A stretch of DNA of 64,000 bases from Candidatus Avispirillum sp. GTDB lineage: Bacteria; Bacillota; Clostridia; Oscillospirales; CAG-272. Of this stretch, positions 1 to 64,000 are shown piece by piece. The DNA is taken from positions 2,819 to 66,818 of the forward strand of contig JAZORY010000001.1 in assembly GCA_045656825.1 (NCBI GenBank), given 5' to 3'. The position numbers and the translations under genes are program-made. The notes beneath the pieces were generated by a model, which was not told the origin of the DNA, made no database searches, and worked only from the letters and a program-made list of their open reading frames with translations. Each line of letters begins with the position of its first letter. Positions within the stretch are counted from its first letter, which is position 1.

Positions 1-80
1 AGTGTCAGAGCGAAGCGACTGACGCGAGACGCGAGTGCACAAAGCCTATTGTCGAAAAAACGAAGTTTTTCAACAGCAAC

Positions 81-1145
81 TTAGCAGGTCAGGTCAGCGA
101 GAAGAACTGTCATATCCTTGAAGAACTTCTTCTTAGCATCAATGATGCGTCTGATACGAACCTTATCCTCTTCGGGATATTTGTCCATTGCTGTGAAATC
201 GTCCTTGCCCTTATAGATGCGGTCTGCTGTCTGTGCAAGGTTGATATCAAGAGAGATGATTTTGTTGTCTCTTTCGCAGATAACGCGATTTGTCTTGCCG
301 CAGAGAAGTTCCTTAACTGCTTCAGAGCCCATCTTAGCTGCTGTAACTCTGTCTCTGAGGGAGGGGTTACCGCCGCGAACAACGTGAGCAAGGCGAGCAA
401 ATCTTGTTTCGATTCCTGTTTCAGCTTCAACCTTCTTTGCAAACTCTTCAGAAGCGTAGAAGGGGATCATTTCACTAACAACAACGATAAAGCCTCTCTT
501 GCCGTCTGCTCTGAGGTGCTTCATCTTATCATAAAGAGCCTCTTCGTCGAAGGGACGCTCAACGATAACGCAACCAACAGCGCCGCAAGCAATTGCAGAC
601 TGAATAGCGATGCCGCCTGCTTTATTACCCATAACCTCAACAACGTTGCAACGGCCGTGGGATTCGCAAGTGTCGCGAAGCTTATCGATTGCTTCGATAG
701 CTGTGTTCATAGCTGTATCGTAGCCAACAGAATATTCAGAGGAAGCGATGTCGTTATCGATTGTGCAGGGAACGCCGATTGTGGGGATTCCTCTGTTGGA
801 AAGGTCTGTTGCGCCGCGGAAAGTTCCGTCGCCGCCGCATGCAACGATACCGTCAAGCTGGTACTTCTTGCATGTTTCAACTGCCTTTGCCATGCCTTCT
901 TCTGTTTTGAATTCATCGCATCTGTCGGTATAAAGTATTGTTCCGCCGAGGCTTTCAATGCCGGAAACGTCTCTTGCTGTGAGAGGTCTTACCTTGTCAT
1001 TAACAAGGCCGCTGTAGCCGCCCAGAATACCGAAAACCTCTACTCCATAGGAAAGAGCTGTGCGAGTAACGGCGCGGATAGCGCTGTTCATACCGGGGGC
1101 ATCTCCTCCGGATGTGAGAACGCCTATTCTTTTAAGCTGTGCCAT
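81..1145 (-). CDS. pfkA: ATP-dependent 6-phosphofructokinase
   Basis: 354-aa ORF. N-terminal IGVLTSGGDAPGMN and internal GGDGT motifs are typical of the PfkA family. Confidence 0.95.
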   Translation of the reverse strand: MAQLKRIGVLTSGGDAPGMNSAIRAVTRTALSYGVEVFGILGGYSGLVNDKVRPLTARDVSGIESLGGTILYTDRCDEFKTEEGMAKAVETCKKYQLDGIVACGGDGTFRGATDLSNRGIPTIGVPCTIDNDIASSEYSVGYDTAMNTAIEAIDKLRDTCESHGRCNVVEVMGNKAGGIAIQSAIACGAVGCVIVERPFDEEALYDKMKHLRADGKRGFIVVVSEMIPFYASEEFAKKVEAETGIETRFARLAHVVRGGNPSLRDRVTAAKMGSEAVKELLCGKTNRVICERDNKIISLDINLAQTADRIYKGKDDFTAMDKYPEEDKVRIRRIIDAKKKFFKDMTVLLADLTC

Positions 1146-1247
1146 AGTGATCTATCTCCTATTTGTTAACATTATTTGTATGTCAGTTACAGTTATTGTA
1201 CTACCGTTTTATAAAAAAATCAATAGTTTCGCGCAATATCTATACAA

Positions 1248-2189
1248 TCAAAATAAAATATGTCCGAATATGCTGCCGAAAACAACGGAAAATCCGTAAA
1301 CCTCAGCACAAACGAGAAGGTTTTCCTTGAAATTATTATTTGCGCGGAACAAAATGAGAAGTCCGCTTCCTGCGCCTGCAAGCAAAGCTGTCAGCATAAA
1401 GGGGGCGCCGATGATGCCTTCAAGAAAGAGCTCTGTAACAGCAACGGAAACTGCGCAGTTGGGAATAAGACCGATAAGTCCTGCAACAAGGCTTCCGAGC
1501 ACAGGAATATCGGAGAGGGCGCGAAGCGCATCTGCGATATCAAAAAACTCAAGAACGATATTGATCACGAAGGATAGGGCGATTATGAAGCCGAAAACTC
1601 TGAGTGTTCGCACCAGCGCAGAAACGAAGAGGTTTCCCTCTGCTGCGCAAAATCCATCGCCGCAGCCGCAATCACATTCTGCCAGCTCTTCTTCTGTGAT
1701 ATTACCGTCGTTTTCATTATCCATCGTGTGATAATCCTCGGGATATTTGAGCCTGTAATAAAGTCGGATGGAGAAATCAAGCAAAAAACCTGCTGCAATA
1801 GCACTGGCTGCCTTTGCAAGAAGGATCTTCAGGATAGTGCCGAGGGGTGTTTGGCTTGAGATCATAACCGCAAGCATTTCGTCAGAGGTGGAGAGATAAA
1901 CTGAAATAAGAGTTCCTGCTGTTAGTATACCTGCTCCGTATAAATTTGATGCAGCAGCCGAAAAGCCACAGGAGGGAGCTAGTCCAAGCACGCCGCCCAT
2001 AAGTGGGCCGATCTTTCCTGCGCCAACAACAGCGCGGATCATAAAAAGTCCGCCGCCGCGCTCAAGAGCGCCGATAAGCAGGTATGCCAGAAACATAAAG
2101 GGGATTATGAGGACAGTGTCCTCAAGTGCGTGCCCGAGAGCGTGCCATCCGTGGTGGAGGCACGCTTCGAGAAATTCTAATATATTCAT
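1248..2189 (-). CDS. Multi-pass membrane permease, ArsP_2-like (putative 10-TM metal exporter family)
   Basis: 313-aa hydrophobic ORF. The central cytoplasmic loop carries a Cys cluster, CDCGCGDGFC (nt 1647-1676). The family assignment is from memory of the family layout, not a search. Confidence 0.65.
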   Translation of the reverse strand: MNILEFLEACLHHGWHALGHALEDTVLIIPFMFLAYLLIGALERGGGLFMIRAVVGAGKIGPLMGGVLGLAPSCGFSAAASNLYGAGILTAGTLISVYLSTSDEMLAVMISSQTPLGTILKILLAKAASAIAAGFLLDFSIRLYYRLKYPEDYHTMDNENDGNITEEELAECDCGCGDGFCAAEGNLFVSALVRTLRVFGFIIALSFVINIVLEFFDIADALRALSDIPVLGSLVAGLIGLIPNCAVSVAVTELFLEGIIGAPFMLTALLAGAGSGLLILFRANNNFKENLLVCAEVYGFSVVFGSIFGHILF

Positions 2190-2213
2190 CGGGTATTAAA
2201 AATCCTTAACAAT

Positions 2214-3962
2214 TCAATCTTCAATTGCGGCCTTACGTGAAAGGGCTGCATGAACTCTTTCAAGGTTGACCTTGGGGCGTCTGTCGAAGGCAAAAACGCC
2301 GTTCATTTCCTGCATAACGTCTGTGAACTGAGTGTAGCAGAAGCCGCAAACGCCGGGGTTATCAAGGAGTATTGTACAAAGATCGATTAATCTCTGTTCA
2401 AGCTCCTCGGGGCTCTTGGGAGCGTTACCGTATCCCCATGCATTACCTGACTCCTGACCGTCGCTTTCAAGAATTGTGTCTATATCCCAGAAAGCGCCGC
2501 CGAACTCGGAAACGAAATAGGGCATCTTTCCGTTGTAGGGAGCGGAGGGGCCGCCGCCCTCGCCGTTATAGAACACGTCGCCGCCGTCAACGAGTCCCTT
2601 ATAGTGATCGTTGAATTCGTTTTTCTCCTGAACGTAGTCGTGAACATCGAAAATATCTGTTTTTCCCATATGGATCCAACCGGACGTATCGATCACGGGG
2701 CGTGTGGGATCAAACATTTTTGTGATATCGTACACTGTGTCATAGAGGCGGGGTGTGCCGCCGGGCCAGGATTCGTTAAATGCGCACCAGCCGATAATAG
2801 CGGGGCTGTTAATATCGCGGCGGAGGATATCGAGCCATTCGGGAAGCATTGCATTCATAGCCTCGGGGCGCGCAATATCAAGTCCCCAGTTGGGATATTC
2901 ATCCCAGAGGAGATAGCCCATTCTGTCAGCGTGATAGATGAAACGGGGCTCAAACACCTTCATATGCATTCTTGCGCCGTTAAAGCCTGCTGCCATGGAA
3001 AGCTCTATATCGCGAACGAATTCTTCGTCGCTAGTTGCTGTGTAGATACCCTTTTCGTAGTATCCCTGATCAAGAACAAGGCGCATAAACACGCTCTTGC
3101 CGTTGAGCATAAATTTATTGCCGACTATATCAACGCTGCGCATACCAAAATAAGACGTGATCTTATCTTCGCCTGCTGTGATTTCGATATCATAGAGCTC
3201 AGGTGCTCCAACGTTCCAGAGGTGAGGATTGGGGACGGGGAGTGAAAGCGTTGCTGTATTACAAGCGCTGGAAGCCGTAGCCTCGGACACGAACTCGCCC
3301 TTGTAGAATATCTTGGCTGTAACGTCAGCGTTGCCGCCTGCAAGATAAACTGTAAGATCAAGCTTTTCGCCTTTAACGTCAGGGAGCATTTTGATTGAGT
3401 CGATATAAGTGTTAGGAACGTATTCAAGCCAAACTGTCTGCCAGATGCCTGTGCAGCGAGTGTAGAAGCAGCCGTGGTTGGCATATGAGGAGCACTGCTT
3501 GCCTGAGGGCTGAAGGGGGCTTCTCACGTCGTTGCGGCAGGTAACGTTGATTCTGTTTTCGCCTGCCTTCACTTCTTTTGTGATATCAAAGGTTGCGGGA
3601 ACGTATCCGCCCTTATGCTCTCCCATAAAGGCATCGTTTATCCAAACCTGACCCTCATAGTTCATTGCATCGAAATGAAGAAGGATCTTGCCCTTTGCAT
3701 TATCAAAATTTTCAGGCAGAACAAAGCTGCGGCAATACCAGACACGAGTCATAAAATCAACGTTTTCAATGCCTGATGCTTCGCTTTCGGGAACGAATGG
3801 AACGATGATCTCCTTTTCGTAGCGGTCCATTTTATAAAGACCTCTCTGTCCGCCGCTTTCCGCGTTATCTATTTCAAAAAACCATTTTCCGTTAAGATTA
3901 AGCCAGGATTCATCTCCGCGCACAAGCTGAGGACGGGGATATTCAGGTCTCGGTATCATCAT
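2214..3962 (-). CDS. Glycoside hydrolase family 2 (beta-galactosidase/beta-glucuronidase/beta-mannosidase-like)
   Basis: 582-aa ORF. It has the N-terminal sugar-binding region typical of GH2 and a WCAFNESW acid/base-type motif in the TIM-barrel part. Confidence 0.8.
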   Translation of the reverse strand: MMIPRPEYPRPQLVRGDESWLNLNGKWFFEIDNAESGGQRGLYKMDRYEKEIIVPFVPESEASGIENVDFMTRVWYCRSFVLPENFDNAKGKILLHFDAMNYEGQVWINDAFMGEHKGGYVPATFDITKEVKAGENRINVTCRNDVRSPLQPSGKQCSSYANHGCFYTRCTGIWQTVWLEYVPNTYIDSIKMLPDVKGEKLDLTVYLAGGNADVTAKIFYKGEFVSEATASSACNTATLSLPVPNPHLWNVGAPELYDIEITAGEDKITSYFGMRSVDIVGNKFMLNGKSVFMRLVLDQGYYEKGIYTATSDEEFVRDIELSMAAGFNGARMHMKVFEPRFIYHADRMGYLLWDEYPNWGLDIARPEAMNAMLPEWLDILRRDINSPAIIGWCAFNESWPGGTPRLYDTVYDITKMFDPTRPVIDTSGWIHMGKTDIFDVHDYVQEKNEFNDHYKGLVDGGDVFYNGEGGGPSAPYNGKMPYFVSEFGGAFWDIDTILESDGQESGNAWGYGNAPKSPEELEQRLIDLCTILLDNPGVCGFCYTQFTDVMQEMNGVFAFDRRPKVNLERVHAALSRKAAIED

Positions 3963-3973
3963 AGAGAGCTCCT

Positions 3974-4768
3974 TTAGTTTTCAACAATTTTTACTATCTC
4001 GGCAGCCAGACTCTCTGCAAGCTGAGATAGCCATGCGTCGTCTGTCATATTCTTTGCGTCCTGAGGATTTGTGGCATAGCCCATTTCCAAGAGGACTGAG
4101 GGGATCTTTGCGTATTTTGTAACGATATAGGAATCGTCGTATTCGGTTGCATCAAGGAGAAAGTCTCCCTCGAGAGCATTTGATAGATTATCTCCGAAGC
4201 GAACTATGGTATCGCTGCACGGGTTATCCTCGCAATAATAAAGCTCGAAGCCATCAACGTAGGATGCATGCTCGACGCTGTTTACGTGGAGGGAGATAAA
4301 GAAATCTATTCTGGCATCCTTTGTGAGAATCTCCTCGTAGATGCCGCGCTCGTATGCGGAGAAGATGTTGTTTTCCTTTATTCCATCTTCCTTAAGTGTG
4401 ATTCCAAGGCGCTCGGCATCTGCTATAAGCTGAGCCTCCGAGGGATAGGATTCTCCGTCGTGAGTAAGTATAACCTCGGCGCCGAGAGCCTCAAGGCTTG
4501 TTTTCAGCTTTTTGGCTGCCTTCAGAGTAACCTCTTTCTCGTAGCATCCCATAAGATAGGGGCCGCATCCAACGTCGTCAAAGCCGTGGCCTGCATCGAC
4601 GCAGATTATTGTTTTGCCGTCGTTTGTGCGATCAAGCTCAGTTTCTGTCTCTTTATATTCAACGTCCAGATTTATTGAGGGGGTGGTTTCTTCTCCCTCG
4701 ATTTCGATCGGTCTGCAGCCGCAGAGCAAAAGAGACAGGAGGAGAAGTGAGCAAAAGAGTTTTTTCAT
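3974..4768 (-). CDS. N-acetylmuramoyl-L-alanine amidase lipoprotein (Amidase_3 type)
   Basis: Lipoprotein signal ending LLLCGC. VDAGHG zinc-ligand motif. C-terminal EMGY-type motif. Confidence 0.8.
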   Translation of the reverse strand: MKKLFCSLLLLSLLLCGCRPIEIEGEETTPSINLDVEYKETETELDRTNDGKTIICVDAGHGFDDVGCGPYLMGCYEKEVTLKAAKKLKTSLEALGAEVILTHDGESYPSEAQLIADAERLGITLKEDGIKENNIFSAYERGIYEEILTKDARIDFFISLHVNSVEHASYVDGFELYYCEDNPCSDTIVRFGDNLSNALEGDFLLDATEYDDSYIVTKYAKIPSVLLEMGYATNPQDAKNMTDDAWLSQLAESLAAEIVKIVEN

Positions 4769-4784
4769 TATATTTCAGTGATGA

Positions 4785-5513
4785 TCAGTTTTTTCTGATC
4801 GCGAACATTTCCTTTATGATTTCCTTTTCGCCGTAGGCAAGGTCCCAGCTCCAATGATTTACACCGGGATATTCCTTATAGAATATTTTATCTCCGCCTG
4901 CTGCTTTGATAGCTTCAACCATCTCTCTTGTGCCGCCAACGGGAACGATGTCGTCCACTTCGCCGTGGAACGTGAAGATGGGGATGTTCTTAAGAATATC
5001 AACCTTAGAGGGATCGCCTGCGCCGCAGCAGGGGAAGCCGGCTGCGAAGAGCTCGGGATATTTAGCCATTGTATACCAGCTGCCAAAGCCGCCCATGGAG
5101 ATACCCATGATATAAACTCGGCTTTCGTCAACGTTACATTCAGCAATTTTTTCCTTGAGGATAGCAACTGCGCTCTTAACCCAAACGCTTTCTTCAATTT
5201 CGTCCATTTTATAGTTGCCGAGGCCCCAGTCTGTATATACCCATCTTTCCTGCTGGTGCTCGTCCATTTCAACCTGAGGAGCGATAATGAGAGCGTCATG
5301 GAGGGGGCTGTCTGCATCCTTCATAGCAACGTCAAGGCCGATTCGGAGCTGAAGATTGTTGTCAGTGCCTCTTTCGCCTGCGCCGTGAAGGAAAAGAACG
5401 GCGGGGCATTTGCCGTTTTCGTCGCGGTGCTCGGGATAGTGGATTCTGTAAGGAACGGTTTTACCGCATTTATCGTATGTAGCGTATTCGAACGTTTCTG
5501 TGTAATGCTTCAT
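4785..5513 (-). CDS. Alpha/beta-hydrolase esterase (phospholipase/carboxylesterase-like)
   Basis: LFLHGAGERG and GISMGG (GxSxG) motifs. I moved the start to the ATG at 5513, which has AAGGAG 8 nt upstream. The track ORF extends to 5534. Confidence 0.75.
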   Translation of the reverse strand: MKHYTETFEYATYDKCGKTVPYRIHYPEHRDENGKCPAVLFLHGAGERGTDNNLQLRIGLDVAMKDADSPLHDALIIAPQVEMDEHQQERWVYTDWGLGNYKMDEIEESVWVKSAVAILKEKIAECNVDESRVYIMGISMGGFGSWYTMAKYPELFAAGFPCCGAGDPSKVDILKNIPIFTFHGEVDDIVPVGGTREMVEAIKAAGGDKIFYKEYPGVNHWSWDLAYGEKEIIKEMFAIRKN

Positions 5514-5667
5514 GAGTTTTTCTCCTTTTGGCATAATTATTTGGATTCATTGTAACATAATATTTCATTTTTTTCAAGGAGTTAGGTGTAAATATTAATA
5601 GTATGAATAAGGACTTTGTTTTCTGCCGACAATTTGGAAAACTCAAGCGAAAGGACGACGGATTGCT

Positions 5668-6726
5668 ATGAAGAAAAAGATAGTTATCGGAGGGTATTAC
5701 GGCTATGGGAGCCTTGGAGACGAGGCGGTGCTCTCCGTGCTTATAAATGAAATAAAGACAAGATATCCATGCTATGAAATAACGGTGCTTTCAGCCTCTC
5801 CAAACAAAATGAAGCGACTTTTAGGTGTCAGATGCGTTCATCGCTATGACACAGCGGCGCTGATTCGTGAATTATCGCAGGCGGAGCTTTATATAAGCGG
5901 CGGCGGAAGTCTCTTGCAGGATTCAACAAGTATACGAAGCCTGAGATATTATTGTCGAGTGATGCATCTTGCTAAGCATCTGGGAGCCAAGGTTTATGCT
6001 TATGCAAACGGCATAGGGCCCCTTAAGCGAAGTGATATTGCCAGAAGTGCGCTGGATATTTGCGATAAAATAAGCGTCAGAGATGATGCATCCCATTCGA
6101 TTTTGCATGATATGGAAATTGAGTCGGAGCTTTCGGCAGATCCGTTTTTCCTTATTGATGCGGCGGAGGGTAGCGAGGTCAGGCGTTTTCTTTGCGACAA
6201 CGGGATATATGAAAAAAGCTATTTCACCGTTTCCCTCAGAAGATGCAAGGGCAGTCGCCAGATAAACGAGGATTCTCTGCTTCACATTCTCCTGCCTTTT
6301 GTTATAAAGGGGAAAACTCCTTTGTTTATATCCATGCAGGACAGCTGTGATTTTGCGCTGTCAGCCGCTATGGCTGATATTACGGGAGGATACGTAGTAA
6401 CTCCGCCTGATGCCTCAATTCTTTTGGGGCTTCAGAAAAATTCGGAATTTGCCATTGGTATGCGTCTTCATTTTCTTCTTGCTGCGGCTGCAGTGGGAAT
6501 TCCTGTTGTGGCGCTTTCCTATGATCCTAAGGTTGACAACGTGCTGTCATACGTGGCGGGGATTAAGGCGCATGATGCCTTCAGCTTTGATTCCGAGGCG
6601 CTATCACGTGAAACGGAGGCTTGCGGATACAGCATGAAGTCTGAAGCGATGAAAAATCTGGCGCTTCGTGATATTGAGGCAATAGGGGAGCTTCTTTATG
6701 ATGAGGGTGAGCTTGTTAAGGCGTGA
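5668..6726 (+). CDS. csaB: Polysaccharide pyruvyl transferase CsaB-like
   Basis: 352-aa ORF. N-terminal GGYYGYGSLGDEAVL motif is characteristic of the CsaB/pyruvyl transferase family. Confidence 0.75.
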   Translation: MKKKIVIGGYYGYGSLGDEAVLSVLINEIKTRYPCYEITVLSASPNKMKRLLGVRCVHRYDTAALIRELSQAELYISGGGSLLQDSTSIRSLRYYCRVMHLAKHLGAKVYAYANGIGPLKRSDIARSALDICDKISVRDDASHSILHDMEIESELSADPFFLIDAAEGSEVRRFLCDNGIYEKSYFTVSLRRCKGSRQINEDSLLHILLPFVIKGKTPLFISMQDSCDFALSAAMADITGGYVVTPPDASILLGLQKNSEFAIGMRLHFLLAAAAVGIPVVALSYDPKVDNVLSYVAGIKAHDAFSFDSEALSRETEACGYSMKSEAMKNLALRDIEAIGELLYDEGELVKA

Positions 6727-6789
6727 TTGGGGTTGCGGAAAAACGGTAGTTATGGTAAAATAATATCAACTGATTTGAACGGAGATATT

Positions 6790-8319
6790 ATGGACTACAA
6801 AGTTATTGACAGCTGTGAATGGACCTATCCTGACAGGTGGGATTATGCTTCGGAGGCGAAGTGCTACAAGGGATATGCTCTTGTTGGCAGCTATGCAACC
6901 TTCAGGGTTATTGTCAGAGACTTTTCAGGGGTACTGGAGGTTTATGCCGATGGTGCTGATATATACGAAGAGGTGGCGATTCCCGTTGAAGACAATCCCA
7001 ATTTTGAAAACGGATTTATGCCTCATTTCCCCGAGAGGACTGCGCCGTTTTCTGTGTACGATTGCCTCAAGCCGTGCTGTGGTAAAATAGAGAAGAAGCA
7101 CGACGTAACCTCGATTTATTTTGCATACAAAACAGATGGAGAGGGCGTTTTTCGCGAAATATTACTAAAAAGCGATGATTGCGAAATAAAGGTTCCCGTT
7201 GAAATAATTTCAAAGGGAAAGCTTCCTGAGGAAACTCTCAAAATCGCTATGGGATATTGCATAAGTGAGGTTATGAACAAGCACGGGCTTGATTTCCGAA
7301 GTGATGAATTTGCTCAGGTTGATCGCAAATATCTTGAGATGCTTCGCAAGATGCATCAGAACAGATATTTTCTTGATCCCGTTCATTCGTGGAAAAAGGA
7401 TGGAGAATGGCATTTTGACTTCCGCGGCTTTAACCGACGGGTGAAACAGCTTCTTGAGCTTGGATTTAACGGCTTTCACATTAACGGAATCGGTTTCCGA
7501 CGCGCTTGGGATGCGCCTGAAATCATTATTCGCGGAATGGATGCTCTTTCCTATGAATGTTATGATTATCTGAGAAAATATCTGCCTGCACTCAGGGAAA
7601 ACCTCCGCGAAAACGGATGGCTTGAAAATGATCTTTTCTGCATTGGTATTGCAGATGAGCCCAACAGATTTAACGCGCTGACGTACAGGGCGGTTGCTTG
7701 TATGGTCAGACGTTATCTGCCTGAAATCAAGATCTACGATGCGGTGTCATACGTTCCCGTTTACGGCGCAATTGATATATGGGTGCCTCGCGCAGACGAA
7801 TTTGAGAAAAACCGAGAGGCTTTTGAAAACTTCAAGGAGGATGGCGACGAGGTCTGGCATTACGTTTGTCTGTTCCCGCGCGTTGACGGATATATCAATC
7901 GCTTTATGGATATTCCGCTTCTTGCAACCAGATATCTTTACTGGGCGAATTACGCTTATGATCTGTCAGGCTATCTGCACTGGTCCGTCAACAACTATCA
8001 GGGTGATCTTGATCCTTACGAGGCTAGCTGCCCCGGTCATGTGAATGCGGGCAGCCGCAGTGTGCTTCCTGCGGGTGATGACAAGCTTTTATATCCCGGT
8101 GTGAATGAGCCTTATATGTCAGCTCGCTTTGAAATGCATCGAGAATCAGCTGAGGACTATGAAATGCTGCGCGCGATCGCTCTTCACAACAAGCCTCTCG
8201 CTGATGAAATATGTGCTTCCTGCTTCAGAAGCTTTACTGACGTTGAATTCGATCCTCTGAAATTCCGCGCCGCTCACAATCGTTTGATTTGTGAATACGC
8301 CGCTCTAAGTGATAATTAA
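6790..8319 (+). CDS. DUF4091 domain protein (GH123-like fold family)
   Basis: The track ORF 6727-8319 starts at TTG. An in-frame ATG at 6790 has GGAG 5 nt upstream. The conserved C-terminal block (YLYWANYAYDLSGYLHWSVNNY) resembles DUF4091 proteins. Confidence 0.6.
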   Translation: MDYKVIDSCEWTYPDRWDYASEAKCYKGYALVGSYATFRVIVRDFSGVLEVYADGADIYEEVAIPVEDNPNFENGFMPHFPERTAPFSVYDCLKPCCGKIEKKHDVTSIYFAYKTDGEGVFREILLKSDDCEIKVPVEIISKGKLPEETLKIAMGYCISEVMNKHGLDFRSDEFAQVDRKYLEMLRKMHQNRYFLDPVHSWKKDGEWHFDFRGFNRRVKQLLELGFNGFHINGIGFRRAWDAPEIIIRGMDALSYECYDYLRKYLPALRENLRENGWLENDLFCIGIADEPNRFNALTYRAVACMVRRYLPEIKIYDAVSYVPVYGAIDIWVPRADEFEKNREAFENFKEDGDEVWHYVCLFPRVDGYINRFMDIPLLATRYLYWANYAYDLSGYLHWSVNNYQGDLDPYEASCPGHVNAGSRSVLPAGDDKLLYPGVNEPYMSARFEMHRESAEDYEMLRAIALHNKPLADEICASCFRSFTDVEFDPLKFRAAHNRLICEYAALSDN

Positions 8320-8567
8320 AACTCCACCCTGCTGACAAAGTAAATCTGTAAGAATATCCAAGGGGAAACTTTTTGAGGAAAAGTTTTCCCCCTGGACCCC
8401 CTTCAAAACCTTTTCGCAGAAAATCCCCGTCCATCCCCACAAAAGTGGGGTGGGACGGGGATCTTTTACAAAGAGGTTTGGGGGAGGGTTCGGGAGGAGA
8501 CCTTTCCTTAAAAGGTCCCTCCTGAGTATCCTTATAAACTAGCTTTGTCAGCAGGGTGGAGTTTTAA
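8316..8567. repeat. 252-bp nested imperfect palindrome with perfect 25-bp terminal inverted repeats (MITE-like or long structured element)
   Basis: TTAAAACTCCACCCTGCTGACAAAG (8316-8340) is the exact reverse complement of 8543-8567. Interior local hairpins lie at about 8362-8391 and 8493-8522. The central hairpin is CCCCGTCCATCCCCAC-AAAA-GTGGGGTGGGACGGGG (8425-8460). Confidence 0.85.
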
Positions 8568-8570
8568 CTA

Positions 8571-9368
8571 TTATTCAGAGAGGAGAACTCTGTCGCTAGC
8601 CAGTTCTTCGCCTGCGGAGATCTTGAATTTTTCAAGAAGATCAGCCTTAGTGAGCTTTTTCTTTTCTTCGCCACTAACGTCGAAAACGATGCGACCGTTG
8701 CTCATCATAATGAGGCGGTTGCCGTACTTGATGGCGTCATTCATATTATGAGTGATCATAAGGGTTGTGAGGTTATTTTCCTCAACGATTTTAGCGGAGA
8801 GAGTGAGCACCTTAAGAGCTGTTTTGGGGTCAAGAGCTGCGGTGTGTTCGTCAAGGAGCAGAAGCTTAGGGTTGTTCATGGTAGCCATAAGCAGAGTAAG
8901 CGCCTGACGCTGACCGCCGGAGAGAAGACCGACCTTGGACGTGAGTCTGTCCTCGAGTCCCAGATCAAGAGTTTTGAGCAGCTCGCGATAGCTTTCGCGC
9001 TCGGCCTTGGAGATACCTGTTTTAAGGCCTCTTGCCTTGCCGCGACGAGCAGCGAGAGCGAGATTTTCTTCGATCTGCATAGTAGCCGCAGTGCCTGTCA
9101 TGGGATCCTGGAAAACGCGGCCGATGTACTGAGCTCTCTTGTGCTCGGGAAGCTTTGTAACGTCAACGCCGTCAATGGTGATAGCGCCGCTGTCAACGGG
9201 ATAAACGCCTGCAACCATATTGAGCATAGTGGATTTACCTGCACCGTTGCCGCCGATAACGGTTACAAAATCGCCCTTGTTAAGATGGAGATTGAGATTT
9301 TTAAGAACTCTTTTTTCGTTAACGGTTCCTACGTTAAACGACTTATAAACCTTGCTGATATCAAGCAT
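8571..9368 (-). CDS. ABC transporter ATP-binding protein
   Basis: Walker A GGNGAGKST, signature LSGGQRQ, Walker B LLLLDE. Confidence 0.9.
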   Translation of the reverse strand: MLDISKVYKSFNVGTVNEKRVLKNLNLHLNKGDFVTVIGGNGAGKSTMLNMVAGVYPVDSGAITIDGVDVTKLPEHKRAQYIGRVFQDPMTGTAATMQIEENLALAARRGKARGLKTGISKAERESYRELLKTLDLGLEDRLTSKVGLLSGGQRQALTLLMATMNNPKLLLLDEHTAALDPKTALKVLTLSAKIVEENNLTTLMITHNMNDAIKYGNRLIMMSNGRIVFDVSGEEKKKLTKADLLEKFKISAGEELASDRVLLSE

Positions 9369-10305
9369 TTTCTTCTGCCTCCTCTTCTGTGATCTTCACG
9401 GGCTTAGCAAAATACTTGCTCTTCAGATGAGGAACTGCCAGGAATACTGCAACGACAGCAGCTGAGAGCAGCTTGAGAAGGTTTGCATCAAGACCGATAG
9501 TGATAACAACCTGAACAACTATGTAGTAGATAACGGCTCCGAGAGAAACGGAAACAAGGCGGAGCGCAAAGTTTTTGAAGATCTTGCCGAAAACAGCCTC
9601 GCCTATAATAACGGAGGCAAGACCGATAACGATAGCGCCACGGCCCATATTAACGTCAGCAAATCCCTGATACTGAGCGAGCAGAGCGCCGCTTGTTGCA
9701 ACAAGTGCGTTTGCTATCATAATACCGAGAACCTTATTTCTGTCTGTGTTGATACCAAGGGCGCGGCTCATTGCAAGGTTGGAGCCTGTTGCGCGGATGC
9801 TGCATCCCATTTCAGTTCCGAAGAACCAATAGAATATAGCAACGAGCACGATAGTGATAAGAGCAACTGTCAGAAGAGGGTTGTTGAGAGCAAGCTTTTT
9901 AACCCAGCGGAGAGAAACCAGCAGATCGTATTTGTCAACGTTAATAGACTGGTTGGACTTGCCTATGATCTTCAGGTTTACGGAATACAGCGCAAGCTGA
10001 GTGAGAATACCTGAGAGGATGGCGGGGATTCCGAGAGTTGTATGCAGGAAGCCTGTAACGAGACCGCAGAGCATACCGGCAATAAATGCCATAAGAAGAG
10101 CAAGCCAAACGTTCCAGCCTGCAAGCATGAGCATGATGCAAACGGCGCCGCCTGTGGCAAAGGAGCCGTCGACTGTAAGGTCGGAAACGTCAAGGATTCG
10201 ATAGGTCATATAAAGACCGATAGCCATGATGCCCCAGATGAGACCCTGAGCGCATGCGCCGGGGAGCGCGCCGGGGATCTTGGCAAGAACTGAGAGTAAT
10301 TCCAT
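9361..10305 (-). CDS. ABC transporter permease (BPD_transp_2-like)
   Basis: 314-aa polytopic membrane ORF. It overlaps the ATPase gene start by 8 nt and sits in an operon with binding proteins. Confidence 0.85.
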   Translation of the reverse strand: MELLSVLAKIPGALPGACAQGLIWGIMAIGLYMTYRILDVSDLTVDGSFATGGAVCIMLMLAGWNVWLALLMAFIAGMLCGLVTGFLHTTLGIPAILSGILTQLALYSVNLKIIGKSNQSINVDKYDLLVSLRWVKKLALNNPLLTVALITIVLVAIFYWFFGTEMGCSIRATGSNLAMSRALGINTDRNKVLGIMIANALVATSGALLAQYQGFADVNMGRGAIVIGLASVIIGEAVFGKIFKNFALRLVSVSLGAVIYYIVVQVVITIGLDANLLKLLSAAVVAVFLAVPHLKSKYFAKPVKITEEEAEENA

Positions 10306-10341
10306 TTTTGAGTTTTAGTCCTTTCTTTTGCGAGTGGGTGC

Positions 10342-11292
10342 TTAGTTTATAGGCTCGTATCCGTCGGGAACGGAAAGTCCGAGCTCTTCAGCCAGATCTT
10401 TGTTGTATTTCTTTGTGGCTTTTGCATATTCAATAGGCATTTCTGAAACGGATGCTTCGCCGCGAAGGATCTTCGCAGCCATTTTGCCCGTTGCATATCC
10501 CATATCATAATAGCTGATGGAAAGAGAGGCAACGCCGCATGCTGTTCCCTCTTCGCCTGCGATAACGGGCTTCTTCAAGGGGCGGCAGATATTGTCTATA
10601 ATTCCTGCATTGCTTGCAACCGTGTTGTCTGTGGGAACATAAATGGCATCGTTTTCCTCAGCCGCTTCCTGACAAACTGCTGCAAGGTCGTTTGAGTCGG
10701 CGAAGGGATAAAGATGAGCATCAACTCCCATTTTCTCAAGCTCGTTGTATACAACGTTTACCTGATACTGAGAGTTTGCTTCAGCTGAGCAATAGATAAG
10801 AGCAACGTCCTTTGCATCGGGAACCCATTCGAGAATCATTTTTGCCTGTTCATCGAGTGGAGCCAGATCGCTTGTGCCGGAAACGTTTGTGCCGACTGTG
10901 CCGTTAAAATCGTTTATGTCAAGAGCAACGCCGTATTCGGTGATAGACGTGCCGAGAATGGGAATTTCGTTTGTTGCGGATGCTGCCGTCTGCAAAACAG
11001 CGGTTGCATTTGCAAGGATCAGATCAACATCGTTTGAAACAAACTGATTTATGATGGAGGAGCAGGTGGAGATATCGTTCTGGGCGCTCTGGATATCATA
11101 GTGGATGTTTTTTTCACCAAGCTCTTCGCTCAAGGCATCCATAAATCCCTTTGTTGCCTGATCATGTGCGGAATGGTCAACGAGCTGGCAGATTCCTATC
11201 TCGTATTCAGCCGTCGAGGTGTTGCATCCTGCGAGGGTGAAAACGATCATAGCTGCCAACAGCAGTGAAAATAGTCTTGCGGCTTTTTTCAT
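10342..11292 (-). CDS. ABC transporter substrate-binding lipoprotein (ABC_sub_bind type), paralog 1
   Basis: Lipobox LAGC. It aligns end-to-end with the neighbouring paralog. Confidence 0.85.
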   Translation of the reverse strand: MKKAARLFSLLLAAMIVFTLAGCNTSTAEYEIGICQLVDHSAHDQATKGFMDALSEELGEKNIHYDIQSAQNDISTCSSIINQFVSNDVDLILANATAVLQTAASATNEIPILGTSITEYGVALDINDFNGTVGTNVSGTSDLAPLDEQAKMILEWVPDAKDVALIYCSAEANSQYQVNVVYNELEKMGVDAHLYPFADSNDLAAVCQEAAEENDAIYVPTDNTVASNAGIIDNICRPLKKPVIAGEEGTACGVASLSISYYDMGYATGKMAAKILRGEASVSEMPIEYAKATKKYNKDLAEELGLSVPDGYEPIN

Positions 11293-11345
11293 AATAGAAA
11301 TCCTTTCGTATGGAAGGTTAAATATGAAGATATCAATATTATAGC

Positions 11346-11384
11346 AAAAATCGGGTGAGAATGAAAGGTGCTCACCCGATTTTG
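11346..11384 (-). terminator. Intrinsic terminator between the two binding-protein genes
   Basis: On the minus strand the sequence reads AAAATCGGGTGAG-loop-CTCACCCGATTTTT. Confidence 0.75.
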
Positions 11385-11419
11385 TTTATGCTTTTTATGT
11401 TTTTTTCGAATTTTGTTGA

Positions 11420-12388
11420 TTATTCAGCCTCGATTGCAACGTATCCTTCAACGGGAGTGATGCCGAGAGCCTTGCAGATTTCTGCGTTGTACTTCTTTGT
11501 AACGTCTGTGTATTCGATCTTCATATCAGCGATATCAGCTTCGCCGCGGAGGATCTTAGCTGCCATTTCGCCTGTTGTCTTGCCAAGGTCGTAGTAGCTG
11601 ATGGAAAGTGTTGCAACGCCTGCGCCCTTGCAGATGCCTTCTTCGCCTGCAATAACGGGCTTGCCGAGAGGACGGCAGATGTTGTCGATGATACCTGTGT
11701 TATCAGCAACAGCGTTGTCTGTGGGAACGTAGATAACGTCGTTTTCGTTTGCAGCAGTTGTGCAAACAGCGGAGATATCGTTGGAGTCAGCGAAGGGATA
11801 GAGAGTTGCTTCAATGTTCTTTGCTTCGAGATACTTCTTAACCTCGTCAACCTGATACTTGGAGTTTGCTTCAGCGGAGCAGTATACAAGAGCAACCTTC
11901 TTAGCGTTGGGGAACCATTCGCTGATCATATCAGCCTGCTTGTCAAGAGGAGCAAGGTCGCTTGTTCCGGAGATGTTGCCGCCAACTGTGCCATCGAAGT
12001 TTTCGATTTCAAGAGCAACGCCGTATTCTGTAACGGACGTGCCGAGAATCGGAATTTCGTTTGTTGCTGCTGCTGCTGCCTGAAGAGCAGGAGTTGCATT
12101 TGCAAGAATGAGGTCTACGCTGTCAGAAACGAACTGGTTGCAGATTGTGGAGCATGTGTTGGAGTCGCCCTGAGCGCTCTGATAGTTGAAAGTAACGTTT
12201 TCTTCGCCGAGAGCTTCAACGAGAGCATCCTTAAAGCCCTGTGTTGCAGCATCGAGAGCAACGTGCTCTGTGAGCTGGCAGATACCGATAACGTACTTGC
12301 CGTCGTCTTCGGAAGCATCACAACCAACGAACATTGTGAGCATCATAACAGCGGCGAGCATAAGTGCTAAAAGCTTGAGAGTTTTCAT
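11420..12388 (-). CDS. ABC transporter substrate-binding lipoprotein (ABC_sub_bind type), paralog 2
   Basis: I set the start at the ATG at 12388 (MKTLKLLALML...FVGC lipobox), which has a GGAAAC-rich Shine-Dalgarno sequence. The track ORF extends to 12478. Confidence 0.85.
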   Translation of the reverse strand: MKTLKLLALMLAAVMMLTMFVGCDASEDDGKYVIGICQLTEHVALDAATQGFKDALVEALGEENVTFNYQSAQGDSNTCSTICNQFVSDSVDLILANATPALQAAAAATNEIPILGTSVTEYGVALEIENFDGTVGGNISGTSDLAPLDKQADMISEWFPNAKKVALVYCSAEANSKYQVDEVKKYLEAKNIEATLYPFADSNDISAVCTTAANENDVIYVPTDNAVADNTGIIDNICRPLGKPVIAGEEGICKGAGVATLSISYYDLGKTTGEMAAKILRGEADIADMKIEYTDVTKKYNAEICKALGITPVEGYVAIEAE

Positions 12389-12505
12389 AATGTTTCCTTT
12401 CTTTCCCACCCGGGACCAATGCGATTGTCCTATTGGGAACAGACCTTTGTCCGTAAATTTTTGCTTTAACACTTTCACGCGTTAAAACGCAAAAAAGATG
12501 TTACT

Positions 12506-12534
12506 ACAATAGCACATTAGTTAGTCATTGTCAA
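12506..12534 (-). promoter_or_regulatory. Candidate sigma-A promoter for the ABC operon
   Basis: The minus strand reads TTGACA-17 nt-TATTGT. Confidence 0.4.
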
Positions 12535-12723
12535 TAGTAAATGTGCATTTTGTGGAGAAAAATTGCGCAATTTGCAACATAAATAGCATAAAACGCAGGA
12601 AGGTTCTTGGCGTTTTGGCGAAAAGTGGAGATTGGATAGGACGAAAAGTGGCAAAACAGCGTATTTTTGGTTAAAAAATTACAAAAAAATCTATTATTTG
12701 CAGAAATTATATAAACAAATGTA

Positions 12724-12752
12724 TTGAATTGTAAGATTTGTGATGTTATAAT
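12724..12752 (+). promoter_or_regulatory. Sigma-A promoter of the glg operon
   Basis: TTGAAT (12724-12729), a 17-nt spacer, then TGT-TATAAT (extended -10, 12747-12752), about 36 nt upstream of the glgB ATG. Confidence 0.65.
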
Positions 12753-12787
12753 TATTAATGGAATATTAGTCAAAATGGGAGAAGTGT

Positions 12788-14680
12788 ATGAAGGCACTCA
12801 GCAAAACCACTGCCCCGTACCTTTTCCACGAGGGTGCGAACTATAAAGCTTATGAGTATTTCGGCGCTCATCGTGAAGGAAGAGAATATGTTTTTCGAGT
12901 TTGGGCACCCAATGCAACTGAAGCTTTTGTAACAGGTCTTTTCAACGGATGGTCTGAGGACGATCCTATGAAGAAGATCGACGACAAGGGTATCTGGGAG
13001 GCAAAAATTGCTTCCGGTCGCTTTGGAAGCGGCTATGCATATGAATATAAATTCAGATCTCCTTACGGAGAGGTTTATAAATGCGATCCCTATGCATTTT
13101 ATAGCGAGACCTATCCTAAGTTCAGCTCCAGATTTTTTGATCTTTCAGGATACAAATGGAAGGACAAGGGCTGGATGAAGAAGAGACGCGAGAAATACAC
13201 TCGCGAAAAGGTTATGAGATCTCCTATGAATATATATGAGGTTCATCCTGAATCCTGGCGCAAGCATCCCAACGGAACGTTTCCGTCATATGCGGAGCTT
13301 GCTGAGGAGCTGGCTCCTTACGTTGTTCAGATGGGATACACTCACATAGCGTTGATGCCTATTTGCGAATACTATTCGGGCGGCGCTATTGCTTATGATA
13401 CAACCGGTTATTTTTCCCCCACCTCAAGATTCGGAACCCCGAAGGATTTTATGGCCTTCGTTGACACCATGCATAATGCGGGAATCGGAGTTATCCTTGA
13501 ATGGAATTGCTCCTTCTTCCCTGAGGAAAGCCATGGAATTTCCCGTTTCGACGGCGGTTACGTGTACGAGTACGATACAAGTAAGGATGAAAAGGATAAG
13601 AATCTGGGAACGTGCTTTAATATTTGCAGCCCCGAGGTTCAGTCGTTTCTGATTTCAGGCGCAATATATTGGACAGAGGTGTATCATATAGACGGAATAA
13701 AGTTTGATGATATTTCCTCAATGCTTTCTCTTGATTACAGCAAGGAAGAGGTTCTCCTCAATCCTAATACAATATACGGTGATCGCGCGCCATACGAGGC
13801 GGCAGCATTCTTCAGAAAGCTTAATCATGCTATGATGGCACATCATCCCGACGTGCTTATGATAGCTGAGGATTCTGAGGGAAAGATGGAGGTTACCGAC
13901 TTTAAGGGGAACGGTCTCGGCTTTTCTCTTAAATGGGATAAGGTCTGGGCAGACAGCGTTATTAGCTATGCAGGTCTTTCTCCCGAAAAAAGAGGCGAGG
14001 CGCATCTGAAAATAACGGACAACGTGAATTCGTCTTACGTTCAGCGTAATATCATTCCTCTTTCTCATATGAGAGTTTCCTTCGGAAATCAGTCTCTTGT
14101 GAGCAAGCTTCCCGGAAGCTATGATGAAAAGTTTGCGCAGATGAGAGCTTTTATGACGTATTTTATGACCCAGCCGGGCAAAAAGCTTTCGTTTATGGGA
14201 AATGAAATATCTCAGTTTGATGAATGGAACCCTCTCGGTAATATAGAATGGTTCCTGCTTGACTATGAAAAGCATGCCAGATATCAGCTTTTCTGTGCAA
14301 AGCTTAACGATCTTTATCTGAACACACCTGCCCTTTGGGAAAACGATGGGGGCTGGGACGGCTTCAGATGGATAGATTCCTCGGATAGCGAAAGACAGAC
14401 GCTTTCCTATGGCAGAATAGATGCCGAAGGAAACGAGGTCTTATGCGTGTTCAATTTTTCACCTGTTGATTATGAAGATTTTAAGCTTGGAGTGCCCGTT
14501 TCAGGTACGTACGAGGAGATCTTCGCAAGCGACGATTGGCACTATGGCGGAAATAATAAGCTTAGTGGCAAGGTGAAAAGCGAGAAAATGTGGCAGAACG
14601 GCTTTGAGCAGTCTGTGAAAATAAAGCTTCCCGCTTACAGCGCGTCTGTTTTCAGACTTGTTGATAAAAAGGAAAAATAA
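12788..14680 (+). CDS. glgB: 1,4-alpha-glucan branching enzyme
   Basis: 630-aa ORF with a GH13 branching-enzyme layout (N-terminal CBM48-like region, catalytic core). It is the first gene of a glgBCDAP-type cluster. Confidence 0.95.
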   Translation: MKALSKTTAPYLFHEGANYKAYEYFGAHREGREYVFRVWAPNATEAFVTGLFNGWSEDDPMKKIDDKGIWEAKIASGRFGSGYAYEYKFRSPYGEVYKCDPYAFYSETYPKFSSRFFDLSGYKWKDKGWMKKRREKYTREKVMRSPMNIYEVHPESWRKHPNGTFPSYAELAEELAPYVVQMGYTHIALMPICEYYSGGAIAYDTTGYFSPTSRFGTPKDFMAFVDTMHNAGIGVILEWNCSFFPEESHGISRFDGGYVYEYDTSKDEKDKNLGTCFNICSPEVQSFLISGAIYWTEVYHIDGIKFDDISSMLSLDYSKEEVLLNPNTIYGDRAPYEAAAFFRKLNHAMMAHHPDVLMIAEDSEGKMEVTDFKGNGLGFSLKWDKVWADSVISYAGLSPEKRGEAHLKITDNVNSSYVQRNIIPLSHMRVSFGNQSLVSKLPGSYDEKFAQMRAFMTYFMTQPGKKLSFMGNEISQFDEWNPLGNIEWFLLDYEKHARYQLFCAKLNDLYLNTPALWENDGGWDGFRWIDSSDSERQTLSYGRIDAEGNEVLCVFNFSPVDYEDFKLGVPVSGTYEEIFASDDWHYGGNNKLSGKVKSEKMWQNGFEQSVKIKLPAYSASVFRLVDKKEK

Positions 14681-14771
14681 CTCTGTGCTCGGAAATCGGG
14701 TATAAGAGTTCTGAAAGTGTTATAAATATAATATTATTTATATAATGTAATCTATAAGGAGGATTTTCAAA

Positions 14772-15968
14772 GTGTTCAAAAAGAAAGAGTGCGTGGCTAT
14801 GCTGCTTGCAGGAGGGCAGGGAAGCCGCCTTTACGCACTTACTCAGAAAGTTGCAAAGCCTGCGGTTCCTTTTGGTGGAAAATACCGCATCATAGACTTT
14901 CCCCTTTCTAACTGTACAAACTCCGGCATCGACACCGTAGGTGTTCTCACCCAGTACCAGCCCATGCTCCTCAACGAGTATATCGGTAATGGTCTTCCTT
15001 GGGACCTTGACAGAACATACGGCGGTGTAAAGATCCTGCCTCCCTACCAGGGCACACATTCTGCTGACTGGTACATGGGCACAGCGAATGCTATCTATCA
15101 GAACATGCAGTTCATCGATCGTTACGACGCTGAATACGTTCTGATCCTCTCCGGCGACCACATCTATAAGATGGACTATGCGAAGATGCTCAAGTTCCAC
15201 AAGGCGAACAACGCTGACTGTACAATCGCAGTTCTCGACGTTCCGATTGAGGAAGCAAGCCGCTTCGGTATCCTTTCCGTAGATGATGAGCAGAAGATCT
15301 TCAAATTCTCCGAAAAGCCCAAGAATCCTGATTCCACAAAGGCTTCCATGGGTATCTACATCTTTACAAAGAGCAAGCTTGCAGAATACCTCAATGCAGA
15401 CGCTGCTGATCCCAATTCTTCTTATGACTTTGGTAAGAACATCATTCCTAACATGCTTAAGGCAGGCGAAAGAATGTATGCTTACGAATTCGAAGGCTAT
15501 TGGAAGGACGTTGGAACAATCTCCAGCCTTTGGGAAGCAAATATGGACCTTCTCGGCGAGAATCCCATTTTCTCTCTTGCAGATGAAAAGTGGAGAATCT
15601 ACACACGTCATCAGGTTCTTCCTCCTCAGTACGTTGGATGCGACGGTCAGATTGAAAACTCCATCATTTCCGAGGGTTGTGAAATCTACGGTACAGTTAA
15701 GAACTCCGTTCTTTTCCCCGGCGTAAAGGTTATGCCCGGTGCAGTTGTTCGTGATAGCGTTGTTATGAGCGGAACTGTTATCGGCGAAGATACAGAGCTC
15801 AGCTATGCTCTTATCGACACTGACGTTACAATCGGTGCTAAGTGCCGCGTTGGCGGTGAAGTTGGCAATAGTGAAGACATCACAGTTCTCGGCGAGGGAA
15901 CAGTTATTGCTGACGGTGAAAAAATTGATGCCGGCGTTATGATACCCGAGCTCAGAAAGGATAAGTGA
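14772..15968 (+). CDS. glgC: Glucose-1-phosphate adenylyltransferase
   Basis: [10 protein letters not shown] nucleotidyl-transferase motif and a C-terminal left-handed beta-helix region. GTG start. Confidence 0.95.
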
Positions 15969-17104
15969 TTATGACTGCTGCAGGACTTATTTTCTCTAAC
16001 ATTCACGATACAAGCATCCCCGAAATGACAGCTGAACGCACAATGGCGTCCATCCCCTTCGGCGGAAGATACAGACTTGTTGACTTTACTCTGTCCAATA
16101 TGGTTAATTCCGGTATTGACACTGTTGGTATTATCACTCATAATAACTACCGTTCCCTTATGGATCATATCGGAAACGGTAAGGACTGGGACCTTGCAAG
16201 AAGAAGCGGCGGTGTCAGAATCCTTCCTCCCTACGTTTCCGCATCTGATAGCCCCATCGGCGGTAAGCTCTACACAAACCGTGTTGAAGCTCTTCTCGGC
16301 GCTATCGACTTCATCAACTACTGTGATGAAGAGGTTGTAGTTCTTGCTGACTGCGACGACGTTTGCAATATCGACCTTAACGCAGTTCTCGATTATCACG
16401 AGGCAAAGGCTGCTGACGTTACTTTCGTAACAAAGAAGGTTAACCTTGACGGTGCTAAGGCAGGCGCATATGCGATCATCAATGCTGACGCTGACGGCAA
16501 CGTAACAGAAATCGTTGACTCCTCTCCTATGACAAAGGGCGAGGTTAACGTTTGCACAAACATCGTTGTTATCAACAGAAAGTTCCTTGTAAGCACTCTC
16601 CATACAGCAGTTTCCTATGGCTATAAGTGCTTCTATACACAGGCTCTCGCAGCTGCAATGGCTTCCTCTAAGTTTGTAGTATACAATTTTGATGGCTACT
16701 ATGCTGAAATCGGCAGCCTTGAAAAGTATTTCGCAGCTAACATGGAGATTCTCAATCGCGACGTTCGCGACGAGCTCTTCAACGTTAAGGATCGCCCTGT
16801 ATATACAAAGGTTCGTAACTCCGCTCCCACAAAGTATGCTGAGGGCGCAGTTGTTAAGAACTCCGTTATCGCAGACGGTTGTGTTATTGAAGGAACAGTT
16901 ATCAACTCCGTTCTCTTCCGCGGCGTAAGAGTTCGCAAGGGCACAGTTGTTAAGAACTCCATCATGATGCAGGACTCCTCCACAGGCGAAAACGTTCAGC
17001 TTAACTGTGTAATTACAGACAAAAATGTTACAATTAGAGACGATGTGAACCTTTCCGGCCACGAAAGTCAGCCTTTTTATGTTGCAAAAGGCAAAATGAT
17101 ATGA
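15965..17104 (+). CDS. glgD: Glucose-1-phosphate adenylyltransferase regulatory subunit GlgD
   Basis: GlgC paralog lacking the GGxGxRL motif. It overlaps the glgC stop by 4 nt. This is the typical Bacillota arrangement. Confidence 0.9.
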
Positions 17105-17142
17105 TATAATAGTCAAATCAGTCATTAAGTAACAAATTCTAA

Positions 17143-17187
17143 CAAAGGGGTGCGCTCCTTGGTGCACCCCTTTGTGATTTTATTTTT
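17143..17187 (+). terminator. Intrinsic terminator between glgD and glgA
   Basis: CAAAGGGGTGC-loop-GCACCCCTTTG followed by TGATTTTATTTTT. Confidence 0.8.
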
Positions 17188-17254
17188 ACCGATTTTTCAC
17201 TCGGTTTCGGTTATAAAGCTCGTCTTTGTTGATATATTGATTGGTAGGTTAACA

Positions 17255-18688
17255 ATGAAGAAAATACTTTACGTTGGCTCAGAATGTACCCCCTTTGCTT
17301 CAAGCGGAGGTCTTGGCGACGTTATGGGCAGCCTTCCCAAAGCCGTTTTGGAATATATGGGCGATGGAGCAGACGTCAGAGTTGCGCTTCCGCTTTACGG
17401 CTGTGTTGGCGAAAATTGGCGAAAGCAGATGAAAACTGAAAAAATATTCACCGTGCAGCTTGGATGGCGCAATCAGTATTGCGGAATTCTCAGCCTCAGC
17501 CTGAACGGTGTGGTTTTCTATTTCATTGATAACGAGTTTTATTTCAAGCGCGATGGACTTTACGGACATTATGACGATGGAGAGCGCTTTGCGTTTTTCT
17601 CCCGTGCCGTTGCTCAGATGATGAGCGAGATGGACTATTATCCCGACGTTCTTCACGCAAACGATTGGCAGAGCGCACTCAGCGTTTTGTATGTACGCCA
17701 TATGGGCGAGGAAAATGATAATTATAATAAGGTAGCAACCATTTTCACTATTCATAATATTGAATATCAGGGAAAATTCGGGATGCAGAATCTGAATGAT
17801 CTTTTCTCTCTTCCTTGGAAATATGCAGAATTGGTTGAGTTTGACGGCGCGCTTAACGTTATGAAGGCGGCAATTGAATGTGCCCATAAGGTAACGACAG
17901 TCAGCCCACGCTATGCCGAAGAGATCAAAACCGAGGAATATGGCTGCGGTCTTCAGTCTATTCTTGCAAAGAACGCTCATAAGCTTTGCGGCATCGTTAA
18001 CGGTATTGACGAGGATTTCTATAATCCACATACTGACGACGCTATCGCAAAAAAATATATGTGGCGCAGTATAAGCGGCAAGAAAATTGACAAAACTTCC
18101 TTGCAGAAGGAGCTTTCTCTTCCTCAGCGCGACGTTCCCGTTTTTGCTATGATAACCCGTCTGGCAGGTCATAAGGGAATTGATCTTGTTCATAAAATTG
18201 CCCATATGCTGCTTGCTAACGACGTTCAGCTGATAGTCATCGGAACGGGCGAATATGAATACGAAAGCTTTTTCAGATGGCTTGAGGAGGCGTATCCCGA
18301 AAAGATGAGAGCGCTTATCACGTTTGACAGAAGTCTCTCTCGCAGAGTTTATGCCGCTGCCGACTTTTTCCTTATGCCCTCTAAGAGCGAGCCCTGCGGA
18401 CTTGCTCAGATGATCGCGTCCCGCTATGGTGCCATTCCGATCACCCGACAGACAGGCGGTCTTTATGACACTATAAAGGATTATAGCAGCGATAAGGGCA
18501 CAGTCAGCGGAAACGGACTCACCTTTGTTCAGTATTCACCTAAAGCGCTTTATGAGAAGCTTGTTCTTGCAATGTCGCTTTATGAGGATCAGAATGAGCT
18601 GAGACGACTCCAGCAGCGCGTTATGAAGGTGGATTTCTCCTGGAAGAGATCAGCTGAAGCGTATGCAGACCTCTACGAAGAAATGTAA
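17255..18688 (+). CDS. glgA: Glycogen synthase
   Basis: I set the start at the ATG at 17255 (MKKILYVGSECTPFASSGGLGDV). The 35 extra codons of the track ORF run through the upstream terminator. Confidence 0.95.
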   Translation: MKKILYVGSECTPFASSGGLGDVMGSLPKAVLEYMGDGADVRVALPLYGCVGENWRKQMKTEKIFTVQLGWRNQYCGILSLSLNGVVFYFIDNEFYFKRDGLYGHYDDGERFAFFSRAVAQMMSEMDYYPDVLHANDWQSALSVLYVRHMGEENDNYNKVATIFTIHNIEYQGKFGMQNLNDLFSLPWKYAELVEFDGALNVMKAAIECAHKVTTVSPRYAEEIKTEEYGCGLQSILAKNAHKLCGIVNGIDEDFYNPHTDDAIAKKYMWRSISGKKIDKTSLQKELSLPQRDVPVFAMITRLAGHKGIDLVHKIAHMLLANDVQLIVIGTGEYEYESFFRWLEEAYPEKMRALITFDRSLSRRVYAAADFFLMPSKSEPCGLAQMIASRYGAIPITRQTGGLYDTIKDYSSDKGTVSGNGLTFVQYSPKALYEKLVLAMSLYEDQNELRRLQQRVMKVDFSWKRSAEAYADLYEEM

Positions 18689-18773
18689 AAATCGCTAAAC
18701 ATAAAATTTTTAAATTTTAATTTATAAATTTTAAATAGAAATATAAACAAACCCGGAAGGAAAAACAAAACCC

Positions 18774-21197
18774 ATGAATTATTCCCCTAACACTGCCGAA
18801 GTAAAGGCAAGTATTGAATCCAAGCTGTCCAGATATTTTGGATGCACACCTGAAGAAGCATCCAAGGAACAGGTTTACAAGGCAGCAGCACTCACCGTTC
18901 GCGACATTCTCTCCGCTAAGCGTCAGGAATTCAAGAAAAAGGTAAATGAAGAAGGCGCAAAGCGTGTATATTATATGTGCATGGAATATCTTGTAGGCCG
19001 TAGCCTCAAGACAAACCTTTGCAACCTTGGTCTCGACGCAACTTATAAGAAGGCTCTCTCTTCTATGGGCCACAAGCTTGACGATCTTTATGATTGTGAG
19101 CCTGATGCAGGTCTCGGTAACGGTGGTCTCGGCCGTCTTGCCGCTTGCTTTATCGACTCTCTCTCTTCTCTTGACTACCCCGCAACAGGCTTCTCTCTTT
19201 GCTATGAATACGGTCTCTTTAAGCAGAGAATCGTAGACGGCCACCAGGTTGAGCTTCCTGATAACTGGCTCCCCGGCGGCGGCATCTGGCTCACACCCCG
19301 TGAGGACAGAGTTTACAAGGTTCGCTTCGGCGGCCAGGTAAGAGAAATCTGGGACGAGGGCAGACATTCTATCGCATACGAAAACTGCGAAACAATTGAA
19401 GCAGTTCCTTATGATATGATGATGAGCGGCGCAGATTCCGACGCTGTTTCTCAGCTCCGCCTCTGGAAGGCAAGAGCTGCAGCTCCCGAGCGCCTTGCTA
19501 TCGGCGACTACACAGGCGGCTACAACGATAACGTTGCTCAGAAGTCTCTTGCAGCAGATATCATCTGTAAGCTTCTTTACCCCGCTGACAATAACTACGA
19601 CGGTAAGGTTCTCCGTCTCACACAGCAGTACTTTATGGTAAGTGCATCCTGCCAGAGCATTATCCGCGACCATATGGCAGTTTACGGCAACATCGAAACA
19701 CTTCCCGATAAGGTTGCTATCCATATCAACGACACACACCCCGCAATGTGCGTTCCCGAGCTTATGCGTATCCTTATGGATGACTTCTGCATGGATTGGG
19801 ACAAGGCATGGGATATCGTTTGCCGCACATGCTCTTATACAAACCACACAGTTCTTCCTGAAGCTCTTGAAAAGTGGAGCGAAGACATTTTCCGACTCCG
19901 CCTGCCCAGACTTTACATGATCATCAAGGAGATCAACGAGCGCTTCTGCCACGAGATCTGGGAAAAGTTCCCCGGAAACTGGGACAGAATTGCTGAAATG
20001 GCAGTTGTTGCAAACGGCCAGGTTCATATGGCTAACCTTGCAATCATCGGTTCTCATCACGTTAACGGCGTTTCTGAGATCCACTCCGGTATCCTTCGCG
20101 ATATCACATTCAAGAATTTCTATCGCCTCTGGCCCGAGAAGTTTGATAACGTAACAAACGGTATCGCTCACCGCAGATGGCTCTGCTATTCCAACCCTGA
20201 GCTTTCCAAGCTCATTACAGACTGTGTTGGTGATGGCTTTAAGAAGGATCCCACAGAGCTTGCAGGTCTCCGCAAGTTTGCAGACGACGATGCAGTTCTT
20301 GAAAAGCTTGGTAAGATCAAGGCTCAGAACAAGGTTAAGTTCGCTAAGCTTATGAAGGAGAAGACAGGCATCGTTCTTAACACAGATTCTCTCTTCGACG
20401 TTCAGATCAAGCGTCTTCACGAGTATAAGCGTCAGCTTATGAATGCAATGAACATCATTCATTTGTATCAGATGCTTAAGGAAAACCCCGATCTCGATAT
20501 CCAGCCCAGAACATTCATTTTCGGTGCTAAGGCGGCTCCCGGATATCATATGGCAAAGGAAATCATCAAGCTTATTTGGTGCCTCAGCCAGGAGATTGCA
20601 AAAGATAAGAAAATCAGCGAAAAACTTCGCGTTGTATTTATCGAGAACTACTGCGTAACAATGGCAGAGGCTCTCGTTCCCGCAGCTGAGCTTTCCGAGC
20701 AGATTTCTCTCGCAGGTAAGGAAGCAAGCGGTACAGGCTGTATGAAGCTTATGATCAACGGTGCCCTCACAATCGGCACACTTGACGGTGCTAATATCGA
20801 AATGATGGAGCAGGCCGGAGAAGCTAATATGTTCACATTCGGTCTCACAGCTGAAGAGGCTCAGTATATTCATGCAATGGATTACAAGAGCTCTAAGTAC
20901 TATCACGAGAACCAGGTGCTTCAGCAGGTTGTAAACAGCCTCAGCGCAGGATATAACGGCGAGTCCTTCTCTCACATCGCTGAATATCTCCTCCATTCCG
21001 ATCCCTTCATGTGCATGGCAGACTTTGAGTCTTACAGAAAGACTCAGCAGAAGGTTTCCCAGGTATATGCTGACCAGAAGGAATGGAACAAGAGATCTCT
21101 CTACAATATCGCAGGTGCAGGTAAGTTTGCTGCTGACAGAAGTATCAAGGAGTATGCAGACCGCATCTGGAACATCGAGAGACTTATCAAGGGTTAA
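18774..21197 (+). CDS. glgP: Glycogen/maltodextrin phosphorylase
   Basis: 807-aa ORF. PLP-lysine motif EASGTGCMKLMINGA. Confidence 0.95.
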   Translation: MNYSPNTAEVKASIESKLSRYFGCTPEEASKEQVYKAAALTVRDILSAKRQEFKKKVNEEGAKRVYYMCMEYLVGRSLKTNLCNLGLDATYKKALSSMGHKLDDLYDCEPDAGLGNGGLGRLAACFIDSLSSLDYPATGFSLCYEYGLFKQRIVDGHQVELPDNWLPGGGIWLTPREDRVYKVRFGGQVREIWDEGRHSIAYENCETIEAVPYDMMMSGADSDAVSQLRLWKARAAAPERLAIGDYTGGYNDNVAQKSLAADIICKLLYPADNNYDGKVLRLTQQYFMVSASCQSIIRDHMAVYGNIETLPDKVAIHINDTHPAMCVPELMRILMDDFCMDWDKAWDIVCRTCSYTNHTVLPEALEKWSEDIFRLRLPRLYMIIKEINERFCHEIWEKFPGNWDRIAEMAVVANGQVHMANLAIIGSHHVNGVSEIHSGILRDITFKNFYRLWPEKFDNVTNGIAHRRWLCYSNPELSKLITDCVGDGFKKDPTELAGLRKFADDDAVLEKLGKIKAQNKVKFAKLMKEKTGIVLNTDSLFDVQIKRLHEYKRQLMNAMNIIHLYQMLKENPDLDIQPRTFIFGAKAAPGYHMAKEIIKLIWCLSQEIAKDKKISEKLRVVFIENYCVTMAEALVPAAELSEQISLAGKEASGTGCMKLMINGALTIGTLDGANIEMMEQAGEANMFTFGLTAEEAQYIHAMDYKSSKYYHENQVLQQVVNSLSAGYNGESFSHIAEYLLHSDPFMCMADFESYRKTQQKVSQVYADQKEWNKRSLYNIAGAGKFAADRSIKEYADRIWNIERLIKG

Positions 21198-21231
21198 TTT
21201 ATATTAAAAATATAATTAATTCTGCAATAAC

Positions 21232-21275
21232 GACAGGTCAGGCGGCATTAAATAGCTGCCCGACCTGCCTTTTTG
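21232..21275 (+). terminator. Intrinsic terminator after glgP
   Basis: Imperfect 15-bp GC-rich stem (GACAGGTCAGGCGGC / GCTGCCCGACCTGCC) followed by TTTTT. Confidence 0.65.
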
Positions 21276-21302
21276 GTATAAATAAGTAAGGATCAAATAG
21301 TT

Positions 21303-23168
21303 ATGCTTATAAAAATGGCCGATAAACTTGCGGCAGAAAAGACAGTTTCAATTGAAAAGCACAGCGAAGACAGGGACGTAACCCTGTTTGGCGCCTTTTC
21401 AGAAGCTGAAAAGATCAAATGGACAGTCAGATGCGACAGAGCCTTCGGGGTAACTGCAGTAACTATGCGAGTTCATCGCGACGGTCATCCTGATATGGAT
21501 CTTGACTTGACGTGGACAGATAACGGAGTGTATGAAATAGAGCTTGATATGGCGCGTTTTGGCGTTGGACTGTATTATTACACCTTCCTTCTCCATCGCG
21601 GATATGACGTTCTCTATACTTGCGCGTATGACAACGTTCACTTTGATCTTGATAAGCGCCCCGGAAAATTCTTTATGCTTACAGTGTATGATAAGGATTT
21701 TGACACACCCAAGTGGTTCCGTGGCGGCACAATGTATCAGATATTCCCCGATAGATTCTATAAGAGCGGCAAGGCGAAGCAGGACAGAGCGGACGCGGTT
21801 TATGAAAGCGATTGGTCTGCTCCCATTTCCCAGTATAGCCTTTATCCCGGTGCGCATCTTGAGAATAACCTTTTCTATGGCGGCGACCTTTGGGGCGTTG
21901 CAGAGAAATTGCCTTATCTCAGCGAAATGGGCGTAACGGTCATCTATCTGAACCCTATATTCAAGGCATATTCAAACCATAGATACGATACAGGCGACTA
22001 TAATCAGGTTGACGAGGCCCTTGGCGGCGACGAGGCGCTTGATAATCTTATTTCCGAAGCTGAAAAGCTTGGAATCAAGGTTATTCTCGACGGCGTTTTC
22101 AACCATACGGGCGATGACAGTATCTATTTCAACCGCCGTGGTAAATACGATAGCCTTGGCGCATGGCAGAGCAAGAAATCACCTTACCGTGATTGGTATT
22201 GCTTTAAGCCTGACGGAAAATATGATAGCTGGTGGGGAATTGAAATATTGCCCCGTCTGAACCATAATAATAAGGAATGTAGAAGCTATTTCACAGCTGA
22301 CGACGGTATATGCGCGAAATATGTTCATAAGAATATCGGCGGATGGCGACTTGACGTTGCCGATGAGCTTTGCGATATTTTCCTCGATGAGCTTCGAGTG
22401 GCAGTTAAAAAGGCCGATCCCGAAGCAATTATTATCGGCGAGGTTTGGGAAAACGCAGCAGATAAGGTTGCATACGGAAGCAGACGAAAATATCTTCAGG
22501 GCGGTCAGCTTGACAGCGTTATGAACTATCCCTTCAGAACCTCTGTTATGAATTACGTCCTCAGCGGAAACGCGGCAGATCTTGCTAACACCCTCACAAG
22601 TCTGTATGCTTCTTATCCGAAATGTGTCAGCGACAGCCTTATGAATATCGTAGGCACACACGATACGGACAGAATTCTCACAGAGCTTGGCGATTCTTCT
22701 CATAAATCCCTCGGGCTTTCCAATAAGGAGCTTTCCGTTCGTAAAATGAGCCCCGAGAATAAAGCGAAGGCGATCAAGCTTCTTAAGATCGCTTCCCTTA
22801 TTCAGTATACTGTGTACGGAGTTCCCTCTGTTTATTACGGAGACGAGGCAGGCGTTGAGGGATATCACGATCCCTTCTGCCGAGCAACGTTCCCTTGGGG
22901 TGATGAGGATGCAGAGCTTAAAGAGCATTATAAAAAGCTTGGACAGCTGCGCCGTAGCGAAAGCGTTCTCAGCGAAGGACTTTTCCGCGTGATAAAGCAT
23001 AGTAAGGGCTTTATTATGTTTGAACGCGGCGAGGGCGAAAATAAGCTTATTATCGCAGCAAACGTTAATAAAACTAACGTGAATTGCGAGGTAACCGGCG
23101 TAAATGCTCTCACGGGCGAAGTCTTTAACGGAATTCTCGCTCCCGAAACAGCAATAGTGATAAAATGA
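21303..23168 (+). CDS. GH13 alpha-glycosidase (neopullulanase/cyclomaltodextrinase-like)
   Basis: GH13 conserved regions GGWRLDVADE, EVWEN and GTHDTDR. N-terminal extra domain. Confidence 0.85.
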   Translation: MLIKMADKLAAEKTVSIEKHSEDRDVTLFGAFSEAEKIKWTVRCDRAFGVTAVTMRVHRDGHPDMDLDLTWTDNGVYEIELDMARFGVGLYYYTFLLHRGYDVLYTCAYDNVHFDLDKRPGKFFMLTVYDKDFDTPKWFRGGTMYQIFPDRFYKSGKAKQDRADAVYESDWSAPISQYSLYPGAHLENNLFYGGDLWGVAEKLPYLSEMGVTVIYLNPIFKAYSNHRYDTGDYNQVDEALGGDEALDNLISEAEKLGIKVILDGVFNHTGDDSIYFNRRGKYDSLGAWQSKKSPYRDWYCFKPDGKYDSWWGIEILPRLNHNNKECRSYFTADDGICAKYVHKNIGGWRLDVADELCDIFLDELRVAVKKADPEAIIIGEVWENAADKVAYGSRRKYLQGGQLDSVMNYPFRTSVMNYVLSGNAADLANTLTSLYASYPKCVSDSLMNIVGTHDTDRILTELGDSSHKSLGLSNKELSVRKMSPENKAKAIKLLKIASLIQYTVYGVPSVYYGDEAGVEGYHDPFCRATFPWGDEDAELKEHYKKLGQLRRSESVLSEGLFRVIKHSKGFIMFERGEGENKLIIAANVNKTNVNCEVTGVNALTGEVFNGILAPETAIVIK

Positions 23169-23193
23169 AAAGAGGTCGAAAGACCTCTTTTTT
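23168..23193 (+). terminator. Intrinsic terminator after the GH13 gene
   Basis: AAAGAGGTC-GAAA-GACCTCTTTTTT. Confidence 0.85.
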
Positions 23194-23308
23194 GCTTTGC
23201 ATAGCGCTAAGAACTTATCTCTATAAATATGTAGCGAATGATATTGTCTGCCGCTTGCATAAAAACGGTTTCTTTTTGTTTGGGGAGCAATTTATAGACC
23301 GAATTATG

Positions 23309-23337
23309 TTGACAATAGGCGGCAAAAAATATATAAT
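23309..23337 (+). promoter_or_regulatory. Consensus sigma-A promoter upstream of parA
   Basis: TTGACA (23309-23314), a 17-nt spacer, then TATAAT (23332-23337). Confidence 0.7.
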
Positions 23338-23369
23338 CATTATGAGAAATTGTTTATGGAGGTATTCAG

Positions 23370-24140
23370 TTGTCGAAACCTATTATTATATCATTTGCAA
23401 ACCAGAAGGGCGGAGTTGGAAAGACAACCTCAGCCGTTAACGTAGCTGCTTGCGTGGCAGCTCTTGGATATAGAGTCCTTCTGTGTGATCTGGACCCTCA
23501 GGGTAACAGCACAAGCGGAGTTGGCGTAAATAAAAAGGGACTGCGCTATTCCATGTATGGAGCGCTTCTCGGATATTATGATCCCAAGCTTTCCGTTATA
23601 AAAACTGAATATTCCAATTTATCTATAATCCCTGCAACCATCGAGCTGGCAGGCGCGGAAATAGAGCTTCTTGAAATGGAGCATAGAGAGAGCGCTCTGA
23701 AGAGAGTGCTTGAGCCCCTCTATGATGATTTTGATTTTATCTTCACAGACTGTCCTCCTTCTCTCGGTATGCTCACGGTTAATGCTCTTTCCTGCTCTGA
23801 CGGAGTAATAATCCCTATGCAGTGTGAGTATTATTCTCTGGAAGGTCTGTCTCAGCTGATGTTCTCCATCAAAAAGGTTAAGCAGCTTTATAATAAGAGC
23901 CTCAGCGTAACCGGTATTCTTGTTACTATGTATAACGGCAGACTCAATCTTTCTGCGCAGGTTATGGAGGAATTGAAAAAATATTACAGCGACAAGCTTT
24001 TCAAGACTTCTATCACAAGAAGTGTTAAGCTGTCTGAGGCACCCAGCTTCGGCGAACCTATTTATTATCACGATAAATATTCAAAGGGCTCTCTTGCATA
24101 TATGAACGTTGCAAAAGAGCTTGTTGAAAGAGTAATGTAA
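23370..24140 (+). CDS. parA: Chromosome partitioning ATPase ParA/Soj
   Basis: Deviant Walker A KGGVGKTT. TTG start with GGAGG 7 nt upstream. Confidence 0.9.
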   Translation: MSKPIIISFANQKGGVGKTTSAVNVAACVAALGYRVLLCDLDPQGNSTSGVGVNKKGLRYSMYGALLGYYDPKLSVIKTEYSNLSIIPATIELAGAEIELLEMEHRESALKRVLEPLYDDFDFIFTDCPPSLGMLTVNALSCSDGVIIPMQCEYYSLEGLSQLMFSIKKVKQLYNKSLSVTGILVTMYNGRLNLSAQVMEELKKYYSDKLFKTSITRSVKLSEAPSFGEPIYYHDKYSKGSLAYMNVAKELVERVM

Positions 24141-24152
24141 GGGGGAAGCGTT

Positions 24153-25025
24153 ATGGCAAAGAAAACAGGTCTCGGACGCGGTCTTGATTTTATATTTGAC
24201 GATAATTCAATCGAGAGCGACGGAAGCGGAGTAACCACTCTTCGTATTTCAGACGTTGAACCCAAAGGTGATCAGCCCAGAAAGAATTTTGATAACGAAG
24301 CCCTTTCTCAGCTTGCCGATTCTATTGCGGCAAACGGAGTGCTTCAGCCCATTCTCGTTCGCGAGGTTGGCCGCGGATTTTATCAGATAATCGCAGGTGA
24401 GCGCAGATGGAGAGCATCCAAGCTTGCAGGACTTACTGAAATTCCCGCTATCGTTATGGAAGCTGATGATCTGAAAACAGCTCAGATTGCACTTATTGAA
24501 AATATTCAGAGAGAAAACCTCAATGCTTATGAAGAGGCAAAGGCATACAGAGCGCTTATAGATCAGTTTGAACTCACACAGGAGGACGTTGCAGGTCGTC
24601 TTGGTAAGTCTCGCAGCTCTATTGCAAACTCTCTTCGTTTGCTTGATCTCCCCGAGGAGATCTCCGATCTTCTTCAGAGCGATAAGCTCAGCGCAGGTCA
24701 TTGTAAGGCTCTTCTCGGTCTTCGCGACAGATCAAAGCTCAGAGCTCTTGCAGAAAAGATAATCAATAATAATCTTTCCGTTCGCGAGGCAGAGGCTCTT
24801 GTTCGTAAAGCTAATAAGCCTGAAAAATCAGACGAAGAGGAGATTGTTCCCCTTAAGGTTGATTACGTTGCCGAGCTTGAAAAGAAGGTAACGGGACTTA
24901 CGGGAAGATATTGTAAGATACAGACAAAGGGTCAGAGAAAGACCATCTCCATCGAATATGGCGGAGAAGGCGACCTTGAAAAGCTTCTTTCTATCCTCTG
25001 CGGTAAGGATATTACTGCTGAGTGA
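24153..25025 (+). CDS. parB: Chromosome partitioning protein ParB/Spo0J
   Basis: ParB box IIAGERRWRA. HTH region and C-terminal dimerisation region. Confidence 0.9.
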   Translation: MAKKTGLGRGLDFIFDDNSIESDGSGVTTLRISDVEPKGDQPRKNFDNEALSQLADSIAANGVLQPILVREVGRGFYQIIAGERRWRASKLAGLTEIPAIVMEADDLKTAQIALIENIQRENLNAYEEAKAYRALIDQFELTQEDVAGRLGKSRSSIANSLRLLDLPEEISDLLQSDKLSAGHCKALLGLRDRSKLRALAEKIINNNLSVREAEALVRKANKPEKSDEEEIVPLKVDYVAELEKKVTGLTGRYCKIQTKGQRKTISIEYGGEGDLEKLLSILCGKDITAE

Positions 25026-25130
25026 GCTTTTGACGGGGACGCTGTCCCCATCACCCACGTAAGCTTTTTTGGAAAAGCTTGACAAAAATATACATTAGTT
25101 AGTTCAGTACAAATTTAGGAGTAAACCAAA

Positions 25131-26420
25131 ATGTTAGATATTAAGCTTATAAGAGAAAATACAGAAGACGTTATTGCCCGCCTCGCAGCTAAGGGCAAGG
25201 AAGCAAGAGCAGAGGTTGAGCGCATTGTTGAGCTTGACGCTCAGCGCCGTGCCATGATTTCCGAAAATGAGGCTAAAAAGGCTGAGCAGAACAAGGTTAA
25301 TAAGGACATTCCCCGTCTTAAGAAGGAGGGCGCAGACGTTGCTCCCGTATTCGCTAAGATGAAGGAGCTTGCAGCAGACATCAAGGCTAACGATGCTAAG
25401 ATTGCCGAGATCGAAACAGAATATAACGAGCTTATGCTTGGTCTTCCCAACCTTCCCGATACAGACCTTAAGCCCGGCGGTAAGGAAAACAACGAGCCTA
25501 TCCGTTATTTCGGCGATCCCCATACTTTTGATTTCGAGCCCAAGAACCACGTTGATATTTGTACAGATCTGGGTCTTATCGACTATAAGAGAGGCACAAA
25601 GCTCTCCGGAAACGGCTTCTGGATCTATCGCGGAATGGGCGCACGTCTTGAATGGGCACTTCTTAATTACTTTATTGATACTCACCTTGCTGATGGCTAC
25701 GAGCTTGTACTCGTTCCTCATATGCTTGGTTACGAGTGCGGACAGACAGCAGGTCAGTTCCCTAAGTTCAAGGACGAGGTTTATTGGCTTGAAAGAGAAA
25801 AGGAAGACGAGCGTCGTCTCTTTATGCTTCCCACAGCTGAAACAGCTCTCGTTTCTCTCCACCGTGATGAAATTCTTACAGAGGCAGACCTGCCCCGTAA
25901 GTATATTTCTTACACACCTTGCTTCCGTCGCGAAGCAGGCTCCTATCGTGCAGACGAAAGAGGTATGGTAAGAGGACATCAGTTCAATAAGGTTGAAATG
26001 GTTCAGTATACAAAGCCTGAGGATTCCGATGCAGCATTTGAAGAGCTTGTAGGCAAGGCAGAGGCGCTTGTTAAGGGCCTTGGCTTCCATTTCAGAACTG
26101 TTAAGCTTGCAGCAGCAGATTGCTCTGCATCTATGGCAAGAACCTATGACGTTGAGATCCATATTCCTTCAATGGACGGCTATAAGGAAGTTTCTTCCGT
26201 TTCCAATGCTCGTGATTATCAGGCTCGTCGCGGCTCCATCCGCTTCAAGAGAGATGGCTCCAATAAGACAGAGTTCGTGCACACTCTCAACGGCTCCGGT
26301 CTTGCAACAAGCCGTATTCTTCCTGCAATCGTTGAGCAGAATCAGAACGCTGACGGTAGCGTAAACGTTCCCGACGTTCTTCGTAAGTATCTTGGAGTAG
26401 ACGTTCTTCGTCGCGATTGA
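25131..26420 (+). CDS. serS: Seryl-tRNA synthetase
   Basis: 429-aa ORF. N-terminal coiled-coil arm and class II core motifs. Confidence 0.97.
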   Translation: MLDIKLIRENTEDVIARLAAKGKEARAEVERIVELDAQRRAMISENEAKKAEQNKVNKDIPRLKKEGADVAPVFAKMKELAADIKANDAKIAEIETEYNELMLGLPNLPDTDLKPGGKENNEPIRYFGDPHTFDFEPKNHVDICTDLGLIDYKRGTKLSGNGFWIYRGMGARLEWALLNYFIDTHLADGYELVLVPHMLGYECGQTAGQFPKFKDEVYWLEREKEDERRLFMLPTAETALVSLHRDEILTEADLPRKYISYTPCFRREAGSYRADERGMVRGHQFNKVEMVQYTKPEDSDAAFEELVGKAEALVKGLGFHFRTVKLAAADCSASMARTYDVEIHIPSMDGYKEVSSVSNARDYQARRGSIRFKRDGSNKTEFVHTLNGSGLATSRILPAIVEQNQNADGSVNVPDVLRKYLGVDVLRRD

Positions 26421-27010
26421 TCAGCAATATGTCAGTAAATCTTGCGGTTTTTTATAAAAATTTCAGCTTTGACAATCCTGTAACCACGCTGCCCATTATT
26501 ATCTGGGGCATATTTGCAGGATTCGTTATTGCGGGAATTCTTTCGTATTATAATAAAAGCTATCTTGGCGAAGTTGTTCGCTCCCTTGTGAAAAAGGGAG
26601 CAAACTCGCCTGAGAATGCAGCTTCCTTTGAGGAGGCAGGCATTCGTTTTATCTTTTTGCGCGGTCGTGCCGTATTCTTTGACGGGGCACTTACGAAGTA
26701 CGTAAAGGTGGTAAATCCCGAGGAATGTGAGCTTGCGCAGAAGGCGGAAAACAGCTTTGTTCGAGGCGTTCGTCGCGTTTTCGGCATTGAAAGAAAGAAA
26801 AAGTACGACGCGAAAAAGGCAAAGCTTTATATTCTTGAGGAAAAGCGTATTCAGGCTGAGCTTCGATATACGGAGAAGGGAACCTCTCTTCGTGCTGTTA
26901 TCATTGGCATTGTTGCAGCCTTTATTGTGGCTGTGGTAGCAATTCAATGCATCCCTTATATTCTTGAGCTTATAGATTCTGTTATAACACTTTATAAAAA
27001 GCTCGGATAA
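26417..27010 (+). CDS. Hypothetical membrane protein
   Basis: 197-aa ORF with TM segments near both ends. The start is uncertain: TTG at 26417 or ATG at 26429. No family was recognised. Confidence 0.45.
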   Translation: MISNMSVNLAVFYKNFSFDNPVTTLPIIIWGIFAGFVIAGILSYYNKSYLGEVVRSLVKKGANSPENAASFEEAGIRFIFLRGRAVFFDGALTKYVKVVNPEECELAQKAENSFVRGVRRVFGIERKKKYDAKKAKLYILEEKRIQAELRYTEKGTSLRAVIIGIVAAFIVAVVAIQCIPYILELIDSVITLYKKLG

Positions 27011-27017
27011 ATAATGC

Positions 27018-27962
27018 TTGCAGGATCATAATGAAAGGAACGCGAAAAAAGTGAGCGAAAAGAAAACACCTAAAAAAAGAAAATTGAAAAGCGGCTTCAG
27101 CGCAAAAACAAATCTGATCGTGATGCTGGTGTGTCTTGCGGTGGCTGTTGCACTTGTAATGGGCGTTCTGTATCTTGCAGGCTTCAGATATACCCGATAC
27201 AATTTTAAGGATGGCTATTCAGTAACTTTTGTAGGAACGGTTGATATACATGGTCAGCCTAAAAGCGGTAGAATGACGTTCAGTGGTAAGGGCAGCTCCA
27301 AGGCAGGACTTTCAGCCTACGTTAATACGGAAACAGGTATCGTTGAGTATTCCAACGGCGACGTTTACGAGGGTGAAATGCAGGATCTTGTTCGCCACGG
27401 TAAAGGAAAGCTTACCTTCTCTGACGGCAGAGTTTATGAGGGCCAGTTTGTTGCAGACGAAGCAACGGGCGAAGGAAAGCTTACTTATGCTAACGGAGAT
27501 ACGTACGAAGGAACCTTCAAAAAAGGGCTTAAGGACGGTCAGGGTAAATATACTTTAAGTGATGGCTCATATTACGAGGGGACTTACGTTGCCGACAGAA
27601 AAGAGGGACAGGGCAAGATGCAGTGGGCAGACGGCTCTTCCTATGAAGGAACGTACGTTGCTGATAAGAAGCACGGCGAGGGCGTTTATATCTACGCCAA
27701 CGGCGATAAGTACGAGGGTAGCTTTGAAAACGACGTAAGATGCGGTCAGGGCGTATACGTATGGGCAAACGGCGAAAAGTATACGGGCGAATTCAAAAAT
27801 AATACTATGTGGGGCGTTGGAACGTATCAGTGGCCCGACGGACGTATTTACAGAGACGGTTATTTTGAGGATGGCGTTATTGTTCGCACCGACGAGGATA
27901 TAGAGGCTCCCGAGGCGGATGCATCTGAACCCGAAGAGGAAACAACGCCTGCTGAAGAATAA
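27018..27962 (+). CDS. Membrane-anchored MORN-repeat protein
   Basis: Basic N-terminus, one TM segment, then about ten YxGxxxxxxxxGxG MORN-type repeats and an acidic tail. The start is uncertain: TTG at 27018 or GTG at 27051. Confidence 0.75.
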   Translation: MQDHNERNAKKVSEKKTPKKRKLKSGFSAKTNLIVMLVCLAVAVALVMGVLYLAGFRYTRYNFKDGYSVTFVGTVDIHGQPKSGRMTFSGKGSSKAGLSAYVNTETGIVEYSNGDVYEGEMQDLVRHGKGKLTFSDGRVYEGQFVADEATGEGKLTYANGDTYEGTFKKGLKDGQGKYTLSDGSYYEGTYVADRKEGQGKMQWADGSSYEGTYVADKKHGEGVYIYANGDKYEGSFENDVRCGQGVYVWANGEKYTGEFKNNTMWGVGTYQWPDGRIYRDGYFEDGVIVRTDEDIEAPEADASEPEEETTPAEE

Positions 27963-28029
27963 CCCTAAAATGACAACTCAATTATAAATCTAACCTTAAC
28001 CTTCTTTTTTCAGAAGGGAAGGAGGCAAA

Positions 28030-28755
28030 ATGAAATTTAAGATCGAATTGAACCGTGAAGCAGCTGAAAAGGCTCTCACAAAGGCGGCGGGGAAGCTGCC
28101 CGAGAGCGTTATCACCTTTGCGGACGATATAAAAAAGGATATCGATGCAATCTGCCAGAGAGACCCCGCTGTTAAGAGCCGCGCAGAAGCTGCGCTTCTC
28201 TATTCAGGTCTTCATGCAATTATGGCTTATAGAGTTTCCAATAAGTTCTATAAGAGAAAGATGTACACAACAGCGCGCTTCATTTCTCAGGCGGCAAGAT
28301 TTTTCACAGGCATTGAGATCCATCCCGGCGCAACTATCGGAGAAGGACTTTTTATTGACCACGGAAGCGGAGTAGTTATTGGAGAAACAACCATTATCGG
28401 TGATAACTGCACGCTTTATCAGGGCGTAACTCTCGGCGGTACGGGTAAAGATACGGGTAAGCGTCATCCCACCCTTGGCGATAACGTTATGGTTGGCGCA
28501 GGTGCAAAGGTTCTCGGAAACTTTAAGGTTGGCGATGGAGCAAAAATTGCAGCAGGTGCTGTGGTTCTCGGTCCCGTTCCTGAAAATGCAACGGCAGTAG
28601 GTATTCCTGCTCACGTTGTCAGAGTTGCAGGCAAGAAAACTGAGGTTGACTTGGACCAGGTTCATATTCCCGACCCCGTTTCTCAGGATATTTGCGCAAT
28701 TCAGCGTAAAATGCGCGAGCTCGAGTCTAAGATCAAAGAGCTTGAGAGCAAATAA
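28030..28755 (+). CDS. cysE: Serine O-acetyltransferase
   Basis: Hexapeptide-repeat beta-helix preceded by a SAT N-terminal helical region (DPA..S..E..LY.G..A). Confidence 0.9.
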   Translation: MKFKIELNREAAEKALTKAAGKLPESVITFADDIKKDIDAICQRDPAVKSRAEAALLYSGLHAIMAYRVSNKFYKRKMYTTARFISQAARFFTGIEIHPGATIGEGLFIDHGSGVVIGETTIIGDNCTLYQGVTLGGTGKDTGKRHPTLGDNVMVGAGAKVLGNFKVGDGAKIAAGAVVLGPVPENATAVGIPAHVVRVAGKKTEVDLDQVHIPDPVSQDICAIQRKMRELESKIKELESK

Positions 28756-28765
28756 GGAGATATAT

Positions 28766-29740
28766 ATGTACTGCAAATATTGTGGAAATCCATTGCAGTT
28801 TGAAAATCAGCATTTTTGTACCTTTTGCGGAAACAGCGTTCAGGAGAAAAGAAGAAAGCCCTCAAAGGCAGGTGCGGTTATTCTTTCGATTCTGAAGTGT
28901 GCAGGATTTTTTGCTTTGTTTTACGGCGCGGTTGCCATAATGCAGGGGATTTATTCAGGCATTATCGCTTCTCAGTTTGTAGGAGGGAATATTCTTGATC
29001 CCTCGGGATATATGCAGCTTTCCGATGAATATTGGAATCTGTTTTCCAAAAATTACAGCTATGCTATGATAGCAGCGTATCTTGTTCTCATAACCGTCTA
29101 TATGCTTATATACTTTTTCAGGAAAAAGAATTTTGCATCAGAGATAGGTCTGAGAAAAATTGATTTTGCGGCAATTCCCACGTCATTTGGATTTGGTGTT
29201 GCTCTTCAGGTGCTTGTGGTTTTTATTATCGGATTTATAAGTATAGCCATTCCCGCAATAGCTGATAAGGCTACCCAGTCGGAGGAGGTTTATAATTATA
29301 TGTTCGGCAACGCTTCAACGCTTTCCGTGTTTGTTGCAACTGCCGTGGTAACCCCCGTTCTTGAAGAGATTCTTTTCAGAGGACTTATTTATACGAGAAT
29401 GAAAAAAACAATGCCGAAAACGGCAGCAATGCTTCTTTCTGCCCTTTGGTTTGGCGCGGCTCACAGCGGAGGAGCTCATCAGGTTGCTTATGCTGCGGTG
29501 CTTGGAATCATTATGGTGCTGCTTTATGAAAAATATAACAGCCTTTTGCCGTGCATATTCCTGCACGCAGGCTTTAACTCAACCAGCTTCCTTTATGAAT
29601 TCGTTGATATGAATTCCCCTATTGTAAATTGGATGCTGTTTGTGCTTTCAGTTGGCTTTGTGCTTGTGTTTATAGCATATTTCTTTATGTCAAAGCCGAT
29701 TTATGAAGAAGAAGGAGAAAAAACAAATGAAATTATATAA
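28766..29740 (+). CDS. CPBP-family intramembrane protease with N-terminal zinc ribbon
   Basis: Start is the ATG at 28766 after AAGGAG. It has CxxC...CxxC at the N-terminus. CPBP motifs EEILFR, FGAAH and HAGFN are present. Confidence 0.8.
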   Translation: MYCKYCGNPLQFENQHFCTFCGNSVQEKRRKPSKAGAVILSILKCAGFFALFYGAVAIMQGIYSGIIASQFVGGNILDPSGYMQLSDEYWNLFSKNYSYAMIAAYLVLITVYMLIYFFRKKNFASEIGLRKIDFAAIPTSFGFGVALQVLVVFIIGFISIAIPAIADKATQSEEVYNYMFGNASTLSVFVATAVVTPVLEEILFRGLIYTRMKKTMPKTAAMLLSALWFGAAHSGGAHQVAYAAVLGIIMVLLYEKYNSLLPCIFLHAGFNSTSFLYEFVDMNSPIVNWMLFVLSVGFVLVFIAYFFMSKPIYEEEGEKTNEII

Positions 29741-31142
29741 TTCACTCAGCCACGAAAAAGAGGAGTTTGTTCCCAATGAGCCCGGCAAGGTGTCTATGTA
29801 CACCTGCGGTCCCACAGTTTATCATTTCGCTCATATAGGCAATCTCCGCTCCTATATTATGGAGGACGTGCTTGAAAAGTATCTTCGCTACGTTGGATAT
29901 GACGTTAAGCGCGTTATGAATATCACCGACGTAGGACATCTCACAAGCGATGCCGACGAGGGCGAGGATAAAATGCTTAAGGGCGCAAAGAGAGAGAACA
30001 AAACAGTTCTTGAAATTGCAAAGTTCTATACAGATGCTTTCTTTGAGGATTGCCGCAAGCTTAATATCAAGCGCCCCGACGTTGTTGAGCCTGCAACAAA
30101 GTGCATCGGCGAATTCATTAAGGTTATTAAGGGCCTTCTTGAAAAGGGATATGCTTACGAGGCAGGCGGAAATATCTATTTTGATACATCCAAGCTTGAT
30201 AACTACTATGCTTTCCACAACTTTGAGGAAGAGGACCTTCAGGATGGCGTTCGTGAGGGCGTTGAGAAGGACGAAAATAAGAAAAATAAGGCAGACTTCG
30301 TTCTTTGGTTCACAAAGAGTAAGTTTGACGATCAGGAGCTTAAGTGGAACAGCCCCTGGGGCGTTGGATATCCCGGCTGGCATATTGAGTGCTCCTGCAT
30401 TTCAATGAAGCACCTTGGCGAATATCTTGATATCCACTGCGGTGGTATTGATAATGCATTCCCTCACCACACAAACGAGATCGCCCAGAGCGAAGCATTT
30501 GTTGGTCATAAGTGGTGCAATTATTGGTTCCACGTTCTGCATCTTAACACAAACAGCGGTAAGATGAGTAAGTCAAAGGGAGAATTTTTAACAGTTTCTC
30601 TCCTTGAATCCAAGGGCTATGATCCTATTGTTTACCGTTTCTTCTGCCTCCAGTCTCATTACAGAAAGAGCCTTGTGTTCTCCTATGAGAATCTTGATAA
30701 TGCAAAAATCGCATATGATAAGCTGATAGCAAGAATCGCTCAGCTCAATCCCGGCGAGGCAAACGAGGCAAACGTGGCAGAGCTTTGCCGCGGCTTCGGT
30801 GAGGCTATGGATAACGATATGAACACGTCCCTTGCCGTAACTGCTATCTACGATATTCTTAAGACAGATGCTGCCGATGCAGATAAGCTTGCAGCTCTTG
30901 ATAAGATCGACTACGTTATGGGCCTCAATCTTCTTTCTGCCGCTGCAAAGGTAAGAGAGGCTAACGCTATGTCCAATATCGATCCTGAGCTTCTTTCTAA
31001 GATCGAAGCGCTGATTGCAGAGCGTCTTGAGGCTAAGAAGGCTAAGGACTATGCAAGAGCAGACGAGATCCGCGGCGAGCTTACAGCTATGGGCGTTGCT
31101 ATTAAGGACACTAAGGACGGCACGGAGTTCAAGCTGGTATAA
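29727..31142 (+). CDS. cysS: Cysteinyl-tRNA synthetase
   Basis: HIGN and KMSKS class I motifs. The ATG at 29727 is preceded by GAAGGAG. It overlaps the CPBP gene end by 14 nt. Confidence 0.95.
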   Translation: MKLYNSLSHEKEEFVPNEPGKVSMYTCGPTVYHFAHIGNLRSYIMEDVLEKYLRYVGYDVKRVMNITDVGHLTSDADEGEDKMLKGAKRENKTVLEIAKFYTDAFFEDCRKLNIKRPDVVEPATKCIGEFIKVIKGLLEKGYAYEAGGNIYFDTSKLDNYYAFHNFEEEDLQDGVREGVEKDENKKNKADFVLWFTKSKFDDQELKWNSPWGVGYPGWHIECSCISMKHLGEYLDIHCGGIDNAFPHHTNEIAQSEAFVGHKWCNYWFHVLHLNTNSGKMSKSKGEFLTVSLLESKGYDPIVYRFFCLQSHYRKSLVFSYENLDNAKIAYDKLIARIAQLNPGEANEANVAELCRGFGEAMDNDMNTSLAVTAIYDILKTDAADADKLAALDKIDYVMGLNLLSAAAKVREANAMSNIDPELLSKIEALIAERLEAKKAKDYARADEIRGELTAMGVAIKDTKDGTEFKLV

Positions 31143-31471
31143 TGGATCAGAGAAGATTTACCAAAAACGATAACGGCTTTGTTTGCGGACATTGTGGCAA
31201 GGAGGTTGAGCCTCTTGGATACACGTCGAGAAACCATTGTCCGTTTTGCCTCTGGTCGCGCCATCTGGATGAAAATCCCGGAGACCGCGCAAGCGAGTGT
31301 ATGGCGCTGATGGAGCCTGTTTCAGCTGTTCCCGATGCGAAAAAAGGATATATAATTATCCATAAATGCACAAAATGCGGAGCGATCCGCAGAAATAAAG
31401 CAGCACACGAGGCAAAGGTCCAGCCTGATAATATGGCTAAGATCATTAAGCTGACAGCTAAAACGTTATAA
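31142..31471 (+). CDS. RNHCP-domain zinc-ribbon protein
   Basis: Contains the literal SRNHCPFC motif plus CGHCG and CTKCG pairs. Its ATG overlaps the cysS TAA by 1 nt. Confidence 0.7.
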   Translation: MDQRRFTKNDNGFVCGHCGKEVEPLGYTSRNHCPFCLWSRHLDENPGDRASECMALMEPVSAVPDAKKGYIIIHKCTKCGAIRRNKAAHEAKVQPDNMAKIIKLTAKTL

Positions 31472-31503
31472 AAATAGGGGGAGATTAAAATCCCCCTATT
31501 TTC
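31471..31503 (+). terminator. Intrinsic terminator
   Basis: AAAATAGGGGGA-loop-TCCCCCTATTTT. Confidence 0.8.
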
Positions 31504-31524
31504 TGTTATTTATTGGGAGGATAT

Positions 31525-31743
31525 ATGGAAATCAAAAAGGGAATATATCGTCATTTCAAGGGCGGAATATATGAGGTTGTAGATATTGCGCTTCATAGTG
31601 AAACTCTTGAGGAAATGGTGGTTTACAAAAGCGTTGAAACAGGGAAATATTGGGTTCGCCCTGCTTCAATGTGGAATGAAACGGTTGAATTTGAAGGAAA
31701 AACTGTTTCGAGATTCACTTTTGTTGAAAAAGGGATGGACTAA
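31525..31743 (+). CDS. DUF1653-like small protein
   Basis: 72 aa. IYRHFKGGIYEV...YW.RP..MW is typical of DUF1653. GGGAGG lies upstream of the ATG at 31525. Confidence 0.6.
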   Translation: MEIKKGIYRHFKGGIYEVVDIALHSETLEEMVVYKSVETGKYWVRPASMWNETVEFEGKTVSRFTFVEKGMD

Positions 31744-31807
31744 TATGCAAAAAACGTCTTTTTTTGCATAAAAGTTAGCATAATGTTGATAATAATTGCA
31801 AAAATAG

Positions 31808-31836
31808 TTGAAATTTGTAAATAAATTTAGTAGAAT
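31808..31836 (+). promoter_or_regulatory. Sigma-A promoter upstream of the esterase/ATP-grasp genes
   Basis: TTGAAA (31808-31813), a 17-nt spacer, then TAGAAT (31831-31836). This leaves a 5' UTR of about 117 nt. Confidence 0.6.
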
Positions 31837-31959
31837 AAAGTATCGCAGAGTATTTTGCGGTGCTTCTTATCCCGCGCGGCAACTTGTGCATTATTTTATG
31901 CATAGCTTGTGCTCCTTGCAGGGTATTATATACTGACTTTGATTTGAAGGAGTTTTGTT

Positions 31960-32706
31960 ATGATAGATAAGTTCGAGGTAACCTTGCCGCATCTTACAGG
32001 AGATGAGCCCCGATTTGCTTACGTTTATTGCCCCGATAAGCCCGGAAAATATCCCGTTCTTTATATGTTTGACGGGCATAACGTGTTCTTTGACGAGGAT
32101 GCAACATATGGTAAAAGCTGGGGAATGCTCAAATATCTTGAGGAAAATGACGTTCCGTTGATAGTTGCAGCAGTTGAATGTAATCATTCTCCCAATAACG
32201 GCAGACTTTCGGAATATTCACCCTTCTCCTTCAGACGTCCCTCTGTGGGCTACGTTGAGGGTAGGGGCGAATTAACAATGAGATGGTTTGTGAGAGTTTT
32301 CAAGCCCTTTGTTGATGCTCATTATCCTACCATCAAAAACAGAAACAATACCTTTATTGCGGGCAGCTCAATGGGCGGACTTATGAGCCTTTACGCGGTC
32401 CTTAAATATAATCGCGTGTTCAGCCGTGCCGCTTGTCTTTCTCCATCTGTTTGGGTAGCGCCCAAGGAGATAGATCGTCTTATAGCAGAGTCCAATATAA
32501 AGCCTGAAACGGTTGTTTATATGGATTATGGCTCAAGAGAAATGGCTAATCATAAAAATATGGCAAATCGCCTGCAAAAAGTGGCGTCTATGCTTTTTGA
32601 AAAGGGAGTTTTTCTCAATTTCCGCGTTGTTCCCCGAGGGGATCACTGCGAGGCGAGCTGGGAAAAGCAGCTTCCCTTTGTTATAAACACACTTTTGTAT
32701 AAGTAA
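31960..32706 (+). CDS. Esterase-family alpha/beta hydrolase (putative esterase, PF00756-like)
   Basis: 248 aa. GSSMGG nucleophile elbow. Late D and H residues are consistent with a catalytic triad. Confidence 0.7.
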   Translation: MIDKFEVTLPHLTGDEPRFAYVYCPDKPGKYPVLYMFDGHNVFFDEDATYGKSWGMLKYLEENDVPLIVAAVECNHSPNNGRLSEYSPFSFRRPSVGYVEGRGELTMRWFVRVFKPFVDAHYPTIKNRNNTFIAGSSMGGLMSLYAVLKYNRVFSRAACLSPSVWVAPKEIDRLIAESNIKPETVVYMDYGSREMANHKNMANRLQKVASMLFEKGVFLNFRVVPRGDHCEASWEKQLPFVINTLLYK

Positions 32707-32720
32707 TTCAGGAGAATACA

Positions 32721-33455
32721 ATGGAAACACAGTACATTAAAACCTATTCCAACGCTCTTCAGCGTGATATGGAATGTAAATTCTATGGCCACGGCGGCAA
32801 GCCCGTTCTTTTCATTCCTTGCCAGGACGGCCGTTACTTTGACTTTGAAAACTTCAGGATGACAGAATATTGGGGTCCCTATATTGAGGCAGGCCTCGTA
32901 ACTATCCTTGCAATTGATACAATTGATAAGGAAACCTATTCCGATAACTTTACTCCCGCTTATGACCGCATCCGCCGTCATGAAGCGTGGGTTAGCTATA
33001 TTATAAATGAAGCGATTCCTATGCTCAGAGAGAAAACAGGCAGATGGGACGTTGCAACCTTTGGTTGCAGCCTTGGCGCAACACATGCGCTCAACCTCTT
33101 CCTCCGCTTCCCCGATACAGTTCGCGGAACACTTGCTCTCAGCGGTATTTATGATTCAAACTATGGCTTCGGCGGTTATATGGACGAGCTTGTTTATAAC
33201 AACTCTCCCGTTCACTATATGGATAATATGGTGGGCGACCATCCCTATATTGAAAAGTACAACAGCGGCCGCGGTATTGTTTGCGTTGGTACAGGCGCAT
33301 GGGAAATTCCCGATTCAACACTTCGCCTGCGCGATATCTTCAATTCCAAGGGCATCAACATCTGGGTTGACGTTTGGGGCAACGACGTTGCTCACGACTG
33401 GGACTGGTGGTATAAGCAGGTTGAATATTTCATTCCCAAACTTCTGGAGGTATAA
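32721..33455 (+). CDS. Esterase-family alpha/beta hydrolase, second divergent copy
   Basis: 244 aa. GCSLGA elbow and a late HDW motif. Confidence 0.65.
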   Translation: METQYIKTYSNALQRDMECKFYGHGGKPVLFIPCQDGRYFDFENFRMTEYWGPYIEAGLVTILAIDTIDKETYSDNFTPAYDRIRRHEAWVSYIINEAIPMLREKTGRWDVATFGCSLGATHALNLFLRFPDTVRGTLALSGIYDSNYGFGGYMDELVYNNSPVHYMDNMVGDHPYIEKYNSGRGIVCVGTGAWEIPDSTLRLRDIFNSKGINIWVDVWGNDVAHDWDWWYKQVEYFIPKLLEV

Positions 33456-33458
33456 ACA

Positions 33459-34652
33459 ATGAAAAACATTATCTTCATTTCACCTAACTTTCCTACAAAC
33501 TATTGGCAGTTCTGCAAAGAGCTTAAGAACAATGGTATGAACGTTCTCGGTATCGGCGAGGCTCCCTATGATGAGCTCAAGCCCGAGCTGAAGGACAGCC
33601 TTAACGAATATTACAAGGTTGGCAGCCTTGAAAACTACGACGAGGTTTACCGCGCAGTTGCATTCTTTGCATTCAAGTACGGTAAGATCGATTGGCTTGA
33701 ATCCAATAACGAATATTGGCTTGAGAAGGATGCTCAGCTCCGCACAGATTTCAACATCACAAGTGGCTTCCAGGCTTCCGATATGGAGCGCATCAAGCAC
33801 AAGTCCAAGATGAAGGCATACTACGAGGCAGCAGGAATCCCCGTTGCTCGTTATTACATCGTTGAGTCTCTTGAGGGATGCAGAGAATTTCTCAGCAAGG
33901 TTGGCTATCCCGTTGTTGTTAAGCCTGATAACGGCGTTGGCGCAGCTGCTACATATAAGCTCTCCTGCGACGAGGACCTTGTAAGCTTCTACGAAAGCTA
34001 TCCCAAGGAAGTTTCTTATATTATGGAAGAGTTCGTTCACGCTGCAGTTAACTCCTACGATGCAATTATCGACGGAGAGGGTAACCCCATTTTTGAAACA
34101 GGTAACGTAACTCCCGATTCCATCATGGATATCGTTAATAATCAGGATAACAGCTGCTATTATATCCTTAAGGATCTTCCCGAGGATACAAGAAAAGCAG
34201 GTCGCGCAACAGTTAAGAGCTTTGGCGTTAAGAGCCGCTTTGTTCATTTCGAGTTCTTCCGTCTCACACAGGATCAGGAAGGTCTTGGTAAGGAAGGCGA
34301 CGTTATTGCCCTTGAGGTTAATATGCGTCCCTGCGGCGGTTTCACTCCCGATATGATCAACTTTGCAAACTCCACAAACGTATATAAAATCTGGGCTGAT
34401 ATGATCGCATACGGCTCCACAATGATGCCCCAGGGCGAGCACTTCTACTGCGCATACGCAGGCCGCCGCGACGGCAAGAACTTTGTTCTTGATCACGACG
34501 CTCTCATGGCTAAATACGGCGCAAATATGAAGATGGTTGAAAGAATTCCCGATGCTCTTGCAGGCGCAATGGGCAACCAGATGTACGTTGCAAACTTCTC
34601 CACAAAGGAAGAAATGGATCAGTTCTATAAGGACGCCGTTGCTTGCTATTAA
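33459..34652 (+). CDS. ATP-grasp domain ligase of unknown substrate
   Basis: 397 aa. The central ATP-grasp pattern is K...YPVVVKPDNGVGA...EEF....E.N.RP. Confidence 0.75.
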   Translation: MKNIIFISPNFPTNYWQFCKELKNNGMNVLGIGEAPYDELKPELKDSLNEYYKVGSLENYDEVYRAVAFFAFKYGKIDWLESNNEYWLEKDAQLRTDFNITSGFQASDMERIKHKSKMKAYYEAAGIPVARYYIVESLEGCREFLSKVGYPVVVKPDNGVGAAATYKLSCDEDLVSFYESYPKEVSYIMEEFVHAAVNSYDAIIDGEGNPIFETGNVTPDSIMDIVNNQDNSCYYILKDLPEDTRKAGRATVKSFGVKSRFVHFEFFRLTQDQEGLGKEGDVIALEVNMRPCGGFTPDMINFANSTNVYKIWADMIAYGSTMMPQGEHFYCAYAGRRDGKNFVLDHDALMAKYGANMKMVERIPDALAGAMGNQMYVANFSTKEEMDQFYKDAVACY

Positions 34653-34660
34653 TTTGAAAC

Positions 34661-34689
34661 AAAAGCCGATGCTTTCGCATCGGCTTTTT
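34661..34689 (+). terminator. Intrinsic terminator after the ATP-grasp gene
   Basis: AAAAGCCGATGC-TTTC-GCATCGGCTTTTT. Confidence 0.85.
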
Positions 34690-34713
34690 CGTTTAATTAT
34701 TTTTCAAAACCTC

Positions 34714-34742
34714 TTGATTTTTTATTTGAGGCGTGGTATACT
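34714..34742 (+). promoter_or_regulatory. Sigma-A promoter of the rimP-nusA-infB operon
   Basis: TTGATT (34714-34719), a 17-nt spacer ending in TGG, then TATACT (34737-34742). Confidence 0.7.
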
Positions 34743-34771
34743 GCATTATAGAAAGAATATTAAGATTAAAG

Positions 34772-34805
34772 GAGTGGGTTTCAGAAGAACCCACTCTTTG
34801 TTTTC
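34772..34805 (+). terminator. Leader intrinsic terminator/attenuator upstream of rimP
   Basis: GAGTGGGTT-TCAGAAG-AACCCACTC followed by TTTGTTTTC. It lies between the promoter and the rimP ATG at 34830. Confidence 0.7.
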
Positions 34806-34829
34806 AATTTGCTTTTGAAAGAGGTAACG

Positions 34830-35297
34830 ATGGAAAAACAGAAGAAAAACATTGCAGGAACAGTCCGCGATCTTCTCGAGCCTATTGCAGACGAGCTTGG
34901 CTATCTGCTTTGGGACGTTGAATACGTGAAGGAGGGCGCTGAAATGGTGCTCCGTATCACTATCGACAGTGAAGAGGGAATCGATATCGACGACTGCGAA
35001 AAGATGCACAGAACTATCGACCCCGTTCTCGATGAGGCAGATCCTATCGAGGTTGCTTACAGACTTGAGGTTTCCTCTCCCGGCGTTGAGAGAACCATCA
35101 GCCGCCCCGAGCATTATGAATACTGCATGGGAGAAAAGGTTGAGGCTAAGCTTTATGCGCCTGTTAACGGTCAGAAGAAGCTTACAGGTATTCTTGCAGC
35201 AGCAGATGAAAAAACATTCACACTTGATGTGGACGGCGAGGCAGTAACTCTTGAAAAATCTGCTTGCGCTAAGCTTGCAACAGTTTTCGATTGGTAA
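34830..35297 (+). CDS. rimP: Ribosome maturation factor RimP
   Basis: Conserved RimP N-terminus. It lies directly upstream of nusA. The ATG at 34830 follows GAGG. Confidence 0.9.
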   Translation: MEKQKKNIAGTVRDLLEPIADELGYLLWDVEYVKEGAEMVLRITIDSEEGIDIDDCEKMHRTIDPVLDEADPIEVAYRLEVSSPGVERTISRPEHYEYCMGEKVEAKLYAPVNGQKKLTGILAAADEKTFTLDVDGEAVTLEKSACAKLATVFDW

Positions 35298-35334
35298 TTT
35301 ATAATATAATCTTCATAGAAAGGTAACAGTAAAA

Positions 35335-36360
35335 ATGAATCAGGAATTTTTTAATGCCCTTGATCTCCTTGAAAAAACCAAGGGTATCCCGAAGGCTTAT
35401 ATGATAGAAAAGGTTGAAGCAGCTCTTATCAGCGCTTTCAAGAAGGAATATGGCACAGCAAACGTTCGCGTTGTTATCAATCCCGATAAGAAGGACGTTA
35501 AGGTTTACGAGTGCAAGGACGTTGTTGAGGTTGTTGAAGACCCCGCAACTCAGATTTCTCTCGAGGATGCTAAGGCTATCAGCCGCCGCCACGTTATTGG
35601 CTCTGTTGTTGAGAAGGAAGTTAAGACAAAGCTCTTCGGCCGTCTCAGCGCACAGACAGCAAAGCAGGTTATCATTCAGGGTATCCGCGAGGCAGAGCGC
35701 TCCAGCATGATTCGTGAATACGAGAAGAAGCGCGAGGAGGTTATCACAGCTGTTGTTACAAAAACTGCAGACTCTGAAGGCGCTATCGTTATTGACACAG
35801 GCACAAGCGAGGCAGTTCTTCCCGAATCCGAGCAGATCCCCGGCGAAACATTTATGGTTGGCGACAGAATCAAGGTGTTCGTAACAGAGGTTAAGAGAGA
35901 GAGCATGGCAGGCCCCATCGTAACTCTTTCCAGAACTCATCCCAACTTTGTTAAGCGCCTCTTTGAAATGGAGATCCCCGAAATTCAGGATGGTACAGTT
36001 ATTATCCACAACATCTCCCGTGAAGCAGGCAGCCGCTCCAAGCTCGCTGTTTATTCCAGAGATGAAAACGTTGAGGCTATCGGTGCTTGTATCGGTGAAA
36101 GAGGTCGCCGTATTGCTGAGATCGTAGACGAGCTCAGAGGCGAGAAAATCGATATTATCGAGTATTCTGAGGATCCTGCTGAGTTTATCGCAGCAGCCCT
36201 TTCTCCCGCTGAAGTTACAAGCGTTGAGATCGTTGGCGAAAGAAGCGCATCCGTTGTGGTTCCCGCAGATCAGCTTTCTCTTGCAATCGGTAAGGAAGGC
36301 CAGAATGCACGTCTTGCTGCAAGACTTACAGGCTTTAAGATCGATATCAAGGGTAACTGA
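35335..36360 (+). CDS. nusA: Transcription termination/antitermination factor NusA
   Basis: 341 aa. N-terminal domain, S1 domain and two KH domains (GxxGxxI pattern). Confidence 0.95.
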   Translation: MNQEFFNALDLLEKTKGIPKAYMIEKVEAALISAFKKEYGTANVRVVINPDKKDVKVYECKDVVEVVEDPATQISLEDAKAISRRHVIGSVVEKEVKTKLFGRLSAQTAKQVIIQGIREAERSSMIREYEKKREEVITAVVTKTADSEGAIVIDTGTSEAVLPESEQIPGETFMVGDRIKVFVTEVKRESMAGPIVTLSRTHPNFVKRLFEMEIPEIQDGTVIIHNISREAGSRSKLAVYSRDENVEAIGACIGERGRRIAEIVDELRGEKIDIIEYSEDPAEFIAAALSPAEVTSVEIVGERSASVVVPADQLSLAIGKEGQNARLAARLTGFKIDIKGN

Positions 36361-36362
36361 CC

Positions 36363-36662
36363 GTGAGCGCAAATAAAGCCCCTAAGGTTAAAAAGATCCC
36401 CCAGAGAAAATGCACGGGCTGCGGACAGTCCTTTGATAAAAAGGATCTTATCCGAGTTGTAAGAAGCCCCGAAGGCGAGGTTTCTCTCGACTTCACAGGT
36501 AAGAAGAGCGGCCGAGGTGCATACGTTTGCAAAAATTCTCAGTGCTTCAAAAAGGCGAGAAAGGCAAACAGATTCAAAACAAATCTTGAATGTGAGATTT
36601 CCGAGGAGCTGCTTGCAGCTCTTGAAGCGGAGATCGTAGCGTGGGAGGCTGAGAATAAATGA
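36363..36662 (+). CDS. rnpM: YlxR/RnpM family RNA-binding protein (DUF448)
   Basis: PQRKCTGCG motif. Conserved position between nusA and ylxQ. GTG start. Confidence 0.85.
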   Translation: MSANKAPKVKKIPQRKCTGCGQSFDKKDLIRVVRSPEGEVSLDFTGKKSGRGAYVCKNSQCFKKARKANRFKTNLECEISEELLAALEAEIVAWEAENK

Positions 36663-36976
36663 AGGCTCAGCTCAGTAAATATTTAGGACTGTGCGCTGCT
36701 TCGCGCTCTGCAATCTGCGGAAGCGAGCTTGCCATCAGTGCAATAAGAAAAAACTCCGCAAAGGTCAACCTGATGCTTCTTGCCAGCGACGCTTCCGCAA
36801 GAACAGAAAAGCAGGTTACCGATAAATGCGCTTTTTATAAAGTTAAGCTTATAAAGCTTGATATGACAATGGAGGAGCTTTCCGATGCGCTCGGAAAGAG
36901 CTCTCTTTGTGCCGCTTGTGCCATCACAAACAAAGGCCTGGCGGGAAAAATCGAAGAATTAATAATTCAGCGATAA
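36659..36976 (+). CDS. ylxQ: L7Ae-family ribosomal-protein-like YlxQ
   Basis: 105 aa. Conserved operon position, with a 4-nt overlap on ylxR. Confidence 0.75.
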   Translation: MKAQLSKYLGLCAASRSAICGSELAISAIRKNSAKVNLMLLASDASARTEKQVTDKCAFYKVKLIKLDMTMEELSDALGKSSLCAACAITNKGLAGKIEELIIQR

Positions 36977-37024
36977 AGTTGATGAAAGGATCCCCTAATT
37001 TTGTGGGGAACAGGTGATAGAAAT

Positions 37025-39925
37025 ATGGCACAAGCCCCGATGTCCCGTATTAATCAGCTTGCAAAGGACCTTGATATGAAGAGCAAGGACCTTATTGCAG
37101 TTCTTGAAGAGAATAATCTCGGTGGCAAAAAGACAACAACAGTTCTTGCGGCAGATGAGTTTAATCTCTTTATTGATACATTGACAAAGAACAATCAGAT
37201 CTCCGATATCGAAGGATACGTTCACGGCAAAACAGCTATTCCTTCCGCAAAGAAGGTTGCAGCAGAGGCCGAAGCTAAGGTTAAGGCTGAAGCAGATGCA
37301 AAGGCAAAGGCTGAGGCAGAGGCTAAAGCTAAGGCTGAAGCAAAGGCTAAGGCTGAGGCAGAGGCTAAGGCTAAGGCTGAAGCAGAGGCAAAGGCTGAAG
37401 CTGAAGCTAAGGCTAAAGCAGAGGCTGAAGCAAAGGCTAAGGCTGAGGAAGCAGCTAAGCCTAAGATTGCAACAGCAAATCTTGATGCAGAGAAGGATGC
37501 CGCTCTTATGAGAATGGCAGCTCAGGCAAAGGCGAGAGCAGAGGCTGAGGCTAAGGCAAGAGAAGAAAAGGCCAAGGCAAAGGCTGAGGGCAGAGATCAG
37601 AGACCTGCAAAGCCTCAGCAGAACAACAATAATAACAATAATAACAGACAGGACGCAAGACAGGACAAGGCTCAGGACAGACCTCAGAGAAACGATCGCA
37701 ACGATCGCTTTGCTGATCGTAAGCCTGAAGGACGTCCTCAGGACAACCGCCAGGGCGGTCAGCGTTTTGAAAACAGAGACAATCGCGATAACCGTCAGGA
37801 TAACCGCGACAGAAGAAATAATAACAATCTGAAGCCTCAGGGAGCTCCCCAGCAGAACAGAAATTCTGAAAATCAGAATCGCAATTATATTCCCGATGCT
37901 TCCACAATGGGCAAGCAGAAGCAGAAGGCAGCAGCTCCTGCAAACGAGCGTAAGCGTACAGGAACAACAAGAGTTGTTGACACACGCGCAGGCTCAGTAG
38001 ACCTTTCTAAGTATGATGAGCGCCTTGAAACCTTTGTGCCTGATTTCGGCCACGATAACTCTTCCAACAAGCAGAAGCTTAAGAAGCAGAACACTCGTGA
38101 TATGCGTTCCTCCAAGAATCGCAACAAGGAAAACAGCGCTATGGAGCGTCTTCGCAAGGAGCAGCAGGCTAAGAAGCAGGTTCTCAAGATCACAGTTCCT
38201 GATGAGATCTCCGTTTCCGAGCTTGCATCCAGACTTAAGGTAACAGCGGCAGAGGTTGTTAAGCGCCTTATGCTTATGGGCACTCTTGCAACTGTAAACC
38301 AGATCATCGACTTTGACACAGCTTATCTTATTGCTGACGAGCTTGGCGCAGAGGTTACACGCGAGGTTGTTGTAACAATCGAAGAAAAGCTCTTCAATGA
38401 GGAAGAGGATAAGGACGAAAATCAGGTTGAAAGAGCACCTGTTGTATGCGTAATGGGACACGTTGACCATGGTAAAACATCCCTTCTCGACGCTATCCGC
38501 CATACAAACGTAACACGTGGCGAGGCAGGCGGTATCACACAGCATATCGGTGCTTACAGAGTTAACATCGACGGCAAGGATATCACATTCCTTGACACCC
38601 CCGGACACGAAGCGTTCACAGCAATGCGTGCTCGTGGTGCTCAGGCAACAGATATCGCGATCCTCGTTGTTGCGGCTGACGACGGTATCATGCCTCAGAC
38701 AGTTGAAGCTATCAACCACGCTAAGGCTGCAGGCGTTGAGATCATCGTTGCTATCAACAAGATGGATAAGCCCACAGCTAATCCCGACGTTGTTAAGACA
38801 GAGCTTACAAACTATAACCTTGTTCCTGAAGAATGGGGCGGCGACGTTATGTGTATTCCTGTTTCCGCGCTTACAGGTATGGGTATTGAGGAGCTTCTTG
38901 AAAGCGTTCTCCTTATTGCTGAGGTTAAGGAATATAAGGCTAATCCCGAAAGACGTGCTAAGGGTATCGTTATCGAGGCTAAGCTTGACAAGGGTAGAGG
39001 TCCTGTTGCAACAGTTCTTGTTCAGAACGGTACACTCAGAGGTGGCGATATCGTTATTGCAGGTACGTCCGTTGGCCGTGTAAGAGCAATGACAGACCAC
39101 ACAGGTAAGGCTCTTAAGGAAGCAGGTCCCTCCGTTCCCGTTGAGATCATCGGTCTTTCCGAGGTTCCTCAGTCCGGCGACGAATTCAACGCAGTTGAAG
39201 ACGAAAGAATGGCTAGAACTCTCGCTGATCAGCGTAAGGAAAAGGCTAAGGAAGAAATATTCAAGGCTAATGCAAAGGTTAACCTTGAGGATCTCTTCGC
39301 TCAGATCAAGGAAGGTGTTCAGGATCTTAACGTTATCGTTAAGGCAGACGTTGGCGGTAGTGCCGAGGCTGTTAAGCAGTCCCTTGAAAAGATCTCAAAC
39401 GACGAGGTTCGTGTTCGCGTTATCCACTCTGCTGCAGGTGGTATCACAGAAAGCGACGTTATGCTTGCTGATGCATCCAATGCAATTATCGTAGGCTTTA
39501 ACGTTCGTCCCGACCGTGGTGCGATCGATTCTGCTGAGCATAAGGGTGTTGATATCAGAACTTACCGTATCATTTACGACTGTATCGAAGAGATCACAGC
39601 TGCTATGAAGGGTATGCTCGCTCCTGAGTTTGTTGAAAAGCTTCTCGGTCAGGCAGAGGTTCGTCAGACTATCAGAGTTCCCAATATCGGCGTTATCGCA
39701 GGTTCTTACGTTCAGAACGGTTATATCACAAGAAGCGCAAATATCCGCGTTGTTCGTGATGGCGTTGTTATCTTCGAGGATAAGATCTCCTCTCTCAAGA
39801 GATTTAAGGATGACGTTAAGGAAGTTCAGACGGGCTACGAATGTGGTATCGGCCTTGAAAAGTTCAACGACCTTAAGGAAGGCGATATTCTTGAAGCCTT
39901 CATTATGGAAGAGGTTGCAAGATAA
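37025..39925 (+). CDS. infB: Translation initiation factor IF-2
   Basis: GTPase G1 motif [12 protein letters not shown], plus DTPGH and NKMD. The ATG at 37025 follows AGGTGA. The long N-terminal region is low-complexity. Confidence 0.97.
37258..37460 (+). repeat. Coding low-complexity tandem repeat (Ala-Glu-Ala-Lys)n within infB
   Basis: Reiterated GCWGARGCWAAR units encode [12 protein letters not shown]... A poly-Asn tract follows at 37621-37644. Confidence 0.85.
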
Positions 39926-40005
39926 ATTTGCAAACTGAAGATAAAGGCACAGACCGCAGAGAAATCAAATAAATAGAAAATCTGAATTTATAGAGTTTCT
40001 AAAAG

Positions 40006-40038
40006 AAAAGATGTCGCTTTTTTAGCGACATCTTTTTT
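40006..40038. terminator. Bidirectional intrinsic terminator between infB and the convergent acyltransferase gene
   Basis: AAAAGATGTCGC-loop-GCGACATCTTTTTT, with an A-tract on the 5' side and a T-tract on the 3' side. Confidence 0.85.
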
Positions 40039-40045
40039 GCTTTTA

Positions 40046-41329
40046 TTAAGCTTTTTTACGAGCTGCCTTTTTGGCATCAACCTTAGCTTTTTCTATTTTG
40101 TAGATTTCTTCAGTTGCAAGGGAAAGCTTTGTAACAACGTTTTCCTTTGTGGGATAGCAATAGAAGGAGTCGTTGTCGGTGGAAATATCAATACAGTCCA
40201 GAGGCTTGATATAGCAATAGTCGTATTCAATGTGAACGCCGTACATACCAAGAGGCTTGCGCTCGATCTTGTAGGGCTCGCCTCTGTATTCTCCCTCGAG
40301 AACAAATCCGTTTTCTGCATCGTGTGTCAGCTTTGCCTCTCCCAGATGCTCAAAACGCATGCAGCGGGGCAGGGAATGAACGTCAACCGTGTCGGAGAAG
40401 GAATATTCTCCGCGCTCAATCTCCTCGCGAACCATTTTTCTCTGCCATTCATACCAATCGGGAATATGAGAAAACTCAGTTTCGCCTTCCTTGGCGCAAA
40501 GTCTGCCAAGCTCATCCATTTCCCAGCGTTTGCCACATTCTTTGCAGAACAGCTCTGTTCCTTCTGATGCCATTTTATGCTCTGCTTTGCAGTTAGGGCA
40601 CTGATAGAGAACCTTATGAAGTCCTTCTGCGCGGAAAGGCTCTGTGATTTTTATATTGTTTTCAAGCTGCCACTTGTATTCGTCGTAGGTGAGAGCCTTT
40701 GTAACAACCTCGTTTATTTCTTCGTATGACATTTTTTCAACGTCCTCAGCTGTGAGAACCTGAGTCATAGTTGTGTAAAGCGGCACCTTTCGGGGCTTGC
40801 GATAGTTCCAGAAGGGTGTGTGCAGATAGTTCCCGTGGTGTAGAAGAACAACGACGGGAACGCCTGAGCGCTTAAGAAGCATACCGAGGGATTCGGGCAG
40901 GATTGCCGTTGTTCCCACAGGGGAATATCTTGCCTCGGGATACATACAAAGCACGTCGCCGTTTTTCTTCAGAACGTGGCGGATGGAACGAAGAAGGTGC
41001 ATATCCGTTGTGAATTTTCTTTTGCAGATACAGCCAAGCAGCTCCATAATGATGGGGCGGCGGTAGTATCCGTCGATGGTGGCAACGTTGTTGACTCTGT
41101 GGGGGAAGGTTGCCATAGCGGAAAGCTGGAAGTCAACGAAATACATATGGTTGCTCAGCAGTATGTATGGGGGCTTCAGCCCTTCCATATTGAATTTTTC
41201 TATTTTATAGGGAACCTTGGGCATTCCCAGCTTACTTACGAGAGTGAGCAGACCCATCATAAAAAGGGGCTGTCTTATAGGGAGCTTGGCGGTGTTATAG
41301 GGCTTTTTGTTTTTGTAATTAACGTCCAT
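40046..41329 (-). CDS. Lysophospholipid (PlsC-type) acyltransferase with internal zinc ribbon
   Basis: NHMYFVD (HxxxxD) acyltransferase motif. CPNC...CKEC ribbon. I set the start at the ATG at 41329; the track ORF extends to 41386. Confidence 0.7.
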   Translation of the reverse strand: MDVNYKNKKPYNTAKLPIRQPLFMMGLLTLVSKLGMPKVPYKIEKFNMEGLKPPYILLSNHMYFVDFQLSAMATFPHRVNNVATIDGYYRRPIIMELLGCICKRKFTTDMHLLRSIRHVLKKNGDVLCMYPEARYSPVGTTAILPESLGMLLKRSGVPVVVLLHHGNYLHTPFWNYRKPRKVPLYTTMTQVLTAEDVEKMSYEEINEVVTKALTYDEYKWQLENNIKITEPFRAEGLHKVLYQCPNCKAEHKMASEGTELFCKECGKRWEMDELGRLCAKEGETEFSHIPDWYEWQRKMVREEIERGEYSFSDTVDVHSLPRCMRFEHLGEAKLTHDAENGFVLEGEYRGEPYKIERKPLGMYGVHIEYDYCYIKPLDCIDISTDNDSFYCYPTKENVVTKLSLATEEIYKIEKAKVDAKKAARKKA

Positions 41330-41406
41330 AATCAATACCTCACTTATACTAAATATCAGTATAATACATTTTCCATATTTATGCAAGGCAAAGGTGGAGA
41401 ATCGTG

Positions 41407-41435
41407 TTGAAAAAAGCAGCTTATTGTGCTAAAAT
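41407..41435 (+). promoter_or_regulatory. Sigma-A promoter upstream of the EamA transporter gene
   Basis: TTGAAA (41407-41412), a 17-nt spacer ending in TGC, then TAAAAT (41430-41435). Confidence 0.6.
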
Positions 41436-41462
41436 GAAGCATCATATGTTATGAGGATCTCT

Positions 41463-42326
41463 ATGAAAGAAAAGTCTAATAAAAATATAGCTATCTTAAA
41501 AATAGCCTTGGCGATGTTCATTTTTGGTACTATTGGTATTTTTGTGCGCCACGTGTCGCTCCCGTCGGGCTTTATTGCATTTTTTCGCGGAATTCTGGGA
41601 ACCGTGTTCCTTCTTGCCGTGATGCTTTTGTCTCGTAAGAAAATCTCATTTTCTGCAATAAAAAAGAATCTTTGGCTTCTCATATTATCCGGCGCCTTTA
41701 TCGGCATCAACTGGATACTTCTTTTTGAGGCTTATCGCTATACAACTGTTGCAACTGCAACGCTTTTCTATTATCTTTCGCCTATTTTTGTAATAATGGC
41801 GTCGCCTGTTGTGCTGAAGGAAAAGCTCACACCTAAAAAGATGATTTGTATTATTTGTGCCCTGATTGGTATTGTTTTTGTATCAGGTGTGGCTGAAAAC
41901 GGAATCGTCGGTGGGCGCGGTATGCTTCTCGGATGCGGAGCAGCTGTTTTTTATGCAACGGTTGTGCTTCTTAACAAGAAGATGCATGATATTTCCGCTT
42001 ATGATATGACGATAGTTCAGCTTTTCTTTGCCGCTGTTACGATCTTGCCATACACTCTTTTGACGGAGGATATCAGAGCCGAATCCTTCACGCCTAAAGC
42101 TATAATAGTTCTCGTTATTCTGGGTATTGTTCACACGGGCCTTGCCTATGCTCTCTATTTTGCTTCCGTTAAGATGCTTCCTGCACAAACGGCTGCAATT
42201 TTCAGCTATATCGACCCCGTTGTTTCAATAATTCTTTCGGCGGTCTTGCTTTCGGAGCCGCTTACCTGGTTTGGAATAATAGGTGCAATTCTTATTCTCG
42301 GGTCAACGTTTACAGCATCAAAATAA
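41463..42326 (+). CDS. EamA/DMT-family transporter
   Basis: About 10 TM segments arranged as two EamA halves. Confidence 0.85.
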   Translation: MKEKSNKNIAILKIALAMFIFGTIGIFVRHVSLPSGFIAFFRGILGTVFLLAVMLLSRKKISFSAIKKNLWLLILSGAFIGINWILLFEAYRYTTVATATLFYYLSPIFVIMASPVVLKEKLTPKKMICIICALIGIVFVSGVAENGIVGGRGMLLGCGAAVFYATVVLLNKKMHDISAYDMTIVQLFFAAVTILPYTLLTEDIRAESFTPKAIIVLVILGIVHTGLAYALYFASVKMLPAQTAAIFSYIDPVVSIILSAVLLSEPLTWFGIIGAILILGSTFTASK

Positions 42327-42365
42327 ATTAAAAAAGCTTACGTTTTTTAACGTAAGCTTTTTTGC

Positions 42366-43181
42366 TTAAATATTTACTAATAGCACTCTGTCTCTGTTTT
42401 CAGTGTCCTTCAAAATATGGGCGTCAAGTCCGAGTGAGGTGGCAGCCTCAAGGATAGCAGATCCCTGCTTCCAGCCGAATTCTATGGCGAGCACACCGCC
42501 TTTTTTGATCTTTGCAGGGTATATTTCAAGTATTTTACGGATGATTGAAAGTCCGTCGCCGCCGTCAGTGAGAGCATGACGTGGCTCGGTGGAAACCTCG
42601 GGAGTGATGTCGTTCATTTCGTCAAGAGTTACGTAGGGAGGGTTGGAAACTATAACGTCAAACTGTCCTTCAAGCTTGTCCTCGCAAACGTCTCCGAGTA
42701 TAAGCTCCAGTCTGTCGGCAACACCGTTCAATGAGGCGTTCTGAGCGCATATTTCAAGAGTTTCCGGATATAGCTCAACAGCAACTCCTGTGGAATTCGG
42801 ACACTCACAAAGGGCTGATATACCGATGCAGCCGCTGCCTGCGCAAAGGTCTGCAATCCTACCGCTTTCTTTGTTTTTCAGATGATCTATCGCAACTGAA
42901 GCGAGAAGCTCTGTGTCAGCTCGGGGGATGAGACAGGCAGGGGAGACCTTAAAGGTGTACCCCATAAAATCCCACTCACCGATAATATACTGGAGGGGCT
43001 CTCTGTTTTTTCTGCGAGAAACTGCCGAAAGGAGCTCTTCGCTTGTATAATCACGCTCGGGAAAGGCAAGCTGCATAGCTCGGCTTTTTCCCTCATAGTG
43101 TTCAATAAGCACAGTAGCATCAAAGCGGGGGGATTCAACTCCCCCCGCTTCAAGCTCTTTAATGATTTCACTGAGCTTCAT
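42366..43181 (-). CDS. prmC: Release-factor glutamine N5-methyltransferase
   Basis: NPPY motif (VSNPPYV) and SAM-binding DLCAGSG. I set the start at the ATG at 43181, which overlaps the upstream gene by 14 nt. Confidence 0.9.
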   Translation of the reverse strand: MKLSEIIKELEAGGVESPRFDATVLIEHYEGKSRAMQLAFPERDYTSEELLSAVSRRKNREPLQYIIGEWDFMGYTFKVSPACLIPRADTELLASVAIDHLKNKESGRIADLCAGSGCIGISALCECPNSTGVAVELYPETLEICAQNASLNGVADRLELILGDVCEDKLEGQFDVIVSNPPYVTLDEMNDITPEVSTEPRHALTDGGDGLSIIRKILEIYPAKIKKGGVLAIEFGWKQGSAILEAATSLGLDAHILKDTENRDRVLLVNI

Positions 43182-44199
43182 TTTCAGATGCTCCTTCGTC
43201 TGAAGTCTCCGTTGCTTCTTCATTTGATTCAAGCACCTCGGGGAATTCGTCGGGCATAGCGTTTTTGATTGCTGTTATAGCAATTTCGATCTGGCTGTCG
43301 TCGGGCTCTTTTGTTGTGATGCGCTGCATCCAGAGACCGGGGAGTGAAAGTGCCTTTGTAATAAAATTGGGATATTTTCCTGCCAGCATAAGAAACTCAA
43401 AGCCAACTCCTGCAATAATAGGGAGCATAGCGATCTTTGTGAGCATAATTGCGATCTTTGGCCAAGTGTTCCAGTTAATAAATGCTGTAACGAGGATGGA
43501 TATAATGAGCATAACGAAGATAAAGCTTGTGCCGCAACGGGGATGGAAGCGGGAGCATTTGCGGGAGTTTTCAACAGTCAGCTCCATTCCGGATTCATAG
43601 CAGGCAACGGTTTTATGCTCTGCACCGTGGTATTCAAAGGTTCTGCGGATATCGGGCATAAGGGATGTGAGCATCATATAGAGAACGAAGATGATGATTC
43701 TCACAACGCCTGCAATAACGTTCTGCAAAAAGCTGGGAAGCAGAGCGCCGTCTGTGAAATGACCGTAAAGCTTATTGATTCCCATAGCAACGAAGTTGGG
43801 GAGAAGAACGAAAAGACCAACGCTGAGGACAACGGAGAGAACCATGGCAACTCCCATGATAACGTTCATCAGCTTATCTCCGCAAACCTTGCGAAGCCAT
43901 TTTTCGAATTTTGTTTCGTCCTCCATTTCGTCAATACCCAGCATTTCCATACTGTCGTTAAGGGTGCCGTAGCTGAGCTTCAGCATTTCAACCATATTGA
44001 TACATCCGCGAAGAAGGGGGATGTTTGTCCATTTATGCTTTTTACGGATAGAAACAAATTTGCTGTTTTTGATTTCGATGCTTCCGTCCTCTTTTCTAAC
44101 GGCCAGCGAAACGTTGTCTCCGCTGCGCATCATAACGCCTTCAAGCACTGCTTGTCCGCCAACCTTGCCGAGACGGCAGTTTTTTTCTTTCTTTGCCAA
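43168..44199 (-). CDS. DUF1385 membrane protein (commonly linked to prmC)
   Basis: YHGAEHK motif and several TM segments. It lies directly upstream of prmC. Confidence 0.8.
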   Translation of the reverse strand: MAKKEKNCRLGKVGGQAVLEGVMMRSGDNVSLAVRKEDGSIEIKNSKFVSIRKKHKWTNIPLLRGCINMVEMLKLSYGTLNDSMEMLGIDEMEDETKFEKWLRKVCGDKLMNVIMGVAMVLSVVLSVGLFVLLPNFVAMGINKLYGHFTDGALLPSFLQNVIAGVVRIIIFVLYMMLTSLMPDIRRTFEYHGAEHKTVACYESGMELTVENSRKCSRFHPRCGTSFIFVMLIISILVTAFINWNTWPKIAIMLTKIAMLPIIAGVGFEFLMLAGKYPNFITKALSLPGLWMQRITTKEPDDSQIEIAITAIKNAMPDEFPEVLESNEEATETSDEGASENEAQ

Positions 44200-44217
44200 A
44201 ATAATAGACCTGCTTTC

Positions 44218-44883
44218 TTATTTATGTAATTCCTCGTAGTGTCGGCAAATGTCCGAAAGGGAGCATGCGTCGCAGAGAGGATTTTTAGCGCGGCAAACGT
44301 CGCGACCGAAATGCACTATTCTGTGGCAAAAGTCGCTTTGGTTTTCGCGCGGAATTAGCTTTTCCATAATTCTTTCAGTTTTAAGAGGGTCCTTTTGTCC
44401 CTCGGGGAAAAAGCCCAGTCGTCCGCAGATTCGCATACAATGCGTATCTGCAACGATGCCGCCCAGTCCGAAAATGTCTCCAAGCAGCAAATTTGCGATT
44501 TTTCGTCCAACTCCCGGAAGGGACAAAAGCTCTTCCATAGTGGAGGGGATTTCGCCGTTATATTTTTCTATCACTATTTGTGATGCTTCTTTTATGCTTT
44601 TTGCTTTTCCGCGGTATAGTCCGCAGGATTTTATGAGCCTTTCAATTTCAGAAAGAGGAGCCTCTGCCATAGAGAGAGCATCAGGAAAGGCCTTGAAGAG
44701 CTCTCGACAAACTATGTTTACGCGTTCATCAGTACACTGGGCGCTGAGGCGCGCCATAACAAGCAAGCGCCAAGGGTCGCCGTCTGCTTCAAGTGAGCAA
44801 ATAGCTTCAGGATAAAGCTCGGCAAGTCGCTTGTCAGCTGTTAAGGCTCTTTCTTTATCAGTTATTTTCTTCATTTGTTTCAT
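44218..44883 (-). CDS. nth: Endonuclease III
   Basis: HhH motif LPGVGRKIAN. C-x6-C-x2-C-x5-C 4Fe-4S cluster. The start is ambiguous (ATG at 44883 or 44874). The track ORF to 45045 would overlap the PBP2 gene. Confidence 0.88.
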   Translation of the reverse strand: MKQMKKITDKERALTADKRLAELYPEAICSLEADGDPWRLLVMARLSAQCTDERVNIVCRELFKAFPDALSMAEAPLSEIERLIKSCGLYRGKAKSIKEASQIVIEKYNGEIPSTMEELLSLPGVGRKIANLLLGDIFGLGGIVADTHCMRICGRLGFFPEGQKDPLKTERIMEKLIPRENQSDFCHRIVHFGRDVCRAKNPLCDACSLSDICRHYEELHK

Positions 44884-47047
44884 CTGTTTCGGGATTTGTT
44901 TCGTTTTCGTCGGCAGATTCGTCCTTTTCCTCTTCTGTAACGCCGTTGAGGGGGTAATCAACGTCAAAATATGATGTGAAAAGGTCGCGGACGGAATAGC
45001 CTGCATCAGTACCGCTGGCGCCGTGCTCAATAATGCAGGTTGCAACTATTTCAGGATCGTCAAAGGGAGCAAATGCTGTGAAAATAGCATTGTCGGAGCT
45101 TGTTGATGAAACCTGAGCAGTTCCTGTTTTGCCGCCGATCGCAAGAGGATAGTTTACAAATATACGAACTGCGGAGCCTTCTGTGATAACGCTTCGCATA
45201 GCGTTTCTGACAACGCGGACGTTTTCTGAGGAGAGCTCGATGGAGTCTACGATCTGAGGCTCAAATTCATACGTTACGTTTCCGTTATAGTCGCGCACCT
45301 GATAAAGTATATGCGCTTTTGTTCTGTTGCCCTCGCTAAGAATAGAGGAAATGTAGTTGCTGATCTGAAGGGGAGTGAAAAGGTTATCAGACTGGCCGAT
45401 GGCAGCCTGAATTGTGTCGCCGTCGTACCAGGTTTCGCCTTTAGCCTCTCTTTCGGAGGGTCCTGCAAGAACTCCGATCTTTTCATTGAGCTCAATTCCT
45501 GTGGGCTCGCCAAGACCAAGTGCCTTACAGTATTTATTCATTCTGGTGATGGTCAGCTGTCTGCCAACGTCGTAGAAGAAGCAGTTGCAGGAAACCTCGA
45601 TAGCTTTTGAAACGTTGATTCTTCCGTGAGTTCCGTAGCCATATTTTGCGCTGTATATCCAGCAGGCAGGAGTAAATCCTGAATCAGCATAGTACTGATA
45701 CTCACCCTCGTCAAGAATTTGTGTCCAAGGGGTGATGATTTCTTCCTGAAGAGCTGCTGCTGCCATGCCGATCTTAAAGGTTGATCCCGGCGCGTAAATA
45801 CCCTCAAGTGCGCGGTTGAAAAGAGGAGATGCGGGATCTTCTCTGAGGTCCTTATAGTCCTCGTTGAAGGTTGCGAGGTTATAGGTTGGATAATTTGCTA
45901 TAACAAGAACCTCGCCCGTTTTTGAATTGAGCGCTGCAAGTGCGCCTGCATTAGCGTCTTCACCGTTAAGGGAATTTCCGCCTGCTGCCTGATTTACGAT
46001 GGTTTCTATATTGTTTTTCAGTGCAGTTTCTGCAACCATCTGAAGCTCGATATCAATAGTGAGATAAACGTCCTGACCTGCCACGGGCTCTTTTAATACG
46101 TAGGTTTTAACGATGTTTCCGTATTCATCCTCAACGATAGCAAGGCTTCCGTCTGTTCCGTGGAGATATGCCTCAAAGGATTTTTCAGCGCCCGACGTTC
46201 CTACGATGGCGTTGAGAGAATATCCAAGCTCGGTATAATATTCGGCATTTTCTGCCTGTATCTGACCAACTCTTCCGAGAACGTGAGAGAGATATCCCGG
46301 ATATGAATAAACTCGCTGCGCAGAAACGTTGATATTATAACCTCTGTGTCCGCCTTCGGTTATTGCGGAGATAAAGGCGACGGAAACGTCGGTTATAAGA
46401 GTATAGGGTTCAACGGAGGAGAAGTTTTTAAGCTCCATATCAAGTCTGAGGCTGAACAGAAAGTCGCGCTCTTCCTCGGAGTAAAGCTCGTTTCCGTCGG
46501 TGTCAACCAACCCGTATCTGAGAAGGAGGGCATCGCGCACCTCGCTGATGTCTGTTTTAGTCCATCCGCCCTTTTCCTTATCGTCGGGAGTGAAATTAAG
46601 TCCAACCATAAGGCGAGAAAGTCGCGTGCCGTAAACTGTTCCCATGAAGCTGTTGTCAAGGGTCCATTTTCCGTCCTCTTTTTTGAAGGCTTCCTTTGCT
46701 CTGGGCTCCTTGAAGCCGTCAAACTCGTCCATTTCCTTTGCTTTCTCTGTCAGCTCAAGGAGGATGGCGTTTTTTTCTTCGTTTGATTTGGGGAAGCTTC
46801 CGCCGTCGAGATACAGATTATACGTGTATTCGTTTTCAACCAGAGGCTTTCCGTTGCGGTCATATATTTCGCCTCTTTGTGCCTGTATTGGCACGGTTCT
46901 GGTATAGGTTCTGTCAACAACGGATTCCGTGTAGTAGTCCTGGCTGGCAATCTGTATGGTGATAAGTCTTGCAATATAAACAAGAGATATTGCTATGAAT
47001 ATAAAGCCAAGAGCTATATATCGGAGCAAATGATCGCGTCGCTTCAT
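44858..47047 (-). CDS. mrdA: Penicillin-binding protein 2 (elongasome D,D-transpeptidase)
   Basis: Motifs SxxK (STFK), SxN (SCN) and KTG (KTGTA). N-terminal TM anchor. It lies downstream of mreBCD. Confidence 0.9.
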   Translation of the reverse strand: MKRRDHLLRYIALGFIFIAISLVYIARLITIQIASQDYYTESVVDRTYTRTVPIQAQRGEIYDRNGKPLVENEYTYNLYLDGGSFPKSNEEKNAILLELTEKAKEMDEFDGFKEPRAKEAFKKEDGKWTLDNSFMGTVYGTRLSRLMVGLNFTPDDKEKGGWTKTDISEVRDALLLRYGLVDTDGNELYSEEERDFLFSLRLDMELKNFSSVEPYTLITDVSVAFISAITEGGHRGYNINVSAQRVYSYPGYLSHVLGRVGQIQAENAEYYTELGYSLNAIVGTSGAEKSFEAYLHGTDGSLAIVEDEYGNIVKTYVLKEPVAGQDVYLTIDIELQMVAETALKNNIETIVNQAAGGNSLNGEDANAGALAALNSKTGEVLVIANYPTYNLATFNEDYKDLREDPASPLFNRALEGIYAPGSTFKIGMAAAALQEEIITPWTQILDEGEYQYYADSGFTPACWIYSAKYGYGTHGRINVSKAIEVSCNCFFYDVGRQLTITRMNKYCKALGLGEPTGIELNEKIGVLAGPSEREAKGETWYDGDTIQAAIGQSDNLFTPLQISNYISSILSEGNRTKAHILYQVRDYNGNVTYEFEPQIVDSIELSSENVRVVRNAMRSVITEGSAVRIFVNYPLAIGGKTGTAQVSSTSSDNAIFTAFAPFDDPEIVATCIIEHGASGTDAGYSVRDLFTSYFDVDYPLNGVTEEEKDESADENETNPETDETNEENN

Positions 47048-47087
47048 AAATTGTCCGCCAGTCCTTTCTGAAAAATTTTAATTGGGA

Positions 47088-47876
47088 TCAATAAAGAATA
47101 TCCGAGCCTGTTTTTTCTGCTCTTGTTTTATGGAATCTGACAAAGCATGCCCATGATATAAGATATACCGGAGCTGAGAGAAAAACAGTTGCAAAATATT
47201 CGGGGATAACGATTGTTGAAAGGATTTCAACAAAGGTTATATTAACAAGGAATGATGCGCTGATAAGGGTTATAACGCTGCGACCGAAGGTGAAAAGCGT
47301 TATAACGGCGATTCTCGGCAGTGCGGTATTTGAGAAAAAGTCTCGCACGAGAAGTCCGCAAAGAATTCCTGCCGCAACGTAGAGTATGGGAAGGAGTGTG
47401 AGTCCGTAGCCGCTGAGTGAGTCGATGACGATTGCTGATATAAGTCCGCAAATGCCTCCCCATTTTTCGCCCTCCGAGAAGGCGATTGCGATGGTCAGGG
47501 CAAACATCAGATCGGGCGTTACTCCGAAAATCTTAAATCTTGCAAAAAAAGTTGTTTGAAGAACTGCAAAAAAGATTATAAGCAAAGCGCATATAACGCC
47601 TCGGAAAAACTGCTCCGCTGTAAATGGAAGCCCGATAGTAAGCCCTTCAAAGCGTTCCTCAAGCTCCGCCAGAATAGCACCGGCAAGAGTTGTTTTCTTT
47701 GTTATCTTTTTCGGAGTGCTTCTTTGCGGAGGGGCTTTTTTCTGCGGCGCTTTTTTTGCAGCAATCTGGGTCTTTTGCTTACCGAGTCTGTCTATATCGG
47801 GAGTATATCGCCTCGGCATACGATGAACAGCAGGCTGCTGATTATTCCCGTTTTGATTATTTTGAGTAGGTTTCAT
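47088..47876 (-). CDS. mreD: Rod shape-determining protein MreD with extended basic N-terminus
   Basis: The C-terminal ~170 aa are polytopic like MreD and follow mreC. The N-terminal ~90 aa are K/Q/P-rich and non-membrane. Confidence 0.7.
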   Translation of the reverse strand: MKPTQNNQNGNNQQPAVHRMPRRYTPDIDRLGKQKTQIAAKKAPQKKAPPQRSTPKKITKKTTLAGAILAELEERFEGLTIGLPFTAEQFFRGVICALLIIFFAVLQTTFFARFKIFGVTPDLMFALTIAIAFSEGEKWGGICGLISAIVIDSLSGYGLTLLPILYVAAGILCGLLVRDFFSNTALPRIAVITLFTFGRSVITLISASFLVNITFVEILSTIVIPEYFATVFLSAPVYLISWACFVRFHKTRAEKTGSDILY

Positions 47877-48699
47877 AGTCTGTGATAACCATTATTTTGG
47901 AAAGATCGGTTGTGAGCATTGCAGCAGGAGTAACGTAAGCGATAATGGAACGGCTGTAAGGATCCTTTTCAATTTCCGTAACGTATCCTATAACCAGTCC
48001 TCTGGGATAAACGCTACCGTAGCCGCTGGAAAGGATTCTGTCTCCGACCTCAACGTCTGAATCCTCGCTTAAATATTTAAGCTTACATATTCCGTCGCTT
48101 GAGAGAGAATGGTCGCCTTCAACAACGCATAATTCTCCCGTTCTTTCAATATACGCGCCGATAGAAGCGGAAGCTTCAAGGAAGGTAACCGCTTTAGACC
48201 AGTCGCTTCCCGCCTCAACTATATAGCCAACGATGCCCTCATTTGTTATAACGGGCATATCCACCTCAACGTTATGGTTTTTACCACGGTCGAGGGTGAA
48301 AACTGTCATATAATTTCCGCTTCCGTTGCTTGTGATATTAGCGGGCTCGAAAACGTAGTCTGTGTGCTCTCTTTTTAATTCGAGGTAATTAAAGAGCCAT
48401 TCGTTCATTCCTTCTATTTCCTTAGCGGAATATATCTGGTCCTCAAGCTCGTTTATTTTTTCTCTCAGCTCGTTGTTTTCTGCAACAATACGATCAAACT
48501 CCGTGAAATAGGAAACGTAGCCGTCGATCCCCTCTGTAACGTAAGCAAAGAGCTTCTGGAGAGGAGCAAGAGTTTGATTTATAACGTTGTGAGCATAATT
48601 GCCCACGCCCATAGCATAAAGAACTGAGGGCACTATTGTTGCAAAGAGGGTGATTATAACCAAAACAGCAAAGAATTTACTTTTCAAAAAATCCCTCAT
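47857..48699 (-). CDS. mreC: Rod shape-determining protein MreC
   Basis: N-terminal TM segment, a coiled coil, then beta-barrel domains. It lies downstream of mreB. Confidence 0.9.
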   Translation of the reverse strand: MRDFLKSKFFAVLVIITLFATIVPSVLYAMGVGNYAHNVINQTLAPLQKLFAYVTEGIDGYVSYFTEFDRIVAENNELREKINELEDQIYSAKEIEGMNEWLFNYLELKREHTDYVFEPANITSNGSGNYMTVFTLDRGKNHNVEVDMPVITNEGIVGYIVEAGSDWSKAVTFLEASASIGAYIERTGELCVVEGDHSLSSDGICKLKYLSEDSDVEVGDRILSSGYGSVYPRGLVIGYVTEIEKDPYSRSIIAYVTPAAMLTTDLSKIMVITDYETYSK

Positions 48700-48730
48700 T
48701 ATTATGCTGACCTTTCTTTAGAAATTCAAA

Positions 48731-49744
48731 TTATCTTCCGCGATTTCTGAAAAGAACAGATTCGCTGATGTCGCCGATGCTTTCAAGCACGTGGCCGATA
48801 CCGATAGCAACGCAATCAAGAGGATTCTTTGCGATAGTAACCTTAACGCCTGTAACGTAGGAGATAAGAGCATCAAGGCCGCCAAGGAGTGCGCCGCCGC
48901 CTGCCAGCATAATGCCGTTGTCGTATATATCGGCTGCAAGCTCGGGAGGAGTGTTTTCAAGAGTTGAGCGGATAGCCTCAATGATGTGAACGATCTGCTC
49001 GTGCATAGCCTCTCTGATTTCGGCGGAGCTGACGTTGATAATAGCGGGAAGACCGTTAAGGAGGTTTCTGCCCTGAATCTCCATATATCCTCTGTCAACT
49101 GCGGGGTGAACAGAGCCGATCTTCTTTTTGAGCATTTCGGCTGTAACCTCGCCGATAAGTATATTATGCTTTTTCTTGATGTAATTAACGATAGCCTCGT
49201 CAAGCTCATCGCCTGCGATTCTGAGGGACTTGGAGAGAACGATACCGCCAAGGCTGAGAACGGCAACCTCTGTTGTTCCGCCTCCGATATCAACGATCAT
49301 ACTGCCGCGAGCATCCTCAACGCGAAGTCCGCTTCCGATAGCAGCTGCGATGGGCTCCTCAATAAGAGCAACCTTCTGAGCGCCTGCTTCAAGAGTAACG
49401 TCTTCAACGGCTCTTTTTTCAACCTCTGTAACTCCGTAGGGGACACAAACAACAACTCTGGGGCCGCTGAAGAGGCTTGAGCCTGCAGCTTTCTTGAAAA
49501 AGTCGCGAAGCATAGCGGTCGTGAAATCAAATTCAGCGATAACGCCGTCCTGAAGAGGACGCATAGCAACAATGGAGCCGGGGGTTTTACCAAGCATAAG
49601 CTTAGCCTCGTTACCAACTGCAACAACCTTTTTGCTTCTTTCTTCTATTGCAACAACGGAGGGCTCGCGAAGAACGATGCCCTTGCCTTTAACGTAAACG
49701 ATGGTATTGGCGGTGCCAAGATCGATTCCGATGCTTCTTCCCAT
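48731..49744 (-). CDS. mreB: Rod shape-determining actin homolog MreB
   Basis: 337 aa. IGIDLGTANT phosphate-1 motif and DIGGGTTE. Confidence 0.97.
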   Translation of the reverse strand: MGRSIGIDLGTANTIVYVKGKGIVLREPSVVAIEERSKKVVAVGNEAKLMLGKTPGSIVAMRPLQDGVIAEFDFTTAMLRDFFKKAAGSSLFSGPRVVVCVPYGVTEVEKRAVEDVTLEAGAQKVALIEEPIAAAIGSGLRVEDARGSMIVDIGGGTTEVAVLSLGGIVLSKSLRIAGDELDEAIVNYIKKKHNILIGEVTAEMLKKKIGSVHPAVDRGYMEIQGRNLLNGLPAIINVSSAEIREAMHEQIVHIIEAIRSTLENTPPELAADIYDNGIMLAGGGALLGGLDALISYVTGVKVTIAKNPLDCVAIGIGHVLESIGDISESVLFRNRGR

Positions 49745-49794
49745 ATTAAAACCAAACCTTTCTTTTGTCTCTTATATTGACTGTCCTTTATCTA

Positions 49795-50364
49795 TTAAAG
49801 TTCGGGAGTTATTCCGAATTGTTCTCTGAGTATAACTGAAATGCGGCAGAGAGGAAGACCCACAACCGTATAATAGTCGCCGTCGATTTTATCTATGAAC
49901 ATACCTGCGGCGCACTGGATACCATACGCGCCTGCTTTATCCATAGGATTTCCGCTCTTCACGTATTCCTTTATTTCATCTTCAGTGATAGCTCTCATAT
50001 GCACCTTGGTTTCGGAAACCTCGGTATATGAGTTGTCTCCTTCTCTGACAGTGAAGCCTGTTAAAACGGAGTGCTCACGATCGGAGAGGGCCAAAAGCAT
50101 ATTATATGCATCTTTTTCGTCGGCGGGCTTGCCGAGAATTTTGCCATCTGCCACAACAACTGTGTCGGCGGCGATGATGCATCCGCTATTATCAGCGGCA
50201 ATTTCAGCAGCCTTTCTTCGTGAAAGCTCTGCAACGTATTCGTTTGCAGAGGTGTATTCTATATTTTCATCAGTTTCTGGCTTTATAACCTTACACTTGT
50301 AACCTGCCATTGTAAGGATTTCAAGTCGTCTCGGTGAGCCGGAGGCGAGTATAACGTTATTCAT
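49795..50364 (-). CDS. maf: Maf-family nucleoside triphosphate pyrophosphatase
   Basis: ILASGSPRR N-terminal motif. It lies upstream of mreB, as in many Bacillota. Confidence 0.9.
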   Translation of the reverse strand: MNNVILASGSPRRLEILTMAGYKCKVIKPETDENIEYTSANEYVAELSRRKAAEIAADNSGCIIAADTVVVADGKILGKPADEKDAYNMLLALSDREHSVLTGFTVREGDNSYTEVSETKVHMRAITEDEIKEYVKSGNPMDKAGAYGIQCAAGMFIDKIDGDYYTVVGLPLCRISVILREQFGITPEL

Positions 50365-50457
50365 AAAAGTTCCTTTTATAAAAAATCAGAATGTAGAGTG
50401 CAGAATCAAGGAGACTTTTCGTCAATTCTGTATTCAGCTTTGTTCAACAGGAAAAAG

Positions 50458-50892
50458 TTATCTTTTTCCTGTTGAGCCAATTCCTCCTCTGTCGGGAGAG
50501 CCTAAATCATCACATTCTTCAAAAATCAGAGTGGGCTGATGCTCCATGATTCGAAACTGGCAGATTCTGTCTCCTGCCATAATTTTGGTGTCGCGGAGAG
50601 CATAAGCAGGCATAAACCACTGGTCGCCGTTTCCGCAATAGCTTTCGTCAACAACTCCCATATGGTTTGTCTGAATAATGCCGAAGTTTTTATAAGTGGA
50701 GGAGCGGGGAACGATATGCGCCTCATATCCCTTTGGAAGTGCTATTGCAACGCCGAGGGGGATAAGGCGGAATTCTCCGGCTTTCATTTCTATATCTTCA
50801 GCGCTTCTGAGATCTATCCAGTCAGATTTTCCGTCAACGTAGCAAAGCTTTTCAACCTTGTCGCTGAGATATTTAACTCTGATTTTTTCCAT
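50458..50892 (-). CDS. dut: dUTP diphosphatase
   Basis: Trimeric dUTPase motifs [13 protein letters not shown] and a C-terminal GGIGSTG. Confidence 0.8.
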
Positions 50893-50907
50893 TTTGTCCT
50901 CTTTTAG

Positions 50908-52941
50908 TTAAGATTGTATTCTTGTGAAGCTTGTTCCCTCAGGGGCTGCAAGTCCTTTTTTGTAGCGTCGGATGATATCCTCACATTCTTCCTTTGTTTC
51001 GGTTGAGAATATGAAATGTCCTCGGGAGATTCCCATTTGGGAAAGCTCCTTTTTCTTATCAGCCATATAAACGGGAACGCTGTTATAAACGATATTTGTG
51101 CAATCGGGCAGAGCGATTATGGGGAATGAAACGCCCTTGCGATCAACTATTGCGCTTTTGCAGTAGGTGCTGCCGTCGCCTCGTGCAAGGCCTTCTCCGT
51201 CCTTTTTGCAATTTTTGCCGCCGTCGGATATAGCGCAGCGATAAAGCGTCATAAGAGGAAGTCTGCCATAGATGATGGCAGTTTTGCCCTCATCTGCAAT
51301 ATCTCTTATCTGGGGAGCGGTCAGCTCGGGGGAGAGCACGGACCAGCGAGCGCCCATATGCTTGCAAACGGATGCGGTTGCGCTGTTGAACGTATTCAGC
51401 CTGTGAGACGAAACGGGAGAAAGACCTCGTTTTTTCGCTTCATAGAGCTGCCCCGTTGTGTTTACCATAACTCTGCCGGCATCGGGGAAATGATCCTTTT
51501 GCAGATCGAAGTTGATGGGGGGCAGGATGGGAGTGTATCCCGAATGGCGACCTGAGGGAAGAAATATTTCTTCAAAAAACTCAGACGCTGAGTCGGGGAT
51601 TTGTGATGGATGAGCAAACTCTGCGGTGAAAACCATTGAGCTTGCGGCAGTTGCCTTCGGCTTTTTATATTCTGCCGCTATATCATCGGCATTTCTTAAG
51701 CCTCCGTTTTCAATTTTCTCAGCCGCGCTTCGTCTCAGGCGGTTGAGCATTGATCTGGAGATGAAAGCGTTTTCATCACAGCTGATATCAAAATTGCGCA
51801 GAGCAAAGGGAGTGTTTCCCAGCTTTGCAGCGCAGGCACGAGCATCGTCCTCGCTCATTGATGCAACGGACTCAGCGGCGTTTACGACGTCTCCGTAAAC
51901 CGTTGCGCTGTGATGCTGTGTAGTCATAGTATATTTGAGAGGCTGTCCGACCACTGCTTCTATTGAAACGTCGGCAGGAATCTTTCTCTTAAGGCCTTCA
52001 AAAACAGTTTTTTCGCTGGCATTAAACTCTTCAAGGGTTCGAACTCCCAGCATATTTCTCGGATTTTTCGAGAGATATCCGTCGGAAAAGCCTTGGCGGG
52101 AGAAAAGCTGCTTGAGATATTCCATTTCCGCATCTGTTGCGTTTCTGCCTTCATCGAGAAGTCGGCGATAGGTTTTGGTAACGCCGTAAACGTATTCCGG
52201 AGGCTTTTGTCTGCCCTCAAGCTTGAGAGAGGCAACTCCTGATGCGATGATATCCTCAATATGTCCTGCAAGGCACATATCCTTCAGGCTTACGGGATAT
52301 CCCTTTTTGCCGTCAAGAGCATAGGGCTGTCGGCAGGGCTGGGCGCAGCTGCCGCGGTTTCCGCTTCTTCCGCCCATAACGGCGCTCATAAGGCACTGGC
52401 CTGAGAAAGAAACGCAATATGCTCCGTGAACGAACATTTCAATTTCAACGGGAGAATTTTCGCAAAGGTGGAAAAGCTCCTTCTTTGAAATTTCTCTGGG
52501 GCAGACCATTCTTGAAAATCCGGCGGACATCAGAGCCTCTGCATCGGATACGGTGTGTCCTGAGAGCTGGGTGCTTGCATGGATCTCAAAATCGGGAAGG
52601 ATCCTATGGATTTCTCCTGCAAGTCCGTTGTCGGCCAGGATGAGCGCATCGGCGCCCCAGCTGTAAAGCCTTTTGGCGAGTTCAAGTGCATCTGTAAGCT
52701 CGCGGTCGAAAAGGCGGATATTCATTGTGATATAGCTTTTAACTCCGTAGGCACGGCAAAGCTTTATAGCTCGCTGTATTTCCTCGTCGTCAAAATTTCC
52801 TGCTCTCATTCTTGCATTGAATTTGGACGAGCCGAAGTAAACTGCATCGGCGCCGCCTTCAATTGCCGCTTCAAGCGCGGCAAAGCTGCCTGCGGGAGCA
52901 AGAAGCTCGGGCTTGTTGTTCATGAAAGTTCCTTTCACCAA
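50908..52941 (-). CDS. U32-family peptidase (long fused form)
   Basis: 677 aa. The N-terminal TIM-barrel region resembles the U32 family (ELLAPAG...AVYFG). Confidence 0.8.
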   Translation of the reverse strand: MVKGTFMNNKPELLAPAGSFAALEAAIEGGADAVYFGSSKFNARMRAGNFDDEEIQRAIKLCRAYGVKSYITMNIRLFDRELTDALELAKRLYSWGADALILADNGLAGEIHRILPDFEIHASTQLSGHTVSDAEALMSAGFSRMVCPREISKKELFHLCENSPVEIEMFVHGAYCVSFSGQCLMSAVMGGRSGNRGSCAQPCRQPYALDGKKGYPVSLKDMCLAGHIEDIIASGVASLKLEGRQKPPEYVYGVTKTYRRLLDEGRNATDAEMEYLKQLFSRQGFSDGYLSKNPRNMLGVRTLEEFNASEKTVFEGLKRKIPADVSIEAVVGQPLKYTMTTQHHSATVYGDVVNAAESVASMSEDDARACAAKLGNTPFALRNFDISCDENAFISRSMLNRLRRSAAEKIENGGLRNADDIAAEYKKPKATAASSMVFTAEFAHPSQIPDSASEFFEEIFLPSGRHSGYTPILPPINFDLQKDHFPDAGRVMVNTTGQLYEAKKRGLSPVSSHRLNTFNSATASVCKHMGARWSVLSPELTAPQIRDIADEGKTAIIYGRLPLMTLYRCAISDGGKNCKKDGEGLARGDGSTYCKSAIVDRKGVSFPIIALPDCTNIVYNSVPVYMADKKKELSQMGISRGHFIFSTETKEECEDIIRRYKKGLAAPEGTSFTRIQS

Positions 52942-52950
52942 GTCAACAAA

Positions 52951-53538
52951 TTATTTGTTTCTGAGAAGATTTTCGATCTGGCGAAGCTTCTGCTCTCTTT
53001 CTGTTTCGGGCTTGTCGCCTTCGATTGCGCGGCGTGTGATAAGCTCGTCCAGGCGACGGAAGGTGTCGTTTCTCTTTTCCTCAGCGGGAGCAGCTTCTTC
53101 AATACCAAGCTGAACTGCAACCTCTGCCTTTTCAGCAGCCTTTTCTTCAACGGCTTCTTCCTCAGCGCCATCAAGAGCCTTGAGGTCTTCAACGTCTGCA
53201 TCAGCGCTTTCTTCTTCTGCCTTAACAGCGGGACCAACGTAGGTTTCGCCCTTAAGACGAGCAACCTCTTCTCTGAGGCGGCGGATATTTGCATCGTAGA
53301 GTGCAACCTGAGCTTCGAGGTTGCGAACTCTCTTTTCAGCCTTCATCTTGTCGCTGGAGTAGTCAAGTGCGCAAAGGATAGCAGCATCAAGCTTTGAGCA
53401 GCGCTTGTTGTGTCTGAGAAGGTATCTGATAGAAGAATCAAGCTCGTTTGCAAGACGCATAACGAATTCTTCTCTTTCATCTGATATGATAGCCATTTCA
53501 ACGTCAGCTATTTCAAGCTCATATCTTTTCTTTTCCAT
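52951..53538 (-). CDS. zapA: Cell division protein ZapA-like with C-terminal coiled coil
   Basis: ZapA-like N-terminal block (I.G..Y.I..DE.EE....LA..LD). I set the start at the ATG at 53538. The longer track ORF would run through the proB promoter. Confidence 0.7.
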   Translation of the reverse strand: MEKKRYELEIADVEMAIISDEREEFVMRLANELDSSIRYLLRHNKRCSKLDAAILCALDYSSDKMKAEKRVRNLEAQVALYDANIRRLREEVARLKGETYVGPAVKAEEESADADVEDLKALDGAEEEAVEEKAAEKAEVAVQLGIEEAAPAEEKRNDTFRRLDELITRRAIEGDKPETEREQKLRQIENLLRNK

Positions 53539-53576
53539 GGTTTTATGTACGCTCCTTAAAAATTTATAAAATTCTC

Positions 53577-53604
53577 TTGAAAATCGGGCAAATAGTGCTA
53601 TAAT
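53577..53604 (+). promoter_or_regulatory. Sigma-A promoter of proBA
   Basis: TTGAAA (53577-53582), a 16-nt spacer ending in TGC, then TATAAT (53599-53604). Confidence 0.6.
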
Positions 53605-53721
53605 CAAAATAACAGTATACCCAATTATAATATTATTCATTATATTATAATATATTAAGAGGTAAAAATAAATACTTTTAACTTAAATTTTTTGTAACAT
53701 AGAGGTCTTTTCAGAAAGAAA

Positions 53722-54519
53722 ATGAGAAATATACACGACTGTAACAGAATAACTGTGAAAATAGGCTCCTCAACGCTGACTCACGCGCAAACGGGCAGAC
53801 TTAATATCCGCAGAATCGAGGCGCTTGTCAGGGTGCTTTCCGATATGAAAAACGCGGGTAAGGAGGTTGTTCTTGTATCATCCGGTGCGGTTGCAGCGGG
53901 CGCAAGCAAGCTAGGGCTTCCCATGCAGAAAAGAACACTTGCAGAAAAGCAGGCTTTGGCGGCTGTTGGTCAGACGGAGCTTATGCGCCTGTACGAGCGT
54001 CTTTTCGCTTCCTACGGACACAGCGTTGGTCAGATCCTTATGACAAAGGACGTTGTAGACGACAGTCATCGTCTTGAGCTTGTAAAAAACACGTTCAGAA
54101 CTCTTTTTTCTCTCGGCTGTGTGCCGATTGTAAATGAAAACGACTCGGTTTCCTCTGAGGAGCTGCAGTTCGGCGGAAACGATACTCTTTCCGCATACGT
54201 TGCAACGGTTTGCGAGTCTGATTTGCTTGTGAATCTCACGGATATCGACGGTCTTTATGATAGTGATCCCAGAAAAAATCCCGATGCGCGTCTTATTTCA
54301 AGAGTTGAAAAAATAGATGATACGATCCTTGGATTTGCAGGCGGTGCAGGAACAGATCGCGGAACGGGCGGTATGGCAACAAAGCTGAAAGCGGCAGGAA
54401 TCGTTGGAGAGCAGGGGATTCCCATGATCATTATGAACGGTCGCGATCCCTTAAAGCTGTACAGTATTCTTGACGGAGAGCAGATCGGAACCTATTTTGA
54501 TCCTAAGGTGGCAAAATGA
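53722..54519 (+). CDS. proB: Glutamate 5-kinase (short form without PUA domain)
   Basis: ITVKIGSSTLT N-terminus and an amino-acid kinase fold. Confidence 0.93.
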   Translation: MRNIHDCNRITVKIGSSTLTHAQTGRLNIRRIEALVRVLSDMKNAGKEVVLVSSGAVAAGASKLGLPMQKRTLAEKQALAAVGQTELMRLYERLFASYGHSVGQILMTKDVVDDSHRLELVKNTFRTLFSLGCVPIVNENDSVSSEELQFGGNDTLSAYVATVCESDLLVNLTDIDGLYDSDPRKNPDARLISRVEKIDDTILGFAGGAGTDRGTGGMATKLKAAGIVGEQGIPMIIMNGRDPLKLYSILDGEQIGTYFDPKVAK

Positions 54520-55757
54520 ATATAAGAGAATACGTTGAGGCAGTTTGCCTTGGAGCGAAAAAAGCGTCAAGCGAGATCGCTCTTGCGGATACTGCCCTGA
54601 AGAATAAGGTTATCTCCTCCTTTGCAGAGGAGCTTGTGAAAAATTCAGAGTATATAATTTCTGAAAATGCATTGGACGTTGAAGCGGCAAGAGAGCGTGG
54701 CACAAGCGAGGCTATGTGCGACAGATTGACTCTTACGAAGGCAAGGATCGACGGCATAGTTGCGGCGCTTCTTAAGCTGACGGAGCTTCCCGATCCCGTT
54801 GGAAGCGGTTCTGTAACAAAGCGTCCCAACGGCATGGAAATAAAGAAGCTTAGTGTTCCTCTCGGAGCAGTTGGCGTTATATACGAGGCTCGACCCAACG
54901 TCAGCGCAGATATTGCGGGCCTTTGTCTTAAAAGCGGTAACGCGGCAGTGCTTCGTGGAGGCAAGGAAGCGCTTCGCTCCAATATGGCGATAGTTTCCTG
55001 CGCAAAAAAGGCGCTGAAGGCATGCGGACTTCCCGAGGAAACAGTTTCTCTCATTGAAATGACAGAGCGCGAGGGCGCTTCTGTTATGATGGAGCAGCGC
55101 GGCGTGCTTGACGTGCTCATTCCCCGTGGCGGTAAGGGTCTCATTCAGAGCGTTGTGGCAAATTCCAAGGTTCCCGTTATTGAAACGGGCGCAGGCAACT
55201 GCCATTTGTACGTTCATAGCGATGCTGACATAGATAAGGCTGTAAGCGTTGCGGTAAACGCTAAAAATTCCCGCCCCTCCGTTTGTAATGCTATTGAAAC
55301 GCTCCTTGTGCATGAAGATGCAGCAGAAGCGCTTCTTCCTGCATTAAAGGAAGCACTTGGAGAAACGGAGCTTCGCGGCTGCGAAAAGACGAGAGCGGTT
55401 ATTGATTGCGCTGAGGCAACTGAAGAGGATTTTGAAACGGAATATAACGACTATATTCTTGCAGTCAAGGTTGTTTCCTCTCTTTCTGAGGCGGTTGAGC
55501 ATATCAACCGTTACAGCACGGGGCATAGCGAGGCAATTATCACAGAATCAAGAAAGGCGGCAGAATATTTCACGTCCCGCATTGATTCCTCATGCGTTTA
55601 CGTAAATGCTTCAACCAGATTTACAGACGGCGGAGAATTCGGGCTTGGAGCTGAGGTTGGCATTTCAACTCAGAAGCTTCACGCAAGAGGACCTATGGGT
55701 CTTGAAGCGCTTACGACAACAAAATACGTAATAAACGGCGACGGACAGATAAGATAA
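54516..55757 (+). CDS. proA: Glutamate-5-semialdehyde dehydrogenase
   Basis: 413 aa. Catalytic Cys context RPSVCNAIETLLVH. It overlaps proB by 4 nt. Confidence 0.95.
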   Translation: MNIREYVEAVCLGAKKASSEIALADTALKNKVISSFAEELVKNSEYIISENALDVEAARERGTSEAMCDRLTLTKARIDGIVAALLKLTELPDPVGSGSVTKRPNGMEIKKLSVPLGAVGVIYEARPNVSADIAGLCLKSGNAAVLRGGKEALRSNMAIVSCAKKALKACGLPEETVSLIEMTEREGASVMMEQRGVLDVLIPRGGKGLIQSVVANSKVPVIETGAGNCHLYVHSDADIDKAVSVAVNAKNSRPSVCNAIETLLVHEDAAEALLPALKEALGETELRGCEKTRAVIDCAEATEEDFETEYNDYILAVKVVSSLSEAVEHINRYSTGHSEAIITESRKAAEYFTSRIDSSCVYVNASTRFTDGGEFGLGAEVGISTQKLHARGPMGLEALTTTKYVINGDGQIR

Positions 55758-55791
55758 CCGTGCCGACAAAATAAAAATTCAGGAGGCAAAA

Positions 55792-56619
55792 ATGAAACTT
55801 GGTATTATCACAGGCTGGAAAGAAGAATGTTTCCAGTATGTAAAGGATCTCGGTCTTGATGCAGTTGAGTTCTGCTGCAACTTCTATTCCGACAGTAAAA
55901 AGTTTTTGGAGCTTGCTCCCGAAACAAAGGCTTTAAGCGAGAAGTATGATCTTCCCGTTGCATCCGTTGGCCGTTGGGGCGCTATGCGTCTTAACGATGA
56001 CGGCACGATCAATCCTCAGATGATGAGCGAGGATAAGGACTGCATTGATGCAGCAAGCATTATGGGCTGCCCCGTATTCTGCTGCGGCTGCAACAGAGTT
56101 GAAGCTCTTTCTTATTACGATAATCTTCAGAAGGCGATCGAATATTTCTCCGAGCTTATCGAATACGCTCGTCCCAAGGGCGTAAAGATCGCAGTTTATA
56201 ACTGTGGCTGGAACAACTTTGTTTACAGCGATAAGGAATGGGAGATCGTTCTCGGTGCACTTCCCGAGCTTGGTATCAAGTACGACGTTTCTCATTGTTT
56301 CGCTCACGGTGGCGACAGAAACTATCTCCGCGAGATTCGCGATTGGGGCCACAAGATATTCCATTTCCATATCAAAGGCTCTCTTTATATTGACGGTGTT
56401 CGTTATGACGATCCGCCCGCAGGCCTTGACCAGACAAACTGGGGCGCAGTTATGGATATGCTCTATACAAAGAACTACAACGGCGTAGTTTCAATCGAGC
56501 CTCATTCTGACTATTGGAAGGACGAAAGATGCCAGTGGGGTATCGACTATACGATCAAGTATATCCGTCCCATGATTATGCCCGACGGATACAGCGCACC
56601 TATTCCTTACATGCCTTAA
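55792..56619 (+). CDS. Sugar phosphate isomerase/epimerase (xylose-isomerase-like TIM barrel)
   Basis: 275 aa. AP-endonuclease-2/XylA-like TIM pattern (H...D...H...E). Confidence 0.75.
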   Translation: MKLGIITGWKEECFQYVKDLGLDAVEFCCNFYSDSKKFLELAPETKALSEKYDLPVASVGRWGAMRLNDDGTINPQMMSEDKDCIDAASIMGCPVFCCGCNRVEALSYYDNLQKAIEYFSELIEYARPKGVKIAVYNCGWNNFVYSDKEWEIVLGALPELGIKYDVSHCFAHGGDRNYLREIRDWGHKIFHFHIKGSLYIDGVRYDDPPAGLDQTNWGAVMDMLYTKNYNGVVSIEPHSDYWKDERCQWGIDYTIKYIRPMIMPDGYSAPIPYMP

Positions 56620-56685
56620 TTTTATAAGAATTTATTTGCGAGGGGGCTTTTTAGTAAGCCCCCTCGCGCTCCAGAAAGCACAAAG

Positions 56686-56723
56686 CTCACCTCTTTTGGT
56701 TTGTCCAACAAGGTGAGTTTTTT
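56686..56723 (+). terminator. Intrinsic terminator, preceded by a separate GC-rich hairpin at 56638-56667
   Basis: CTCACCT...AGGTGAG stem followed by TTTTTT. The upstream hairpin GCGAGGGGGCTT/AAGCCCCCTCGC has no U-tail. Confidence 0.7.
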
Positions 56724-56724
56724 A

Positions 56725-56753
56725 TTGACTTGAGGTGTGTTTGAGGTTATCAT
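56725..56753 (+). promoter_or_regulatory. Candidate sigma-A promoter of the GH31 gene
   Basis: TTGACT (56725-56730), a 17-nt spacer, then TATCAT (56748-56753). Confidence 0.55.
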
Positions 56754-56788
56754 AGTATTATGAATGAACGTCTTGAAGGGAAAAGATT

Positions 56789-59014
56789 ATGAGCGTATAT
56801 ATTAAGGGAAATGCAAGATTCACCGTTATTTCCGATGGAGTTATCCGTATCGAATATGCTGAGGGTGGAGCCTTTGTTGATGGGGAAACTCTCTTTGCAA
56901 AGCGCGGAATGTTTTGGGAGGCGGAGGCCTTTGACGGAGAAGCATTTGTTATTCAAACCGAAAATATAACACTTTATTATGAGGGTGGGGAGTTTACTCC
57001 CGAAACGCTTTATGCGGATATTCACGCCGAGGATGTGGAGACTCGCTGGCATTACGGGGATGAAAACAAGGAAAACCTTGGGGGGACTCTGTCAACTCTT
57101 GATGGAGTTTGCGGCGAGGTGCCCCTTCCCGACGGTCTTTTGTCCCGCGACGGTTGGTATGTTATAGACGATTCAGCCACGCCTGTTTTCACTGATAATT
57201 GGATCGAAAACAGAGATGAAGCCCATAAGGTTGATATATATCTTTTTGCCTATGGCAGAAATTATCGTATGGCGCTTACAGACCTTGCGGCTGTGTCGGG
57301 CAGATTTGAATTGCCCCGCAAATATTTCTTCGGATCATGGTATTCACGCTGGTGGCCTTACACTGCAAAGGACTTTCTTTCTATTGCAGATGAGTATGAC
57401 GAAAACGATTTTCCTCTTGATATTCTTGTTATGGATATGGATTGGCATTATCAGGATTGGGGACGTGAGGAGGGTGAGCCTCAGTATCAGTATGGCTACG
57501 GACACGCGGGTGCAAATCTTGGATGGACGGGCTATAACTGGAATCTTCGTCTTGTTCCCGATCCAGAGGGAACGATCAAGGCGTTGAACGATCGCGGAAT
57601 AGCTGTTACGTTGAACGATCATCCTGCTGATGGCGTTCGTGATACCGATCACGTATACGGCAGATTTATAGAAAAGCTTCACAAAGAAGGATATAAGGAA
57701 TCTGTTCCTGATATAGAGGATAAAATAAACGACCGTGAGCGTGCTCACGTTGAAAAGGGTATTGAAAATTATCGCTTCAATGCAGGCAGTAAGACCTATA
57801 TGGACGCATTTTTTGATGCAACAAATGCTGAAATGGAGAATAGGGGAGCAGCTTTCCGTTGGCTTGACTGGCAGCAGGATTATCTCTATCCAACGGTTAA
57901 CGGGTTGAATAATCTGACTCACCTCAAGTGGCTCAATCATCTTTATTATGAAAATTCAAAGCGTGGCGGGATGAGAGGGCAGAGCTTTTCCCGTTGGGGA
58001 GGCTTTGGCGATCATAAGCATCCATCGTATTTTTCAGGAGATGCGGTGTCCGACTGGGCAACTCTGGCTTTTGAAATACAGATGACGGTAACGGCAGGTA
58101 ATGCAGGCTGCTTCTGGTGGAGCCATGATATAGGCGGATTTGTGGATCCCGTTCCCGGTGGGCAATCCGAGCTTTATGCAAGATGGGTTCAGTTTGGCTC
58201 GTTCAGCCCTGCGCTCCGTCTTCATATGAATGGTGTGGAGGGATTTGACCGCCGCCCGTGGACCTGGGGAGAGCCTTATTGCGACCTTATGCGAGATGCC
58301 TTCCATTTGAGAAGCACTTTTATGCCATATATTTATTCTTCTGCCGTTGAAAGCTCTCTTATGTCTATCCCGCTTCTTCGTGCTCTTTATATTGACGAGC
58401 CATATGAAGAGGAGGCGTACAAGCATCCGACAACCTATCTTTTCGGCGAGGGAATGGTGGTTTCGCCCGTTTGCAAGCCTCTTTCGGAAACCGGAACGGT
58501 TGAGAGTCAGGTATACTTGCCTGAGGGTATATGGTACAATTATTTCACGGGTGAGAGATATGAAAGCGGACTTCATACAGTGGAAAACACGCTTGAAACC
58601 TTTCCTCTCTTTATCCGTGCAGGCTATCCCGTTGCAACGCAGCCGTATACTAAGAGAATGACAAGCGAAAGCCTTAAGGCCCCCGCTTTTGTTATATATG
58701 CAGGGGATTCGGGCGCTTCTATGCTTTACGAGGACGATGGCATAAGCGATATGGATAAAAATCTTTGCCGTACAACAAGTGTAAGCTATGATGAGGATGC
58801 GGGAATGATCACCCTTTGCCCTTCAAATGCAGGATATTTTGACGGAAATGATGCGCGAAATATAGCCTTTGAGATCAGAGGCGGATGCTATGAGCGCGCT
58901 GAGTGTGAGAGCCATAAAATATCCTTTGAAAAGTCTGAGGATATTATAAAGATAACGGTTTATGAGGTTTCCTGCCTTGAGGCCTACGAAATGATTGAGA
59001 TAAAGCTGAAATGA
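56789..59014 (+). CDS. Glycoside hydrolase family 31 (alpha-glucosidase/alpha-xylosidase-like)
   Basis: 741 aa. GH31-type WLDWQQD nucleophile region and WSHDIGGF acid/base region. Confidence 0.82.
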   Translation: MSVYIKGNARFTVISDGVIRIEYAEGGAFVDGETLFAKRGMFWEAEAFDGEAFVIQTENITLYYEGGEFTPETLYADIHAEDVETRWHYGDENKENLGGTLSTLDGVCGEVPLPDGLLSRDGWYVIDDSATPVFTDNWIENRDEAHKVDIYLFAYGRNYRMALTDLAAVSGRFELPRKYFFGSWYSRWWPYTAKDFLSIADEYDENDFPLDILVMDMDWHYQDWGREEGEPQYQYGYGHAGANLGWTGYNWNLRLVPDPEGTIKALNDRGIAVTLNDHPADGVRDTDHVYGRFIEKLHKEGYKESVPDIEDKINDRERAHVEKGIENYRFNAGSKTYMDAFFDATNAEMENRGAAFRWLDWQQDYLYPTVNGLNNLTHLKWLNHLYYENSKRGGMRGQSFSRWGGFGDHKHPSYFSGDAVSDWATLAFEIQMTVTAGNAGCFWWSHDIGGFVDPVPGGQSELYARWVQFGSFSPALRLHMNGVEGFDRRPWTWGEPYCDLMRDAFHLRSTFMPYIYSSAVESSLMSIPLLRALYIDEPYEEEAYKHPTTYLFGEGMVVSPVCKPLSETGTVESQVYLPEGIWYNYFTGERYESGLHTVENTLETFPLFIRAGYPVATQPYTKRMTSESLKAPAFVIYAGDSGASMLYEDDGISDMDKNLCRTTSVSYDEDAGMITLCPSNAGYFDGNDARNIAFEIRGGCYERAECESHKISFEKSEDIIKITVYEVSCLEAYEMIEIKLK

Positions 59015-59685
59015 GATATGAAAAAATACTAAAAGCAAAGTTTATTTCCCGCCCAAACCGTTTCATCGCTTATTGTGAGCTTGAGGGCGAGGAGGTTGTT
59101 TGCCACGTCAAAAATACTGGAAGGTGTAAGGAATTGCTTATACCTGATGCAACGGTTATATTAACTGACGAAAGGGAAAACAAAACGAGAAAAACGCCCT
59201 TTGACCTGATATCAGTTTACAAGGGAGAGCGACTTATAAATATGGATTCTCAGGCACCGAACAAGGTGGCAGAGGAGCTGATGAGGCGCTTGTATCCTGA
59301 GGCGAAAATACGCCGAGAGGTAACCTACGGTCAATCACGAATAGACCTTTATATTGAAAACGGAGAGGAAAAGATATTCGTTGAGGTCAAGGGGGTAACT
59401 CTTGAGGTTGACGGAGTGGCAAAATTTCCCGACGCTCCTACGGAGAGGGGGATAAAGCATCTTCGGGAGCTTGAAAGAGCTGTTTCCGAGGGATATAGGG
59501 CAATAGTGCTCTTTGTCATTCAGATGAAGGGGATCGAATATTTCGTGCCCAACTGGGATACTCATCCTCAGTTTGCAGATGCACTATCGGAGGTCAGCAA
59601 AAACGGAGTAGAGGTTTGGGCGTACGACTGTCAGGTGCAGGAGGGCGTTGTAATTGCAGATGAGCGAGTTGAGGTCAGAATCTGA
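59011..59685 (+). CDS. sfsA: Sugar fermentation stimulation protein SfsA
   Basis: 224 aa. F..R.NRF...C N-terminus and EVK...L PD-(D/E)xK-like core. It overlaps the GH31 stop by 4 nt. Confidence 0.88.
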   Translation: MRYEKILKAKFISRPNRFIAYCELEGEEVVCHVKNTGRCKELLIPDATVILTDERENKTRKTPFDLISVYKGERLINMDSQAPNKVAEELMRRLYPEAKIRREVTYGQSRIDLYIENGEEKIFVEVKGVTLEVDGVAKFPDAPTERGIKHLRELERAVSEGYRAIVLFVIQMKGIEYFVPNWDTHPQFADALSEVSKNGVEVWAYDCQVQEGVVIADERVEVRI

Positions 59686-59763
59686 ATGATTTTTCAACGG
59701 AAAGTTTTTGTTAAAAATCAACAAACTTGAAAAAATACCCAAAAAGGACTTGACAAGTCGCAT

Positions 59764-59896
59764 AGTTTTCCACAACCTGTGGAAAACTATGTTGAAAACT
59801 CAAAAAGCCTTTGAAATCAAGGGTTTTGGAATAACCTATCGATTTGGTGGATTGTGGAAAACTTTTTGACGGGTAATATTGTTAAAAAGTGGAAAA
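59764..59896. promoter_or_regulatory. Cluster of DnaA-box-like 9-mers
   Basis: The 9-mers are TTTTCCACA (59766-59774), TGTGGAAAA (59778-59786), TGTGGAAAA (59853-59861) and AGTGGAAAA (59888-59896). The first two form the perfect palindrome AGTTTTCCACA-ACC-TGTGGAAAACT. The first three fit TTWTNCACA; the fourth has one mismatch. Confidence 0.55.
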
Positions 59897-59925
59897 TAGC
59901 AATATGTAGAATTTCTGCTAATTAA

Positions 59926-59959
59926 CGAAAAAGCACTTGACAAATCAAGTGCTTTTTCG
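59926..59959. terminator. Bidirectional terminator-like stem-loop, 1 of 3
   Basis: CGAAAAAGCACTTGA-CAAA-TCAAGTGCTTTTTCG. This is a perfect 15-bp stem with A5/T5 flanks. Confidence 0.6.
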
Positions 59960-59962
59960 CAG

Positions 59963-60003
59963 AAAAAAGGGCCTTTCCCGGCGTGGTCAAAAGGTCCTTT
60001 TTT
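59963..60003. terminator. Bidirectional terminator-like stem-loop, 2 of 3
   Basis: AAAAAAGGGCCTTT-13-nt loop-AAAGGTCCTTTTTT, with one G-U pair. Confidence 0.55.
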
Positions 60004-60008
60004 GCATC

Positions 60009-60027
60009 AAGCGGCGTTTTGCCGCTT
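60009..60027 (+). other. Short GC stem-loop, 3 of 3
   Basis: AAGCGGC-GTTTT-GCCGCTT. Confidence 0.5.
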
Positions 60028-60167
60028 AATTTGAGTATATGCGAAAAGGTGTTAAATAATTCAGTCGAAATTACGAACATTGTGTAAATTAACCAAATTC
60101 AAAAAGAATTTCACTTATTTTCACACATAATTCACAAATAAACAGTATGATGATAGTGTAGAAAGGA

Positions 60168-60353
60168 GTGATAAAAAAGGTGAGCGAAAAGCTTATCAAC
60201 AGCATTGTTCTCAGTCGCATTAAGAAGGCTGAGGATGATGGCGACGTTGAGATGCTCAGAGAGCATTTGAAAAGCAATTACGACGTTGAGGTGCACCGTG
60301 CGGTGTACGAGGCATTTATGAGAATGGGAATAATAACCGCAGAAAATAATTAG
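60168..60353 (+). CDS. Hypothetical small protein (57-61 aa)
   Basis: AAAGGAG abuts the GTG at 60168. An in-frame GTG at 60180 is an alternative start. The product is predicted helical and charged. A strong terminator follows. No family was recognised. Confidence 0.4.
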   Translation: MIKKVSEKLINSIVLSRIKKAEDDGDVEMLREHLKSNYDVEVHRAVYEAFMRMGIITAENN

Positions 60354-60371
60354 ATTTTTGAATAAATATAT

Positions 60372-60404
60372 AAAAAACGGACGGCCCGATGGGTCGTCCG
60401 TTTT
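60372..60404. terminator. Bidirectional intrinsic terminator between the small ORF and the HAD gene
   Basis: AAAACGGACGGCCC-GAT-GGGTCGTCCGTTTT. Confidence 0.85.
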
Positions 60405-60407
60405 GCT

Positions 60408-61052
60408 TTATTTTAAGATTTCAACAAGGTCGCTGGCAGTTTCGCAGATATAATCTGCTCCTGCCTCGGAAAGCTCTTCTCTTGAGCCGTAGCCCCAGAG
60501 AACGCCGATGGAGCGCATATTTGATTTTTTTGCACCAATAATATCGTGGAGTCTGTCACCTATCATAATGCATTTTTCTCGATCCGTGATGCCAAGAGAT
60601 GCAAGGGCGTATTCTATAACCTCGGTTTTAGCGATACGCTGTCCGTTCAGCTCGCTTCCTGCCATATAGTCGAAATATTTTGCAATATCAAAATGCTCTG
60701 CTATTCTTCGGGCATATATTTCGGGCTTTGATGTTGCCATAATAACGGTTTTTCCGCTGTCCTTCAGTGCTTTTAGCAGCTGAGGGATCCCGTCGTAAAC
60801 CTCGTTTTCAAAGAGGCCCTTCACTCCGAAGTGCTCACGGTAATATTCAACGGCTTTTTTAGCCTCATCCTCTGTGAAGCTGAAATATTTCATAAAGGAT
60901 TCAACTAAGGGAGGACCGATAAATGAGCGAAGCTCGTTTTTGTCATCCACCTTGACGTTGTATCGGCTGAGCGCGTGAACAACGGAATTTGTGATGCCCT
61001 CGAAGGGATCGGTCAGAGTTCCGTCAAGGTCAAATAAGATATGCTGAAACAT
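60408..61052 (-). CDS. HAD-IA family hydrolase (phosphoglycolate phosphatase/5'-nucleotidase-like)
   Basis: FDLDGTL motif I, T/S motif II, and GDRLHD motif IV. Confidence 0.85.
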   Translation of the reverse strand: MFQHILFDLDGTLTDPFEGITNSVVHALSRYNVKVDDKNELRSFIGPPLVESFMKYFSFTEDEAKKAVEYYREHFGVKGLFENEVYDGIPQLLKALKDSGKTVIMATSKPEIYARRIAEHFDIAKYFDYMAGSELNGQRIAKTEVIEYALASLGITDREKCIMIGDRLHDIIGAKKSNMRSIGVLWGYGSREELSEAGADYICETASDLVEILK

Positions 61053-61054
61053 TT

Positions 61055-62359
61055 TTATTTACCGGAAATTGTGATGCCGTCAAAAGCAGCGTAGGGAACA
61101 ACTGAAATTCCGTCTGCAACAGCCTCGCTTGAAATATCAACAAGGCTGCAAAGCATTGTTGCAAGATTTCCGCTGATCATAGTTTCGCTAGCCGCGCCCT
61201 TGATCTCGCCGTTTTCAATAAGGAAGCTGTTTTTAGCAACACCTGAGAAATCTCCGTTGATTCCGGGAGCGCCGCCGGAGAATCTTCCAACGAGAATACC
61301 GCGGTCAATGCCCTTGATGATCTCGCTAACAGACTTTTCGCCTGTCTTGATGATCATATTGCCTGACGTGTTCTTAGCGCGGGGAAGACCTGTTTTTCTT
61401 GAAATATAGTAGCTTGCGAAGAAGCTTTCAAGCTTGCCGTCGCGAATAAAGTCGAAGTCCTCGGAAATGAAGCCCTCGCCCGTGTAGTTTTCGCCGCAGC
61501 AGATCTTGTCAGATTTGGGGCAGAAGGAAATTGTGAGTCGGGGGTCGGCAACCTGCTCTCCAAGCTTGTCCTTCCAGATGGACGTGCCGTCAAGAAGAGT
61601 TGTGTCGGATGCGAAGTTTTCTGCGATGGAGTCGATGAATTCTGTGAAGCATCCGGGAGAGAGAAGCATTGTGCCTGTATATTTGCCCTCGCAGGGGATT
61701 GTTTTGATCTGCTTTTCCGTATCAGCAAGGTCCTGCGCGATGGAGCCCAGCTCTATAAAGGGACGATCGAGGTTGTCTGTGATAACACCGCTTGAGAAGA
61801 AGGAGGAGGAAACCTCGCCCTCGTGGCCGGAGAACATAAGAGAAACGGAATAGTATCCGCTTTTGGACTGGAAAACAGAGCCGTTTGAGTTTCTGTAAAC
61901 GGAGTGGTTTTTGTTGTGAGTAACGATCATCTGCTCCATAACGATGAGGGGATAGTTATTGTTGATCGCTTCAAGAAGCTCCTTTGTGCGATCAAAAAGC
62001 TTATCCATATCGGGAGTGAGTGCGCCGTGCTCAAAGTTCTTTTCGCCCTGATTGTCAGCGATTCCCCAGCTTTCGTCAGCCTCGGAGGATTCAGCTGCTG
62101 CAAGGCAGCTAGCAACCGTTGCCGAAACAGCGTCGTCTTCAAAGCTGTTTGAGCCGACGGAGCCTTTTTTGCCGTCCTTAATAGCCGTCATGGAAAGTCC
62201 GTTATCAAAGAGTGTGCGGAGGAGGCTGAATTCGCCGCCATCAACGTTAAATTCAAGAGTTTCGCTTGTTCTCGCTGTGCAGTAGGCGATCTCAGCTCCG
62301 CCGTTTTTCAGCTGAGAGAGAACGCTTTCGGTTATATTATAAAGCTTTTCTGTATTCAT
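61055..62359 (-). CDS. pmbA: TldE/PmbA-family metalloprotease subunit
   Basis: TldD/PmbA fold paralog directly downstream of tldD. I set the start at the ATG at 62359 after GGAGAAATC. The track ORF extends to 62407. Confidence 0.82.
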   Translation of the reverse strand: MNTEKLYNITESVLSQLKNGGAEIAYCTARTSETLEFNVDGGEFSLLRTLFDNGLSMTAIKDGKKGSVGSNSFEDDAVSATVASCLAAAESSEADESWGIADNQGEKNFEHGALTPDMDKLFDRTKELLEAINNNYPLIVMEQMIVTHNKNHSVYRNSNGSVFQSKSGYYSVSLMFSGHEGEVSSSFFSSGVITDNLDRPFIELGSIAQDLADTEKQIKTIPCEGKYTGTMLLSPGCFTEFIDSIAENFASDTTLLDGTSIWKDKLGEQVADPRLTISFCPKSDKICCGENYTGEGFISEDFDFIRDGKLESFFASYYISRKTGLPRAKNTSGNMIIKTGEKSVSEIIKGIDRGILVGRFSGGAPGINGDFSGVAKNSFLIENGEIKGAASETMISGNLATMLCSLVDISSEAVADGISVVPYAAFDGITISGK

Positions 62360-62379
62360 TTTGATTTCTCCTTTTCCCT

Positions 62380-63765
62380 TTATCTTCCGCCGATAGTAAC
62401 CTTGCATTTAACAGCAGGTCCGCCAAGGCCAACGGGCATGGGCTGCTTCTTGCCGCAGAAGCCGGAGGAAGCCCAAGTCATTGTATCGGAGAGCATATCA
62501 ACGGTTTTGAGCATTTCAAATGCAACGCCTGAAATAGTTGTGTCCAGAAGAGCGCGGCCAAGCTTACCGTTTTTGATCTCGTAGCCCATGCAGATACCGA
62601 ACATGAATTCGCCTGTTGTGTCTGCCTGACCGTTGTTTGTGTCAACGAAATAGTATCCGTCGTCGATTGATGCGATCATATCCTCAAGCTTGGATGTGCC
62701 GGGGAGGATAGCTGTGTTTCTCATTCTGATAAGGGGCTCGTCGGAGAAGGAATAAGCTCTTGCATTTCCTGTGGGCTTCATACCGAAGCGTTCAGCTGTT
62801 TCGCGGTTATTCATATATCCTGTGAGGATACCGTTTGTGATAAGGGGAGCATCAATTGCCTCAACGCCCTCGTCGTCAATATAAACGGGAAGGGGAACGC
62901 TTTCGCCGTTGAACGTGTGAGCGAAGTCAACCATAGAAACGATGGGGCTTGCAAACTCGCGGCCGAGATTGTGAGCTGCAACGCTTCCGCCGATAACAAG
63001 GTCTGCTTCAACTGTGTGTCCAACTGCCTCGTGAGCAAGCATGCCTGCAAGGTCGCCGCTGAGGATACATGTTTTAACGCCTGCTTCGGGATAAACGCCC
63101 TCCTGCTTTGCGCGGATCTTTTCGTACATTGTGTCGATCTCGCCGTAGAGCTCATCGGGGGTTGTGAAAACGTTATCAAACGTGCCAAAGCCTCCGAAGG
63201 GCTTGAAAAGCTCAACGGGAGTGCCGTCAGCTGTTTCGCCTGTCATAATAACGTAAACGTAGGAACGGGGGATGGACGTGAATCCGTCAAATCCGTCAGA
63301 TGTTGCCAGAATTTTTTCCATAGAGTCGGCACGAACGGCAACTCTTCTGCCCTTAAGGTCGGGATATTTAGTTGCGATGTAGTTGTCAACTTCCTTTGCA
63401 TATTCGATATATCTCTTCTGCTCGGGAGTTTCTGTGCTTGTATATTTTTCGATTCTGCCTCCGTTGATTGCGGGGAACATTTTAGCTGCCTTATTAACTC
63501 TGCTGTCCATAAAAACGGCGTTATCTGTTGCAGCCTTAAGAACTGCTCTTGCGGCATCCTCTGTACATTCAGCCATAGAGGAGAAGCCATAAACTCCGTT
63601 TTTGAAAACTCTTGCAGAAACGCCTGCAACCTCGCTTGACGTGTTGCCCGTGAGATTTCCTGAAATAATAGTAACTCCGCGGCTCTTATTGATCTGGGTT
63701 CTCAGCTCTGTGTGAACACCTGCCGCAAAAAGTGATTTATTGGGTGTGATAATATCCTTAATCAA
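62380..63765 (-). CDS. tldD: TldD-family metalloprotease
   Basis: 461 aa. HEAVGH zinc motif (LAHEAVGHTVE). TTG start. Confidence 0.88.
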   Translation of the reverse strand: MIKDIITPNKSLFAAGVHTELRTQINKSRGVTIISGNLTGNTSSEVAGVSARVFKNGVYGFSSMAECTEDAARAVLKAATDNAVFMDSRVNKAAKMFPAINGGRIEKYTSTETPEQKRYIEYAKEVDNYIATKYPDLKGRRVAVRADSMEKILATSDGFDGFTSIPRSYVYVIMTGETADGTPVELFKPFGGFGTFDNVFTTPDELYGEIDTMYEKIRAKQEGVYPEAGVKTCILSGDLAGMLAHEAVGHTVEADLVIGGSVAAHNLGREFASPIVSMVDFAHTFNGESVPLPVYIDDEGVEAIDAPLITNGILTGYMNNRETAERFGMKPTGNARAYSFSDEPLIRMRNTAILPGTSKLEDMIASIDDGYYFVDTNNGQADTTGEFMFGICMGYEIKNGKLGRALLDTTISGVAFEMLKTVDMLSDTMTWASSGFCGKKQPMPVGLGGPAVKCKVTIGGR

Positions 63766-63796
63766 TTTTTAAGTCCTCCCTTTTGTATGTGGCTGT

Positions 63797-64000
63797 TTAT
63801 TTTAAGTGGTTTATAACCTTTGTAACGTCGCCTGCGCCCGTGATAAGAAGCATATCTCCCTTGCCTGAAACGCTGTTGAGGTAGTCTGCAATATCCTCGA
63901 AGCTTTCGATATATCGGCAAGGAGCTCCCAGCTCATTGATTGCGCGGCAGAGATCCTCGCTTGAAACGTTATAGGTGTTTGTTTCTCTTGCAGAATAAAT
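63797..64000 (-). CDS. murC: UDP-N-acetylmuramate--L-alanine ligase, C-terminal fragment (truncated by the window edge)
   Basis: My own translation of the minus strand gives IYSARETNTYNVSSEDL...GDMLLITGAGDVTKVINHLK*, with the stop at 63797-63799. This is a Mur-ligase C-terminal pattern. It is not in the ORF track because no start lies in the window. Confidence 0.6.
   Translation of the reverse strand: MYSARETNTYNVSSEDLCRAINELGAPCRYIESFEDIADYLNSVSGKGDMLLITGAGDVTKVINHLK

Follow-up and report, generated by a model that had tools for sequence, protein, structure and literature searches.

The GH123 gene and the ABC transporter operon that converge in the 64-kb stretch of DNA analysed here (the window) are separated by a long palindrome with perfect ends, and the question raised by the locus is whether such a structure represents an elaborate terminator, a mobile element bounded by transposase-recognised termini, or a repeat of another kind. 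The parts of the locus to which the answer refers are as follows, with the strand given for the genes.

6727-8319, + strand: GH123 / DUF4091 gene (Pfam PF13320, E = 1e-38), convergent with the ABC operon
8293-8315: imperfect outward extension of the inverted repeat within the last GH123 codons, with its partner (8568-8590) in the 3' end of the ABC ATPase gene
8316-8340: left outer arm, a locus-specific inverted repeat that carries the GH123 TAA stop; not a family terminus
8341-8542: conserved core of the repeat family, about 200 bp, with its A end toward GH123 and its B end toward the ABC gene
8543-8567: right outer arm, locus-specific, ending 3 nt short of the ABC ATPase stop codon (8571-8573)
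8571-9368, - strand: ATPase of an ABC transporter and final gene of the SBP-SBP-permease-ATPase operon

Geometry and folding of the palindrome

The perfect 25-bp termini reported in the preliminary description of this DNA were recovered, 8316-8340 being the exact reverse complement of 8543-8567 with 0 mismatches; the arm 25-mer TTAAAACTCCACCCTGCTGACAAAG stands at 8316-8340 (+) and at 8543-8567 (-), and no further occurrence with up to 3 mismatches was found in the 64 kb, with 0 matches in 100 shuffles. The nested imperfect palindrome described inside the arms was borne out by both the inverted-repeat scan and the folding. The scan pairs 8293-8373 with 8510-8590 (81 nt, 75% complementary) and 8372-8440 with 8445-8513 (69 nt, 72% complementary), and also reports a local hairpin at 8357-8396. 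On the + strand a 272-nt stretch has a folding energy of -157 kcal/mol (z = -14.2), on the - strand one of -158.6 kcal/mol (z = -16.7), no shuffle being as stable in either case, and the outer stem with three arms that had been proposed is present in the minimum-energy structure of the - strand. The following parts are distinguished within the core.

8362-8391: side hairpin module A, GGGGAAACTTTT-TGAGG-AAAAGTTTTCCCC, a 12-bp stem with one bulged base
8420-8467: central GC-rich hairpin, with its stem-loop at 8425-8460, bordered by AAAA and, at the opposite edge, by ATCTTTT
8433-8452: tip of the central hairpin (20 nt), enclosed by CCCCGTCC and GGACGGGG, found in both orientations among copies
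8492-8522: side hairpin module B, GGGAGGAGACCTTTCC-TTAA-AAGGTCCCTCC

Module B is an inverted relative of module A, about 70% similar and of the same bulged-hairpin shape, and among the module variants five of the seven upper-stem pairs are changed on both sides, which is a compensatory pattern, the test being partly circular because the module variants were picked for being hairpins. The central hairpin has the sequence given for it previously, i.e. CCCCGTCCATCCCCAC (8425-8440), the AAAA loop (8441-8444) and GTGGGGTGGGACGGGG (8445-8460); its stem comprises 6+8 bp interrupted by a 2x2 internal loop. As DNA the hairpin folds at -19.6 kcal/mol (z = -6.2). Transcripts arriving from either side would form a side hairpin first and the central hairpin last, followed by the U-rich tail AUCUUUUAC or AUUUUCUGC. 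The U tract is short (4-5 U), and a simple consensus terminator scan made no call; judged from its sequence, the central hairpin looks like a bidirectional intrinsic terminator, rightly placed at convergent 3' ends. The promoter scan of the interior found none. The best Rfam match at permissive thresholds was a generic miRNA hairpin model (31 bits against a threshold of 140 bits), plasmid and phage collections contained no BLAST match to the element, and the pattern search, the inverted-repeat scan and the nhmmer profile agreed with the earlier observation that the 64 kb contain no second copy.

The TAA stop of the DUF4091 gene (8317-8319) lies inside the left arm, as had been noted, with the ORF ending at 8319; the start of the database protein P0001 (509 aa, 100% identical) is placed 21 codons after the TTG at 6727. 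The element does abut both genes, the gap between the right arm and the ABC ATPase ORF being 3 nt.

Copies of the core, their sites and their orientation

The interior recurs at other loci and in other genomes, and the element is thus not a one-off terminator. Two MAGs of Candidatus Avispirillum and two of ruminant Clostridia have interior copies that are 88-97% identical at other loci; the core matches at this level the copies L002/L013, L020, L001/L010, L011, L012, L014 and L023, and a fragment of it was found at L016. Four of the loci are non-orthologous (L014 and L020, both in JAZQUP, L011 and L012), while the orthologous GH123/ABC loci L001, L002 and L023, which were reached by way of homologs, also bear the core. 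Besides the one copy in the 64-kb window, the strict pattern returned at least three copies in the MAG JAZQUP and at least two in JAZQVW, these counts being lower bounds because the search pattern demands the central hairpin, by which the sampling of the family is also biased. Within the reach of the scan, the family does not extend beyond Candidatus Avispirillum and a few gut Clostridia related to it. Of the 17 genome-scan matches, ten (Nitrospinota, Streptomyces and others) were rejected as chance matches to the degenerate central pattern, and the single match of the invariant 20-mer in a metagenome scan (L022) was likewise judged to be chance; two viral scans gave no match, and the six-frame translation of the core, compared with a protein database for spurious ORFs over other copies, returned nothing.

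At unrelated loci the similarity drops sharply outside the core. At least four of the five independent loci (the window lineage, L020, L014 and L012) lie between convergent genes, and at these four the element fills the intergenic gap from stop to stop, the interior of about 200 bp being an uncatalogued small repeat at the usual place of a two-way transcription terminator. In L023 and L016 the contig ends in the middle of the palindrome; contig breaks are typical at repeats and hairpins. The larger element of L029 has a nested look, as if an element made of A and B modules enclosed other DNA at its centre.

An unoccupied counterpart of one of these sites is present in the window itself.

42327-42365: empty site of the same repeat family, a 39-nt gap between convergent EamA and PrmC-like genes

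The neighbours of this site are EamA (41451-42326, +) and the PrmC-like gene (42366-43232, -), and it holds a plain bidirectional terminator, AAAAAAGCTTACGTT-TTTT-AACGTAAGCTTTTTT, which scores as such. In L020, which was aligned on both sides (854-3130 with 40066-42330, and 3402-8000 with 42382-46980), the same gene pair is separated by 259 nt of arm, core and arm. The insertion polymorphism for which the preliminary description had proposed to look is therefore found, L020 being filled and 42327-42365 empty, and the single copy with neither homologs nor polymorphism, on which it would have accepted no more than an elaborate bidirectional terminator, is contradicted by the dispersed copies and by this filled/empty site. 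It is the only such pair found, and its flanks are 75-80% identical, because of which the insertion junction and the pre-insertion sequence cannot be read. As to the GH123/ABC locus, L001, L002 and L023 are filled and L003, L004, L024, L027, L029, L031 and L035 have another synteny; the search among relatives gave no close empty site for this locus and no exact pre-insertion sequence. All four species examined there are filled (4/4), whereas the 64-kb window has many terminators without the element.

The arms behave differently from the core. Between orthologous loci the arms are 54-76% identical against 87-96% for the interior, and the between-species identity of the core (87-95.5%) may be compared with 54-72% at third-codon positions in the genes on either side. 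In the centre, about 160 nt are near-invariant over seven copies, loops included; conservation peaks at the centre and falls toward the ends, the outer 17 nt or so at each end being variable, and fixed element ends could not be defined from the copies. The two arms within one locus are 80-86% alike against the 54-76% between orthologs, and the comparison of different loci revealed no common arm sequence, each arm being unique to its own locus. The score of flank inverted repeats beyond the core is 22-28 in the window lineage and 33.5 in L020, against a null of 5.9 +/- 1.1; these repeats are long and clear at two of the five independent loci and weak at L011, L014 and L012. The flank direct-repeat scores of 4-6.5 are at the null level (5.4-6.0), against 22-33 for the inverted ones, and no direct target-site duplication was thus detected. 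The TTAA at the arm ends is absent from the L002 ortholog, which has AATAATAC... there, and although several copies have a TA dinucleotide, read by eye, where core and flank join, nothing follows from it, TA being self-complementary. Taken by sequence comparison, the 25-bp arms appear to be local flanks that are not part of the mobile unit.

The arms run into the final codons of both flanking genes, and neither the GH123 tail nor the ATPase tail is like that of the outgroups. GH123 ends in ...AALSDN* in the window and in ...ALSDN*/ALDNI*/ALSDK*/SLSNNL* among the element-bearing genomes, against ...AKYC*/AKWC* (...KYC*/KWC*) in the element-free relatives, and the ABC ATPase ends in ...LLSE* in the window and in ...LLS* in those orthologs that lack the W-type element. 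In L001 and L002 the repeat extends over the terminal 3-4 codons of GH123; it is perfect over 21 nt in L001 and has 1 mismatch over 22 nt in L002. The long ABC ATPase matches P0121, P0122 and P0124, considered as read-through into the element, were rejected as chimeras with internal duplications.

The orientation is likewise variable. With respect to the flanking genes, L002 and L023 have the core in the orientation opposite to that of the window, whereas L001 differs from the window by a flip of the tip only; in the A/B frame the 20-nt tip has one orientation in three copies and the other in three (flipped in 3/6), and these flips occur between 8-bp repeats.

Origin of the arms and competing explanations

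The reading preferred here, to which a probability of about 0.6 is assigned, is that of a low-copy, dispersed, non-autonomous REPIN/MITE-like core with a bidirectional terminator-like hairpin, the locus-specific arms of which were formed, or are kept alike, through template switching or recombination. The mobile conserved unit would be the core of about 200 bp, i.e. the modules A and B, inverted, around the central hairpin with its A and T tracts. It would settle at gene 3' ends, mostly those of convergent pairs, where the empty site has a plain bidirectional terminator, and a bias toward convergent gene pairs is known for REP elements (PMC3184786). Insertion there would be harmless or useful, because the central hairpin would halt and stabilise both incoming transcripts. 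The strong core hairpin would further lead the nascent strand to fold back and to copy the opposite flank, in one direction or the other, presumably by template switching or recombination within the palindrome; a single template-switch event suffices to generate perfect hairpin arms (PMC10710096), and such switching has been put forward as the process that maintains the perfection of inverted repeats in bacteria (PMC5941160). The palindrome would grow outward until coding constraint halts its growth, with a few terminal codons being rewritten; the arms of one locus would stay more alike than orthologous arms between species, and the segments between paired arms, the entire core as well as the 20-nt tip, would flip. 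The Pfam scan of the 64 kb found no transposase, recombinase or RAYT domain among the 54 window ORFs, so that it is the distribution of the copies that argues for mobility; a spread of the core in trans by a hairpin-recognising single-strand transposase of the IS200/IS605 TnpA or RAYT type is only a guess. Going further, and with the odds against it, one may tentatively suppose that the cassette of about 160-200 bp actively turns its own flanks into inverted duplicates, at insertion or later by fold-back template switching that starts from its hairpin, and in this way grows its outer stem, replaces the resident terminator, rewrites the stop codons and last residues of its neighbours and flips freely.

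Several other explanations of the same structure have to be weighed against this reading. Apex-targeted insertion, in which the arms would be a pre-existing hairpin, such as a bidirectional terminator, and the core would enter the hairpin loop in a structure-specific manner, as IS1397 enters REP loops, is unlikely, although several points favour it: the base of the outer stem looks terminator-like both in the window (AAAACTCCACCC...GGGTGGAGTTTT) and in L002 (AATACCCCC...GGGGGTATT), the empty site is a centred hairpin terminator, the L029 element likewise seems to hold other DNA inside an A/B-module element, and old arms around a young core, in either orientation per locus, would be accounted for. 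However, arms of 33 perfect bp (L020) or about 45 bp (window lineage) are far beyond natural terminator stems, those of L020, L012 and L014 have no GC-rich stem with U tracts, and the arms reach into coding sequence, the GH123 tail being derived. Repeated independent insertions of this kind are also unlikely, since all four species are filled at the GH123/ABC locus while many window terminators are empty. An immobile functional element seems improbable. Its conserved centre would serve as a structured RNA or as a binding platform for proteins, for example as a terminator, a nucleoid-protein site or a stabiliser of the 3'-UTR; purifying selection would maintain it, and rare duplication or recombination, not transposition, would spread it. 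The near-invariance of about 160 nt, loops included, with neutral sites near saturation, fits this view, as do the pairing kept in the hairpin modules through compensatory changes and the window free of mobility genes and target duplications; the near-invariant centre across species could indeed reflect a sequence-specific function instead of recent spread. It accords poorly with copies at unrelated loci in several species, whose similarity is lost sharply outside the core, with the filled/empty polymorphism, with operation in either orientation relative to the genes, and with an element that has no Rfam match above threshold and no promoter of its own.

The two readings in which the arms are recognised by an enzyme fare worse. 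An inverton, with the flanking inverted repeats as recombinase sites and an interior flipping to regulate the neighbours, is suggested by the typical geometry of 25-bp inverted repeats around about 200 bp and by the opposite orientation in L002 and L023, yet is highly improbable: the interior has no promoter-like site, the 64 kb contain no recombinase, and the element stands between gene 3' ends. Flipping would moreover alter little, because the interior is itself quasi-palindromic and both strands fold equally well; the same interior occurs at unrelated loci, unlike that of invertons, and the tip flip between 8-bp repeats points to a generic hairpin process. The classical TIR-MITE favoured by the preliminary description, with the 25-bp termini as selected transposase sites and a TA or TTAA target duplication, can scarcely be maintained. 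The termini in the window are perfect and begin and end in TTAA, and the dispersed copies and the insertion polymorphism uphold that part of the MITE comparison; the 25-mer is nevertheless missing from every other copy, the arms differ per locus and orthologous arms diverge faster than the interior, the conservation of which peaks centrally, and L002 is without the TTAA, as all flanks are without direct repeats. Shared TIRs and a target duplication have accordingly to be given up.

Relation to known small repeats

Among known systems the family resembles REPINs and REP-BIMEs, which also consist of two inverted GC-rich hairpin modules with a spacer and form local hairpins or one long hairpin, and which are extragenic and non-coding, lie at gene 3' ends with a convergent bias and show compensatory stem changes (PMC3116915, PMC3184786). 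The inverted modules A and B, the spacer and the long hairpin (-157 kcal/mol) are all found here. However, the element is about 200 bp in size, whereas the conserved ends of REPINs are about 71 bp apart (PMC3116915). REPINs have invariant ends and a looser spacer, an arrangement that does not hold here, where the spacer is as invariant as the modules and the ends are least conserved. REPINs number tens to hundreds per genome, while the present element appears low-copy (1 per 64 kb), and they are mobilised by RAYT transposases encoded by a single-copy gene flanked by repeats, whereas the window has no RAYT; the host, an uncultured member of Clostridia, differs too. We know of no described REPIN feature that corresponds to the locus-specific inverted flanks, and small palindromic repeats, to our knowledge well studied in Proteobacteria and a few pathogens, have hardly been studied in uncultured gut Clostridia.

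SPRITE and bcr1 are likewise small dispersed repeats of Firmicutes, SPRITE with a terminator-like hairpin and bcr1 with a cruciform of independent stem-loops (PMC3184786). A relationship in sequence is not to be expected, and by their description the present element is larger and fully palindromic, has locus-specific inverted flanks and flips its interior between orthologous loci. The TIR-MITEs Correia, RUP and ERIC resemble it in being non-autonomous, 100-300 bp long and intergenic, with long hairpins and the ability to alter gene 3' ends; dispersed copies and presence/absence are found here as well, but conserved, shared TIRs and a fixed direct target duplication are not, and conservation peaks centrally. 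As for invertons, both orientations are seen between species, while neither an orientation-dependent signal in the interior nor an invertase in the 64 kb was found.

The family is unusual in combining a near-invariant non-coding centre, locus-specific inverted flanks that run into coding ends, and recurrent flips of the interior and the tip. If the cassette does turn its own flanks into inverted duplicates, it would constitute a repeat family marked by inverted flank duplication with a centre-out conservation gradient; an inverted, and not direct, flank duplication with such a gradient has, as far as we know, not been described for bacterial MITEs or REPINs. In practical terms, the element breaks metagenome contigs at its own centre, and its orientation is unusable as a phylogenetic character. 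If the flanks do arise by template switching, the family would be a natural repeat that reshapes gene 3' ends and terminators, and a convenient system to measure palindrome-driven mutation in genomes. The likeness to template-switch (quasipalindrome) mutation lies in the perfect arms made or corrected in one step, the concerted arms and the recurrent inversions between short inverted repeats (PMC10710096, PMC5941160); that, however, is a general mutational process, whereas here a particular dispersed repeat would both nucleate it and be its substrate.

The palindrome and its genomic setting

The element at 8316-8567 lies between the convergent GH123/DUF4091 and ABC ATPase genes, whose stop codons (8317-8319 and 8571-8573) bound the gap, and its 25-nt arms, 8316-8340 and 8543-8567, are exact reverse complements, all as in the preliminary description. 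The imperfect nested palindrome reported for its interior was likewise confirmed by complementary arms and three hairpins:

outer inverted arms, 8293-8373 and 8510-8590, 75% complementary
inner inverted arms, 8372-8440 and 8445-8513, 72% complementary
local side hairpin (module A), 8362-8391
local side hairpin (module B), 8492-8522
central hairpin, 8425-8460

The fold energy of either strand is about -157 to -159 kcal/mol, 14-17 SD under that of shuffled sequence. The 25-mer arm has no further occurrence in the window at up to 3 mismatches (0 matches in 100 shuffles), while Rfam gave no family at threshold for the element, and the plasmid and phage collections contained no sequence resembling it. 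The region is of housekeeping character (glycogen operon, parAB, serS, cysS, infB, mreBCD), with no transposase or recombinase among the 54 window ORFs. The mechanical GH123 ORF begins at TTG 6727, right after the pyruvyl transferase ORF stop at 6726; the true start is probably 21 codons downstream, past 6727-6789, since the identical database protein has 509 aa.

The GH123/ABC junction is a synteny breakpoint. The window has the order GH123, element, ABC operon (reverse strand), glgB, whereas in the contig loci L003 and L024 from other MAGs glgB directly follows GH123 and the ABC operon is absent from that position; the operon (8571-12478) is a reverse insertion between GH123 and glgB in the window's clade. 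The three nucleoside hydrolase genes following the ATPase in the related loci L029 and L031 suggest a nucleoside-uptake operon.

Conservation and copies of the core

In the related MAGs reached via GH123 homologs, two loci of Candidatus Avispirillum, L001 and L002, encode a GH123 protein 82-83% identical to that of the window and keep the same convergent pair, with a gap of equal size filled with a homologous palindrome, and a fourth relative with the palindrome, L023, is cut by the contig end exactly at the palindrome centre. The L002 interior matches the window better in reverse than forward (86% vs 69% over the whole gap; about 96% over the core as reverse complement), which places the L002 core in the opposite orientation to the window's with respect to the shared flanking genes. 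The L001 core keeps the window's orientation, but the 20-nt tip of its central hairpin is flipped. At these orthologous loci the non-coding core is 87-95.5% identical, against 54-72% at third-codon positions of the flanking genes.

The search for copies was extended by one scan of species-representative genomes, for which the conserved central hairpin served as pattern, so that the family was sampled through a pattern requiring this hairpin. The core proved to be present at further loci beyond the orthologous site, with 88-97% identity to that of the window:

L014 and L020, core copies at two additional loci of the L001 genome
L016, core fragment at a contig start, L002 genome
L011, core copy, ruminant Clostridia MAG
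L012, core copy with a 47-nt internal insertion, another ruminant Clostridia MAG

About 160 nt (GGAGGGACC...GTTTCCCC) are almost invariant in seven copies after normalisation of tip orientation, about 17 nt per side are semi-conserved, and similarity ends beyond; thus, conservation is maximal at the centre and falls outward. The near-invariance may mean that the core spread recently, that its copies undergo gene conversion, or that it has a sequence-specific function. One metagenome scan for the element returned no genuine match. Two metagenome contigs end at or near the palindrome centre (L023 end, 4207; L016 start, 1), which suggests that the element breaks short-read assemblies. The GC-rich insertion of L012 (6331-6375, GTGAACCCCCAAAGCTCGACAAGCTCGCTTCGGGGAACCCCGGCA) separates the B module from the central hairpin and has no second occurrence among the window and compared contigs. 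L014 also carries, between two co-directional genes, a solitary A-like hairpin (6162-6214, GGGGAAACCCTTTTAGAGAAAAGGGTTATCCTC; weak module-profile match, E = 0.008).

An empty site was found in the window at 42327-42365, where a 39-nt gap between convergent EamA and PrmC-like genes holds a perfect bidirectional intrinsic terminator (AAAAAAGCTTACGTT-TTTT-AACGTAAGCTTTTTT). L020 aligns with the window on both sides of the element and carries an arm-core-arm stretch of 259 nt between the same genes, the exact insertion junction being unreadable because the flanks are only 75-80% identical.

Origin of the perfect arms

The preliminary description read the perfect 25-bp termini as selected, transposase-recognised TIRs of a MITE-like element. 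This is contradicted by the arms, which are unique per locus and, at the GH123/ABC locus, the most diverged part (54-76% identical between orthologs, whereas the two arms inside one genome are 80-86% alike), and by the central peak of conservation. The arm sequences do not occur beyond their own loci among the window and compared contigs. The inverted repeat flanking the core differs in sequence from locus to locus: it comprises 25 perfect bp in the window and 33 in L020, and is shorter and imperfect in L011, L012 and L014. When the core boundary is set conservatively, L020 and the window lineage reach inverted-flank scores of 22-33, against a null of 5.9 +/- 1.1, and the scores at the other three loci are weak; direct-repeat scores of the flanks, the check for target-site duplications, are at null level.

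In the window lineage the inverted repeat extends into the coding ends, and the perfect 21-mer of L001 and the 22-mer of L002 (one mismatch) span the final three to four codons of GH123. The GH123 C-termini with the element read ...ALSDN*, ALDNI*, ALSDK* or SLSNNL*, and those of more distant element-free relatives ...KYC* or KWC*; the ATPase ends LLSE* in the window vs LLS* in orthologs without the window-type element. The long ABC ATPase homologs P0121, P0122, P0124 and P0141 in the database (311-384 aa) owe their length to internal duplications of ATPase sequence and probably represent chimeras, produced by assembly or gene calling on short contigs, rather than read-through into the element.

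The main rival explanation, that a hairpin already in place received the core at its apex, is favoured by the terminator-like look of the outer-stem base at the GH123/ABC locus; however, arms of 33-45 bp and the coding sequence inside them fit it poorly. Concerted yet locus-unique arms, together with the flipping core and tip, are the outcome expected of template switching or recombination within the palindrome (PMC10710096, PMC5941160), from which the perfect 25-mers would most likely derive.

Hairpin modules, related repeats and likely function

A larger composite relative of about 420 bp (L029, 4796-5215) immediately follows the stop codon of the ABC ATPase gene. Hairpin modules resembling A and B form its ends (nhmmer E = 1.7e-8 for that resembling B), whereas its centre of about 270 nt differs from the family core, being a 43-nt, 98% inverted repeat (4913-4955/5063-5105) that encloses three unrelated hairpins. 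A promoter-like TTGACA-N18-TATAAT follows the element upstream of the nucleoside hydrolase genes. Among closer relatives of this locus, L031 has no element at the site (gap 62 nt), and L035 and L036 have a plain terminator. Downstream of the orthologous ATPase gene, L036 carries two GC-hairpin-rich direct repeats of about 150 nt (~3000-3480, GGGTACAACGT.CGATTTATCGTAGGGGCGTCACTGTGTGCGCCC...) and a solitary B-like hairpin (3660-3700, TTGAGGGGACTTTTCCGGGGCAAGTCCCCCTCAA); GC-rich hairpin repeats of several families thus seem to be present in these genomes. The gap downstream of the element-free GH123 ortholog in L027 contains a 17-nt unit (GTGGATCATCCCACGC.) in four tandem copies (~4690-4760).

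The side modules retain their hairpins by compensatory changes, which affect both sides of 5/7 upper-stem pairs, with 92% of cells paired and 0/500 shuffles as good, in a test that is partly circular, as the module variants were picked for being hairpins. Judging by the sequence, a transcript incoming from either side would meet a side hairpin, then the central GC-rich hairpin, then AUCUUUUAC or AUUUUCUGC, and the central hairpin is a putative terminator. It was not called by a simple terminator scan, and a promoter scan gave no promoter-like site in the interior. In the window lineage, L020, L014 and L012 the element fills the gap between convergent ORFs. Taken together, the findings fit a REPIN/MITE-like dispersed palindromic cassette at terminator positions.

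Follow-up and report, generated by a model that had tools for sequence, protein, structure and literature searches.

In a 64,000-nucleotide stretch of a Candidatus Avispirillum genome (the window), a 482-bp non-coding gap carries a cluster of DnaA-box-like 9-mers that is conserved among related Clostridia together with a 57-aa gene lying downstream of it, and whose 25-bp palindromic core recurs, base for base, beside dnaA in unrelated bacteria. On balance, the cluster is probably an extra-origin DnaA-binding module and acts as the control region upstream of a small transcription unit that is itself conserved. Its most likely effect, as judged from sequence comparison, would be to link expression of the small gene to the replication state of the cell. 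In model bacteria, DnaA regulates transcription as well as being an initiator subject to titration. To our knowledge, almost nothing is known of its roles in uncultured gut Clostridia.

Among the genes of the window are glycogen genes, parA/parB (23370–25025), serS, cysS and infB. Neither dnaA nor dnaN was found within the 64 kb, as a preliminary description of this DNA had already stated. GC skew is positive across the whole window, including both flanks of the cluster, and shows no switch; by this measure, oriC lies beyond the left end of the window, with parA/parB situated 35 kb from the cluster. The 482-bp non-coding gap is followed by the 57-aa gene and then by genes for a HAD hydrolase, PmbA and TldD (opposite strand), the genes that flank the gap being convergent rather than divergent. 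A second stretch, a seeming 817-bp gap at 31143–31959, houses two small ORFs; the part after cysS (31142–31743) encodes two proteins, one of 109 aa that is Cys-rich and zinc-ribbon-like and one of 76 aa, and seems a large gap only when ORFs of fewer than 120 aa are disregarded.

The box cluster and the gene that it accompanies

The elements of the cluster, including putative DnaA boxes a to d, are as follows, with positions counted from the first nucleotide of the window.

59761–59791, no strand assigned: perfect palindrome of 14+3+14 nt, CATAGTTTTCCACA-ACC-TGTGGAAAACTATG
59766–59774, plus strand: DnaA box a, TTTTCCACA, one mismatch from TTATCCACA; 9/9 columns invariant in eight lineages
59778–59786, minus strand: DnaA box b, whose minus strand reads TTTTCCACA; 8/9 columns invariant
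59790–59798, minus strand: weak DnaA box c, whose plus strand reads TGTTGAAAA; 8/9 columns invariant
59853–59861, minus strand: DnaA box d, inside the invariant TGTGGAAAACTTTT
59880–59896, minus strand: two weak overlapping box-like 9-mers, TGTTAAAAA (59880–59888) and AGTGGAAAA (59888–59896)
59765–59774 (minus strand), 59778–59787 (plus strand) and 59853–59862 (plus strand): copies of the exact 10-mer TGTGGAAAAC

The four 9-mers that the preliminary description had reported all lie where it placed them, and the first three hold as boxes. It overlooked a fifth and invariant element, box c, which lies 3 bp past the second box, and the last of its four 9-mers reads ATGGGAAA in most relatives and is not conserved as a box. 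The palindrome that it gave as 59764–59788 is indeed perfect but was drawn too short, each arm being 14 nt long; in alignments, the conserved core of the palindrome is AGTTTTCCACA-N3-TGTGGAAAACT. Boxes a and b face each other head-to-head, separated by 3 bp of variable sequence, and box c is in tandem to box b, likewise at 3 bp. The resulting a–3 bp–b–3 bp–c arrangement falls within the 2–3 bp that define a closely spaced pair, and its spacing is invariant in eight lineages. When a DnaA box is defined as a 9-mer with no more than one mismatch from TTATNCACA, boxes a, b and d qualify with one mismatch each (all three being TTTTCCACA), and box c has two. In L013, box c is TGTGGAAAA. Box d, a further strong box lying 63 bp downstream and surrounded by several weak ones, reads TGTTGAAAA in L006 and L115.

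The exact 10-mer TGTGGAAAAC is present three times within 98 bp and nowhere else in the window, an exact search having confirmed what had been noticed by inspection. With up to one mismatch, it has 13 matches in the window vs 3.9 ± 2.0 in shuffled sequences, and none of 100 shuffles reached 13. In approximately 96 kb of related loci, it occurs only once outside the element. For the relaxed consensus TTWTNCACA, the window as a whole shows no enrichment (7 matches vs 5.3 expected), but three of the seven are within 96 bp at the cluster. Within the 482-bp gap, there are three 9-mers that differ from TTATCCACA by at most one base, vs 0.13 expected from the remaining window.

The comparison set consisted of eight related lineages of Candidatus Avispirillum-like Clostridia, all bearing the small gene and reached from the HAD side. 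Approximately 480 nt of non-coding DNA lie upstream of the small gene in all eight, and the gene on the other side of that stretch is sfsA in L006–L010, mscL in L011 and L116, and an S11 peptidase gene in L115. At sfsA loci that lack the small ORF, as in several relatives, a gene for an MFS transporter directly follows sfsA and the motif is absent. Since the element keeps to the small gene while the upstream neighbour changes, it belongs to the small gene and not to sfsA. The proposed link between the cluster and the small ORF is thereby borne out across three upstream neighbours; on the other hand, the regions downstream of sfsA orthologues, where conservation of the boxes was to have been sought, proved uninformative, with the transporter gene there in several relatives and the element on the small-ORF side. 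Synteny breaks exactly at the 3' end of sfsA (window 59685–59700; L001, L004 and L005), and in those Avispirillum-like genomes that have the transporter gene after sfsA, the small-ORF/HAD/PmbA/TldD block is found elsewhere, beside mscL.

Compared with boxes a to c, the sequences between and before them vary, the spacer between a and b being invariant in 0/3 columns, that between b and c in 1/3, and the 7 nt preceding box a in 0/7. Invariant 9-mers with varying spacers and flanks form the pattern of a protein-binding site. The lineages are fairly close and part of the invariance could reflect limited divergence, an explanation that is disfavoured because the spacers vary. In the most distant lineage, L115, whose small protein is 56 % identical, box b is TGTTGAAAA; with this change, the hairpin that the palindrome can form is lost (-5.3 vs -20.5 kcal/mol) and a box-like 9-mer is kept at equal spacing. 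Such a substitution reads as the signature of half-sites recognized by protein and not of an RNA stem.

The cluster could alternatively be a DnaA sink or chromosome-organizing cluster, comparable to E. coli datA or the oriC-proximal clusters of B. subtilis, that lowers the amount of free DnaA and is linked to the small ORF only incidentally. Its boxes are of the dnaA/oriC type, the presence of parA/parB in the window hints at an origin-proximal position, and B. subtilis clusters near oriC titrate DnaA in a dosage-dependent manner (PMC3245932). This reading is nevertheless unlikely, as only three boxes are within one mismatch of TTATNCACA; B. subtilis DnaA-box clusters have 4–12 boxes each. By the density–affinity score of Ishikawa, for which the published weights are those of B. 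subtilis and the threshold is A > 0.3 over four successive boxes, the cluster reaches A = 0.033, or, by hand calculation, 0.14 when box c is included, vs >0.3 at all eight B. subtilis stable sites; a value of 0.45 is obtained only if TTTTCCACA is given the top weight. Additionally, a sink would explain neither the conservation of the whole 480 nt, with its hairpins and promoter-like blocks, nor the strict linkage to the small ORF. Because the cluster fails the B. subtilis density criterion, a regulatory role appears more likely than titration. In the original suggestion of a titration or regulatory site, the identity of the boxes and the connection to the small ORF have found support, and a sink of the datA or DBC type is argued against. 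The same density score also picked out 31763–31896, which was rejected as a set of degenerate A/T-rich matches adjoining the two small ORFs there.

The palindrome in other bacteria

When a metagenome collection was scanned with AGTTTTCCACANNNTGTGGAAAACT (22 specified bases), the exact 25-bp palindrome was encountered at at least 100 loci, in samples from termite gut, human gut, soil and water. The matches listed de-replicate to 48 sequence families. In 24 of these 48, as judged with query sequences that served only as detectors in the metagenome loci, the palindrome stands beside dnaA, dnaN or rpmH: 17 families have it within 400 bp of dnaA, four within 3 kb, and three next to dnaN or rpmH; in most of the other families among the matches listed, the flanks are too short to judge. 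The distance to dnaA in the 17 families, which are unrelated to each other, is 27–280 bp. A third box occupies the same position in 12 of the 100 loci listed, 10 of the 12 being next to dnaA; one of these third-box loci, L097, carries TGTTGAAAA. Relaxed boxes are enriched approximately six-fold within ±200 bp of the palindromes among the matches listed. In unrelated bacteria, the palindromic module recurs as a building block of dnaA/oriC regions, and this recurrence provides strong, albeit indirect, evidence for taking DnaA as the ligand. The identification of the 9-mers as DnaA boxes, which had been advanced from the window alone, is thus strongly supported by comparison, both by the return of the 25-bp pair at dnaA/oriC and by the invariance of the boxes amid varying spacers and flanks.

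A fortuitous resemblance to DnaA boxes would have to be assumed if the TGTKGAAAACT repeats were the operator of some other transcription factor encoded elsewhere. The conserved unit is 11 nt long (AGTTTTCCACA) and so exceeds a 9-mer, and TGTTGAAAA is invariant even though it departs from the DnaA box at C6, a position that is normally critical, both of which would suit another factor. However, a lineage-specific regulator would not yield the recurrence of an exact 25-mer beside dnaA, dnaN or rpmH in half of the independent families among the matches listed, spread over unrelated bacteria, and this account is therefore improbable. A locally encoded regulator, the possibility that the preliminary description had set against its own reading, finds no candidate, as no regulator gene adjoins the element in any relative.

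Several of the metagenomic copies merit description in their own right. In a large group of the matches listed, the gene order is rlmH-htrA-parB-dnaA-dnaN, which we take to be Streptococcus-like, and the pair is just upstream of htrA. At L018:6739–6763 and approximately 39 similar loci among those listed (e.g. L024, L038 and L039), it precedes htrA by about 70 bp and lies at a distance of 2.3 kb from dnaA, and in such L018-type loci it is immediately followed by TTAAG-N-ATTAAG repeats, which resemble CiaR-type boxes. Based on this placement, htrA-parB in these loci may be under DnaA control. At L027:1376–1470, there are three tandem palindromic pairs (AGTTTTCCACA/TTATCCACA-ACC-TGTGGAAAACT), each followed by CCAAC, and they adjoin a gene matching the podovirus DNA-encapsidation protein Gp16; here, a phage may be recruiting or titrating the DnaA of its host. 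Copies away from dnaA (L019:2309–2333, L034:8483–8507, L095:7899–7923, L046:5852–5876 and L069:1206–1230) have neighbours that are mutually unrelated, namely DUF488, a STAND NTPase, RNase J, tilS and a SpoU methylase. Having unrelated neighbours in different bacteria agrees with a report that extra-origin DnaA sites are species-specific.

A literature search found no paper describing an inverted pair of DnaA boxes with a 3-bp spacer. Majka and colleagues, in a Streptomyces study of 2001, reportedly dealt with facing boxes at 3-bp spacing. The head-to-head 3-bp pair may represent a unit by which DnaA recognizes dnaA promoters across phyla and which has so far been under-described, and its wide distribution in dnaA/oriC regions could be used to improve the prediction of origins and DnaA regulons.

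The remainder of the gap and the small protein

Beyond the boxes, the gap and the start of the transcription unit contain the following features.

59707–59725, no strand assigned: inverted repeat TTTGTT-N7-AACAAA, in an A/T-rich tract upstream of the boxes; arms kept in eight lineages
59749–59757, plus strand: CTTGACAAG, with a perfect -35-like TTGACA (59750–59755); 8/9 columns invariant
59803–59827, plus strand: hairpin H2, which folds in all lineages with differing stems
59899–59914, plus strand: GCAAWATGTAGAATTT, with a -10-like TAGAAT (59907–59912); 14/16 columns invariant even when L115 is included
59926–59959, plus strand: hairpin H4, confined to the window and the L007 group; its 15-bp stem is perfect
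59963–60003, plus strand: hairpin H5, the stem of which varies by lineage and always pairs
60006–60030, plus strand: hairpin H6, G+C-rich (GCGGC...GCCGC), then TTNNTTT; terminator-like
60031–60060, plus strand: promoter-like P2, TTGAGT-18-AATAAT; conserved in 7/8 lineages
60117–60136, plus strand: direct repeat TTCACA-N5-TTCACA, invariant, at the small-ORF promoter
60120–60148, plus strand: promoter-like P3, TTCACA (60120–60125)-17-CAGTAT (60143–60148)
60180–60353, plus strand: the 57-aa gene, starting at GTG and preceded by the ribosome-binding site GGAG (60165–60168)

The assignment of promoter function to any of these elements is predictive and constitutes the weakest step in the argument. 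No convincing sigma-A promoter adjoins the boxes. A canonical promoter reading from the TTGACA at 59750 was rejected, as its -10 site, located 17 bp further on at the a/b box junction, would be CAACCT (59773–59778), which matches a -10 hexamer at A2 and T6 alone and is weak at best; the 7 nt that follow CTTGACAAG are invariant in 0/7 columns. For TAGAAT, a scan for conserved promoters gave no -35 at normal spacing, the sole candidate being TTAAAA, 19 nt upstream. A sigma-H reading of AGTGGAAA...GTAGAAT, made by eye against the consensus, was likewise discarded, its spacing being 1–2 nt short and the AGGA core missing. Of the promoter-like elements, P2 and P3 suit the small ORF best; they are 250–350 bp downstream of the strong boxes and past the terminator-like hairpins.

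Signals for other factors were also considered. The TTCACA repeat has a geometry like that of response-regulator sites, and it can also be read as two weak box-like 9-mers that are 2 bp apart (ATTTTCACA-CA-TAATTCACA). Within the A/T-rich tract, the left-arm region of TTTGTT-N7-AACAAA reads TGTTAAAAA, a weak DnaA-box-like 9-mer, and TTTTTAACA at 59709–59717 is one mismatch from TTWTNCACA; this inverted repeat could serve another factor, and TTGTTAAAAA recurs at 59879–59888. A candidate Spo0A box, CAGTCGAA (60064–60071), was dismissed, as it is CAGTCAAA in L116 and CAGTAACA in L115. Operators of the parS, CodY, CcpA and Rex types were set aside after comparison by eye with their motifs, the half-site geometry fitting none of them.

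The segment 59750–60060 folds markedly better than its shuffled counterparts (z = -8.6), and the two strands behave similarly (z about -8). H2 is terminator-like in some lineages (e.g. AAAAAAGCCTTAT-AAA-TAAGGCTTTTTTT in L011), has one base pair that is altered on both sides in three sequences, and contains G-U pairs that favour the plus strand (window, L007). H4 embeds a second conserved TTGACA (59937–59942), invariant in the alignment and without a -10. The 13-nt loop of H5, CCCGGCGTGGTCA (59977–59989), is invariant among the seven closer lineages; it holds a GTGGT, which RNAalifold pairs with the invariant GCCGC in the 3' arm of H6 (60021–60027), and the loop and the arm could form an alternative pairing or pseudoknot. 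When RNAalifold is applied to the whole gap, the covariation term is positive (i.e. a penalty) and compensatory changes appear in only five pairs; given so little overall covariation, RNA structure is supported for H2, H5 and H6 individually and not beyond them. Rfam returned no match at the gathering score in the window or in five homologous loci, only sub-threshold chance matches. Judging from the folding, a structured transcript, either a leader or a small RNA, is likely to be produced from the gap.

The palindrome itself might then be viewed as a hairpin, of RNA or single-stranded DNA, within a structured non-coding RNA or leader, its likeness to DnaA boxes being secondary. The strength of its stem, the better-than-shuffled folding of the segment, and the conservation of its neighbours H2, H5 and H6 with changed stems are all compatible with that view. 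The arms of the palindrome, however, are invariant and show no covariation, pairing is what L115 has lost and box-like sequence is what it has kept, no U-tract follows the stem, and both strands fold about equally. With no Rfam match and with the same palindrome in oriC regions elsewhere, a hairpin function is very improbable. The oriC-type boxes, the adjacent A/T-rich tract and the hairpin-forming box pair might point to an additional origin, be it a second, relic or displaced one, or to a hairpin for DnaA-dependent primosome loading. Such a role is extremely improbable, given that the flanking genes are convergent, the locus is single-copy and tied to the small gene, no conserved run of DnaA-trio-like (TAR) triplets was seen by eye, and oriC or a second origin at the cluster is ruled out by the switchless positive skew on both sides together with the absence of dnaA and dnaN from the window.

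The small gene is a real coding gene, in that changes at third codon positions dominate; the differences among lineages number 511 at third, 266 at first and 142 at second positions. Its product belongs to a tiny family, with seven proteins in a collection of 5.8 billion sequences and six representatives when clustered at 50 %. The protein resembles a single HEAT-like repeat, and its AlphaFold model is a three-helix bundle (pLDDT 80). The sequence has no match in Pfam, NCBIfam or the PDB, and the three-helix model has no fold match. These absent family, PDB and fold matches exclude a homologue of Sda, a protein of approximately 46–52 aa whose structure we take to be PDB 1PV0.

Proposed mechanism and known systems

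In the regulatory reading that we favour, the core of the module consists of three 9-mers at 3-bp spacing, TTTTCCACA and TGTGGAAAA head-to-head and TGTKGAAAA then in tandem. DnaA, probably as a dimer or oligomer of ATP-DnaA, would nucleate on the strong boxes and occupy the region, and its occupancy would alter transcription of the downstream unit, i.e. a structured leader or small RNA (H2, H5 and H6) and/or the gene for the 57-aa three-helix protein. We infer the binding of DnaA at the cluster, and the direction of control would depend on which promoter is used: repression is to be expected if transcription starts from a TTGACA promoter over boxes a and b, and activation, as at sda, if it starts from the TAGAAT element, which lies downstream of the boxes.

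A bolder version of this hypothesis, which we regard as quite doubtful, is that the locus constitutes a self-contained sensor of replication status in a Clostridia lineage that lacks Sda, i.e. an independently arisen analogue of the DnaA-to-Sda pathway. The occupancy of the triple box by DnaA would then control the structured leader or small RNA as well as the 57-aa protein, and the latter would act as a checkpoint effector on the cell cycle or development. If the small protein were indeed such a replication-coupled checkpoint factor, the Sda paradigm would reach beyond Bacillus.

Extra-origin control by DnaA has been documented in B. subtilis, where DnaA activates sda and represses ywlC and yydA via box clusters (PMC2533591, PMC3245932, PMC4447404), and the B. 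subtilis dnaA gene has also been reported to be DnaA-repressed. At the sda promoter of this organism, direct control by DnaA couples replication status to a developmental decision (PMC4447404, PMC2533591). As at sda, boxes lie upstream of the small gene and are conserved together with it, here in eight lineages and next to three different upstream neighbours. Like DBC[yqeG-sda], the present cluster is off oriC and upstream of a very small gene (57 aa in this case). Unlike at sda, the small protein is no Sda homologue, the sites are fewer than the eight predicted there, conserved hairpins intervene between boxes and gene, and control by DnaA is a prediction.

The in vivo targets of DnaA in E. 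coli are mainly box pairs with 2–3 bp between the 9-mers, and such pairs are the functional unit of its binding at regulatory targets (Stringer, Fitzgerald and Wade 2024, PMC11317965), the double-box search motif having been made by joining boxes in tandem (PMC11317965). Boxes b and c are just such a tandem pair with 3-bp spacing; the difference is the extra head-to-head box contributed by the a/b arrangement. The arrays at dnaA promoters and oriC, which act as an autoregulation operator, share the identical 25-bp module and often the same third box among the matches listed, but dnaA, dnaN, rpmH and a GC-skew switch are not near the Avispirillum copy. The cluster also recalls E. coli datA and the oriC-proximal clusters of B. 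subtilis as an extra-origin group of boxes that is possibly origin-proximal (PMC3245932); unlike them, it has a box number and density that are too low by the published B. subtilis criterion, and its linkage to a gene and to RNA-like structures is strict. As a probable extra-origin site of DnaA regulation, the locus represents a known arrangement in a new place, what is mildly novel being the orphan three-helix protein with its structured non-coding stretch and the cross-phylum occurrence of the inverted 3-bp pair. By bringing together a three-box module identical to that of dnaA promoters, a structured stretch and an orphan protein, the locus offers a compact, conserved and testable case to set beside those of the model bacteria.
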